DNA of 64,000 bases from assembly GCA_964016885.1 (NCBI GenBank), contig OZ024740.1:391840001-391904000 (forward strand), written 5' to 3'. This document shows positions 1-64,000 of this stretch, one piece after another; the first letter of the stretch is position 1, and each line of letters begins with the position of its first letter. The stretch is from Eledone cirrhosa (lineage: Eukaryota). The position numbers were made by a program, and so were the translations under genes. Below the pieces are notes generated by a model, which was not told where the DNA came from, searched no databases, and was given only the letters and a program-made list of their open reading frames with translations.

Positions 1-714
1 ATGTTCTAAAATACAGCTCTTTCGTTTTACTTTATTCAACTGTAGTTAGGCATTGATACTATTGAATACACTGGCAGTAAGTAAAGTCAGCTATTTCAAC
101 CAGTTAACAGGCATTTATAGTATGGACTCTAACATTGAAAGCTTTGCATGTCCAAAAAATATCGCATCTGTATAAATACATGGGTAGAGTGTTGACACAA
201 GTGGTGGAGAAGAAGAGTAGTTGTATTATGATATAGTGCTCAGTGACACTTTGTTCTATGTTCAGATATTACTATTTTCATTTTCATTGATCTGTATCTT
301 ACTCAAACTAATCCCCACTCACACAACTGATACTCTGTAGTTAAAATAAATTATTGCATTATAAAATGATTTGACAGAAACTGTTGAATGCAAAGCTGAA
401 TACTTTCCGATATCTAATTGCACATATCCCCGTTCTAATGTTAAACTCTGCCACAGATGATGTCACATTTCATTTCTCAACAGACACAAAGATATTCAAT
501 CCTCTGGATTATATATACCTTATCTGATGCAATATATAACCTTTGAGTTAGTAAACATAAATCAATATTGATATAACCAATGTAACGAATATTATGAAAA
601 TAGTCATGGTCCGGGTCCGTGATAAATTTTCAATACACGGTTGAAAAAATTTCATTTGAACTATATAGCTGATATTGCTAAAAGCATTGTGCTTAGTCAG
701 GTTGTGATATTATT

Positions 715-875
715 TATTTTAGCCATGACCATATCGACATTTCACACATAGTTTATCTTAGATGACATTATCAATTATCCTTCCCTTTTTTTAGTAACAT
801 GATGTAACTTGAAGATTTAACTGGGTTAATTTATAAGATCAACATACCTTTGTGTAGCTCCCTTGTTGGCTTATC
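715..875 (-). mobile_element. Decayed copy of an older interspersed repeat (SINE-like); related copies at ~17370-17600 and ~18105-18275 (+)
   Basis: Loosely shared motifs between the three loci (e.g. aacaagg(g/a)agc, aaatagc..aaatc, ctaaa(c)aac); boundaries approximate. Confidence 0.35.
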
Positions 876-1461
876 CTATATATAGATTGAAGATTTTCAT
901 TTATTTTATAGAATTAGTCAAATGAGTATCCAATACTCAAGAGTAGTAAAATCAAAAGTTTTTATTTTGTCCACGAAAGGTTCCAAATACAAATAGTTCT
1001 TCGGTGGACGTCTATTCACATCTACTGAGGAAAAATATTAACGTTGATATGAAAATCAATGAATTCAGAATTTTCTGTTCTGCATCGGTCAAAGCTAAAA
1101 GCAATAAATATGATAGTAAGAACAATCAGAAGAAACTTTACTGGTCATAACGCAGACACTACTGTTAGTTTACACAAGTCACCTTTAAATTTCAAGCGTG
1201 GGCCATTTTTAGAATGACCTATACTCAGAATATATTTGTTTTGTAACAAATCTAAGGCCTTCAATTATACTTTGACCCGCTCACCTGACTTCAAGATTCA
1301 TTTAGTCATTTCCAACACTTTCTTTTCATTATTTTTTCTAATTGTCCTATCTGTTTCTCCTTATTCCATTTTTAACGACTCATTCTATATTTCTTACTCA
1401 TTATAGATTATCCATCTTCATACGAACTAAAAATTTCTAACAGAATATTATTTGCATGTGG

Positions 1462-1463
<2 letters not shown>

Positions 1464-1531
<68 letters not shown>

Positions 1532-1570
1532 ACATGCGTATGTTCGTGTATATATAAATGTATGTAAAAA

Positions 1571-1638
<68 letters not shown>

Positions 1639-1643
1639 CAAAG

Positions 1644-1680
<37 letters not shown>
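1464..1680. repeat. Compound microsatellite (TG)n/(TA)n/(GA)n
   Basis: Directly visible dinucleotide tracts; they explain the poly-CV/HT/YI/RE ORFs. Confidence 0.95.
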
Positions 1681-1682
<2 letters not shown>

Positions 1683-3484
1683 TTATTATTTATATTGCTC
1701 CCAGTTACCTGGTGCAGACGTACAATTGTTAAACTGCATATCAGCTTAACCGCCTAAGTTACAAAAGTCAAAAGTCAATAGTTCCTTCTTACTTCGACTA
1801 ATTGATTAAAACCTCAGCTCAAAGTCACAAAATTATAGGGAATGCGTTTATTCAGTAGAGCCGATTTCGGTACTTATGAACTTCAAATTGCGCTAGATCA
1901 AATATGCATTCAGAATTCCATTAGCAGTTTTGCATGACTAAAACAATGCACAATAACGTCTGTAAAGACATCAACAGATTACCAATAATTATTTATATAT
2001 GAACTACGATCTACATATGTAAATGCTCTCATAGAGCATTGAACTTTAAAAAATTAGTATGCACGTCATTTAAGAGGAATGTTTGTTTCTTGAACAACAC
2101 ATAAATACAAATGATTATAGTATTTACATGGGAAATAATGGAATCGTTATTAATGTCTTTTCTAACTTGTTTTACGTGAGTAAAATCACCAAACTTTACT
2201 ATATTTATATTACATATGTTATATGAAACCTCCCACTAGGCACTATTCATAGAACCTCACATATTCTGGATTGTCTTGTGGATTATACCTACATGACAAA
2301 CTACACACGCTCACTGTCAATTAACTTTTCCAAATGATACAGTCTCAGTGTATATCTACATATAATCTACACAGAGGGTGTTGATCAATGTAATGCATAC
2401 AATTAGTGAAAGAACAAACGTTCTCATTTAATCAGAGTTGGCAATATTTCACGGAAATATTTATCATCTCCTTCCAAACTTTCATAGAAAGCGTTATTTC
2501 AACCCATTTCTGCGTAGCCTCATCTTAGTTCCTATCCAACTGGAGGACTGGACTTAGCCAAACGGAACCATCGATCTAGAGTCAGACAATTCATCACCCC
2601 AGGTAAGAAGGTGTAGTGGTGCGAGCCCACCTACTTGTCCTGCTTAATGTATGCTCATGTTACCACCTTATTTTCCTTCACTATAGCATCGCCCCTCTCA
2701 ATGTCTGATGTTTTTGAAACCATCACCATGACGTGCTCCGCATGTTCCGACATATCTTTCTTACATCTCAATCAGAACAGGATGCCTATCAACAGCAGTG
2801 GCTCAAGAGTCAAATATATAGGAGGGCCGACTGAAACATTCATAGGCTGACTATGAAGAGATGTTGCTAGAGTTGTGAAATCTTGTATGCATTAATTTCA
2901 ACTCTTCTTAGTGATGACTGCATTGTTTCTTTCTGGGATCTATGTTGAAAAATAAACCTCAATCGGTCATTCCATATGAGTATCTTGGTCAGCCTATGAA
3001 CTTTTCAGTCGACCCTCGTAGAAGATGATAATCGACACATTGACGGGCCAAGTGTGTCGAACGAAATGGTGATAATTTGTCCGATCTTCGATCAAATGCC
3101 GACGTACTTTGAAGCGACTTGCTTCTAAATTAGGTAGCATTCGGGACAGCCACTAGATAGCGATGAGCAGCACAGTCAAACACTTTAGACCGATCTGATT
3201 TAATTTGAGTCCCATTAAAAACCAGGCTTACTATCCATCTTGTCTACAATGTATAGCATGCGATTGAGATTGTTGTCGAGAAAAAATATTTTCAGAACGA
3301 AAATGATACTGTACATACTCATATGAATCTAATGATGTATGCACCTGTCACTTCTGATGGAGTGGTAAGCGTGCCTCGGTATTTCAAAACTTAACGGTGC
3401 CGATTCTTTCTTCAGGTCTAAACATAGCCGATTTCTTCCACAGAGAAAAGAGAAAGGATTAAGAGAAAAAATATAGACGAAGAA

Positions 3485-3600
3485 TCGATCCCAGTACTAT
3501 ACCAGTAATATTTTTATCGACCTCGAAAGAATGAAAGGCAAAGTTGACCTCGGCGTGATTTAATCTCAGGGAGCGCAAATAACCAGAATGAATACCGCAA
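3485..3600 (-). mobile_element. Degenerate fragment of the tRNA-derived SINE
   Basis: ttttatcgacctcgaaagaatgaaaggcaaagttgacctcggcg matches the SINE core seen in about 12 other copies. Confidence 0.75.
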
Positions 3601-3639
3601 AACATTGTTAATTCACTGCTTAATGTAATGATAGTGGTT

Positions 3640-3970
3640 AATAAAGACATAGCTTAAGACTATGGTAAAAGAAGGGGCCTGGTGATGGCATGGATTGACT
3701 ATCAGAAAGGTTTTGACGGTGATCCCCAGTATGAAATTCTGAAAACATTACTCATTATAGTACCGGTAAGAAGCAGGTACTTTAAATACTCTGTGAGTAA
3801 TAACATTTTATATACAATAACAAAAGATGGAATTATATATATAAAACCTGTACTTATAAGACGAACATCCTGAAGTAGCATTAACATCTTTTAGCAACAT
3901 GGTAAATCACATTGTAACCGATACAAGTTATATAGGATGGCAATTAATCATCTATGTATAGATAACCTTT
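3640..3970 (+). mobile_element. R4/Dong-like LINE reverse transcriptase remnant
   Basis: Translation MAWIDYQKGFD matches the AWIDYxKAFD RT motif; downstream INHLCIDNL resembles INHLLYMDDLK; many disablements. Confidence 0.55.
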
Positions 3971-4028
3971 AGCTATGTAGTGCTGACGGCTGTGTACACA
4001 AGATACATATATGCGCATAAAAACCTAA

Positions 4029-4065
<37 letters not shown>

Positions 4066-4789
4066 CATAGATATATTTATGTATATACACATGCACACAC
4101 ATATATTTTCATGCACATACATACACATATAAATATATATACATAGGACCGCCCATATACACGTACCAATACAAATATACATACATATATACACTTAAAA
4201 ATATGTGCACATATGTAAATACATGCCTACACACAAACATATAGATATGAATATGAATATACAAGTTCCAATGCATACATATATGCGATGGGCGGGTGGG
4301 TCTGTGGATGAAAGCCTACAACCGACGTGGCACAAGATGCCACTTATGTACTACTGAAAAACTAAATATCCGAGCCTTATCAACTAACATCATGAACTCT
4401 CGGTAGGAAAGATTGTCCTCCTACTAACACAACCATATCTACTCACTGGACAGTACACTGGATATCACACTACCCCACGGATTACCCACCAGATAACGAG
4501 GTGTACTTGATTTTGTAAATGTCGGAAGACCCCATGCTCAACCTCACCCTACCTCGGCTAGACTCTATATCTCGACAACTACTGCCAACCTCTAAGCCTC
4601 ACTAACTGCGGGTAACCCAGCACCAAGAACAATCTGTTTCATATATTTCACATCTCTTATGTGTTATGTCATATGTGTATATGTTACATGTGTTATATTA
4701 TATTCCATAATTCCATATTCTATGACCTCCACCATTCTTATAGTCATCTAATCCTTATATTCTATTTTATTTCATGTTATGTTTAGCGT

Positions 4790-5150
4790 CGAACATTCTG
4801 CGTCGTGGCATAGAGTTATGGCCCGTTACGTTGTGAGTTCAAATCAGCCGAGGTTAGCTTTGTCTTTCATCCTTACAAGTTCGATAAAATAAAACACCAG
4901 TAATGCACTGGGGTCGATTTAATCGACTTTCCTCCAAATAGCTGGTGTTGTGCCTAAAGTAGAAACAATTATTATTTTGGCTGTATCGGTAGAGGCTTTG
5001 CAGCATAGAGTTACGCCCCTTTACGGTCTGAGTTAAAATCTCGCCGAGGTTAACTTTGCCTTTAATCCTTACGGGGTCGATGAAATAAAGTACCAGTAAT
5101 GCACTGGGATAATTGCTGGCCTTGTACCAAAAATAGAACAATTATTATTA
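4790..5150 (+). mobile_element. Two tandem copies of the tRNA-derived SINE (~4790-4975 and ~4977-5150)
   Basis: B-box-like gagttcaaatc, core gaggttaactttgcctttcatccttacggggtcgataaaataaagtaccag, 3' end tagaaacaattatt. Confidence 0.9.
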
Positions 5151-5954
5151 TAATTTTTCAATTTTTTTATTTTATCTTATTTTATTCTTTAATTTTAGAT
5201 TATCTAATTTTCACTTTCTTTTCTTCCATTTTGACATTTTTGTCATCTTTCCAACTTTTCAACTTTTCACCTTCCATTTCCACTTTCTCATTTTTCATCT
5301 TTTCAGCCTTTTCCTTTTCCTTACTTCTTTTATTCCTCATACCTTATATCTTATATTAGCCTGCCATCCACACCACCCTGCCATAACCACTACCATCATC
5401 ATATATAATTCCATGATATGTGTATTTCCATAATCTCCTCTATATCTCCATAAGTTATATTTATACCTCATATATCTTATATATCTTACATATTTACTTA
5501 ACACCAATACCACTCCACTACCACTCATCATAGCTTCCACCATCACCATTATCATACATTCAACTACCCTTAGATATCACAGCTCTATTCTTCATATTCT
5601 ATAATTGCATATTCCCATAAGTTTTTGAATATTTTTTATATATTTTCTCGTACGTCTTTTTATATGTATGTTTATATCTACATATTTATTTACACATATG
5701 TAAGCACCTGCGTATGTATATTTAGGATTTATATGTACGTTTTATATGCATGCATATTTATGTATTTGTGTGTACATGTGCAATTGTATACATATATATA
5801 TTCTATCCACCACTTCATCCTGCCAATCCACCAATCTTTTCACTACCCCAATACACCCACCATCACATTCATCACCTGACTCACTATTTAACCTTAATAA
5901 TATGAATATTAAAACTCTACTTCGGTATTGAGTACTCCGTCAACCACACACGGG

Positions 5955-6109
<155 letters not shown>

Positions 6110-6366
6110 ACAGCGATGAATTAGTTTTGCGAGGTTTTTTATATGAAATCGTGTGTCGAAACAAATATTGTTATACTTGGGGAGGGTCATATTTGTGTAA
6201 TATTGCCAGAATTAATAACAGAACACGCTCACTGTTTGGTTGGTTTTCGCTTTTCGCTTCTGTGTCTTTTATATCGGTAATCTAATTTATTCGGTCCTCA
6301 ATGTTGCCATTGACTGACCAACGGTCAAAAATAATACAGATACAATATAGACACAAACACATATAT

Positions 6367-6420
6367 ATAGTTTATCAAAGTTCTTTCGTTGCACATCTGC
6401 AACATCGTCAGTGGTGCTAT
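6367..6420 (-). ncRNA. Type I hammerhead ribozyme motif in the PLE 3' region
   Basis: Minus strand CUGACGA-U-GUUGCA(GAUG)UGCAAC-GAAA-GAACUU; perfect 6-bp stem II, weak stem I. Confidence 0.65.
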
Positions 6421-6680
6421 TGTTTACTCCCGTTACATTGTATTTTCTACGCCATCTTTATTTAGTCTGTTTATATATTTATTTATTTGTTTATTTTATT
6501 TTGTCTTCTTTGCGCATGCGTTTGCGTGTGTGTATAGTGTTTTGTTTGATGTGTGTTCGTGATTGGGTGACTGTGTATTGGTTAATGTATTCTATCTTTA
6601 CTAGTGTGTGTTTATATGTGTTTGTTGTTATTGTGCTTGTGTATGTATTTATCTATTTATTTATCTATTTATTTATTTAT

Positions 6681-7787
6681 TTATACTTCTCTTAGGTCAG
6701 TGTTGTTTGTTTGGGTGTTGTTGTTATTCCATTCATTCTTTCTGTTTAGCCTTGGCCTTCTAAGTTCTATTTCACTGGCCTCTCTGATTTGCCTATCTGC
6801 TGGGTCATTTCTATGTTTAGATATTATTCTAATTTCTATGTTGTCTATGTTACCGTCGTGTTGTTGTCTGGCATGTTCGTATAGTACTGAACCGTTTTTT
6901 CGTCCTTTTAGTTCCCCCCAGTGTTGGTCTATCCTTTCACCTATGCTACGAGCTGTCTCGCCTATGTATGTTGTTGTCATGTTTCTGCAAGTACCCTCTG
7001 TGCTATAGACTACGTTTCTAGTTTTACAGTTTATCCGGGGGTTTACCTTACATATGATACATTTCTTATTAGTATAGTGGATTTTCTTAAAATGGTAGGT
7101 TTTGCTGATCAGGGATTTTATGGTGGTTCCTGGCTTTTCTACCACCTTAATCTTTAAGTGGGTCTTTCTCAGGGCCTTTCTACACTGGTTAGCTAATTTC
7201 CCTCCAGGAGTAGTGTCCACAAACATGACACTCTGGTATCTCTGGTTGTCGTACCATGAGGTGGCTTTCCTTATCTTATGTCTAGCCCTATCTAAGCTAT
7301 TCCATGATTTGCTCCTGTATAATGGGCAAATTCCTTTCATGTCCAGTTCTATGAAGGTCTTATACTTCTCCGTGGCTCCTTCGTATACTCTGACTGTCTC
7401 TTTGGTTGTAGCCAGAGAACTGCATGCGGTTGATGAAGTGTTGGATGTGTCTTTCCATTTCTGTTGGGTCGCACATGCGGGACACATTCTTCATCACTCG
7501 TATCAAACCTGCGATCAGAATATTAAACTTAGCACTACTGGACATTGCTGAGTTTTTGAGTATCAGTTATTTGGAGGCCATGGGTTTAGCATAGTGTGAG
7601 TGGAGAATTTGGGCTCTCTCGTCTATAGTGTTAATCCAGAGTTCCGTGTCTAATACAGGTAGTCTATTGTTAGGGTGTTTGGAAGGGTAGTCGATAGTTA
7701 CAGTTATACTCTGGTGTATGGAATTAGCTATCTGCTGGATGCTTTCCATTGTGCTACGTTCTAAATCAAACTTATTAGTGCTCTCTA
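6681..7787 (-). pseudogene. Disrupted PLE ORF (RT C-terminus plus GIY-YIG endonuclease)
   Basis: ORF pieces 7567-7787 and 6681-7487 in different frames with stops; GIY-YIG motif clear. Confidence 0.8.
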
Positions 7788-7872
7788 GCGAAAATCGAAA
7801 ACCAACCAAACAGTGAGTGTGTTCTGTTATTAATTCTGGCAATATTACACAAATATGACCCTCCCCAAGTAT

Positions 7873-7931
<59 letters not shown>

Positions 7932-7932
<1 letters not shown>

Positions 7933-7993
7933 CTGTAGGATGCTGCTACTAAACAATACAATACAAAAGAAAAGCCAGGAGAATTTGAAACCA
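7932..7993 (-). repeat. ~60-bp element terminus between (TA)n tracts; second copy at 11392-11453 (+)
   Basis: Reverse complement of tggtttcaaattctcctggcttttcttttgtattgtattgtttagtagcagcgtcctacagt; both copies abut (TA)n. Confidence 0.8.
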
Positions 7994-8005
7994 TATATAT
8001 ATATA

Positions 8006-8118
8006 TAATTGTTTCTATTTTTAGGCACAAGGCCAGCAATAACCCAGTACATTACTGGTACTTTATTTTACCGACTCCGTAAGGATGAAAGGCAAAGTTA
8101 ACCTCGGCGGGATTTGAA

Positions 8119-8121
<3 letters not shown>
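8006..8121 (-). mobile_element. tRNA-derived SINE fragment (3' half)
   Basis: aattgtttcta..ggcacaaggccagcaat..actggtactttattttaccgactccgtaaggatgaaaggcaaagttaacctcggcgggatttgaactc. Confidence 0.9.
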
Positions 8122-8153
<32 letters not shown>

Positions 8154-8230
8154 ATGGTGGTGCCCCAGCAAAGCCTCATCCTGTGGGCTGGAACACGTAA
8201 TAGAGTAATAGAGTAATAGAGTATATACAC

Positions 8231-8310
<80 letters not shown>

Positions 8311-8460
8311 TGGGTGTATATACAAATATACACTGTATATTGATGTACAATGATAATATGGGTTACCTCGCTATCAAAGAAAAATATTTTTTCGGAAAGA
8401 AAAAATTATTTTTCTCGATTTTTCTTCGTGAACATGCCATAGATCTTTCAGTACGGTCGA

Positions 8461-8517
8461 GAATGCCAGACAGTGCTGCTTCAAGATTTGTTAATCTTTC
8501 ATCAGTGAAACTCATTC
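8461..8517 (-). ncRNA. Type I hammerhead ribozyme motif (minus polarity)
   Basis: GAAUGAGUUUCA-CUGAUGA-AAGAUU(AACA)AAUCUU-GAAG-CAG(CA)CUG-UC/UGGCAUUC: stems I-III all pair, GUC cleavage triplet; GAAG instead of canonical GAAA. Confidence 0.7.
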
Positions 8518-8557
8518 AACGGTTACTGTCAAGGAAATAGACCAGCGTTTACATAGA

Positions 8558-8627
8558 ATTTCGCCTGATGAACATTTGCTGGGGATGCTCATTTGCATAT
8601 AGCAAATAGAAAACATCGAGAGGAAAT
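8558..8627 (+). ncRNA. Type I hammerhead ribozyme motif (plus polarity, degenerate stem III)
   Basis: AUUUCGC-CUGAUGA-AC-AUUUGCU..AUGC(UCAUUU)GCAU..AGCAAAU-A-GAAA-ACAUC/GAGAGGAAAU; 7-bp stem II, partial stem I. Confidence 0.5.
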
Positions 8628-11457
8628 AGTCATTTTCTGGTTATAATTAATTGACAGTAACACTAACACACAATTGAAGCATAATTGGGGCGTATATGAA
8701 AACACATATATGTATATGTACAATAAATATATGAGTAGCCTCGGTATCAAAGAAAAATAATTTTCGTAACGAAAAAATTATTTTTCTCTATTTTTCTCTG
8801 TGAATATGTTTATTATATATAAAAATATAGCATATGATTTCATATACACTCCTACTATGTTTAAATGCTGTCTCAGTATTTCTGCCAATTAATTATAACC
8901 AGACAAGTTCGCACTATATGCCAAAAAGCTTTTGAAATATGTTCGACCGTCAGAAGATTAAAACTACCTACTTTGAATCTACTGCATAGTGTCCATTCCT
9001 TCTCTAAAATATATTCCATACTGTTGATAGTATATTTAATAGCTGATAATTCATATCTGTGTATGAACGAACTATTTATTCCAGTTTTCATTTGCTTCAC
9101 CTGAAGAGAAAGAGGGGGAGATACACGGTGAGGTCGAAAAGAGTGAAAAAGTAAAAAGAAAGGGGAAAAGACCGTGTTCATTTGCGTCCTTTATTGGCAT
9201 ATTTCTGCATGTGTATATGTGTGTGTGAATAAATGTTTCAAGGAGGAATGGGAATTTGCATAGTGCAATCAATTACCCACTAAGCAACCTTCAGACTTTT
9301 CATTGCATTTTCACATCTAAGCGAATATTCAAACTAAATTATCGTAACATAACACAACTAATGAACCGAGATCCTATAACTCTGGAAAGTGGTGCGTAGT
9401 AGCTACAGCAAGCAATAGCAGATAGGTGAAACAGCAGCAGTAGCAGCGGCAACAATAGCAGCAATGACAGTAGCAGCGGCGACATTAACAGCAGCGACAG
9501 TAGCAATAAAAGTATTAGCTGCAACATAATTTCTGGTGATTCAGTTATCACAGTTGTGGTATGGAGTACCCAGTGTTATTAATGAGGCAGAAATGTATTT
9601 AGAGCTCTAGAAAATTGTTATTGTTGTTATTGTGGTTACTGTAGAAAAGAAATCAGGCAAGAAAATTGATGTCGCCGGGACTAATGTGACCATTTTCTTT
9701 CGATACTCTTGAGAAAAGTTGACAGCTTTTATCGAGTTAAGTTACAAAGATTGATGTGTGAGCTGATGACCTAAGCTTTTCAAAGAAAGTAAGGGTTAGG
9801 AAAGTAAGCTCAGTGGTTTCACCATCTAATATGTTGTTCGGATAGTTTGAATCACAGGTGTTACGATAATGCCATTAGTATTTCTTCTGTAGTTTGTGAA
9901 ATACCTCTTCCTTTGTACATGAAGTTAGACCATCGAAGATCATGAGGTCCGCACAACATACCAAAGAAACACTCTCAAATCGTTACACCAGTGTTTAACA
10001 ACAACTACTCAGTATTTTTTCTGGCAGAATATATCAAGGACTGCATTATTCAATGTATCTTTCGTTTTTTTAAACGGGCGGGTGTGGTTTGCTATTTCTT
10101 ATGTGTCACAATACTTTTTAGAGGCATCCCCTTCCCAATTAGTCGAAATAAATATTATAAAGTGTATTGAAGCAGAATTGCAACACCAACAGACGATTGT
10201 CAACTGTGACGCTCCGAGCGAGCCTACATCATCTGTTTCCACTGAGGCCACCAGTGGAATATACTGACATGCAATAAAATAATTTTGACTATATATAAAA
10301 GGCAACATGCCTTTTAAACCGGTGCTACTAGAAGGAGCGGTGATTTAATCGGGGTGGGTTGAATATAATTTGAGCAGATTGAGAGATCCAGAACAAGTGA
10401 TTTACCAACCTCACTGAGAGAACTCAGCTGATCTCGTTAACTGATTCATATCCTAAGATTTTGTGAAAGCAAGTCTTCTCAGACATCATTCTTGCAGAAT
10501 AGATATGTTTTCTGAAACTCTGCTATATGGGTCCCAATTTAACTGTGTTTATTAAACAGATTTTTAAATGTTATTTTCGGTGTTTCTATGACAAGAAGTA
10601 TAACTTATATTCGCATGTTTGAGAGATAGCTGAGTTCTCTAGTTATGTCCAGATACTTTTCAACCCTGACTCTTTCTTCCATTTCAAATTCCATAACAAA
10701 TTCCCTGACCTAACATTTGTTATATTGTCACTGTCATGATCATAGCAAATCAATTTGCACAGAGAAAAGCAACAATGAAATATAATAATAAAATTTTGTT
10801 TGTGATAACACTTTTTTAGCCAAATGTCTAGGTAAACATCTAGTTGCATCCTTTTCTTAACCTGTCATGCCTTCATTTGTATTTTTGTATTATCTTGCTG
10901 CATATAATCAATACATTATTGATGCTTTCTTACCTTGACACACACACTATCCTTCTAGCCTGTGTCAGATTTTGCTTTAATGGGGTTTGGGCTTATCCAC
11001 ATATTACATTCAAATTACATATTAGGTTTGCCTTCAAAACTTCAATCTTTTCTATCCATTCCCCAATATCTCCTGTGTTTTTTTTAAAAATATTATTTTG
11101 CTAATGATCTTTCTCTCTATACATATAAAGCTTCCCATTTTTTCTTTAAAAATATCTCTCTAGCCATATGATTACCAACTGTTCTATGTTTGTTAGATTG
11201 GCCTTCTTGACTTCTAGGTATATACAGTTTATTAACTCTGCTTCTTCCGTGTAACTTATTTTGCATTGTTTGCACAGTTTTCTTGAGCAGCTATCCATTT
11301 CATCCAGTTTATATTTCTTCTATTCATGAAAAGCTGCAGAATATTTTAATATTGATATTGATCTATTTAATGATGTTCCTTCCACTTAGTTTGGTTTCAA
11401 ATTCTCCTGGCTTTTCTTTTGTATTGTATTGTTTAGTAGCAGCGTCCTACAGTGCGC

Positions 11458-11560
<103 letters not shown>

Positions 11561-11569
11561 AACGAGTTT

Positions 11570-11975
11570 CCTATCATTTGAAGGTTAAGATCTTCGATAC
11601 TTACACCCTACAGTTGTGTTATATGGTCTTGACTGTGTTAATTGGACGACAAAGTCACTTCAGAAGCTCTTTACATTCCAGAACCACATCATGAGACTTA
11701 TGACTGGCAAGCGGCTCAGCGACTGTATCTGTACCAGTGAGCTGCTCAACATTACGAAACTTAGACCAATTACATCAATTATCAAGTCAAGAGTACTCAA
11801 ACTATACGGTCATATAAAAAGATAAATTCGTGGTGTGAGTAGGTTATGCCTGGAAGGAAGGTTGACTGGTTATAGAAACAGAAGCCGGAAGCCAAAACGA
11901 TGGCTTCATAATGTCAACTTATGGACTGGACTTGATCTTTGCTGCTGGTGATCGAACTTTGTGGAGAAAATTACC
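11570..11975 (+). mobile_element. RTE-like LINE 3' remnant
   Basis: KVKIFDTY..YGLDC..FQNHIMRLMTG..SRVLKLYGHIKR..LEGRLTG.RNRSRKPKRW..DRTLWRK, typical of a post-RT C-terminus. Confidence 0.7.
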
Positions 11976-12113
11976 TCATGTTGAGGTAATTTTAGCGTCA
12001 AAGTAGTATATATATATATACATATATATATATACTAAGCTACCATTACACCAACACATCACCCATCTCTCTCCATTCAAATTAGAAACTACATTCTTAG
12101 CGAGTTTAAATGG

Positions 12114-12220
12114 CAAGTAAGTATGTTTAGAAACAGTGAGCAGGTAAAGGAATTTTAGCCTGATAATGGGGTTTAGAACCCTCAGATAAATGGAAAAAGA
12201 TGAGTATTGACGTACATGGA
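12114..12220. repeat. Element terminus abutting (TA)n; longer copy at 45425-45566
   Basis: Shared caagtaagtatgttt.gaaacagtgagcaggt and aaaggaattttagcctgataatggggtttagaaccctcagataaatggaaaa..gatgagtattgacgta. Confidence 0.8.
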
Positions 12221-13124
12221 ATATATATATATATATATACATTCATTTATTATGGATATTTGTGAGCTTTGTTACTCTAAAGAAGTAAGGATTCATTTCA
12301 TATTTTTCGGTAGCCGTTCTATTTTTAACGTACTGTTTTCTCAATATATAAAAAATCTTAACAAGTGCAGCAATTGCTAACATTGGTTCTGACTAAAGAA
12401 CGTTAAAATCGCCAAGCATGTGTTGGAAAATTTACTGACTGAATATCTCTGGGCTGGAGCCATCTTGAATTGGATCATTAAGGGCAAAACAACTTTTATT
12501 GTGTAAGAGAAAGACAAATAGGCCGTATTGTCAAGCTACAGATCAATAACATCTATTCTATTATTATGGAAACTGTTAAGAGGTATATTTACAGATAATT
12601 TTTGTACGTCCTAGGAGGGCGAGCAGAGGTGAACAGAAAGTATGCCGGAGAAAGTTAAAGGCACAAATGTCCAGCTGGTAAATAACAAGATGATAAGAAA
12701 CGGTAAATGAAGATAAACTGGTTTAGTATTGGATCCGTGACAAGGAAGCATATGATATGATCTCCCACAATTAGATTGTGTGGACATATACAATGTTAAA
12801 ATGTGCAGGTGATATCATGATAAAAGTAAGTATGGTTGGAGTGAGAAAAGGATGTAACAGTAGAGGGACACTCACCTGGAAGTGATAAACCAGATTGGGG
12901 AATTTTCCAAGGTGATAACTTATTACCCCTATGGTTTGTCATTGTTTTCATATCATTCTCCTTGGAATTGAGAAAAGTAAAAGCCAAATAGGAAGGAGTT
13001 AACTATATGTTATTCATGGCTGACCTATAGCTGTATGGCAAGGTAAGAGAAAACTGGATACTCTTGTCAGTTTGGGAGGAGTGTTTAACAACGGTATCAG
13101 AATAGAGTTTATTATTTCCAAATA

Positions 13125-13342
13125 AGGGCGGTGGATTGGCTGTATCGGTAGAGCGTCGGACTCCTTGCTTTGCAGCATACACTTATGGTCCTTCATGATC
13201 TGAGTTCAAATCACGCCGAGGTTAACTTTTATCCTTTCATCCTTACGGTGTCGATAAAATAAAGTACCAGTCACGCACTGGGATAGATTTAATTGACTTT
13301 CCCTCGTCCAAAATTGATGGCCTCGTGCCTATATAATAAACC
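13125..13342 (+). mobile_element. Full-length tRNA-derived SINE with 14-bp target-site duplication
   Basis: A-box-like tggctgtatcggt, B-box gagttcaaatc; TSD attatttccaaata at 13111-13124 and 13343-13356. Confidence 0.92.
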
Positions 13343-13376
13343 ATTATTTCCAAATATGAACTCTGTGATGAAGAAA

Positions 13377-14147
13377 TCTGTATATATATAAAATTAAGTA
13401 TGTGTGTGTGTGTGTGCGTCTCTGTGTCTGTGTATTACCTATAGGGGCTTACATCTTACGACCGATTTCCATGAAACTTTACAGGCTCATAGATTAGTCA
13501 TCGGGGAATGTTTTCTATATATCAGCGTATCGTTTTTTTTTTATTCCGGGGTCATTCTGCAGATAAAATTCGATAGGGGTGTCACTTTTTTTAGGTATCG
13601 AAAAATAAGATTTTTGGCTCTAGCTCCCACATTTTGCCACCTATTTCGTTCAAATTTTGAAGCAAAATAGAATTTATCATTGCACATCCTGTAATGGCTT
13701 TATATTTTGCATTTGTTGTTCAGGAACGGCGTGGGAGCTGCTTAAATATTCGAAAATACCACCTTTTCGCTCAAATTTCCGCCTTTTCGGCTCTAGCTCC
13801 CACATTTTTCAACCGATTTCGTTCAAATTCGAAACTTCGGCTCAACCTCACACATAAATCAATTTATTTTGTTCAACTTTTATACTACGATAGAACCTAT
13901 CATTGCACAGCTTATAGTAGCTTTAAACTTTCCCTTTTTTGTTCAGGGACGGCGTGGCAACCGTTTAACTCTTCAAAATACGATTTTTTCCACCTCCCAC
14001 ATAATCCATACGATTTCACTCAACATTTCGCCATTTGCTTCACCTTACGACCTATTTTCAAGAAACTTGCAGTCGCTAAGATCAACACCTTTTCATCAAA
14101 GCAGATATTATTTTACCTACCCAGGCAACGCTGGGTACTGCTGCTAG
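13377..14147 (+). mobile_element. Non-autonomous Helitron
   Basis: 5' TC after host A; 3' CTAG before host T; subterminal hairpin tacccag-gcaacg-ctgggta (14118-14137); internal tandem duplication (~13612-13740 / ~13785-13960); no TSD. Confidence 0.85.
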
Positions 14148-17100
14148 TAAGAAATATAATAAAAATGATTGAAAAATCTACCGAACGAACAGGATACTAA
14201 TGTTGGATATAAATATGAGTGTTTGAAGTTGCTTGTATAAAGGGTGGAATGATGAAATACCAAATGAGAAGGGAAATATTTCCAAGATATAGAGAGACTA
14301 AACCTTACTGCGCAGGCTCAAACAATCGGAACGAAATACATCAGAAAAAAATTAATCTCTTCAGCATATAGAATGTGTGATGAAAGATACGAGACTGTGG
14401 TGCTCGGAGTTTCAGAATGCTCAAGCGTTATAAGAATTGGAGACATGACAAAGTTGCCGCAATCTTACATTGGCAAACTTGTAATCCGTTTGGTTTGAGC
14501 GTGTTTGTATTGGCACCTGTGTTTATACCTGTCTTTATAATCTTGGTTGTGGTGGTATTGGTGGTGGTGGTAGTGGTAGTGGTGGTTTTGGTCGTGGTTG
14601 TATATATGCGCGTATTTTGTTGATATTTCTTTATTTATGTTGACATTTGATGATGTGGTTGTATATGTATGCGTATACATATTAGAGTAGTTCTTCTTGT
14701 TAATTCCTTGTTAATTAGAGTAGTTCTTCTTGTTAATTCCTGACAATATGGTAGCTAGATTTTCAGTACTATAACTACCTTTTACAGTATTTTTGCTAAA
14801 ATGTTTATGGTATGTATGTTAATTAAAGAAATACTTATTCATAAGGTTTAGGGGTTTTTTCGCTATGTTAAAGACAACATTTTGACTAAAAGATGGTTTC
14901 AACCAATTAATTTTCCTACTTTTATTTCTTTTTGTACCGATACTGCCAATCCCTTTTAATATGAATAATATTAAGTATTAAACATTTAAAAACTAATTTG
15001 AGATCGTAAAAGAACAATCACGCCACTGACGAGATTTGGTCCTTATAAATTATGTCAATGTGTGATATAACCTATATTGTTGACGTCTACACGAGTCTCG
15101 GTTAGCTATTGGCAATGCATTTCTAGCATAGCACATCATTCACAAAGTGATTTAAAGAGTTAAACAACTACATTCTAAATAGAAAACTACTTGAAAGTTG
15201 TATTAAATTATAATCATGAAGTGTATAGAGGTTATGGAAATCATTTTGATTCGAAAGGTAAAAGTCACTATCAGAAGACAGACGATGGCAGAATGCAACA
15301 GTCATGATCACGCAGAAGTTTTAATGTCAGACAGCATAAGAGAGAAGGATGCGGTTAAAGAAAACATACACTCGTATTCTTAACGAGGGGTGATGTATTA
15401 GAGACATTAAGAAGATAAGTCAGCGTTTCAAGTAAGTAACGAAGAGAAACCAGAAGCGAAATTAAGATTAATGCGAAGAAACAGTGCTGTACATAAGAAA
15501 TATAAAATAAAAATAGAGATGTGTAATGAGAAAACATGTGAGGTGGGGATAAGGGTTTCCTTACTCTAAGTACAGAAACTGATTAATGTGAGGAAATGAG
15601 TTTGTTTAGTGCATGTTTTCCCCATGTAATCAAATGAATTGAATCATAAAGTAAAACCATTCGATAACTTAGATGTAGCAGTGAATTGTTCTTACGCTGC
15701 TATAACTATTTACTACAAAGAAGCTAAAGCCATTTGAGAATTAAATCTCTAGAACACGGAAACAGCACAATGCCTGTGATAGTGTATGAACTACTGATCT
15801 TTTTAATAAATTCCGGTAACTACATCGACTCGGTCAAAGGCGCTCAACTGGTTTTGTTTTAATTTTTGTACCTATCATTTATCTGAAAATTAATTATTTT
15901 TTCAAAACAAACTGGTATCATTATTCTAAATCACCAGTGAACTACTACCCAACAGAGGACCTGCCTTATATTTTAGTTAGAGATATTAAAGCTATAGAAT
16001 TGAGTGAATTGTTACCTGAAAGTTTTCATGTAATCATTTTCGTTATTAAATCTCGGTTCTTCGCCATAAAACAAAATAGTAGCTGTTTTCTAGTTCCTTT
16101 GTATTCCATATTTTTTAATATAGTAATATTCAATTTTCCATCTCTACGTCAAAAAATAAACATTTAAAAAATACAGCAACAAGTTTTTGCTACGATCAAA
16201 AGCTATTTAATTAACTAATGTTTTGTTAATCAATCAAACTGTTTATTTTCTTTCAAAGGATTAATCATCTGCGGTTCTCTTGGGTCACTTTTATCTCATT
16301 GCCAAAAAAGTCAGACTAATTGATGAAAAAATAGGTGATTTAAAAATATAATTTCATAATCTCATTTAAATTTGAACGTTGTAGCTTCTTGTCGAATCAA
16401 GGTTCTGTCATTCATATAAACCTAAAATAAAAATAAAAGTTGCAACAAATAAGATGTTGAGATTTTCATATCATCTAATTTTAAATCTCAATGGGGTGTG
16501 ATATGTTAAATCAGTCAATAGAATTTTAGAATTTATTGATGTTATCGCGGAAGACATTATGTCAATTGAATGTGAAAATTATGCTATCTCGTTATTAATT
16601 TAAGAAGCAATGATTTACAGTATCCTTCAACAGAAGTTGGATATAGAATTAGTTATTTTTATTTTTATTGTTATTGTATTTCTAACATAGTGAGATAAAG
16701 AAAGAAAAATGGCCTACAGCTTAATGTCTTATCCCAACGGCAAGGTTTATTTTGATGTGCTTTTCGTTGAGATGTTAAGCATTACAAGAGGATAATATAT
16801 GAGAAAAGTAAAATAATGTATTTGTGAACTGAACAATACAACTATTTGAATAACGAGACTGTTCGTAAGTGTTATGAAGAAAATATTTTACATATGGATT
16901 TTCTGGGTAAATAGTCTAAACGTTGATAAGGTAATGTAATAGTAGGAAGTGTTATATAAAGACAAAACCTATTTAACTACTGAAAACCAAATCGGAATTT
17001 TTATCTTTCAGTCCTTGACTTCATGGTTCTGCACAAAAATTGAAACTCGTTTTTTGAGGAGGACAAAAACGATATGTTAAATGATATAAACCAAGTTTCC

Positions 17101-19660
17101 ATTATTTAAGTGCAAATGCTATAGTTTAAAGACAAATGGCTCTTTGTTTATTAACATGTATAAACTCCGTACTTTTAACCTTGTGAAACAAAGCATTTAG
17201 ATTTTTCAAAATATACCAATATTATTTTTTAACTTAGAAACAAGCACCACAAGGAAAATGATAAATAAAGAGATGTCGATTCCAGTTTAAGCCATAGTAA
17301 TTTATGCCACGAATAACTTTGAAATAGATATCGAAAATAGAGCACACGAGTCAATGAAAAACTAATGAGGAAGCTTTTAATCAGTCACTCAATCTTGTAA
17401 AAATAGCACTACAATGAACCTTAAATCACACATTATGTAGCTCCTTAGTTTGATTTGGCCATGACAGCCCCAAGGCCATGCTGTAGCACTATATAAGATA
17501 GTCGCAGATATAATATGTCAAAATAAAGATGGGAGAGATACGGTTAGAACACCATTGATAATAGTTCAAATTGATCGGGCTGAGCTTTGGTTAAACAACA
17601 TCAGCTGCATAATAAATAACCATTTTTCCTTCACCTAAAATATATTTTTCCGAGTCAATAGTAAGTAATATTTTTATACATTTGAAAATACAGGTCCTTG
17701 TAAGGCTTACTAATAACATACTATATTGTATCTATTCTTGGGTGAAGCCACATCACTTAATCTGCACGAATAATGCCGATATCATAAACATTAACATTGC
17801 GATTTTACCATTTTCTCATTGTCAACAATTATGAGTTATTGCGAATAGGACAAATATCGTAATATCATCAATGCATAACCTGAGAATATAACGGTATAGT
17901 AAATTATGGTGAATGTAGAAAGAAGACTTGAAAACACTGCTAAAGTGCTACGACCTCACGAATTGTAACAGGATCAGATTTGCAGCTAATAAATAATCGG
18001 GTGTCTCTTCTGGACGTCACATATATACTTAGATCGTTGTAGATATGAATTGAATCTAAATTTCTGCTAATAATGCCCGAATTAGAGAAGCAAATATGTG
18101 AAGTTAACAAGGAAGCCTCTACATCATAGTTCAGTTAGATAGAAATAGCTGTCAAATCTCCCTTAAAATATACACTACTGTTTGAATAATATACACCTAG
18201 ATAAACAACACCCGGGGGAAGAGCAAATTAGTCGTAGCTGGATTTTGCTTTGATCATCTTAGGGCTAAACAACAACTCATACAGTCTAGTTAGAAGGCTT
18301 TTTTCAACAAACTTCCTACTGAGATTAAGTGTATACTGCTCCACACCACAGCCAATGACGTTTTCCTTTATATATATGTAAAAATAACTTATGGTACACG
18401 ACGATATCAAAGTATGTAAAAAATAACTGATGAGAGCATGATATAATCTAGTTCCTGGACACGTACTCTTATTAATTTTGGATTTTAATTCAAAACATTT
18501 TTCATGACAATAATGTATGGTGAAGGGCATAATTTCTCTTTGTCGCTGATTGTCAAAACACAACCATTTTACGGGTGTAAATGAATGCTGATAAGAGACC
18601 CAGACCTAAGTCAAAGGTTGCGATATACGAGATTTGAAGAGAGTCTAAGATTAGTAGCTCTAAAAGCTTCAAGTTATATATCTATCATTAATCTAAAACC
18701 AATCTTCACGACAACACTATGTTTTTATGAATATCATAATTTTATTATTATCTTTAAATAAAACTAGATGATTTAAATCTTGCGACAACTCTTCGACAAT
18801 AAATGCCAGTTGACCATTCCAAGAACCGCCAATTGAATGCTTCTATAGAATGCCATTACAGTTTGATCGAATCTAGGGGACAGCAACTAGATGGTAAACT
18901 TTAACTGCTGTCTGATCTAACACCCGAACATAACGCGTGGATGCATTTAGTGGAGTCCACGTTTTGGGAAGCATTTGAACCAGGTCCATCATCTAAGCAT
19001 ACTATCCTACTTCCTCCCTCCCATCTCAAGGTAAATTATGAACGCTACTCTTCTTCCTATATATATATGTATAATTTAAGAAAACATACTATATAATATA
19101 ATTAACTATAAATAATTAATAATTCTGATTCAATGTTTTCTTGTATATGTTTATATTCCTTGTACATTTAAAACAGAATGTGAAGGAGTTTAGATAACAA
19201 ACAATAATCAGAAATTCTCTCCTACTCCCATATGCTCAAAGACCAAGTGAAAATGTGATGTTCAACAAGCCTACAGTTAACCAGTCTTTCATTACTTTAT
19301 GTTCAACTAAATAGTAATAAATTACTATATTGAATGTGTTTTGTAATATCAAATTCAAAACCTGCAGTGCAATCGATAGTTTAAGAATTAGATTAAATTT
19401 CAAAGCAAAATTGATTTTAGTTCATTTATAAGAATTAGAATTCTATTATCTTTTGCATTATACTTATCTGTATGGAATAAAGTTTGTATTCCAATAGTTC
19501 CCACCGACTTTTTTCTGCCTTGGCATCATATGCTTTCAGTGTGACATAATAGTTAAGATATTAACCAATGAAAGTTGTTAGCATCAACGACGACAACAAT
19601 GTTCATAATAAAAACATCACAAAGAATAAATGCACCACCTCTTCTGTAGTATATTTGCAG

Positions 19661-20449
<789 letters not shown>

Positions 20450-20704
20450 ATAATAACGATGAAGACAATGATAATAACGATGAAGACAATGATAATAATA
20501 TGACGACTACTCTTAATACTAAGTGGAGGTCTACAATAATGAAAAAATATTTGTTCCTGCTAACTTTTGCGGTATTTTCTAAGCTCCAATATTTCAGTAA
20601 AATAAAACATGGACGGAATACGCCCTCTCACGTTGAACGAGCTATCACGTGACAGCAGCTCAAACGTTAAGATGACTAACACCGTCCCCACCACTACCAC
20701 CTTT

Positions 20705-22258
20705 TAGATGATCGGCACCGCTCTCAAGGAGTACAAGGTGATGACAGGAGCAAAGATTAAACAGGAAAGGTCGGGGCACCTGCAGCTCGGAACCTGGAGA
20801 GGCAGGTCCATGCCGTTAAGCAGCGTGTCGGGCGCTGGACGAAAGAACCGGTTAAATTACTAGGGGTCTTGTTTGGTCCGGACCTCCAAATGTACAGAAG
20901 CTGGGACGAGGTGACGAGCAGTGTGGCCTCTCTCACTCAGAAATGGGCTGAGAGGAAGTTGTCCCTGAAAGGTCGGGTGGACGTGGCGAACGCGTACATC
21001 GTGTCAGTCATCTACTACCGCCTGGCCGTTGTGCCAAATTCTAAGACTCACCTGACTGCACTGGAGCGTTTGTTCCTTCGCTTTTTGTGGAAGGGACACG
21101 CTCCAGTGGTCAGGCGGTCCATCTGCTGTCAATTCCCACTAGAAGGAAAGCTGGGCATGTCGTCGCTAATGATGCCTAAACATGCGATGAGGCTACATCT
21201 CCAGATCTTCCTTAATGATAAACAGGTGCGGTCGCCGTTTGCTAGACGCGTTTTACCCCAGACCATCTACTTGTCCGAGCTGCAGTCCTGAGTCAAGCGA
21301 AGACCGAGAGGGGCGCTTGGAGACTGGAATGTCTTTAGGTGCTCACAGCCCTCGACCAATCGGGCGATGGGATCAGTGGAAACTCCACCTTGGCGTACTA
21401 TAGAGGAAAAGAACGACGACATCCTTGGGGAGACCCTGGGCGTCAATCAACTAGCCAATCTCTTCCGGAAATCTTTCGAGCCGGGGCCCATGGACAATTT
21501 CCAGAAATCCCTGGTCTGGCAGTGTTACCGAGGAGCCTTTCCAGTTCGGTATAAACTCAAAAAGCATGGAAGTGCCGTCTACCGGACCTGTCCGAGATGC
21601 GTGCAGGGCGACGAAACCATCATGCATGCACTCGTCGAATGTCCGAGCATTGCTGACTTGTGGGTTTATATTGAACACCTACTATCAGGTGTAGGACGGA
21701 TATGGTTATCAGATGTGTCCATCGTTAAGACTGCCTTGCCGTCTTCCTTTAGGGGGGAAGGGCAGGCAGTTTTTATCTGCCCGGTGGCCATGGTGAAAGA
21801 GGTTGTCTGGTGGACACGTTTGAAAGGGTTGAAGACGAGCACTTACCTCTTCGGCGAAGTCCTGATTAACTTTTTAAAATTTCATTTGAAAAGGAAAATC
21901 AGGGTAGAGAGGGAAGTGCTCCCTTTCGAACAATTTGTTGAATGATAGGTGAGCGAGGCGAGCATGGTCCGACTGAATGGGCCTGCTCTATGTATGCGCC
22001 TGTAGATTGGAGGTGAAAAACTGGGAGAGCGCACTTGCCCTAATGGTCAAGGTCACCGTGGCTTTTTGGGGGCTTTCTCCACGACTGACCATCGGAGGTC
22101 TCCCCCCTATTGGGGAATTTTCCTTTGTTTCATTTTTTGTTACATCCTTTGTTTTTATTTTATGTTTTTGTTTTATGTTTACACGCAGAAACGCCCATTT
22201 GTACCGCTCTGTGCTGTCCTTAGGTTTTGTGTCAATACTCGTGGTTAATAAAGAAAAC
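20705..22258 (+). mobile_element. 5'-truncated Tx1-clade LINE (ORF2 C-terminus and 3' UTR) ending in (ATT/ATC)n
   Basis: FGPDLQ..WAERKLSLKGR..YYRLAVVP; CCHC CPRC..ETIMHALVEC; homologous to the 28-44 kb elements; ends gtggttaataaagaaaac-attattattatc. Confidence 0.9.
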
Positions 22259-22302
22259 ATTATTATTATCATTATTATTATTATCATTATATATCATTAT
22301 TA

Positions 22303-22715
22303 AGGATTGGCAGTAACGGGAGAAGATCGGACGCCATGCTTTGCAGCATAGATTTACGCCCCTTTATAGTCTGAGTTCAATTCCCGCCGAGGTTCACTTT
22401 GCCTCTCATCCTTACGGGGTCGATAAAATAAAGTACCAGTAATGTACTGGGATAATTGCTGGCCTTGTGCCAAAAGTAGAAACAATTATTATCATTAATA
22501 TTATTAGGGCGAGTGGGTTGGCAGTATCGGTAGAAAGTCGGACGCCATGCTTTGTAGCATAGAATTATGGCCCTTTACGGTCTGAGTTGAAATACCGCCG
22601 AGGTTAACTTTGCCTTTCATCCTTACGGGGTCGATTAAATAAAGTACCAGTCCCGCACTGGGGTCGATTTAATCGACTTCCCCCTCCCTCAAAATTGCTG
22701 GCCTTGTGCCTATAT
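22303..22715 (+). mobile_element. Two tandem tRNA-derived SINE copies (~22303-22495 and ~22506-22715); an older copy follows at ~22780-22885
   Basis: A/B boxes and conserved core as in other copies. Confidence 0.9.
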
Positions 22716-23104
22716 ATTATTGCTGTGTATTGGCTGAATTGTTATAACGTTGGATAGATTGCTTTACCTTATTTATACTGGCTGTTTACTGGTTGATTTC
22801 AAATCCCACCGATGTCAACTCTGCTTTTCATCCCTCCAGTGTCTCAAACTGAATAGTCTTCAAGTACTGGGGTCAATTTACTTGGTTAGACTTTTAAATT
22901 TGTTAGAAAAAATGATTACTGTTATTCTCCGCAAGATCGGAGAATTTGACTTGGTTTATATCTGTAGGCGAACTTCTTAGATCGAGGATTTAATCGGAAG
23001 ACGCAATCAACATATATTTTTTCTATGAATATCTTTCAGATGTCTTTGTCGCATCTGTATTTTTGTTAAAATTAAAATCAATTTATTTACAAGCTAGACA
23101 TACA

Positions 23105-23295
23105 TAATAATTGTTTCTACTTTTGGCACAAGGCCAGCAATTATCCCAGTGTATTACTGGTACTTTATTTTATCGACCCCTTAAGGATGAAAGGCAAAGT
23201 TAACCTCCGCGGGATTTGAACTCAGACCATAAAGGGACGTGACTATGCTGGAAAGCATGGCGTCCGACCCTCTACCGATACTGCCAATCCACCCT
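23105..23295 (-). mobile_element. tRNA-derived SINE
   Basis: Reverse complement of the full SINE consensus. Confidence 0.92.
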
Positions 23296-25590
23296 GAATT
23301 CAGTTTCGGTTTCTGTTCTGTATTCAAATCCAGTTAAAGTTGCTTTTGTCTTTCATTTTTCTCATTCGACGAAATAGTAAATATATGCTTCAATTAACTC
23401 TGCTATACTCTTCTTTGAAAAAAGGTTAGCCATGTACCTAAAGAAGAAATACATATCCAGGATTTATAGCCGTCAGGCATCATGTGAATGAAACCTATTG
23501 GTTGAGGAGGGTTATCTATAATTAACAAAAGTCAAGTAGCCTGTATTATAGACGTAAATATCGTACTTATTTAGTCGTTCTTATAATTATCTGTTTTATA
23601 TAAACCTGAAAATGTGTAGGAAATATGAGCTAGCTAAACAAGTTTGCTTGTAACAGCAAGTGAAGAAGTGAGAAATATTTCTAAATGGCGAATTCTTAGA
23701 ATTTTCCATTTCTGTTAAAATGTATTTATAGATGAAAGTTTTTTTTTTTTTTTTTGTTTTGTTTGTTTGTTTGTTTGTTTGTTTTTTCTTATGCTGACAT
23801 ACAAATTGTGATATCGACTTTGTCAAAGAACTATAAAATATCGAAAACTGAAACTGAAAATTAATGACATCATATCTCTGAAAAGTTATTAAAAACCTGT
23901 CTCTGAGATAGTTCAATAAACGCAAGTTATTTCCACAGAGACAAAGAATCAACTCGAAATTGGGAACTGGGAATTTTCATTTTTTTTTTCGCGAAATACC
24001 TGCAACCAAGTTTTCATATTAAACTAGAAAAACGGTCCGACGAGCATCTATAATTAGCAAAATGTTCGTGCCGTGTGCAGAAATTATAATGCAACGTTTT
24101 TCAAATAAACGTATGCACAACATAATAGCATATCTAAATCAAACTACAGATATCGCAAAGCTACATATACGGTATAATTTAAAATTAATTATAAGAAGAG
24201 GATGAGGCTTAATGTAACAGAGGGGACAAAGCACTCTGTGTGGAAAATATATTATGATATCAATGTTATTTTAAAACTACATTGGTCATGGAAACTACCA
24301 CGTAACATTTTTGGAATTTTAGATATAAGAAAGTTATTTTATCTTCACTTTTGTTTTTATGATCTAGAAAACTTCATTTGTAATACAAGACTCTGATAAA
24401 TAATTTTGTTGAATGTGTAAAAGTCAAAATCAACATTGCTTTACTAAGGGTTTTCCGAAAATGAATTTTTAGTGGGAGGGTTAAAATATGAAAGATGTTT
24501 TAAGCCGATTGTATATTGACAATAATAAGGTTTATTTGCATAGTTAATCAATCATATGTAATGAATAAATGCAAAGATTTGTGTGTTGTCATATAGGATT
24601 ATCACAGAGCAAGTTAAGTCGTATACCCAGAATAAACAAGAATAATACAAAGTTGTTTATAACATAAAATGTTCAAAGGATGATGATAGAAAGAATAAGA
24701 TCCCAGATTAGTATGGCAATAGGCCCTTTCGTATCTGAAAGATTGGCGGTTTCTTTAAAGAAACTAGCTCATGTAATTTTCCTTTGGTGATCTTGTTTGA
24801 AACGGCTCACTATCATTAATAATTCAATGTGACTTTCTTCCGCGTCGTATTATCAAACTGTATCTCGCATTGGTCACTTGATATATCAGTTCGTGATTGT
24901 GTACACATTATTGTATCACTAAAAATATATTAACTAAACTCTGGAATTGATTGAGATTCAATAGTTTATATCCTCGTCACCAGGAATGTTGTGCATCTAT
25001 AACCTACATTTTTAATATCCAATGGTCTTGTCACTAAAGAGCAAGAAAACAGTACAGTTAATATATTTGAGTGAACTAAATATACGTTTATTAAATCGTT
25101 AGCTCTGTGTAATATGGTAATCAACTCACTTAATGCACAGAATGGTATTTTAAATTAGTAATATTGCTAAAGATATATATGCAGTGAGGAAAGAAGTTCT
25201 GTAAGTAGAGCAAAGCAGCACTGATAATAGTGGCGAAAGCAACAAACAAGCTAACATCAACTACATCGACGCCGTCAACAGTAGTATCCTTAACATCTTC
25301 GTTAAATTCTTGTCTTTCTTTTTATCATAACTAGCGGCATCTTTATAAACAACAACAACAACAAAAACAGTAACAGAAACAAAAACATCAGAAAGATTAT
25401 AGCAAAACCATTAAATGTCGATTTGCGCAGAAATTTCCTAAATTACAATTTCTCATTGGACTTAGTTTTCCATCGATTTTTAATTTGACTGTAAAAGCAA
25501 TTAAATGAAAGTTATATCGGCAAATTTAGAGTTATAATGAAATTTGTGCGTAGGTATACACAGAAATGCATATGTGTATATTCATTTGTG

Positions 25591-25633
<43 letters not shown>

Positions 25634-26479
25634 CTATGTGTGTGTGTGTGTGTGTACATAACTGTTATCAGAGGTACATATGAGCAGAGAAAGAAACTCG
25701 ATAGATAGCTAGATAATGAGGAAGGTAAGTAGGCTGGTTGATAGATGAATTATATGTGGTGCTTAATTTAGTGTGCACAACCATATTATATGTGGATGGA
25801 TGAAAAGTACTCATTGAGATTCAGATAAAAGTCTGCAAAGATATTTATATACAGAAACAGATAGGTTGATATACAGGCAGATAGAGGGATGCTATTAAAA
25901 GAGTTATTTTGTTTTTCAATTATTCTTCGAGTCTATTTATTTCTAATTCGCGATTATTCTAAAATTTTAAGTTTACTAAATGAAAAGAATGCTGACCGAC
26001 TTATCTAAGAACTAGGGATTCGTTCATATCATTATCGACACAGACACCAATCCTAATTATGGCAATGCGACACATTAGGCAATCGTTTTCTAAAGGAAGA
26101 GTTAAAATTAAAGGTTAAAATTAAGTATATGATAGAAATAACTGTCTAATGGCGGGGAAAATTAGAAAAAAAATACTCCGATACAAAAAAAATCTATACA
26201 ATATTTTGTAAATCAGAATTTTAATGGCCACATAGACATTGCTTGATCGAAGTCTTGTGAATGACATTGGCGGAAACTGTGCGAAGGCGAGTCGGATATG
26301 TATATTAGTGGAGAAAGAATGGAAAAATTGAGGAAGCTTCGGTTAAAACACCTTGAAGTATTTGGTTGCATCTTTCTAAGCTCAAACTTCGTCCGGATTG
26401 ACAAATAGTTCATCCAGATAAACTCAGTTCAATCGTTCTCCAAAAGAATGTGTAGATAAAACAATACAATATAGTAATC

Positions 26480-27290
26480 CCCTGTTGAACATTTACTTTT
26501 TCAAACCCCTTCTATTCCTTCCTCTACGCGGCTATCTCCCTCAAAATTGATCTTGCAACACCTCTGATCACCTTCGGGAATTCTTCGATGTCTTTCCGAC
26601 ATCTCTTATTATATCTGCTTCTTCTTTTCCATTTTCCCGTGAAATCCACTAATTGGTTCTTTCCATCGATCTATCGTCCTCTGTTCTGTCTGAATACCCT
26701 GCTTAACTCCACATTATGATCACTATTTCCTAAATTATATTTCTATATCCTGTATCCCTGCTTATTTATTCACACATGATTCTCTCTTCCATTGTTATAT
26801 TCAATATTCTTCCTTCCATGGCATATTGTATTCTTTTGGTTTTGTTTTTCCTCTTTTGTTTTTCCGCTCCCATATACTACTGTTAGTAACGTGTGTTGGT
26901 TATAAGATTTCCTTTACTATGATAACGGTAAATGTTTGGTCAAAAAATATATAACAGATCCAAATGAAACAATTTCATCCTGCTATTATTCATGTTCACA
27001 GCTTTTCTGCATCTGACATGTTAACTATCTGCTAGATATTTGTGATTATCCATTTTCTGTATTAATATGTCATCTATCTGTATCTCTTCTTGTGTGCTAC
27101 ATTTTGTCATATATCTGCTCTTTCCCTTGTGGTTGTTCAAACCCACTGCTTTAGTTGCCCTATTCTTTGGTTTAGTTGTTCTACTAATTCCCTGACAATA
27201 TTTGTCATGATTTCTATGGTGTTTACTGTTCCACCTTACTCTAACTTTATTTTCTTGAATATATATTGCAGTATGTTGGGGGAGATTTGG
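26480..27290 (-). mobile_element. Highly decayed LINE APE-endonuclease region (RTE-like)
   Basis: Minus-strand fragments resembling LITNT, TW, IDY and SDH APE motifs; many stops. Confidence 0.35.
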
Positions 27291-27960
27291 GTCTGATGAG
27301 GTCTCCCGCCTTCACATCTCGTTGTCTTCATTCAGGTGTATCATGGCTGTTGTGAAGCGGTTTAAAATTAAAACTTTAAAACTTTAAATTTAAAATCAAC
27401 ACGCAAGAGAGATAAATCCAATAAGGTTAGTTGATCAAAATTTTAGGAAAATACAGTCAATGCAGATTGGAATAAATCTGATCTTTAAGGACAACTAATG
27501 AAAAAGTAACGGGCATATTTCAGTTTTATTAGACTTCCTCAGCATAACTAACAGTTATTTTCTCAAGGGATGAGAGATACATTCAGGCAAATGTAAAATT
27601 TGTTGTATCTATGATGCAAAACTCCAATTCTTCCATTATTGTTGTTGATGTCGCTATTTTACTATTAACAAACCATTGACACAACTCCAGGCTTGCCAGT
27701 CATATTCATAAAAAATATTCATAGAACGCATTTTCAATTTGTAGCAGACTATATTAGAAGGTATTGCAAAATGAAAAAAAATAGATGAGTAAAGTCCTGA
27801 AAATAGCGCATCTTGCAGTCCTTGTCTTTTGAAATCATTGAAGTAGCTACTTGAATAATCGTTTGATAAACGTTGTAGCTCTAACATTTTACTTTATGTG
27901 CTCGCTATCTCAAAACGTTGAGTATATAACTTCTATCATCAGAACAATATTAGGCTTGCT

Positions 27961-28166
27961 GAGAGATAGACAAGTAGATAGATGGATAGATAGATCGATA
28001 GAGATAGATAGAGATAGATAGATAGAGAGATAGATAAATTTCTTTATTAGCCACAAAGGCACAAAAGAAGGGGACAAATACAAATGGGGAGTTTACATAC
28101 AGGTATATGAAGATTAGATAGAGAGATAGAGAGATAGATATATAGATAGATAGAGGGATGGATAAC

Positions 28167-28224
<58 letters not shown>

Positions 28225-28234
28225 TATAGATATA
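27961..28234. repeat. (GATA)n microsatellite containing a ~80-bp Tx1 3'-end stub (28036-28114, minus)
   Basis: Stub tttctttattagccacaaaggcacaaaagaaggggacaaatacaaatggggagtttacata matches the 3' ends of elements A-C. Confidence 0.9.
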
Positions 28235-28449
28235 TTTCTTTATTTACCATAAAGGCATACAAAGAAGGGACGAATACAAAGGGGGAGTTTACATATAATC
28301 GAGTAAAAAGGGTGTAACATGAAAATAATCGAAAATAACCTCAAAAGGGAGGGGACGTGATGGGGGTTGCACACACCCCCGAAAAAGTGTGCAATCCTTT
28401 GCCCGGGGAGCACGTGGAGAAGGTGCTCCCCTCTCCTTTACTTCTCTAC

Positions 28450-31400
28450 CTACAGGATGGTATACAGAGAAGGCCCATTTACACGAGCCATTCTCGCCAC
28501 TATCACCCACATTTCATAAAACTGCCTGTGGCCAAGCACCTCTCTCTCCATTCTTATCCTTCTTCCGAAGTGATATCGGAAGAAGTAGACCAGACTATGG
28601 CCAGAGAGGAAGTTGCCTGACCTCAGACCTTTCAATCGTGTCCACCAAACAACCTCTTTCAACATGGCTATTACGCACAGAAAAACCGCCTTTACTTCCT
28701 TTGTGAAGAGGGGAGGCGGTTTGATTGTCATCACGGACTCGGCGGTCAATTTAATCGGCGCCACCCGCGACAGCAGTCGTTCGGCGTAGCCCCACAGATC
28801 AGCCACGCCCGGACATTGCACCAATGCGTGCGCAACAGTTTCTTCGTGACGCACGCATCTAGGGCAAATCTTTTTTGAGGGATCCCTGCCCGGGCGCCCG
28901 TGTCTGTAGAGCCTCTCTCGAACGGGTAGAGCCCCCCGGTAGCACTGCCAGGCCAGTGACTTCTGGAAGTTGTCCATTGGTCCTGGGCCGAAAGTCCAAC
29001 CTAACAGGCTGGCCAGTTCGTCCTCTTCCATGTCCAGCGACTCTCCAAGGGTGTCATCGCCCCTGCTAGCCACCAGCCCTCTATAGAATGATGAGGTGGA
29101 TTCTCCACCGATGGCCTGGCCCGCTTGCCAGAGAGCCCTGAGCGCCTGAGCACACTCAGTGTGCCAGTCTCCCAGTTTTCCGGATCTTTTCTTGACCCAG
29201 GACTGTAGCTCGGTGAGCGAGACGAGTCTCGGAAAGGCCCGTTTCACGAATGGAGCCCACACCGGTTGACCAGTGAGGAATACCTGTAGGTGCCGTAGCC
29301 TTAATGCGTGCCTACGCATCATCAACCACGGCATCCCCAGCCCTCCTTTCGAAGGTTGTTTGGTAGCAGATGGATCTTCTCACCATAGGAGGGCGCTTCT
29401 TCCAAAGAAATTGGAAGAGCATGCGTTCCATGGTGGTGAGTGTTTCCTTAGGGCAAGGCACGACAGTCAGGCGGTAGTAAGTGACGGACGCTATGTAAAT
29501 GTTCGCCACCTCCGCCCGGCCTTTTAGGGACAGCTTACACTTGGCCCATTTCTGGGTTAGTGCAAACACCTTGTTCGTAACCTCGTTCCAGTTCTTTTCC
29601 ACCTGGAGGTCCGGTCCAAACCAGACCCCAAGCAACTTTACCGGGCCCTCCGTCCAGTGTCCGACGACACCGTCAGGAGGCATCGGTCTGCCTCTCCACG
29701 TTCCGAGTTGCAGCCCGATGGATTTTTCCCGGTTCAGTTTCGCTCCTGACAACCTTTCGTACTCCTCCAGTAAGGTACCGATCGCCTCGATCTCCGAGTC
29801 GGTCGATACCATTACTGTTACGTCATCAGCGTAGGCCGACACCGCTTTGCTCAATCCTGGTTCCAGGCGGATACCCTGCAACAACTCCAACTTCCTCAGT
29901 AAAGGCTCGAGAGTCAATACGTACAGAAGGGAGGAGAGAGGGCACCCCTGTCGAATGGATCGTGTGATTTCGAACGGCTTCGAAAGGTAGCCGTTCACCT
30001 TGATCCTAGAACAGATGTGGTTGCTATGTAAGGCAGTGATCCAGCCTCTGAAAACAGGACCGAACTCAGCCGCCGCTAGCACCGCATCCAGGTAACCATG
30101 GTCGACCCTATCGAAGGCCTTAGACTGATCCAAGTTGATCAGGGCCCCACCGAAGCCGGGTTTGTTGCCAACCCTCTCTATGATGTATCGCATGAGGTGG
30201 AGGTTATCGTGAATGGACCTGGATGGGATAGCACATGTCTGCGCATCTCCCACCAGGCCACCCACGACAAGCGCCAACCTCTTTGCTAACACCTTGGCCA
30301 AAATCTTTAACTCTGTGTTTAGCAGGGTTATGGGCCGAACATTATTTATACTATCTCCCTTGTTCTCGTCCTTCCTCACCAGCGTGACTACGCCCTTGGC
30401 TACAGAACAAGGAATTCTCCCGTTATGCTGCCAATTGCAGTAGACTGCTTCGAGGAGTTCGGAGAAGAAGACCGGCATTGCTAAATAAAGTTCGTAAGGT
30501 ATACCATCGAGACCTGGAGATTTGCGTCTGCTGCATTGGCTCAGCGCATCTCCGATCTCATCAGCCGAGATTGGTCCCTCGCAGGACTCTGCCTCTTCGC
30601 TCGAGAGACGCGGCAGGCCGTTGAGGTATGGACCGAAATCCACGTCCCCGCCCGGACCCTCGCCTCCCCCGAACAATCGGGCAAAGTGCCTTTGAAAGGC
30701 CTCGCACATCTGCTTAGGCTCCCGAATCACCCGTCCATCTTCGTCTTGCAACGACCGGATGGTGGATCGATTTCCACTCTTAGCTTCTGTCACGCGGGCC
30801 CAGCCCACGGCTTTGGCCCCCTCATTACCTAGAGCACGTATTTTACTTCGAATGACGCAGCCTTCGGCTTTGCATCGAAAAACTGGTTCAAGGCCGTCCT
30901 CGATGCCAGCACTCTGGCCACATCTTCGCTCTTGATTGCCTCTTCTAATTTACCTGTTAATTCTTTCTCGTTTCTATTCCTATAGGCAGCTAACATCTTG
31001 CTATAACTTATTGATTCTGTTCTAACCTCTCTTTTGAGAGATGCCCACAATCGGTTGTTGACGATTGCACCCGTCAACCTCTCCTTAACTAATCTGCTAA
31101 TCCGGTTTCTGTAAGTCTCTTTTGCCGGTAAAGACAAATTAAGTTTCTAGTAACCGGGACCCTGTTTATGTGTTTTCTCGAGATTGACTACGCAGGTCAC
31201 TAATTTGTGATCCGTGTAGCCAACCGTGCGCATTTCTGGACAGCTTAATATGTCCCTATCCTTACTTCTAACTAAGAATCTATCTAAGTACGATCTAGAT
31301 TGACCACTGTGATTTCTCCAAGTCCAGGTAGGCACAGTTGGAAAATTTAGTCGATATCTATCGACCAAGTTAAAACGGTCGAGTAACCCCTTGAGGATGT

Positions 31401-31887
31401 TACACCCCCCTCTATTAGGACATGCTCCTGCATAGTCCCAACGTGCATCTAGGATGTCATTCCAATCCCCCGCTAGAAGCAGGGAACGCGACGTTCCCAG
31501 AAAAGTCTCCAAACGCTGGAAGAAGTCGGGCCGTTCAGCTCAGAAAGGGGAGTAGACGATGACCAGTCTCAAGGCCGCACCTTCACTACTGCCAACGTCT
31601 AGCACCAACAAACGACCCTCCGGGTCCGAGTGCACAACCTGTACGGCAAGACCCAGGTGTTTTTGCAGCAGTACGACAACCCCACCCCCACCTCTAGGTT
31701 GACAGAGAGATGCATGCACCTCAAAGTCATCGAAGGTGGGGGCCAGCTGCCGCACGACGCTGATTCGAGTCTCACAGATAACCATTACATTTATACTACA
31801 TGACCTGAGGTCATTTAGAAGCTTTGCTTGCTTCCAAGTTGAGCCCAGGCCACGTGCATTCAAACATCCTACTCGTAACACATCCAT
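28450..31887 (-). pseudogene. Copy A ORF2 (APE endonuclease-RT-CCHC), broken into 5 pieces
   Basis: ORFs 31540-31887, 31147-31512, 30829-31137, 29312-30808 and 28450-29334 are colinear with copy C ORF2. Confidence 0.93.
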
Positions 31888-33609
31888 GTGGGCGGCAGAG
31901 CCAAAGGAGAGTGTAGAGACCTACCTTTCCGCTCCCGGGGTTCGGGTTGCACGACTTCCATGGGGTCGGGGGTGTTGGGTGAAGGGGTGTCTTGTGGTGG
32001 TGTGGGGTCGTCAGTGTGTGGTGGGGTTGGGGTGTTTGGAGTTGTGTTGGGGAGGGGAAGGGGAGGGGGAAAGCTTTTTAGTAGGACGCGGTTTATGGGT
32101 TTGACAGAGGGTGGTCCTACGTCCTCCTTAAAATCCTTTTTTAGTTTTTGGTAGAGGTTCATTGGGATCTTTATTAATTTTAAATGTGGGTAGTTTTCTG
32201 AAGAAACAAAGTTTACACCTTCGGTTTGTACCGAAGGATTATTGTATATGAGTTCATTTAATTTATTATTGTTTCTGTTGATGTAAGTATAGTGTAATGT
32301 CTTTTTTTCGGATGGTGTGAGTGTTTCGAAGAGGGGAGGGGCAGGTTTTGTTTTGTTTGTTGCTGGAGGGGTGTTTTCTGTTTTGTTGGATTGTGTTGAG
32401 ATTTGGGTGGGGGTTGTTTGGCCTTGTGTGTTTTGCACATGTTTTCTTTTTTTTCCTTTTAATCTGTCTGAAGGACTCCGTTTCTTCCTCCGAATTCGTT
32501 GGGTTATCTTCAGTGTTGGAGGGAAGAGGTATGTTTGCTGGTAATGTTTCCGTGTTGGTTTTCTTTGTGGGGGAGATGGATATCACTATGTTAGACTGTG
32601 TTGTGTGTTGTGTCTGCGGTGGTTGTGTTGTTTTATTGAGTGAGAGGTTGGGTGGGCCTGTATTTTGTTTTGGGGTAATGTGTTTTGACTGTTTGTGTTG
32701 TGGTGGTGGTGTGGTTTTACTGAGGGTCGGGTTGGGTGGGACTGAGTTTTGTTGTTTGTTTATCTGTTGTGGTGGTGGTGGTGGAGCTGGTGTTGGTAGC
32801 AGGGTTTTCTTTTTGTTGAGTTGGGGACAAGCGGCCTTCAGGTGCCCTCTGCCTGCACAGATATGGCAGGACGGCCTTCTCCCCTCCACGCTAATGTTTA
32901 TATACCCGTGGTCCTCTAATAGGATTCTGTCGGGTATTTGGGCGATGCGTTCAGGCTTCATTTGCACTACCAGCTCTATACCTGTTCCACTGAACGCATT
33001 GCCTGTGGTTTTCCCAATGGAAATCACGTTGTCATTCACTGGATCGATGAAGCCAGCTATGAGCCAGCAGTAGTCCACATCTGGCATCATTGCATCCAGC
33101 CATATGCGTTGAGTTCTTTTACCCATATAAGATGGATAAAAGGTAAACATTTTCGAACGAATCGGTGACAAAGCACATTTTTTTGCCGCCGATTCGTTCT
33201 TCATGATAATTGCTAGGCTTCCATACAGTCTGTCTTTTCTTATGAAAGTGGTTTCATTAAGTACTTCTGTGAGTACTGTTTTGATATCTGCTTGAGAAGG
33301 CTGTTCAGGATTTTTTATACTGTTGTTGATGGTCCGAAACTTGACCGTTCGGCTTTCAATGTCTTTGGTGAATTCTTGAGGCATTTTTACCGATAAAATA
33401 CCATTCTCTCCTTCACTTATGTATTGTTTGGCGTCTGTGATTCTTCGTGCCACATCTGAAATATTTTCCGGTATATAAGTCAAAGATCTCTTTGTTTTAT
33501 GTGCAAATGAAATCTTGTCGTCTGCTTTGCTTTCTGTTATGGTGTTATTTTCAAATGTTATTTTTGTGTTTGTTGTGTCTTTGTTTGTGTTATTAGTATT
33601 GTCAGGCAA
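31869..33609 (-). pseudogene. Copy A ORF1 (gag-like, CCHC knuckle, Pro/Thr/Asn-rich linker, conserved C-terminal domain)
   Basis: ORFs 32266-33609 and 31869-32438 joined by a frameshift near an A-run; homologous to copy C ORF1 (FIRKDRLYGS, FYPSYMG.RTQRI, VEGRRP.C). Confidence 0.85.
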
Positions 33610-34055
33610 TTTTTCAAATTATTTTTTTTCGTAGTTGGAATCCATGTCCAGATTTGTGTTTTCGTCATTTTTTTTCTCCGCAGATTCGTCTGTTTTTATT
33701 TTAATTTTTCCTTCCTTCTCTATGACGTTAGTTGGGAAGGAAGGGGGGGGCTAAAGCGTGCGAGCTTACAACTCTTACCGCTGTTCCCCCACCACTATTT
33801 TCGTTCGCTGCGTTTAACATTTCTGTTAGACGATTGAAATTTTTTTGCCACAAAATTTTTAAAACAGGTTTTTCACCTCTAGGAGGGGTAAAGATGAGCT
33901 GACCCACCGCCTGACAGTTCAGACGGGGGTTCAAGCTACACAATTGTATCAAAATTAAATTTGAACTCACAAAATTTCCGCAATAAATTTGAACAAAACT
34001 TCTGCGCGAAGTGAATTACATCCACACTGTAGAACAGACGACAGCTGGATTTGAT

Positions 34056-34112
<57 letters not shown>

Positions 34113-34113
<1 letters not shown>

Positions 34114-37100
34114 CTTTCTTTTTATTTGCCACCAGGGCATCAAAAAGTGGGACAAGTACAATGGGGGGAGTTTACATAAAAAGGCGTCCTCAATAAGGAG
34201 GAGGCAATAACAAGATATAAAAATAAAATAAAATATAACAAAAATAAATTTAATAACAAAATCCTCAATAGGGAGGAGGCGCCTTGGGGGGTCGCACACA
34301 CCCCCGAAAAAAAGTGTGCAACCCTTCTCATCAGGAGCACAGAGAGCTCGCTTGATCTTCATCTTCCTCCCCTATAGTCTGATGTAGAGTGAAGGCCCAT
34401 TCACACGGGCCATTCTCGCCACTTTCACCCATCTTTCATAAAAACGGCTGGGGTGCAGCACCTCTCTCTCCATCCTGATCCTTCTTCCAAAATGATATCG
34501 GAAGAAATGGACCAGTTGTTGGCCAGAGAGAAAGGTGTTTGACCTCAGTCCTTTCAGACGCGTCCACCATACAACCTCTTTCGCCATGGCTATTACGCAC
34601 AGAAACACCGCCTCTCCTTCGTTTTTGAAGAGGGGAGGCGGCTTGATCGTTACAATAGACTCGGTGGTCAACCGGATCGGTCCTCCCCTTGACAGCAGTT
34701 ATTCGACATAGCCCCACAGATCAGCAATGCCCGAGCAGTGTACCAATGCGTGTGCAACGGTTTCCTCGTCGCACACGCATCTGGGACAGATCTTTTTCGA
34801 GGGGTCCCTACCCGGGCGCCCGTGTCTGTAGAGCCTTTCTCGAACGGGCAGAGCCCCTCGGTAGCACTGCCAGGCCAGGGACCTCTGGAAGTTATCCATG
34901 GGTCCCGGGCTGAATGTCCTACCGAACAGGTTAGCCAGTTCGTCTTCCTCCATGCCTAGGGCTTCTCCTAGGGCGTCGTCGCACCTGCTAACCACCAGCC
35001 CTCTATAGACTGACGAGGTGGATTCTCCATTGACAGCCGGGTCCGCCTGCCAGAGAGCCGTGAGCGCCTGGGCACACTCGGTGTGCCAGTCACCCAGTTT
35101 TCTCGGTCTTTGCTTGACCCAGGATTGCAGCTCGGTGAGTGAGACGAGTCTGGGAAAGGCTCGCCTCACAAACGGGGCCCACACCGGTTGACCGGTGAGG
35201 AATACCTGGAGGTGTCGTAGCCTTAATGCGTGTTTACATATCATTAGCCACTCATCCCCAGCCCTCCTTTGGAAGGGTGTTGACAGCAGATGGATCTCCT
35301 CACCATAGGAGCCCGCTTCTTCCAAAGGAATTGGAAGAGTGCGCGCTCCATTTTGGCGAGCGTTTCCCTTGGGCAAGGCACAACGGTCAGGCGGTAGTAG
35401 ATGACGGACGCTATATAAGTGTTCGCCACTTCCGCCCGACCTTTCAGGGACAGTTTGCACTCGGCCCACTTCTGGGTCAGTGCAAACACCCTGTTCGTTA
35501 CCTCACCCCAGTTCTTCTCCACCTGGAGATCTGGTCCGAACCAGACCCCGAGCAACTTCACCGGGCCCTCCGTCTAGCGCCCGACGACGCCATCGGAGCG
35601 AAATCGATCTGCCCCTCCACGTGCCGAGCTGCAGCCCGATCGACTTGTCCCGGTTCAGCTTAGCCCCTGTAAACCTTTCGTACTACTCCAGTAAGGTGCC
35701 GATCGCCCCGATTTCCGATGCCGTCGACACCATTACTGTTACGTCATCGGCGTAGGCCGACACCGCTTTCCGCAATCCCGGTTACAACGGGATGTCCTGC
35801 AACAACTCCAACTTCCGCAGCAGTGGCTCGAGAGTCATTACATACAGAAGGGAGGAGAGAGGGCACCCTTGTCGGATGGACCGCGCGATTTCGAACGGCT
35901 CCGAGAGGTAGCCGTTCACCTTGACTCTAGAGCAGATGCGGGTGCTGTGCATGGCAGAAATCCAGCCCCTGAAAACGGGTCCGAAACCTGCCGCCGCTAG
36001 CACCGCATCCAGGTAACCATGGTCGACCCTATCGAACGCCTTAGATTGATCCAAGTTGATCAGGGCCCCACCAAAGCCGGGTTCGTTCCCAACCCTCTCT
36101 CTGATGTATCGCATGAGGTGGAGGCTGTCGTGGATGGACCTGGACGGGATAGCACATGTCTGCGCATCTCCCACCAGGTTGCCCACGACAAGCGCCAACC
36201 TCTCTGCTAGCACCTTGGCCAAAATCTGTAACTCTGTATTTAGCAGAGTTATGGGCCTGAAATTATTTATATCGTCCCCCTTGTTCTCGTCATTCCTCAC
36301 TAGCGTGACTACGCCCTTGGTCACAGCACAGGGAATTCTCCCGTTCTGTTGCCAGTTGCAGTAGACCACCTCGAGGAGATCGGGGAACAAGTCCGGCATA
36401 GCTAGATATAGTTCGTATGGAAGACCGTCGAGACCCGGGGATTTGCGTTTGCCGCATTGGCTCAGCACACCCTCTATCTCAGCGGCTGAAATCGGCTCCT
36501 CGCAGGACTTCGCCTCCCTGTCCGAGAGACGCGGCAGGCCGTCGAGGTATGGACCGAAGTCCACTACCCAACCGGCTCCCCGCCTCTTCCGAACAATCTG
36601 GCAAAGTGCTTTTGAAAAGCCTCGCACATCTGCTTAGGCTCAATGATCACCCGTCCATCCTGATCTCGCAAAGACCGGATAGTGGATCTACTCCCTCTTT
36701 TGGCTTCTGTCACGCGGGCCCAGCTAACAGCTTTGGTCCCCTCGTTTCCCAGAGCACGTATTTTTCTTCGGACGATGCAGCCTTCGTGTTTTGCGTCGAA
36801 GAACTGGCCCAGGGCCGTTCTCGATGCTAGCACTCTGGCCACGTCGCCGCTTCTAATTGCCTCTTCTACACTATCTACCAACTCCCTTTTCTTCCTATTT
36901 CTATTTGAGACTAACTCCTTACTAAATTATATAGAGACAACTCTAATCTCTCTTTGAGAGATCCCCCACCACCTGCTGTTGACGATGGCGCCCGTCAACC
37001 GCTCCTTAACTAAAGTGCTAATCCGGTCCCTGTAAGCCTTACTTGCCGGTAAGGACAAGTTGAGCTTCCAGTAACCGGGTCCCTGTCTATGCGTTCTGTC

Positions 37101-38310
37101 AAGGTTGACCATGCAGGTCACTAACTTGTGGTCTGAATAGCCAACCATGCGCATTTTTGGACAACTTAAAAATCCTTATCCTTATTTCTAACTAAGAACC
37201 TATCTAGGTACGACCTAGATGATCCGCTGCGGTTTGCCCAAGTCCAGGTTGGCGCAGTCGGAAAATCTAGTCGATATCTATCGGCCAGGTCAAATCGACC
37301 GATTAACCCTTTGAGGCTATTACACCCCTCTCTATCGAAACAGGCCCCTACGTAGTCCCAGCGTGCATCTAGGATACCATTCCAGTCCCCCACTAATAGC
37401 AAGGAGCGGGACGTGCCTAGAAATGTCTCCAGACGATGGAAGAAGCCGGCCGCATTGACCCGAAAGGGCCGTAGACGGCTACCAACCTAAACGATCCGCC
37501 TTCACCACTGCCAAGGTCCAGAACCACTAGTCGACCCTCCGGATCCAAATGTACTGTCTGTGTTGCGAGACCCAGATGTTTTTGCAGCAGAACGACAACC
37601 CCACCCCCACCTCCAGGCTGACAGAGAGATGCGTGCATCTCAAGGTCATCAAAGGTGGGAACCAGCTGTCGCACGTTGCTGATCCGGGCCTCGCAAATAA
37701 CCATCACATCTATACGTTGTGACCTGAGGGCATTTAGAAGCATTGCTTGCTTCCAAGTTGAGCCCAGGCCACGCGCATTTAGACAGCCTACTCTTAGCAG
37801 AGCCATGTTGGTGGTGAAGAGAAAAGGCACTTACCACTCTGCGTCCCGGGTATTAGGCTGCAACATTTCCATGAGGGAGATGGGTTGTTGGGTGGGGTGG
37901 TGGTTTGTGGAAGTGTAGGGGCATCAGTGTGTTGTGTGGTTGGGGTGTTTGGAGTTGTGTGGGTATTTGGGGAGGGGGTGGGGTAGTTTTTTTAGGAGGA
38001 CGTGGTTAATGGGCCCGACGCAGGGGGGGGGGGGGGGCACGTCCTCTTTAAAGTTGTTTTTTTAGTGTTTTATATGTGTCCTCTGAGGCCTTAATAATTT
38101 TGAGGTAGGGGAAATCCCCTGCCTGGGTGAAGTTAGGCCCTTGGGTTTTTATAAATTATTGTACACAATGTTTAGCAGTTTTTTATTTATTGTGTTTATG
38201 TATGTGTATGCATGTTTTTGTTTTTGTGTGGTGTTTTTTGTTTGCTGTTGATTTGTGCTCTTTTGTGTTGGTGTCAGTGTTATGTTTTGGGGAGGGTTGT
38301 TTTCATTTGT
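34113..38310 (-). mobile_element. Tx1-clade retrotransposon copy B, 5'-truncated within ORF1, multiply frameshifted
   Basis: ORF2 fragments 34372-37830 colinear with A and C; ORF1 tail HAYTYINTINKKL; (GATA)n at both junctions. Confidence 0.93.
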
Positions 38311-38555
38311 GATAGATAGATATATTTCTTTATTTGCCACTAGGACACAAAAGGAAGGGACAAATACACAGGGGGGAGTTTACATAAATGCGTGTAAAGA
38401 AAAAATTAATAACAATAAGAATAACATAATAATAAAAAGTCCTCAAAAGGGAGGGGGCGTGTTGGGGATTGCACATACCCCCGAAAAGTGTGCAACCCTT
38501 TTCCCTGGGGAAGCCCAGAGAGGAGGCGCTCCCCCTTTCCTCTTCACTTCTTCAC

Positions 38556-41500
38556 CTACAGAACAATGTAGAGAGAAGGCCCATTTACACGAGCCATTCT
38601 CGCCACTTTCACCCACCTTTCATAAAACTGTCTGGGGCCAAGCACTTCTTTCTCCATCCTGATCCTTCTTCCGAAGTGGTATCGGAAGAAGTAAACCAGG
38701 TGTTGGCCGGAGAGAAAGTCACCCGACCTCAGACCTTTCAGGTGCGTCCACCACACAACCTCTTTCATCATGGCTATTACGCACAGAAAGACCGCCTCTG
38801 CTTCATTTCTGAAGGGAGGAGGCGGCTTGATGTTCACCACGGACTCGGCGGCCAATCAAATCGGCGCCACACGCGATAGCAGTCGTTCGACGTAGCCCCA
38901 CAGATCGGCAACGCCCGGGCAGTGTACCAGTGCGTGCGCAACCATTTCCTCGTCGTGCACGCATCTGGGACAGATCTTTTTCGCGGGATCCCTGCCCGGG
39001 CGCCCGTGTCTGTAGAGATTTTCTCGAACGGACAGAGCCCCCCGGTAGCACTGCCAGGCCAGGGACCTCTGGAAGTTGTCCATGGGTCCCGGGCCAAAAG
39101 TTCTACCGAACAGGCTGGCCAGTTGGTCCTCCTCCATGCCTAGCGACTCTCCAAGGGTGTCGTCGCCCCTGCTAGCCACCAGCCCTCTATAGAATGTCGA
39201 GGTGGATTCTCCACTGATAGTCGGGTCCGCTTGCCAGAGAGCCGTGAGCGCCTGGGCACACCCGGTGTGCCAGTTGCCCAGTTTTCTCGGTCTTTGCTTC
39301 ACCCAGGATTGCAGTTCGGTGAGCGAGACGAGCTGTGGGAAGGCTCGCCTCACAAATGGGGCCCACACCGGCTGACCGGTGAGGAATACCTGTAGATGCC
39401 GTAGCCTCAATGCGTGCCTACGCATCAACAGCCACGGCATACCCAGCCCTCCTTTCGAAGGGTGCTGGCAGCAGATGGATCTCCTCCCCATGGGAGGCCG
39501 CTCCATGATGGTGAGCGTTTCCTTAGGGCAAGGTACGACGGTCAGGCGGTAGTAGATGACGGACGCTATGTAAGCGTTCGCCATCTCCTCCCGACCTTTC
39601 AGTGATAGTTTGCACTTTCCCCACTTCTGGGTCAGCGCAAACACCCTGCTCGTCACATCGCCCCAATTCTTCTCCACCTGGAGGTCCGGTCCGAACCAGA
39701 CCCCGAGCAGCTTCACCGGGCCCTCCGTTCACCGTCCGACGACAACGTCTAACGGCATCGGTTTGCCCCTCCACGTTCCGAGTTGCAAACCGACTGACTT
39801 GTCCCGGTTCAGCCTAGCCCCCGTCAGCCTTTCGTATTCCTCCAGTAGGGTGGCGATCGCCCCGATTTCCGAGGCGTCCGCCACCATTACTGTTACGTCG
39901 TCGGCATAGGCCGAGACCGCTTTGGGCAATCCCGGTTCCAGAGGTATGCCCCGCAGCAACTCCAACTTCCGCAGCAGGGGCTCAAGAGCCAATACATACA
40001 GAAGGGAGGAGACGGGGCACCCCTGCCTGATGGACCGGGTGATTTGAAACGGCTCCGAGAGGTAGCCGTTTACTTTAACCCTAGAGCAGACGTTGCCACT
40101 GTGCATGGCAGAAATCCAGCCCCTGAAAACGGGTTCGAAGCCCGCCGCCGCTAGCACCGCATCCAGGTAACCATGGTCGACCCTATCGAACGCCTTAGAT
40201 TGATCCAAGTTGATCAGGGCCCCACCAAAGCCGGGTTCGTTCCCAACCATCCCTACGATGTATCGCATGAGGTGGAGGTTGTCGTGAATGGACCTGGACG
40301 GGATAGCGCATGTCTGCGCGTCTCCCACCAAGCCACCCACCACAAGCGCCAACCTCTTCGCTAACACCTTGGCCAAAATCTTTAACTCTGCATTCAGCAG
40401 AGTTATGGGCCTAAAGTTACTTAAGTCGTCCCCCTTGCTCTCGTCCTTCCTCACTAGCGTGACTACGCCCTTGGTCACAGAACAGGGAATTCTCCCGTTC
40501 TGTTGCCAGTTGCAATAGACAGCCTCGGGGAGTTCGGAGAACAAGACCGGCATAGCTAAATAAAGTTCGTATGGTAGACCATCGAGACCCGGAGATTTGC
40601 GTCTGCTGCATTGGCTGAGCGCTTCCCCGATTTCAGTGGCTGTGATTGGCCTTTCGCAGCACTCCGCTTCGCCGCTCAAAAGACGCGGTAGACCGTCGAG
40701 GTATGGACCGAAGTCCACATCCCCGTCCGGCCCCCCGCCCCCTCCGAACAGTCGAACAAAGTGCCTTTGAAAGGCCTCGCACATCCGCTCAGGTTCAAGG
40801 ATCACCCGTCCATCCTGGTCTCGCAAAGACCGAATGGTGGATTTAATCCCACTCTTGGCTTCTGTCACGCGGGCCCAGCTAACAGCTTTGGTCCCCTCGT
40901 TTCCTAAAGCACGTATTTTACTTCGGACAACGTAGCCTTCGTGCTTCGCGTCAAAGAACTGGCTCAACGCCGTTCGCGACGCTAACACTCTGGCCACGTC
41001 TCCGCTCCTAATCGCCTCTTCTAGTTTATCTGTCAACTCCCTTTCCCTCCTATTTCTATTCGCCGCTAGTTCCTTACTGTAACCTATCGAACTTACTCTA
41101 ATCTCTCTCTTTAGAGATACCCACCACCTGCTGTTGACGATCGCTCCCGTCAACCGCATCTTAACTAAGCTACTAATCCGGTTCCTGTAAGCTTCCTTTG
41201 CCGGCAGGGACAAGTTCATCTTCCAGTAACCGGGACCCTGTCTATGCGTTCTATCAAGGTTGACCACGCAGGTCACTAATTTGTGATCTGAATAGCCAAC
41301 CATGAGCAATTCTGGACAACTAAATACGTCCCTATCCTTACTCCTAACCAAAAACCTATCTAGGTACGATCTAGATTGACCACTGCGGTTTGCCCAAGTC
41401 CAGGTTGGCACAGTTGGAAAATCTAGTCGAAATCTATCGACCAGGTCGAATCGATCGAGTAACCCCTTGAGGCTGCTACACCCCCCTCTATCGGGACATG

Positions 41501-41957
41501 CCCCTGCATAGTCCCAACGCGCATCTAGGATTCCATTCCAGTCCCTCACTAAAAGCAGGGAACGCGACGTTTCTAGAAAAGTCTCCAGACGCTGGAAGAA
41601 GTCGGCTCTTTCAGGCCCGAAGGGGGCATAAAGACCGACCAGTCTGAAAGCCCCACCTTCACCGCCTCCGACGTCCAGCACCAGTAATCGACCCCCCCCC
41701 GGGTCCGAGTGAACAATCTGTACGTCGAGAGCCAGACGTTTATCCAGCAGTACGGCAACCCCACCCCCACCTCCGGGTTGACAGAGAGATGCGTGCATCT
41801 CAAAGTCATCGAAGGCGGGAGCCAGCTGTCGCACGCTGCTGATCCGACTCTCGCAAACAACCATCACATCTATACTTCGTGACCTGAGGTCACGTAGAAG
41901 CTTTGCTTGCTTCCAAGCTGAGCCCAGGCCACGCGCATTCAAGCAACCAACTCTCAA
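38556..41957 (-). pseudogene. Copy C ORF2 (APE-RT-CCHC)
   Basis: ORFs 39729-41957, 38856-39716 and 38556-38855; YADD, QGCPVS, CPRC..HALVHC. Confidence 0.93.
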
Positions 41958-44020
41958 TTGATGTGTATTGGTGTTGAAAGTGAAGAAAAAAACCTCTCCG
42001 TGTCCCGGAGTCCTGGTTGCGTAATTTCCATGGGGTCGGGTGTGTTTGGTGGAGGGATGTTTTGTGGTGGTGTGGGGGTATCCGAGTGTGGTGGGTTGGG
42101 GTATTTGGAGTTGTGTCAGGGAGAGGGGAGGTTATGGGGAAATCTTTCAAGAGGACGCGATTTAACGGTTTTAAACAGGGGGGGGGGGGGCTCACGTCCT
42201 GTTTAAATTGTTCTTTTAAGGAACGATAAAGGTCCAGAGGGACCTTTATCATTTTTAAATGAGTGAAGTTCTCTGTTGAGATAAAGTTTGGCCCTTCGGT
42301 CTGCACCAAAGGGCTATTGTTTATTAATTTAAACAGTTTTTTGTTTTCTTTATTTATATATGTGTATTGTAAAGTCTTTTTTTGTGATGCTGTCAATGTT
42401 TTGAAGAGGGGAGGCGCAGATTTATTTTTGTTTGTCGAGGGTGGGGTGTTTTTTATTGGAGTTGGTGTTTGTGTGTGGATTATTTGTTGTTGTGGTGTGC
42501 TGGGTGTGTGCTTTCGTTTTTTCCTTTTAACTTGTCTGAAGGCTTCTCCTCCTTCTTCTTCAGAAGTTGGGGGAAACTCTTCAGCGCGAGGTGGGAGGGA
42601 CGTGGTGTCTGGTTGTTTTTTTTGCGGGAGGGGTAGAATTGTTGCTGTTTTTTTTATTATTTGTTTGGAATGTGTTTTGTGGTGGTGGTGGTGATGTTTG
42701 TGTCGTGCTTGTGGTTGGTGATGGTGGTGGTGATGTTTGTGTTGTGCTTGTGGTTGGTGATGGTGGTGGTGATTTTTGTGTCGTGCTTGTGTTTGGTGCT
42801 GGTGGTGGTGATGTTTGTGTTGTGGTTGTGGTTGGTGGTGTCTGTATTTTGTTTGCTGTGCGTGTTGGTGGTGTTAGTGTATTTTTGGAGGTGGGTGGTG
42901 TTGGTGTACTGTTTGTGGTGGGTGTGGGCAATAGTCCTTTTTGGGGGATACGATTCGGGCAGTTAGCCTTAACGTGTTCCCTTTCCATGCATGAATAGCA
43001 TGCTGGTCTTCTCCCCTCTACAATTATATATATTGGGGTGAGGTCATCCAGCCAGATGCGATCCGGGATTTGCGCTATTCTTTCGGGCCTCATTTGGACT
43101 AGTAGGTCGAGGCCCATTCCCAGGAACGCATCTCCAGATGCCTTCCCCATTGACAGCACTGTGTCCTCGCCCATGTCTATGAAGCCAGCAATAGCCCACC
43201 AGAAGTCCATTGTGGGCAGCATTGTCTGCATTTTGATTCTCTGAGTTCTTCTACCCATGTAGGAGGGATAGAAACTGTATGCTGTTGATGTGAGTGGGCT
43301 TAGGGAAAGTCTCTGTGCTGTTTCTTTATCTTTTGTTAAAACACAAATGCTGCCATAGAGTCGGTCCTTTCGTATAAAGAGAATATTCTTCATATGGTCT
43401 TTTAGGACCAACTCTATCTCCGTTTGGGTGGGCTGTGCTGGCTTCCTTGTGTTGTTTAGGACTGTTCTAAACAGAACAGTGTTTTCTTGTCTCGTTTTCT
43501 TGAATTCTGGTGGGGAATTAATGGAAAACATTCCGTTCTCCCCCAAGACTATGTGCTTTTTTGCTTCTGCCAGTTTCTCTCTGGCGGCAGTTAAGTCAAT
43601 AGGTGTATATGTGATTGATTTTTTTGTTGTCTGGGCGAAAGTTGTTTTTGTTGTGTTTGTGTTATTTATGTTGGTGTATTCGTTCACATTTTTTCCCCTT
43701 TGTAGTTAGACTCCATTTTTTCAAAATCTTCACTTATATTTTCATTATCCGAGAAACTTGTAGTCACAGCTACTACTTCTCTTTCCCCTTTGCTGGTGGG
43801 CGTGGCGCCGTGAAAAGTCGAAACAGCATCCATTAATTTTGGCAATTTCTCCGAGTTAATTTTTTTCACATTTTTTTCATTAGGGTTAGGTTCCATTTTT
43901 TCAATGTTTCTAATAATCATTATTCTTTCAGTAGGGTGGCTTGTTGCCTCAGCTACCCGCTCTCCTTCAGTTTGTTTAGTGGGCGTGTCATCGTTACCTG
44001 TGGTAATGGCTTCCATGACC
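41890..44020 (-). pseudogene. Copy C ORF1
   Basis: ORFs 43684-44115, 42581-43687 and 41890-42396; zinc knuckle; 39-bp tandem repeat encoding TTQTSPPPSPTTS. Confidence 0.85.
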
Positions 44021-45582
44021 ACTAGCGTAGAGACAATTGCAAGATTTTTAGGATGAAAAATTTCACCCCAAAAGGGGTGAAATAAATTACCCCTAATGTC
44101 CGAAGACCCAGGCAAGGGGGTTAATTAACACAATAACGCAAGAATACAGACAAACACTTACTGTTAACACGTAATATCTCCAATATTCGCGGAGCCGGTG
44201 TGAAGAACGTCTATGCCATCCGGAGATAGACAGATAGATAGATAGATATGCAGGAAAGAAGATGGCATCAGATTTCCTTTAATCTCTATCCATTACTCAC
44301 AGGCTCTATTCTTCTCTTTCACTTTATTTTTTGTCTCATTTATTTTCCTACTTGCATTTACTTCTCTTTGTACCAGTTTATTTCTATTTACTGATTTAGA
44401 TGCATCTTCATTACTTTCCTGATCTACTTCCGCTTATTTATTTCCCCACACCGCTTGCCTTCTTTCTCTTTTCCGTGTCTCTCCCATTTTGGCTATGTTA
44501 CTGTCATTGTAACTATATCCCTCCGTTCCCCCTCTCTCTCCCCTCTCTATCTCTCTCCCTCTCTCCCCAAAGACACATTCCCTTGGTTTCTTTTCTGATA
44601 CACCCTGTTTCCCCTTATATTCTCTTTCTCACATTGGCTTTCTTTCTAAACCTCACTTGATATTTTCCTCTTCCACATCACTCTACCTTTTCTCAATCTA
44701 CCTGCCTATCTATACTCTTCTATTCACTTTGATAACTTCCTGTCCCTTTCTCTCCTTCTAATATTCTCACTTCTCAATTCTCTTTCGCCTATCCTCGTCT
44801 TTCTCTATAGAATCTCTCACACTCTATCCCTTTTTGCCCCCCTCTCTCTCCATCTATTCCCCCTCTCTCTCTCTCTCTTTAGATCTTCGGCTCTATCTTT
44901 CATCATCTTTAAGTGCTGAAACCTAACAGACCAGTATCAAACGTATTGATATCGTAAGGTGCAAGTAAAAACACGCTTTTATTGACCTAAATACTGATTT
45001 ATTGATTCTGCAGAAATCATTTTACTGCCTATCAGTATAACCCATATTTATAATGATATGTGACACTATTAAATTTCAGATTTACATAGTATTTTATCGT
45101 TTCAAAATAGTGGAGCCATTTTCTTATAATCTTTCTCGACCATTTGACAGCTATTTCCATCAAAAACCTATTTTTAACTTCTGTAAGAAGTTTAAATCTC
45201 ATTTTGACCATTTATATTTTTACTTTTATCAAACTCAATTATACTTCGTCTTGGAGATCCCAGGATTTGAAGAGTGGTTTTTAGTAAGATTCTAAGTTAT
45301 AGATTTTTATTGGCATTACAGTAAATCAGAATTGTAATAATATTAATCTTGCATATTGACGTTATATCTTTATATAAGATACGTAATATGCATTTGTTGT
45401 AAATGCATATATATATATATATATCAAGTAAGTATGTTTTGAAACAGTGAGCAGGTTTGAAATTAGAAAGTAGAATAGCTTTCACCGTATTTTTGACTAA
45501 AGGAATTTTAGCCTGATAATGGGGTTTAGAACCCTCAGATAAATGGAAAAGATGAGTATTGACGTATATATATATATATATA

Positions 45583-46602
<1,020 letters not shown>

Positions 46603-46769
46603 AAGAATTAATATATCTACCGACATATGTATACAGATGCATACCTACGCTAGCAGATATATATGTTTTGTCTTAGTAGCTTTGTAGTTCTATGCAGGGG
46701 AATGCAGAACAATTATATGAAAGACGTAAATAAGAAAGTTATGAAAATTGACTTACTTACTAAAATTTC

Positions 46770-46848
46770 ACTCCAACTAATTAGTTTCTGTAAGGGGATA
46801 AATACAGTTATGTAATACCTGTAGAGAAGCCTTACGTCATCAGGGACT
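46770..46848 (-). ncRNA. Type I hammerhead ribozyme in the inverted pLTR arm
   Basis: (A)GUCC-CUGAUGA-C-GUAAGG..CCUUAC-A-GAAAC-UAAUUA-GUU/GGAGU; intact core, one stem I mismatch. Confidence 0.75.
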
Positions 46849-47046
46849 CTATTCTCAGCTAAGCCACCAGGCAATGCGGGGACACTGGAAGCTTATATAA
46901 CAATAATTCAGTGGATGGAAAAAATCGAAAAAATCGAGCGGGGCTAGATTATAAGCACCGATTTTTTCGCTTTTTTCCATCCACTGAATTATTGTTATAT
47001 AAGCTTCCAGTGTCCCCGCATTGCCTGGTGGCTTAGCTGAGAATAG

Positions 47047-47125
47047 ACTCCCTAATGACGTAAGAATTCTATACAGGTATTACATAACTGTATTTATCCC
47101 CTTACAGAAACTAATTAGTTGGAGT
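47047..47125 (+). ncRNA. Type I hammerhead ribozyme, core mutated (CUAAUGA)
   Basis: ACUCC-CUAAUGA-C-GUAAG..CUUAC-A-GAAAC-UAAUUA-GUU/GGAGU; perfect stem I, G5A substitution. Confidence 0.7.
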
Positions 47126-47542
47126 GAAATTTTAGTAAGTAAGTCAATTTTCATAACTTTCTTATTTACGTCTTTCATATAATTGTTCTGCATTCCCCTG
47201 CATAGAACTACAAAGCTACTAAGACAAAACATATATATCTGCTAGCGTAGGTATGCATCTGTATACATATGTCGGTAGATATATTAATTCTTTATATTCT
47301 TCTCCAAATTATTTGTTGAGCAAAATTTGCCAAATTACTACTGTGACTGATAGTAGTGGCTAGGCTCTGTCTTAATAGCACCCCCACTCCAAGCTGGTTA
47401 ACCTCAGTGTCACGTGATTAATTCTTTTGAATTTGCCACTTGACCAAGGAGGCAGCGAATTTTTCAGTGCTTAGAATCTAGCCCCGCTCGATTTTTTCGC
47501 TTTTTTCCATCCACTGAATTATTGTTATATATATCTGACAGT

Positions 47543-50213
47543 ATGCTAACAAAGAGTTACCTGCCTTTATCTATGAAGAATATTCCCACCCCCTCTAAGA
47601 ATACTTATGAAAAACTATTGATTGCTAGTGTTAACTCCTTTGTAAAAAGGATTAGATGGCGTGCTTTCCACTATGATAATAATAGGAATAGTAAGGACCC
47701 CAGGAATAGAACAAATTTTAATAACTATGGCTTCAAAACTTATAAGAGCCCACCATAATTTTGAAAGTGACTTACTCTCTCTTGTCAAAAATATTAAGTA
47801 TAGGCCAAATAATAGACATAGAAATTATAATAAATTTGATAAGTTCCAGTCTAGACTTAAAAATATTGTTAAGGGTTTTAGTGCGAATAAGTCTATTCTT
47901 GTCCCGGCGGATAAGACTAAGAATCTATACTCTATGGATTACAGTGCTTATCGTGACTTTATTTATAAGGAGCTGCATAGAAATTATAAAAAGACTACGC
48001 TAGATAATTTGAACCATATCAATAGTGAGGGTCTTAAAATAGTCTCGGACCTCGGCCTTGATAAGTATACCCAGCCATATTACCCTAGAGAACCGAGGTT
48101 CACTCTTAAGGATCATAAGGTAGACTTCATTAGTAACCCCTCTGTTAGACTCATCTGTCCTTCTAAGTCCGATATAGCCATAATCAGTAAAAAAATCCTT
48201 GACCTTATTATACCAGATGTTAGGGATAAAGTTAATTTTAACCTATGGGGGAACACTAAGGAAGTTATAGATTGGTTCTCTGGGATTAATAAACTTGAAT
48301 CTAATAAGTTTATCCAGTTCGATATTGATGCCTACTACACATCGATTTCACCCATCCTGCTCAATAAAGCCTTAATGTTGGCCATGAGAGTGTCCAGCCT
48401 TACACGATCACAGGTAGATATTATACTAGCAGCCCGTAGAACTATTATTAATTTTGAGGACACATTTTGGACCCGTAAAAACACGCCCAACAATTTCGAC
48501 GTTACAATGGGTTCGAGTGATTCGGCCCAGGTAACTGATCTTGTTGGGTTGTTCCTCCTAAATGAACTATATGTTACCTTTCCGCACCTTAATGGCGGAC
48601 TATATCGTGATGATGCATTGTTTGTTATTAACTCTAGCACCAACAATGTCGAGCATAATAAGAAGAAGCTTTATAAGTTTTTTAAAAGCTATAACCTTTC
48701 GATCACGATAGATAGAAACGATAGAGCGGTCAACTTTTTAGATGTGACTTTGGACTTGGTCACTAATAGTTTTAAACCCTTCCATAAGCCTAATGAAATA
48801 CTTTCTTATGTTAGTCCCAATTCTAACCACCCCAAATCTATGATAAGCTCTATAATTAAGGGTGTATCTAATAGGATTTCCACACTCTCTAAGGACGTAG
48901 GAACATTTAATGAACATGCGGAGTACTATAATAATGCCCTAGCTAATTCCGGTTACTCTAGTAAAATACATTATAATGATAGTAACCTTAGAAAGTCTCC
49001 GCTTACTTATAATAATAATAACATAATATCACATAACATGGCCATGAATGGGAGTGGGAAGCATAATAACCGTAGAAATTACATAGGTGTATCTGAACCC
49101 ATCCATAAGTTAACCCACCGGACTCGTAATAGGGAATATAATACCTCTAGGAAACAAGTCGAACCCTCTGAGCGCTCACTCATTGGTGATGATTTTGCTA
49201 GATCTAATTCTAATAATGTTGTTTCTACTGATCCTATTATTGGCTCTAATCCTTTTGATGGGATTCCAGACGGCAGCAGATCTACTAGACGTAGAAACAG
49301 TAAGAGACTTAATGGAATTTTGGCTGATTCTAATAATGCGGTTTTAACTAATCCTTGTAATAACCCTAGTCTTAATAATGGGATATTAGATAATGGTAGA
49401 GTCGGTAAGGATAAAAATAGAAGGAGACTAAATACTTATTTTAACCCGCCATATAATCAGGAAGTATTAACTAATATCCCTAGGTCTTTCTTTTCTATCT
49501 TAGAGAAAAATTTCCCCCCTTCTCATAAGTACCATAGTATTTTTAATAAAAATGTTATTAAACTTTCATTCTCTACCACCCCTAATATTAGTTCTCATTT
49601 AGCTAGCACTAACAATAGGAAAATTAGGGATGGATACTCCTCTCTACATACTACTAGTCTGAACAGATCTGTAAATGCCTTACCACCAGAGCAGACCTTA
49701 TCTAATAGTAATCCTACGTGTAATACATCACTACTTCAGCCAACCAATAGCACCCGGAAGTGTAACTGTAGAGTGAGTGCTAACTGCCCTTTAAACGGTA
49801 ACTGCCTCTCTAAGAACATCGTCTATGCTTGCGTAGTTATAACTAATTCCTCTAATAGAACTTATATAGGCTCTACATCTAACACTTTTAAGACTAGGTT
49901 TAATTCTCATATCTCTAATTTCAAACATGTTAAGTTTAAGAATTCTACTTCTTTAGCACACTATATCTGGGATCTTAAGGGGGCTAATATACCATATAGC
50001 CTTAATTGGCGTTTAGTAGCACGCTCTAATAACCTTTCTACACATACTAAATTTTGTAATCTCTGTATCCTCGAGACACACTCTATAATTTTCTCTAGTG
50101 AATCCTTACTTAATAGAAAGTCTGAGATATTCTCTTCTTGCCCGTACGCTATTTCTAATTCTTACTTTTATTATAAACCTAAAGGTTCTAGTAGTATAAA
50201 TTGTATCCATTAG
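47543..50213 (+). pseudogene. Naiad-type Penelope-like element ORF (RT plus GIY-YIG) with one frameshift near 47755
   Basis: N-terminal SMKNIPTPS..FVKRIRWRAF; RT ADKT, QFDIDAYY, MGSSDSAQ, GLYRDD, VNFLDVTLDL; FNPPY; CNCx5CPLNGNC; IVY..TYIGST..FKTRFNSH; CNLC. Confidence 0.9.
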
Positions 50214-51778
50214 CTGATATATTCCATTACTTATTTTTTTAGTTTAGGTTCTTTTTGTTTACCGCCATTATCATCATCATTATTATCATTGGTTTTTGAC
50301 AACTTTTTATTCTAGCTCTCATAATCTTTTGGCTACTATACCATATCTATCTTCTTACACATTAAATTTTCACTATTAACACCTTATGAGTATATATCTG
50401 ATTATATATTTTATATTATTTTATTTTATTTCATTTCATTTTATTTTATTTTATTTGGATTCTTCTTTGGATAACCCCCCTCCCTCCCCCCATGCACACA
50501 TAAACTTATTGTCAACCCCTTCAAATATATTATGATTATATTTAATCCCCCCCTCTTTTATGCTCCTTTCTATTATATAATACAGTATATTAATTATGAT
50601 TTTATGCTCCTTTGTATCCTCCATACATTTCTTTCTTTCTGTCCCTATTAGCCTACCATAATTCTGCTTAAGTCAGTTTTTTAGATATCGTTATGTAAAT
50701 GATAGTAGAATATTTCATTCCTTTATATATATATTTTTAGTGAAATATTAATGTTTATGAATTTTGATTACTTAAACCATAGCTAATATTGTATTGCCTT
50801 ATTGGGTATTTTAAATATTTTCAATATTAATTTATCAAATAGGGTTTTCGAGTCTTTTATCTGGGATGTTTCCTAAGTTTTTACTTAACTGCATGTGAGA
50901 CCTAAGTAAATACTTTTATTTTGTTTTTTAATTTCCGGTTGATTTTATTTATTTATTTATTAATAATACTGTGCATTGTATTTTTTGTCTGGCCGTTATT
51001 CACTCATCCACATATATGTCTGTTTACCAACCTTGTAATTATAAGTAATTATATATTATATTATGTTCATTATTTTATATTGAAGTTGTTATTGTACTAT
51101 TGATCCTTATTACTTACCGTTGATTTTATGTAACATTATGATATGTTAAATTTTATATATCATGTAAGATGTTTATATTTTTGTACCATCATAATTTTGG
51201 GTATTGTACAATTTATATTTTTTTCTCACCTACTCTGTAACTCTATATGAATTGATTTGTTAACTTACATGCCATTATATATTATATATATTATTATATT
51301 ATTATTATAGTATTATTGTGACATCTATATTGTTTGTGTAAATTAACCGGAGATTATCTATTATATTATATTATATTATATATTATATAATTATATAGTT
51401 TATTATATATTATATGTGTTACTTTTAATCATTTCATTACTTCATGTATATTAGATATACGTATTATTATTATTTTTATTCCTACTATGCTTATTTATAT
51501 TTTAACTCTTAATAAGGTTTAATTTGTGCTTTTAATGATGGATATGTGTATTGACGTATATGTATATGTGCGTACGTGTGCGTACATATATATATATGTA
51601 TATTGTGCCTTTTAATTTTAATTTTTAATTTTTATTTTAATATTGTTACAAGTATATTATATTATATTATATTGTATTATATATAGTTCCCGCTCTATAT
51701 AACCACCTTTGTTTAGCTCTAGTTTTTTTTGCTTTGGACTATATTTGTAATATGGTTCAAAATGTTACACACAAATGT

Positions 51779-52816
<1,038 letters not shown>

Positions 52817-53649
52817 TATTTCATTTATTGATTTATTGATAATTTATCTGAGTGTCCCGAATCTTCCATATCGAAAATTTTCGGTTAATTGGTTGATTGT
52901 AGACATATTCTACGTGTGACGGTATTTTAACGATAGTTATAGCTCTGATTTATTTGAATTATAGAGCCCTCTGCCGCTCATCTCGAATTTTGTTTATTGT
53001 GAACTCGTGCGCCGATTTTTCGATACTCGATTATTCTACTGTATTTAGCTCTAGACCTAGCTATTGACCAGTTAATTTTATTGTTCATTTTTTGTCGATT
53101 CTATTAAATGATGAATAGCTCCTGTTTATTTTAACATGTCTATTGAGCACTCTTATTCGATATGTGTTATTCCACATTTTTCCGAATATTTTTTGCGGAT
53201 ATGAAGGTTATCTCCCTTGCTGAAATCCATGTGCGTATTTTTAGCCTGGGTTTTGTCTTTTCATCCGTTGGACTAAGGCTCGTTGAAGAAGTAACTCCAG
53301 TCCCCCGTTGTCTGTAAGTCTTATATTTTTATGTGAGCTGATAGAGGACGGTTTAAGGACTTACAGAAACCCAAGAAGCTAGATATACCATCTCTCTAGT
53401 GGGTCCGGGTATGCTTTTTACATTCATTTCATTTATTGATTTATTGATAATTTATCTGAGTGTCCCGAATCTTCCATATCGAAATTTTTCGGTTAATTGG
53501 TTGATTGTAGACATATTCTACGTGTGACGGTATTTTAACGATAGTTATAGCTCTGATTTATTTGAATTATAGAGCCCTCTGCCGCTCATCTCGAATTTTG
53601 TTTATCGTGAACTCGTGCGCCGATTTTTCGATACTCGATTATTCTACTA
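52817..53649 (+). mobile_element. Non-coding ~610-nt unit in partial tandem (~225-bp direct repeats), embedded in (TA)n; HHR-like remnants
   Basis: ~52819-53040 nearly identical to ~53427-53648; stem tgtaagtc/gacttaca-GAAAC-cca..tgg-GUC-cggg at 53305-53409. Confidence 0.75.
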
Positions 53650-54863
<1,214 letters not shown>

Positions 54864-54865
<2 letters not shown>

Positions 54866-55114
54866 CGGTGATGAATTAGTTTGGGGAGGTTTTTTATATG
54901 AAATCGTGTGTCGAAACAGATATTGTTATACTTGGGGATGGTTATATTTGTGTAATATTGCCAGAATTAATAACAGAACACACTCACTGCTTGGTTGGTT
55001 TTCGCTTTTCGCTTCTGTGTCTTTTATATCGGTAATCAAATTTATGCGGTCCAAATTTATGTGTTCTGTTATTAATTCTGGCAATATTACACAAATATGA
55101 CCCTCCCCAAATAT

Positions 55115-55120
<6 letters not shown>
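54864..55120. mobile_element. Miniature fold-back derivative of the 6109-7880 PLE terminus
   Basis: 54864-55052 matches 6109-6297; 55061-55120 is an inverted copy of ~54921-54980; (TA)n on both sides. Confidence 0.85.
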
Positions 55121-55146
<26 letters not shown>

Positions 55147-55297
55147 TTCCATTGAAATGGCTAGAGCTCTGCCGTCGGGGTCTTGAACATTTTCCTATTA
55201 CCCACTCTACTACACTAAGTATTGAGTACTCTGGTGCGTTATGGTCCACCTGGTTCCTCACCACACTTCCTTCGTTATATATATATATATATATAAA

Positions 55298-55473
55298 TTA
55301 GTTAACGAAGCCAGCGGAATAGGGACCCGTAGAGACCCTGCCGGTCCAATGACACATTTCCAACTCAATGAGACATTTCCAACGTTAATTTCGTCATCAT
55401 CAACTTTAATTTCATCATTGTTAATTTGCATTTCGTAGTTACTGTTGGATAGAGGGATTTTCTATTATGTAGA
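55298..55473 (-). mobile_element. Possible short Helitron-like element
   Basis: Minus strand begins TCTACATAATA and ends CTAA with a GC-rich subterminal hairpin; termini imperfect. Confidence 0.3.
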
Positions 55474-56279
55474 GGAGGGGGGGGGGGGGCATTGATACCA
55501 GGGATTACTTGCCGCAGAAATCATTGTTGTCCTTACACCTGTAGCGAATTTGAACTCGCAACCATTCAACAATCTCACTTCTACTTACCGTCCATGTAAG
55601 TGACATCACCATTTACCGTTCAATATTTACGAAATAGCATATATCATGAATTGATGTTTTCTAGAGTGTAAACACAGAAGATAAGTCGTAGGATTGTGTT
55701 TTACATGGTATTTTAGAGAGAAAAGTTTACTGCATAAACATGAGTATATATGGTAATTCATTATATATACTTTATTTTACTTTTGTAGGTGTCCAAATAT
55801 CATGACATTACACCTGTACATGTCATAAAATATTTACTGGTATATGTTGTGCAGATCTGCATACCTAATTTTTATGTGATTTTATCCTATATCATTTTGA
55901 TTTTATGGTCTAACTTCATGTTCCCAATTTTATAGTTCGTGATAGGGCAAATAGCTGGAATCAGTGGTTGTAACTTCTACTAAATCTAAAGCTTAGTGAA
56001 TACCATGTTGGGTTGTATTTTAGAGAATAGCTTTAAATTATCGCCAGACAAATGGCGGAATGATATTTAGATGTGTCATCTATTAGTCTTTTCACGGGGA
56101 TCATTGTTGTTCAACTGTAAACAACCATCTAAGTCAATACTGTTTAAGAGGGTGGTAAATATAGCAATCGTGGCGTAATGCAATATGCCAAATGACAACC
56201 TGTAATAGTTTTGAATTTTTTTCAATGCCAGGATTTTTCCAATTCCTAAACCTGTTTAAAACAAGCTTTATATCACTTG

Positions 56280-56460
56280 ATTGTTTCTACTTTAGACACA
56301 AGGCCAGCAATTTTAAGGGGATGGGGAAAGTCTATTATATCGACCCCAGTGCGTTACTGGTACTTTATTTTATTGACTCCGTAAGGATGAAAGACAAAGC
56401 TAACATCGGCGATATTTGAACCCAGAACGTAAAGGGCCCTAACTCAATGCCACAAAGCAT
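56280..56460 (-). mobile_element. tRNA-derived SINE
   Basis: Matches consensus core. Confidence 0.85.
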
Positions 56461-57057
56461 GTTATAGTGTCGTTTTCATAGAATCCAATCATTTATTATT
56501 TTTGTCTGCTTAGTTTCGTTTTAAAAAATCTAATGTTTCTTTAGTGTGTGCTTTATCAACCCATGTTACCAAATATCGTCTTATATCATTTTTCGTTTCC
56601 AAATTTTGGAGTTCCATTATTACTTTCCCTTGCTTTGTACTTATCCAAAACTTTCTAAGATCGAGGGAAAGTGTTTTTCTCATTTCTTCATCATCCCCTT
56701 ATACTAATCAGTTTTCATTTTTTAGATTCTGGGTACTCTTCTATGCATACGGCTTTTACTTTAAAATCATGCTTTATTTTTATAAAACCCAACCCTCCCT
56801 GTGTGTGGGAGATAGATGCATCATAGTTGCAGAGGCAGTAGTTTTTTTTTAGCTTTCCTGTCTCAATCTTTTAGTCATTTTACTTTTAATTTTTACTTTT
56901 GACGTTGTGGTTTATGATTGGGATTTCTAAGTACTTCACTTCTTGTTTCGCTAAGTATTGTTATTTCTTTACGTTTTGTTTGTTTGTGTGTATCCTTTTG
57001 CTGTTCTTTGTGTTTTTTCCTGTTGATTTTTTGCTTTTTTGATTCTCTATTGTAATA

Positions 57058-57245
57058 TTTGTTTTTACTTTTGGCACAAGGCCAGCAATTACCCAGTGCA
57101 TTACTGGTACCTTATTTTATTGACCCCCGTAAGGATGAAAGGCAAAGTTAACCTCGGCGGGATTTGAACTCAGAATGGCAAGCGCCGTAACTCTATGCGT
57201 CAACGAATAGTGTCCGACCCTCTACCGATACTGCCAATCCACCGC
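57058..57245 (-). mobile_element. tRNA-derived SINE
   Basis: Full consensus; imperfect TSD ctat(t/c)gtaata. Confidence 0.9.
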
Positions 57246-57279
57246 TATCGTAATAATATTTTCGTTCTATCCTGTTTTG

Positions 57280-58340
57280 TAGGTTTTACTAAGGAGAGTC
57301 TAATTCTGTTATGGTCGAGCCCAATTTCGGGCAATATTACTTTGTTTACTAAATAGTCTTGATCATTTAGCCAGTTGATGTACGAGTTTGTTTCTATGGG
57401 AAAATGTTATGGCCTTGTATTTAGTTATTCTTTCAAAGGGGCGTTTGTTTAAACGTAGCACTGCTTTGTTGATCTATATTTATTGATTTTCTTATGGACA
57501 ATTCTTTATTATTTTTAGTGGATTTTCCTCGATGTTAACTGTGGATTATCTGCTGTGGTACGTGATTTCCTTCTGTTTATTTTCTAATGTATTTTTGATT
57601 TGGCTGGATTTTTGGAAGCTGGTTTCCATGGGAAATTGTATGATTTTCATCATCTTTTGGGATTTATGTTTGTTTAACTTTGTGTTTATTTTTATATTCC
57701 CTGTTAAGTAACATTAGTCAGCCAGGCACAATGGGATTCATTGATTCTGCATAAGCTTCCAATAATCTGAAAATACGCTTTATAATCTGTTTCTCATGTT
57801 AATATGGACGCTTCGTTATTCTTTGAAACTTTTTCTAGTCTCTATTTATGCCACTTCTTTTCATAATGCTGGCATAATTTTTCAATAATGTCTACATGTT
57901 TGTAGATCTATTCTCTCTTGTGTAAGACTGAAAAGTGAGAAATTGTTTGGTTAATAGTATACTCTCAACTTCCATATATTCTGCAATTACTTAGTGTAGT
58001 TTCATAACCTGAATTTGGTAGTTTCTGATGGAGAAGCTTTGGCCTTGATCCAATCCCAAATCAGTACGAGCTTTTAGTTCTGCAATTTTCACCCGGTGCT
58101 GAGGTCTTTCTTTATCCACATATGTTTTGTTCCGTCTTCTCATGTACTGACCATGTAGAGAGGTTTCTTACTAAAGTGTTGACAATTTGTAGTCCCATTT
58201 CAAGATTTAGTTTTTAGTATTTTAATATTTTCTGGTGTTGATTTTTTCATACTCTTCACAACTGTCTGTTATATTAGCCGCCGTTTTATATTTGATAATT
58301 TCCTTGAAAGTAGCAGAGTTCCGTTCTTTATTTGTAGCTA
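57280..58340 (-). mobile_element. Decayed R4/Dong-like LINE C-terminal region
   Basis: Minus-strand PLHGQYMR (~58140-58165) and DQGQ/QDQ-like motif; heavily disabled. Confidence 0.5.
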
Positions 58341-58430
58341 TTTGCATTAGTTTCCTTTTGTTCTTTGTGGGAATGTTCGTACTCTTATGATAAATATGTG
58401 ATATTTTCTCGTTGTTGCAATGTTTCTAAC

Positions 58431-61400
58431 CTTCTTGTATTTGAAGTTAATATATTTCTGAGTCGGTTTTTGGATTGTGTATTTAGAATTGGTAGAGTCG
58501 GAAAAAATGCGTTTGCGTTCTGTGTTCAAATCGTGCTTAGCACCAACTTTGGAGGAACTTTGAAATACATTTCTAATTGCCCTAATATCTTGAGATAGAA
58601 TTTAAAAAAAAACTATACGAAATCCAGAATTCAAAATCTTACCTCAATGCCAACATTTTCGCCCGATTCAAGATAGTATGGGCTATCACAAGTGTATGTA
58701 AAAAGTAAATACCAAAAAAACAAACAGGTAATTTGATATGTGAGGTTTTACCACTCCTGTAACAAACAGAGACAATTCTGTTATTAAAATATATTTCAAT
58801 TTTCAAGTAAGAGAAGGAAGAGGCTTTTGATTCAATATTAACAGGTAATATGAATGAAGTGAAGAGTAAGACAGAAATATAACATTAGAAACTTGCTTAG
58901 CAACTCTCGAAGATTTAGTAAAATAAAACTTTCGGAATAGAAAAAGAGGAAGAAAACTAAACATTTAATAAGATTAAAAGATCTCCACACTGCCCATGTA
59001 GTAGTGCGGCTTTATTTGAATATGTCTATGTACATATTTGTCTGTGTAAACATTTGTATATGTACTAGGATTTGTTTTCATTTTCTCATGGTATTGATAT
59101 GCGTGTATGTGTGTGTGTGCGTGTGTGTGTCTGTATGTGTGTATGTGTATGCGTGTGTGCGCGCGTATGTGTGTGTGTGTGTGTGGGTGTGCATGTCTCT
59201 GTCACAAAACGTCTTTGACAAATAAATAATCCTCTGGTTAATAAACTAACCGATGAATTGATTAATTACTTGACTGAAAACAAAACCGAAGTGAAACTCA
59301 ACTTGTGTGATTTTATTGACAGCATGGTCCTCTCGAAGAACAATATCTGTTTCAACACTCGATTTCACATCAAAATTCCTGGAGCCACACCACTCTGAGT
59401 TCAAATCCAACTGAAACAGATTTTGAATTTTATTCCACTGAAAATGATGAGATTTGTAACAATAGCATATAAAATTAAAATACTCTACCAAGAGACACAG
59501 CAAAAGGGATATGAATGAATGGAACCATTATGATTCGATCGCTTGTACCTTACTTTTGTAATAATTCCGGTGAATAACTGAATATTCCATCAACGGTAAT
59601 TTTACACAATTCCTGTCCAATATTGCTGAATGTTGAGAAAGACTGTTTAAATAACTTCAGTACCATTGCAATATATTTATAAATCTCTTAAGACAGAACA
59701 CTCTCAATTATTTCTGAAAACTTGATTCCCTTTAGAATCCTTTATCCAAACATAACCGTTGAAATAAATATTCAGCGCAACAATTCTTCTCTAAAACCAA
59801 TTTCTCTCTAATCTCCTATGTGTGACATGAAGATGATTGTTAGATAATTACACATGCATTAGATATGGAAAAATGCTATATGTTAAATTAACGGAAAATG
59901 TGTGATGATGATGATAATAATGGTTTCTTATGTAAGCACAAGACCAGCAATTTTGGCGGAGGGGAAGTCGATTAAATCGACCCCAGTGTGTGACAGGTAC
60001 TTTATTTAATTGACCCCGAAAGTCAAAGTTAACCTCGACGGGATTTGAACTGAGATCATAAAGGGCCGTAACTCTATGCTGCAAAGCATGGCGTCCGACC
60101 CTCTACCGATACTGCCAATCCGATGATGATGATGATGATGATGATGATTTATTTATTGGCCACAAGGGCTGACATATAGGGGACAATACAAAAACAGTGG
60201 GGTTCACAATAAAATCGAGTAAAAAGGATAACAATAGATTAAATAACAATGAAATTCCTCAATAGGGGGAGAACCAGCTAGGAGTGATTCAGGAACCCCA
60301 CCCTACTCTCCAAGAGAGCCATAGGATGATGCCCCTCCCCTCTCTAAACTAGCTAGCCTGCAGGCGCATGGTCAGAATAGGCCCATTCAACGGGACAGTT
60401 TTGCTACATTCACCCGTCTTTTAAGAAATGTACTAGGGGCAGCACTTCCCAATCCTTCCTTTTCAAGTGGAACTTGAAAAAGTTGATGGTGGATTGGCCG
60501 AAGAGGAAAGTATCTGTCATCAGTCTTTTCAGCCGCATCCTCCACACAACCTATTTCGCTACAGCTACCGTGTAAAGGAAAATTACCTGTCCTTCTCAGC
60601 CTAAAGAAGGCGGCGGGGTGATTTTCTTCACGACGGATTCGGTCGGTGTGTATGCGTCTGTGTGTGTGTGTGTTCGATCTTTGAGTCGATGTTACGTGAC
60701 CGCTGGCTCATAGTGGAGATGTGGTGTATATCATCTATTTTTTGGCGTAGAAAAACAAAAATTTAAAGTTCAAATATTATGGGACTTACATCCTCAGGGC
60801 AAAGACTAATGCCTTATGTCCCCTTTGCAACAAAACATATTAAAAAAATATCAATTTAAATGGGTGAAATCAAAGAAAACTTACGGAGCGACGTGTACAC
60901 TTGCCTTAAGGGACTCATTCAAAGATAATAATAATGATAATAATATTAATAAATGATTCAAAGTAAAGAAAATAATTTTTTTGTTTTAATGTCAAGAACA
61001 TCATTGTTCCCTGAGAATGGATTGTCAATTCAATATCTGCCATGTACAAGATAATAAACATGCTGTAAAATCAGAATAGGAAAGTCATTTTATGATTGAA
61101 ATAAATATTGGAAGTATTGTATCTGGGGATCATGTTTTGGTTAGCTTCAAACAAGATACGGAATTGTGTAAAATTGGCTTGTTAGATTTTAGTATATTAC
61201 TCTAGCTCAATAAATAGTATTGTGTTGTATCTTTACTCACGAAACAATACTGGTCACTAAAGTTTTATAACTACACGATTTTAAAACAAATTATAGTCTT
61301 TCTAACAAGAAAACTAACCTTTATGTTTAATGCGTCATTGAATTCTCATTTAAGGCGTCATTGTTTTCACGTTAGGAATATATTGTAAATCTGACTGGCG

Positions 61401-61829
61401 GAAAGTTTTCCTCTGTTGAATATTCAAATCGAACGTTCAAAGTGTACAGAGTAATGAAATGACTTAAAAAGAAATTGAAGTTGTGTAGTAGACAGCTTAT
61501 TAAAAGCTTATACATCATTCTATAATAATGTATTGCTTGCAACAATAGAAGGATAAACCGGATTCAGTTGATGAGCAATGGCCAGTGAGATGAGGTGCAT
61601 GTTTCTCGATTAACATTTCTTTAGATATTCAGCAAATATAAATGTGCTTCTTAAGAACAGATAATATATTTACTTCGTCCAACATAAGAATAGTCTAGCA
61701 AAACTGTTTGCCCCATTATTTAACCTTCCCAAATCATCTAAGACAAAATCTTTCCTACCATTGTCAGTGTCGGGATTGCATTGGTTTTTACTTCCGTTAA
61801 AAATAGAATATAAACATTTTGATTTATTC
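58431..61829 (-). CDS. Tentative host-gene exons 61829-61674, 59642-59549, 59437-59251 and 58588-58431; unknown protein, possibly a pseudogene
   Basis: Each is bounded by AG/GT and phases 2-2-0-1-0 join into an open ~198-aa frame; splice sites chosen by eye, no family recognised. Confidence 0.3.
59915..60121 (-). mobile_element. tRNA-derived SINE flanked by (ATC)n
   Basis: Full consensus including the gtcgatttaatcgac palindrome variant. Confidence 0.9.
60146..60648 (-). mobile_element. Short Tx1-clade 3' fragment ending in (ATC)n
   Basis: Minus strand ESVVKKITPPPS..VVWRMRLKRL..FFKFHLKRK; 3' end gtggccaataaataaa-tcatcatc. Confidence 0.8.
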
Positions 61830-61854
61830 CTGTGCGGAATCTGAACCAACCTAT

Positions 61855-62900
61855 TTCTTCTTCTTCTTCTTCTTGCCCACTTATTCCTGAAGGAGTCGTG
61901 GGGCAGAGTCCTCAAACAATCCTTCCAGCAGGTCCTGTCAGAAGCAACCGTCTCCAACTGATCTAGCTGGATCCCCAAGTGTGACCAGCCAAGCTCATGG
62001 ATGTTATCTAACCATCTTGCTCGGGGTCTACCCATGGGTTTCTCCCAGTTGGTTTTGTCCGTACAAATTTGTCCAGCGATTCTTTCTTAAGACATTGTAA
62101 CAAAATGCCCCTAGTAACGGAGCTGCGATGTCTCAATTCACAGAAGTAGCGGCTCTGCCTAGAGCGAATACTTGACACCTTCGAAAGAACCCCATTTCAG
62201 CTGCTTGTGTTCGCGTTTGTATTCTTTCGATTATTACCTAAGATTCATGACCATAGATAAGGGTTGGCACTAATACTGAATTGAAGATTCAGTTTGACCG
62301 AATGCTAAAGTTAGCGCATTACTTCACCAGATCCTGCTATTCTTGTACTTAATTCAACCTCCTGCCTTCTATCATTTGTGATCACGACCCCATGATACCT
62401 GCTATAATGGAACTACTCTCACATGTACAGTGCACGGCGCTTGTTTCCTTAAGAGACGTGTGTCTTAATCTTCGCAACACAGAGATAACTTTCAAGTGCA
62501 TATCAGAGATAACTTTCTGTCGAGTTAAATAATTGTTTCTACTTTTGGCACAAGGCCAGCAATTATCCCAGTCTATTACTTACTGGTACTTTATTTTATC
62601 GACCCTGTAAGGATGAAAGGCAAAGATAACCTCGGCGGGATTTGAACTCAAATCATAAAGGGGCGTAACTCTATGCGTCAAAGCATGGCGTCCGACCCTC
62701 TACCGATACTGCCAATCCACCACCCTCGAGTTAAATAATATCATGTCGTCTGCAAAATCCATCCGACTGATCCTACATCCGCCAGTCTTGATGCCATTGC
62801 AAACCCGGTCATGTGCTTTTTTCGAGGTCTACGACACAACCATACACCTCTTGGCAATACTCGCACGATTTCTCGAAGAATATTTGTTCGACCGTTAAAT
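61855..62900 (-). mobile_element. RTE-clade LINE 3' fragment with (GAA)n tail, interrupted by a SINE
   Basis: FADD (~62745), GRPRARWLDNI..DRTCW; tail ttcttcttc on the + strand. Confidence 0.75.
62534..62725 (-). mobile_element. tRNA-derived SINE with 14-bp TSD
   Basis: TSD tcgagttaaataat at 62520-62533 and 62726-62739. Confidence 0.92.
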
Positions 62901-63157
62901 GTTGATTATAAAAATTAATGAAACAAAGGCATTCATTATATTGATATAACAGTGTGATGATCGTAATGTTATTAATTATGAGGTGTTGAAGTAAAGTAAA
63001 TTAGTTATATTTCTCGAAGAATATTTGGTTGAATCTTAAGTGTTGATTATAAAATTTAATGGTATTATGATTCAAATGAAACAAAGAGGCATTAATTATA
63101 TTGATATAACAGGGCAATGATCGTTATTAATTATGAGGTGTTGAAGCAAAGTAAATT
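62869..63157 (+). repeat. Tandem duplication of a ~135-bp unit
   Basis: tttctcgaagaatatttg..attaattatgaggtgttgaag.aaagtaaatt occurs twice. Confidence 0.85.
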
Positions 63158-63824
63158 TTCCCTCTCATCAAGTCATTCACAGAACATTATATGACTGTAC
63201 ACATATGTGACAGTAATTATCTTATCTTAGTTGTCAACTATCGAAGATTTCCCACAGATCCAGCTAGTAATGAATTATGTTGCTGTAATAGTTTTAGTTC
63301 TTAAATAGTACGTCTAATGATAGTGTCAGAAAACATTTTCAAAAATGCAGGTTCTAATTTGTACCATTATTTATTAATTGATTGAATTAACAGTTTCTTG
63401 CACTTGGCTTTAGATTTAATTTGCATTTAATGATCAGTCATTTATACTTAACAGGTTTCAGGTGGTGTGGAGATGTTCATGTCAAAAGAACGTCTTAATC
63501 TTACGATATGTGGGAAACGTTTAGACGAAACGTATGGAAGCTTTACCATTTGAATGTATTCTGTCGGAGTCTTATGAAAAAACAATAAAATACTGTAGAA
63601 GAGATTATATTTATTAATATTCCGAGTATAACATTTTACAACTGCATCGCTCAAGGTAAAGATATAACATCGTTGTATGGTACTACTTTATATGAACCTG
63701 AAATGGATTTACACAATAAAAGTTTATTCCTGAGGAAATGGACGTCATATCGGTTGTTTCCCAGTATACTTATTACAGATTATGTTTAAACCACACGATT
63801 CAATTGTAGCAAATTTAGGCCATG

Positions 63825-63864
<40 letters not shown>

Positions 63865-63868
63865 GGCC

Positions 63869-63964
<96 letters not shown>

Positions 63965-64000
63965 GTTGACGAGGTTATAGTATCAACTATAATCTCGTTG

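Follow-up and report, generated by a model that had tools for sequence, protein, structure and literature searches.

The element at positions 8312-8933 of the window (the whole 64,000-nt stretch of the Eledone cirrhosa genome that was analyzed) is very probably a decayed copy of an old, protein-free repeat family with a 394-nt unit, which carries a type I hammerhead ribozyme on one strand, belongs to the non-LTR retrozymes, and was likely inserted by a Penelope-like route. The family is regarded as a previously undescribed, dead member of the metazoan non-LTR retrozymes. No description of it was found in a literature search, and related units might be listed in the supplements of PMC7229834 and of a recent preprint (bioRxiv 10.64898/2026.07.22.740005). 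The features of the window copy are listed in Table 1.

Table 1. Features of the retrozyme element in the window (positions of the whole 64,000-nt stretch).
Feature	Position	Strand	Remarks
Retrozyme element	8312-8933		two opposed arms
Main arm	8312-8809	-	about 1.3 units of the 394-nt family unit
Inverted second arm	8803-8933	+	unit positions 110-239; 86% identity, E 8e-42
Partial-tandem overlap	8686-8808		second copy of 8311-8436
(TA)n(TG)n microsatellite	8234-8310		adjoins 3' end of the element
Type I hammerhead, extended stem I	8446-8531	-	core CUGAUGA 8505-8499; predicted inactive
Hammerhead stem II	8498-8483	-	6 bp
Hammerhead GAAG	8482-8479	-	GAAA in the family
Hammerhead stem III	8478-8470	-	
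GUC site	8471-8469	-	predicted cut between 8469 and 8468
Pseudo-hammerhead	8565-8612	+	CUGAUGA 8565-8571, GAAA 8609-8612
Hairpin of the plus motif	8574-8580/8601-8607	+	7 bp
Nested near-miss (a)	8426-8553	+	seen in the family majority; further decayed in the window copy
Octamer motif	8591-8598		one of two in a 25-nt internal direct repeat; second lost in the window copy

Counting from the cleavage site, the main arm runs from a 5' end near unit position 33 (8809) to a 3' end at position 158 (8312), and is 83% identical to the family majority. An earlier note on this DNA had described a direct repeat of about 1.3 units, which was borne out by 99 identical columns out of 126 between 8311-8436 and 8686-8808 (blastn 78%, E 2e-23). 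The unit of about 374 nt given there holds as the period of the window copy, whereas the majority unit of the family has 394 nt; likewise, the limits given (8311-8808) enclose the repeat but overlook the inverted arm, which is joined 5'-to-5' to the main arm and extends the element to 8933. This right arm stops at unit position 239, outside both of the 3' end clusters that characterize the family (see below). No ORF of 120 aa or more was found at 8311-8933, and the adjoining (TA)n(TG)n tract was likely the insertion target. The view of the element as a decayed, more-than-unit-length copy of a small hammerhead-bearing RNA is supported.

Several other repeats were observed in the window. A decayed Penelope-like element occupies 5955-7880 on the minus strand, with ORF pieces at 7570-7800 and 6684-7490, inverted repeats of 94 nt (6165-6258 and 7787-7880), and a minimal hammerhead-like motif near 6411 (minus strand); the terminal 343 nt of this element are found again, in an inverted pair, at 54710-55146. 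A short, abundant SINE-like repeat (8005-8121), also present in at least 10 other places of the window, lies between this element and the retrozyme. An 855-aa open frame at 47646-50213 (plus strand) has a Penelope-like look and no Pfam match, and Pfam assigned no family to three Penelope-like ORF pieces. A type I hammerhead-like motif is present at 46243-46310 (plus strand), with a CUGAUGA motif on the opposite strand at 46843. The regions 20700-22000 and 28300-44100 contain several LINE-like elements, which are nested and have frames for endonuclease and reverse transcriptase in both orientations.

At the level of the family, the minus-strand motif has the order of a type I hammerhead, with CUGANGA, GAAA, NUH, and stems I-III. 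A structural descriptor matched the family majority once, on the minus strand (stems 8/6/3), with no match on the plus strand, and among 53 individual copies it matched 8 on the minus strand and none on the plus strand. In these 53 rows, which were chosen by similarity alone after leaving out rows aligning over less than 90 nt, CUGANGA was preserved in 33, GAAA in 45, NUH in 45, and all three in 24. Among 26 hand-picked copies, 90.6% of 805 cells of the minus fold are paired and 7 of 31 pairs show two-sided change; the covariation score was matched by none of 500 shuffles, a control that ignores relatedness, the two-sided changes being essentially two subfamily events in outer stem I. Four pairs alternate between A-U and G-U when read as minus and become mismatches when read as plus, pairing being observed in 69 vs. 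46 of 74, 66 vs. 37 of 72, 63 vs. 23 of 71, and 66 vs. 44 of 74 copies for the minus and plus readings, respectively. Self-complementarity extends over 10 nt of the stem III segment (8 nt in a subfamily with a 2-nt deletion), so that the family hammerhead may possibly cut both as a dimer and as a monomer whose stem III is short; cleavage as a dimer has been described for amphibian retrozymes (PMC7229834).

The window copy of this ribozyme had been called well formed. It does have CUGAUGA, the 6-bp stem II, a short stem III, and the GUC site, but it carries a G at A15.1 (GAAG), the only such case among the 53 rows, as well as a U-C mismatch at the fourth pair of stem I, and is predicted to be inactive because of these two changes. 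The descriptor detected a hammerhead on neither strand of the window copy, and Rfam cmscan of 1-20000 and 8300-8950 (the latter at E up to 10) gave no hammerhead family, as expected for a broken copy.

The family was characterized in the 3.0-Gb assembly of the same genome. The first search gave at least 96 matches, with 40 scored among 1310 first-look candidates, and 99 distinct loci were obtained after pooling the genome searches by similarity and by exact pattern and removing duplicates. Three subfamilies can be distinguished, and in one variant an internal direct repeat is shortened by 41 nt. Identity to the majority averages 84% (range 74-90%) over 74 core rows, on which basis the family is considered old. 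An exact 32-nt core pattern had 52 matches in the genome; since only 5 of them were among the 53 similarity-picked rows, the family likely has several hundred copies or more. A young, intact subfamily was sought and rejected: none was found in 28 loci chosen by an intact 32-nt core, whose best-arm identity was 67-93%. The longest arm of the family loci has 729 nt, which is below two units, and no multimeric arrays were seen among them. The predicted fold of the majority circle reaches -117.7 kcal/mol (z about -10.8 against 60 shuffles), with 69% paired.

Two further observations were made among the loci collected. At one of them (L082, positions 585-1300), 17 copies of a 42-nt sequence form a tandem array, which stems from positions 120-163 at the 3' end of the unit. 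In addition, 18 loci with Rfam Hammerhead_1 matches (L116-L133) represent a separate family, which is younger and whose copies end either in (TA)n or in a tail. Two of its members (L131 and L132) form an opposed pair about 200 nt apart; the 394-nt unit showed no similarity to these 18 loci.

The insertion ends of the 99 main arms, read in ribozyme sense with distances counted past the cut site, follow a distinct geometry. The 3' ends of 68 arms fall in two clusters about 38 nt apart (32 at 150-171 and 36 at 182-204, with modes near 165 and 203), and 5' ends are scattered (2 and 8 in the same two bins). Forty arms are longer than one unit, and a dinucleotide run adjoins 43 of the 68 clustered 3' ends. 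Opposed arms are joined 5'-to-5' in 28 pairs and 3'-to-3' in one; in 9 of the 12 pairs with both ends clustered, one end is short and the other long, which is at most suggestive. According to PMC8557442 and PMC11167929, the signature of Penelope-like elements consists of 5' truncation, partial tandem, a 5' inverted copy, an optional 30-40 bp tail, and microsatellite bias, and the tail corresponds to two reverse-transcription start sites (PMC11167929). The insertion pattern of the family matches this signature, including the optional tail. On the basis of this geometry, mobilization by a Penelope-like enzyme, which the earlier note had named as a possibility, is likely. The 394-nt unit has no similarity to the Penelope-like elements of the window; no partner with shared ends was found among these or the 18 Hammerhead_1 loci, and Penelope-like coding pieces are present in only 4 of the 99 loci, the window included.

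The same geometry, wholly Penelope-like and with all arms below two units, has also been considered under the assumption that the unit is a detached pLTR or an internally deleted autonomous Penelope-like element, which was copied from a linear transcript and never formed circles. Retrozymes are reportedly related to pLTRs (bioRxiv 10.64898/2026.07.22.740005), and insertion in vitro did not require cleavage (PMC11167929). Nevertheless, such an origin appears improbable: the copies wrap round a 394-nt period without an ORF, matches between copies in the 5' flank reveal no visible link to a coding region, the stems of the family ribozyme are full-length, unlike those of the minimal form, and self-pairing is strong throughout the unit. 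It overlaps with the retrozyme explanation and differs from it in origin and circularity only.

With regard to a non-LTR retrozyme, the following course of events may be proposed. The family unit was likely transcribed, is predicted to have cut itself, and was possibly circularized. A borrowed Penelope-like reverse transcriptase/endonuclease likely pasted copies into microsatellites, using as template either a more-than-unit transcript or a circle. Reverse transcription would have had two alternative start sites, located about 160 and 200 nt beyond the cut; it would have run round more than one unit, stopped variably, and often laid down a second, opposed arm.

A different claim concerns a second hammerhead on the plus strand. 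In the window copy, CUGAUGA, a 7-bp hairpin, and GAAA are indeed present on this strand, yet the best stem I for the plus core has 2 bp, and no hammerhead arrangement on the circularized window unit uses the core at 8565. The C3 place of the plus motif is occupied by G in 28 of the 53 rows, A in 17, T in 5, a gap in 2, and C in 1, the window itself, a base mix that corresponds to CpG decay. Accordingly, plus-strand CUGANGA occurs in the window alone among the 53 rows, and not on the majority plus strand. When the C and G forms of this place were searched in the genome as exact 18-nt strings, 2 and 23 matches were found, respectively. Across 98 aligned segments of the 99 loci, a set that includes pattern-picked loci, the plus C was present in 3, which have different subfamily backgrounds, whereas the true C3 of the minus ribozyme was retained in 99 of 110. 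A C3G change abolishes hammerhead cleavage according to PMC11167929. Even with C3 left free, the descriptor matched none of the 53 copies on the plus strand. The 3' strand of the plus hairpin pairs equally well with a nearer repeat, and no two-sided change was seen in this hairpin among common pair types. A form with G3 and C8 swapped (GUGAACA) was detected in 31 plus-strand segments.

The earlier note had read the element as a copy of a circular RNA able to cleave itself on both strands, which would imply that both ribozymes were active while the family spread. The window copy invites this reading by displaying CUGAUGA, a hairpin, and GAAA (GAAG on the minus strand) in both polarities. It is almost certainly wrong: the family majority has G at the plus C3 place, C being confined to a single row of the 53 and to 2 of the 25 exact matches, the plus motif has neither a stem I nor two-sided changes, and no copy passes the descriptor on this strand. 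The consensus lacks the plus ribozyme in all three subfamilies, an observation that the note itself had named as speaking against its interpretation. A strongly self-paired RNA yields hairpins on both strands, and a single G-to-C change supplying the plus C3 has very probably produced the look-alike in the window.

The two cores had also been described as mutually complementary and able to pair into a hairpin arm. The complementarity is real over 8 nt, but pairing into an arm is not predicted, with core-core probabilities of 0.001 (plus circle) and about 0.08 (minus circle) for the window unit and 0.000 for the majority. Other roles or sources of the plus motif were rejected as well. For an antisense lock on the ribozyme, a pairing probability of 0.000 was calculated, and imposing such a lock on the majority circle requires about 28 kcal/mol; PMC7229834 describes free hammerhead cores for most circles of animal retrozymes. 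An ancient inverted duplication finds no detectable homology between the plus and minus motifs, as 491 of 2000 shuffles score as high, and a plus hammerhead in scrambled order fails since there is no CUGANGA on the majority plus strand.

A weaker version of the two-polarity idea assigns the second ribozyme to the family's ancestor. This would have been a viroid-like circle, with hammerheads of both polarities that overlapped, and might have been captured in an animal germ line by Penelope-like retrotransposition; the antisense ribozyme would then have been lost while the subfamilies had not yet separated, leaving a near-miss that overlaps the minus ribozyme. A search of the majority circle in which one edit of the core was tolerated and loop length was unrestricted yielded two candidates. 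Near-miss (a) has a core lacking A6, together with GAAA, AUA, and stems 4/7/5; its 7-bp stem surrounds the antisense of the true ribozyme, and it includes a 5-bp hairpin. Near-miss (b) is a type III-like arrangement at the 8565 site; its stems are 7/7/3, and its core contains an additional G. They score 28 and 25, respectively, compared to 32 for the true ribozyme. A score of 28 was reached by 1 of 400 structure-keeping random circles, and none of 6 reversed or letter-swapped real circles scored above 12; with the real strand and permuted motifs, 28 was reached by 10 of 300 and 25 by 14 of 300 (3-5% of controls), and the scoring had been devised after the motifs had been seen. Moreover, the core of (a) is intact in none of 77 copies, and subfamily changes break it through loss of G12 and G-G and A-C mismatches. 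That of (b) is intact in 3 of 98 aligned segments with differing subfamily backgrounds, and this motif is possible only with UUU as the site, three additional bases at the junction, and a loop spanning about 68 nt; no two-sided change was seen in it. The absence of detectable homology between the plus and minus motifs also counts against an ancestor of this kind. A long-dead second ribozyme in the family is thus borderline and unlikely, and its derivation from a captured two-polarity circle is judged quite improbable. If true, such a fossil would connect two-polarity RNA replicons directly with animal retrozymes and bear on the origin of viroid-like RNAs.

Octamer motifs are found in the family unit at positions 224 and 265, about 130-170 nt upstream of the cut site, and the 41-nt deletion variant is missing one of the two octamer-bearing repeats. 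An octamer is reportedly an element of the promoter of newt satellite 2. This promoter has been described as snRNA-type (PMC2220036, citing earlier work), and retrozymes seem to be without promoters according to a review (PMC7761336). By analogy, the unit octamers might possibly represent an snRNA-type promoter element.

Metazoan non-LTR retrozymes have been described in mussel (350-390 bp), coral, axolotl, and newt, as satellite 2 (PMC7229834). The 394-nt family resembles them in its features, with circles and cleavage being predictions here: both have a non-coding unit of 150-450 bp with low GC and many copies, one type I hammerhead with a short stem III, co-occurrence with Penelope-like elements, and a highly self-paired predicted circle whose core is not blocked by an antisense stretch. 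In contrast to the tandem arrays of metazoan retrozymes, its copies are dispersed, below two units, old, and decayed. With endonuclease-bearing Penelope-like elements and their non-autonomous derivatives, as described in PMC8557442, PMC11167929, and bioRxiv 10.64898/2026.07.22.740005, the family shares 5' truncation, partial tandem, a 5' inverted arm, a pair of 3' ends separated by about 38 nt, insertion into microsatellites, and a hammerhead near the 3' end; unlike the autonomous elements, it has no ORF. Two-polarity viroid-like and retroviroid-like RNAs are similar in size range and self-paired fold, but they have working hammerheads on both strands, whereas this family has one, is a genomic repeat, and carries the insertion signature of a retroelement. 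The likeness to viroids and retroviroids drawn in the earlier note does not hold, as intact cores in both polarities, three covarying stems for each, and core-core pairing were all lacking. No two-polarity animal retrozyme was found described in the literature search.

These results remove a false claim of a two-polarity element and illustrate that one point change in a self-paired retrozyme copy can mimic a second ribozyme. The route by which retrozymes are mobilized has been argued in the preprint from co-occurrence and phylogeny (bioRxiv 10.64898/2026.07.22.740005). An old family with a Penelope-like footprint at its insertion ends provides support for this route.

Follow-up and report, generated by a model that had tools for sequence, protein, structure and literature searches.

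Four L1/Tx1-type retrotransposon copies stacked in one GATA microsatellite: a candidate (TATC)n-targeting lineage in a cephalopod

Why do four related LINE copies lie within one GATA repeat? In the 64-kb stretch of DNA analysed here (the window), a 76-bp stub and copies A, B and C follow one another head-to-tail on the minus strand (Table 1), an arrangement given in a preliminary description whose element edges we reproduced to within 3 bp. GATA repeat is present at all eight element junctions, including the truncated 5' end of B and both outer edges of the stack, as had been claimed; the spacing of ~15 bp reported between B and C is indeed a GATA spacer, but its length is 14 nt. The window has five perfect (GATA)3+ runs, and every one lies at a stack junction. 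The other 47.7 kb contain no GATA-class array, versus 53 perfect arrays of other classes, and a scan allowing one mismatch found just three extra clusters there, of 12-16 nt. The same repeat stands on both sides of each of the four copies, the 5'-truncated ones included, and in one orientation. Three of the five GATA arrays are shared, with the 3' flank of one copy serving as the 5' flank of the next, so that the independent flanks are the two outer arrays only. We judge it likely, with a probability of about 0.7, that the four copies inserted separately in one GATA microsatellite because an L1/Tx1-type lineage targets (TATC)n. The lineage may prefer GATA genome-wide, an extrapolation from a single locus that was chosen for its oddness.

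Table 1. Features of the stack, in window positions
Feature	Position	Strand	Remarks
Degenerate GATA array, outer 3' flank of the stack	27961..28038	.	TRF 72% matches; unit parse; about 19 units, variants GAGA/GGAT/GATC
Stub, 76-bp 3' end of a copy	28039..28114	-	ends ...AATAAAGAAA; blastn 81-86% to 3' ends of A/B/C
GATA array, stub to A	28115..28234	.	degenerate on stub side; 14 perfect units at 3' end of A
Copy A, full length, 5818 bp, decayed	28235..34052	-	
ORF2 of A: APE endonuclease, reverse transcriptase, C-terminal zinc finger	28450..31887	-	Pfam, motifs, ATG + stop
ORF1 of A, main stop-free stretch	32269..33618	-	C-x2-C-x4-H-x4-C knuckle
GATA array, 5' end of A to 3' end of B	34053..34114	.	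15 units, 96% matches; perfect run adjoining 3' end of B, 11 units
Copy B, about 4.2 kb, 5'-truncated within ORF1	34115..38310	-	
ORF2 of B	37806-34372	-	5 stops, 5 one-base frameshifts
GATA spacer, 3' end of C to truncated 5' end of B	38311..38324	.	14 nt
Copy C, full length, 5899 bp	38325..44223	-	
ORF2 of C	about 41960-38556	-	2 stops, 30-bp in-frame deletion
GATA array, outer 5' flank	44224..44249	.	6 units; no element 3' end before it

The coding content indicates what kind of element is involved. Pieces of the ORF2 of A matched the Pfam families Exo_endo_phos, RVT_1 and zf-RVT, the catalytic motifs were found in all three ORF2 copies (with RDWN replacing GDWN in C), and the best PDB matches of ORF2, in sequence and in fold, were to L1 ORF2p. 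A C-x2-C-x4-H-x4-C knuckle is encoded in ORF1 of both A and C; a Pfam search of ORF1 at E 0.01 gave no match, and the Atlas clusters nearest to the ORF1 of A carry zf-CCHC (score 0.92). The features of the L1 group (L1 and Tx1 clades) are present, namely an ORF2 with an N-terminal APE, an RT and a C-terminal zinc finger, a separate upstream ORF1, a lack of LTRs, and 5'-truncated copies. A Gag-like ORF1 with a CCHC knuckle is a feature of the Tx1 clade, and an ORF1 of this type is present in A and C. On sequence criteria, the elements of the stack most likely represent an L1/Tx1-group LINE lineage. The best named relatives of the encoded proteins are Argonauta proteins, and in the trees A, B and C fall into a single clade (SH-aLRT 96-98) whose sister is Argonauta hians P0002; these trees comprise only cephalopod or unnamed rows, and no named Tx1 reference appeared among the relatives in protein searches, the Atlas or the PDB.

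All four copies are now dead. The ORF2 of A has two stops and two one-base frameshifts, the ORF1 of C is spread over three frames, and B and the stub are 5'-truncated pieces. Nucleotide identity among A, B and C is 80.6-81.6% across about 4.1 kb (blastn), and in local alignments the stub is most similar to the 3' ends of A and C. The four copies share one 3' register, AATAAA..GAAA followed by 2 nt and then TATC units. An L1 of the mammalian type, with a poly(A) tail and a TTTT/AA target, was rejected, since none of the four copies has a poly(A) tail and their flanks are TATC instead. Self-blast of the window revealed no terminal repeats or LTRs.

The head-to-tail layout could also have resulted from tandem duplication of a single insertion, or from an assembly artefact, followed by decay, and the copies have decayed to similar extents (over 367 constrained sites, A has 19 private replacements and B and C have 16 each). 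Disablements number 4 in A, 10 in B and 3 in C (p 0.09 for B against C), and an argument that took B as the oldest insertion was dropped. Decay after duplication predicts a dN/dS near 1, whereas the values between copies are 0.17-0.24 over 1115-1118 codons, with differences at the three codon positions of 11-12%, 9-10% and 23-29%. It also predicts even divergence, but the identity between A and C runs from 44-48% at the 5' end through 57-63% in ORF1 to 79-90% in ORF2, and their 5' UTRs are unrelated and cannot be aligned. As for an artefact, copies at 81% identity are no assembly repeat. The low dN/dS, the third-position bias and the unrelated 5' UTRs therefore argue for separate insertions, as the preliminary description had proposed, and tandem duplication is, by these comparisons, effectively refuted. 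At the level of codons, the substitution pattern demonstrates that A, B and C diverged under purifying selection, before insertion, and the presence of at least three diverged subfamilies in the stack would be the best explanation.

Was the GATA array there before the copies? The outer 5' flank of the stack is GATA; as no 3' end of an element precedes it, a tail origin is impossible for this array. In addition, direct repeats bearing variants of the unit flank A (12 nt; p 0.03 by permutation) and the stub (16 nt, p 0.011), jointly p 0.0016 for two of the four copies with a statistic picked post hoc, after the data had been seen; no variant-bearing duplication surrounds B or C. Their reading as target-site duplications of 12-16 nt is supported, but post hoc. 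Together with the outer flank they support an array that predates the insertions, and the earlier claim of insertion into a GATA microsatellite is upheld to that extent. The inner spacers measure 14, 62 and 120 nt, the 14-nt one between C and B being about the length of one target-site duplication; spacer lengths and degenerate array segments point to insertions at several positions in an older array.

These observations bear on the idea that there was no initial GATA target, slippage having made a (TATC)n tail and new copies having entered older tails. Microsatellite-like tails are frequent among LINEs (PMC6007223, in part), perfect runs adjoin A (14 units) and B (11 units) at their 3' ends, and GATA arrays are lacking elsewhere in the window. 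D and E, two more distant copies of a sister clade in the window, have a tail-like trinucleotide run, (ATT/ATC)n, at their 3' end only. Tails alone are nevertheless quite improbable as the whole account: six GATA units stand at the outer 5' flank of C with no element end before them, a tail would not yield the repeat variants duplicated across A and the stub, and just 14 nt are found at the 3' side of C. Passive accumulation, in which copies insert unspecifically and survive in a neutral, repeat-rich spot, has been put forward for the Drosophila element Waldo, found close to CA repeats (PMC3812793, in part), and the surroundings of the stack showed no recognisable host gene. We consider it highly improbable here, given that orientation and 3' register are identical in all four copies within about 300 bp of original repeat, and that none of the 38 dinucleotide arrays outside the locus holds a copy.

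More distant relatives show that stacking can occur in other ways. A contig scan for further copies returned 54 loci, 43 of them a 44%-identical, array-forming relative and 11 more distant (27-36%); none belonged to the A/B/C family and none contained a (GATA)3+ run. The 43 loci, on 15 contigs of CAXXMW01, are head-to-tail arrays without a microsatellite, with mixed subfamilies and shortened copies. Their junction sequences fall into at least seven unrelated classes, and in the five classes scored the endonucleases are 90-96% identical. A repeat target is thus not required for stacking in the wider group. By analogy, the first copy of the GATA stack might have landed in GATA by chance and the others re-inserted beside it, or in a local hot spot, so that copies elsewhere would have other flanks. 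Counted from AATAAAG, the C-B spacer is 17 nt, which matches the 16-17-nt spacers of the CAXXMW01 arrays, and many transposable elements often insert twice at a single site (PMC5932611, in part). Such a locus-specific stack seems unlikely to us. Its first copy must strike a class of repeat that the remaining 47.7 kb lack; GATA is the sole sequence common to all junctions, because the 5' ends of A, B and C are unrelated or missing; and two of the three inner spacers (62 and 120 nt) far exceed one duplication and are partly degenerate. The CAXXMW01 arrays, moreover, are 99% identical, versus 81% for the window copies, and repeat the same shortened unit (locus L037), a pattern suggestive of recombination. 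The 16-mer that precedes the first copy of locus L029 is consistent with a target-site duplication in the array-forming relatives; it was set aside as proof, possibly being the element's own 5' terminus. An RNA-gene target of the Keno/Dewa type was rejected here, since there was no Rfam match in the window or in the nine array loci scanned of the 43, and ARAGORN found no tRNA.

If the lineage does target (TATC)n, insertion might proceed by target-primed reverse transcription, as follows. The APE domain would nick the GATA strand of the repeat. RNA is cleaved 10-30 nt downstream of AATAAA, and no more than 4 nt separate this signal from the end of the element, so read-through into its own flank would leave the transcript with a few terminal UAUC units. 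By annealing to the nicked GATA strand, these units would allow reverse transcription to be primed, and a second cut about 14-18 nt off would duplicate a few units. With GATA left on both sides, every insertion would regenerate its target and later subfamilies could land beside earlier ones. Pairing of the RNA 3' end with the target helps priming in R1Bm, the I factor and R2Ol (PMC6007223, in part). Against this account, the longest perfect GATA runs border A and B on their 3' side, a pattern that tail slippage would likewise produce.

Preference for a target sequence is common in the Tx1 clade, and microsatellite-targeting Tx1 families, tetranucleotide ones included, are already described (PMC4494074, in part, where the family-level criterion is a repeat in >20% of flanks). 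For example, the teleost Tx1-clade elements Kibi and Koshi target (TC)n and (TTC)n (PMC4494074, PMC3812793, both in part). Like the GATA stack, they are APE-type LINEs in a short microsatellite in one orientation; unlike them, the stack has (TATC)n as its likely target and a host that is probably an octopod, and targeting may have arisen independently. Kibi or Koshi proper were rejected, the flanks being (TATC)n and the five AG-class arrays and one AAG-class array of the window being without a copy. Crocodilian Tx1 families (Tx1-1_Crp, Tx1-2_AMi and others) share a tetranucleotide target within the Tx1 group, but theirs, (TTCC)n/(TTTC)n, are pure pyrimidine runs and TATC is not (PMC4494074, in part). 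Other microsatellite-targeting non-LTR elements, Waldo/Mino (ACAY, AC), Dong (TAA) and Togen (TG), belong to other clades and use repeats other than GATA, which is absent from the microsatellite-target lists in the available text of PMC3812793 and PMC4640811. In Drosophila R1 arrays and dimers, re-insertion at a regenerated target gives head-to-tail copies with a target-site duplication between them (PMC5932611, in part); this spacing matches the 14-nt C-B spacer, but R1 is of another clade and targets 28S rDNA, whereas the copies of the stack come from diverged subfamilies. For O. vulgaris, 80 L1-Tx1 consensus families are listed, 13 of them recently active, so the family of the stack may itself be catalogued; the available text of this annotation gives no target preference, and its supplement has no hit for GATA, microsatellite or target (PMC13282606). 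We found no GATA-targeting Tx1 element in the literature searched, the supplements of PMC4494074 possibly listing further microsatellite targets. Compared with these published descriptions, GATA would likely be a novel target for an element of a known, repeat-seeking type.

Taken alone, the locus amounts to four defunct copies of an already familiar type of element. If the preference is confirmed genome-wide, (GATA)n would join the short list of microsatellite targets, the habit would extend to cephalopods, and octopod GATA microsatellite markers would be open to disruption by multi-kb insertions. How APE elements target microsatellites is poorly understood (PMC3812793, in part). The Xenopus element Tx1L, a two-ORF APE element like those of the stack, inserts into the Tx1D transposon instead of a GATA repeat; sequence-specific nicking has been shown for its endonuclease, and the hairpin loop of the endonuclease is implicated in target choice (PMC1950540, in part). 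This loop has 11 residues in Tx1L and in the array-forming relatives. In A, B and C it is near-identical and has nine, as in their closest relatives and in human L1; a structure model of C (pLDDT 70.9, with the hairpin region 185-197 below 50) was uninformative on specificity. Close relatives with TATC, with ATC/ATT or with no repeat at the junction, and with loops of 9 versus 11 residues, offer a natural comparison by which the question "endonuclease or RNA 3' end?" becomes directly testable, a question that also bears on retrotransposon-based gene insertion tools. A tentative answer, to which we give only a small chance, is that the RNA, and not the endonuclease, passes the target on from copy to copy in this L1/Tx1 lineage associated with cephalopods. 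With AATAAA at its terminus, every transcript would take along about 15 nt of the flank downstream of its element, and this stretch would pair with matching DNA and so fix the next insertion site; one type of enzyme could then yield (TATC)n here, (ATC)n for D and E, and unrelated 16-17-mers in the array-forming relatives. In those relatives, with their unrelated CAXXMW01 junctions, the endonucleases are 90-96% identical and the hairpin loop is the same in four of the five scored classes. Were it true, the lineage would be a naturally reprogrammable APE-type retrotransposon.

The stacked locus differs from its AT-rich animal DNA surroundings in base composition (GC 49-53% within the locus vs 32.5% in the rest of the window). 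Five GATA arrays, of 78, 120, 62, 14 and 26 nt, bound and separate a stub and copies A, B and C, all of one LINE lineage. The preliminary description had reported four same-orientation copies in a single GATA microsatellite, and this is confirmed: 4/4 lie on the minus strand, with GATA repeat at 8/8 copy junctions. Microsatellites are numerous across the window, and all five perfect (GATA)3+ runs are the stack's own arrays. Outside the locus, perfect arrays of other classes number 53 and those of GATA none; relaxing the GATA scan there added just three short clusters.

Tx1-like elements in the window, and loci of related arrays
Feature	Position	Strand	Description
Stub	28039-28114	-	piece of the same LINE lineage
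Copy A	28235-34052	-	
Copy B	34115-38310	-	truncated inside ORF1
Copy C	38325-44223	-	
D	20710-22302	+	more distant Tx1-like remnant
E	60122-60647	-	more distant Tx1-like remnant
L001-L041, L043, L046	CAXXMW01, 15 contigs, e.g. CAXXMW010000008.1, 22.7-88.4 kb		array loci

Among 13 ORF pieces searched against Pfam, those from ORF2 of A and C carried Exo_endo_phos, RVT_1 and zf-RVT, and those from ORF1 gave no domain. ORF1 has a CCHC knuckle, and the Atlas clusters nearest to it carry zf-CCHC (0.92). The ORF2 catalytic motifs are recognisable in A, B and C, and L1 ORF2p was the best PDB match by both sequence and fold. The closest named relatives are proteins of Argonauta hians (61% and 67%) and Acanthosepion pharaonis (53%, RT), which makes an octopod the probable host. 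Quick trees of cephalopod and unnamed sequences group A, B and C as one clade (SH-aLRT 96-98) adjoining the Argonauta protein P0002. By its architecture, the element is a candidate member of Tx1. ORF2 has two stops and two frameshifts in A, five of each in B, and two stops and a 30-bp deletion in C; judging by the reading frames, all copies are dead. ORF1 of C also holds a 39-bp in-frame tandem repeat (42671-42837, 4.3 copies) with Thr/Ser/Pro-rich units, of which no tandem repeat was seen in A.

The stack had been attributed to independent insertions rather than tandem duplication, and the divergence between the copies supports this. Copy pairs differ by 11-12%, 9-10% and 23-29% at the first, second and third codon positions, with dN/dS of 0.17-0.24, while A-C identity climbs from 44-48% at the 5' end through 57-63% in ORF1 to 79-90% in ORF2. 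This codon-position bias, the dN/dS and the gradient rule out neutral decay of duplicates. The copies instead derive from separate active subfamilies; A, B and C are of similar age, their relative order not being separated by the comparison.

The three inner GATA arrays could each be the tail of the upstream copy, so the information must come from other features. The outer 5' flank of C consists of six GATA units preceded by no element end. Repeat variants recur across two of the insertions: positions 7-18 beyond A repeat the 12 nt that immediately precede it (permutation p 0.03), and positions 5-20 beyond the stub repeat the 16 nt that immediately precede it (p 0.011); the joint p for this test, which was devised post hoc, is 0.0016. 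The same flank comparison found no variant-bearing direct repeat around B or C. All four copies end 3' in identical register, without poly(A). Taken together, the outer flank, the recurring variants and the common register favour a GATA array that predates the insertions and was partly duplicated at each one, although the perfect runs next to A and B may owe part of their length to tail slippage.

The most likely reading is that a (TATC)n-homing lineage built the stack, acting like Kibi and Koshi in homing to a microsatellite but distinct from both, whose targets are (TC)n and (TTC)n, respectively (PMC4494074). We put the probability that such homing, seen here at one locus, is family-wide in the A/B/C lineage at roughly 70%. 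At (GATA)n, insertion would proceed by target-primed reverse transcription. Copies A, B and C share an endonuclease hairpin loop, which shapes target choice in L1/Tx1L chimeras (PMC1950540), and their enzyme would nick the GATA strand. The length of the loop splits by clade: it has 9 residues in these copies and their closest relatives, whereas among the proteins compared (P0001-P0172) 73 matched the loop pattern and 62 of these have 11. An AATAAA lies 4 nt from the element end. RNA cleavage falls 10-30 nt downstream of AATAAA, and a transcript cut past the element end would carry a few UAUC units at its 3' end, able to pair with the nicked GATA strand. Such RNA-target pairing helps priming in R1Bm, the I factor and R2Ol (PMC6007223). 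A second cut ~14-18 nt away would regenerate the target on both sides, such that four insertions give five arrays, matching the count seen. Target choice could lie with either the enzyme or the RNA.

Other microsatellite targets include (TTCC)n/(TTTC)n for crocodilian Tx1 (PMC4494074) and (TG)n for Togen (PMC4640811), and Tx1-1_ACar is telomere-specific (PMC10088271). A 2013 list of targeted microsatellites names ACAY, AC, TC, TTC and TAA, with GATA absent from the portion available (PMC3812793). L1-Tx1 is among the groups expanded in coleoids (PMC8967140), and O. vulgaris has 80 L1-Tx1 families, for which the available text and supplement note no target preference (PMC13282606). The accessible parts of PMC3747384 and PMC13708176 contain nothing on GATA targeting, and literature searches returned no GATA-targeting Tx1. 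Since many targets are recorded only in Repbase/Dfam, the novelty of the target is provisional.

The single locus counts against family-wide homing, as do the relatives. A contig scan returned 54 loci, 43 of them in CAXXMW01, labelled a bacterial MAG though probably mis-binned animal DNA. These 43 form head-to-tail arrays of a relative 44% identical in ORF2 to the window's copies, with a 6.4-kb unit, elements of 6.4-6.8 kb, neighbours ~99% identical and ORFs mostly open. Their ORF1 type and the AATAAA at their end also occur in the window's copies. The arrays, which are satellite-like or telomere-like, mix subfamilies with swapped ORF1/5' UTR. No microsatellite was found at their junctions, nor any Rfam gene in the 9 of 43 loci scanned; the wider group therefore stacks without a repeat target. 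At least seven unrelated sequences follow the terminal AATAAA. Endonucleases of the five scored junction classes (loci with a non-matching start motif were left out) are nevertheless 90-96% identical, with the hairpin loop identical in four, so the junctions vary independently of divergence in the enzyme. Either duplications (L029, L037) or the 5' end of the copy that follows may account for the junction sequences. Double insertion is known to yield tandems with duplications between them (PMC5932611). Both the stacking and the untied junctions lend support to two other readings. One, which we consider unlikely, is that the stack is peculiar to its locus. The other, similarly improbable, is that the RNA 3' end sets the target.

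Copies D (20710-22258) and E (60148-60647), which belong to the two remnants, carry (ATT/ATC)n on the 3' side alone; the flanking repeat differs within the octopod group. Because their DNA identity is 65-71% and D is placed in a sister clade, they do not refute GATA homing by A, B and C. An abundant ~190-bp SINE-like repeat (22304-22490 and 13 other matches; the 14 matches are 71-94% identical to the query copy, itself excluded) follows both D and E in the same orientation, each time without its first ~8 nt, which other copies possess. It is at times tandem, with (ATT)n between copies, and had no match in Rfam or ARAGORN. Elsewhere in the window are short RT fragments of another, more distant LINE (2450-2765, minus strand, 42-46% to P0001) and ~3 kb of interrupted (TA)n (51779-54864, GC ~15-20%). 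An open 855-aa frame (47646-50213, plus strand) has a weak C-terminal GIY-YIG match (E 0.004) and, by eye, an RT-like core; it is likely a young Penelope-like element.
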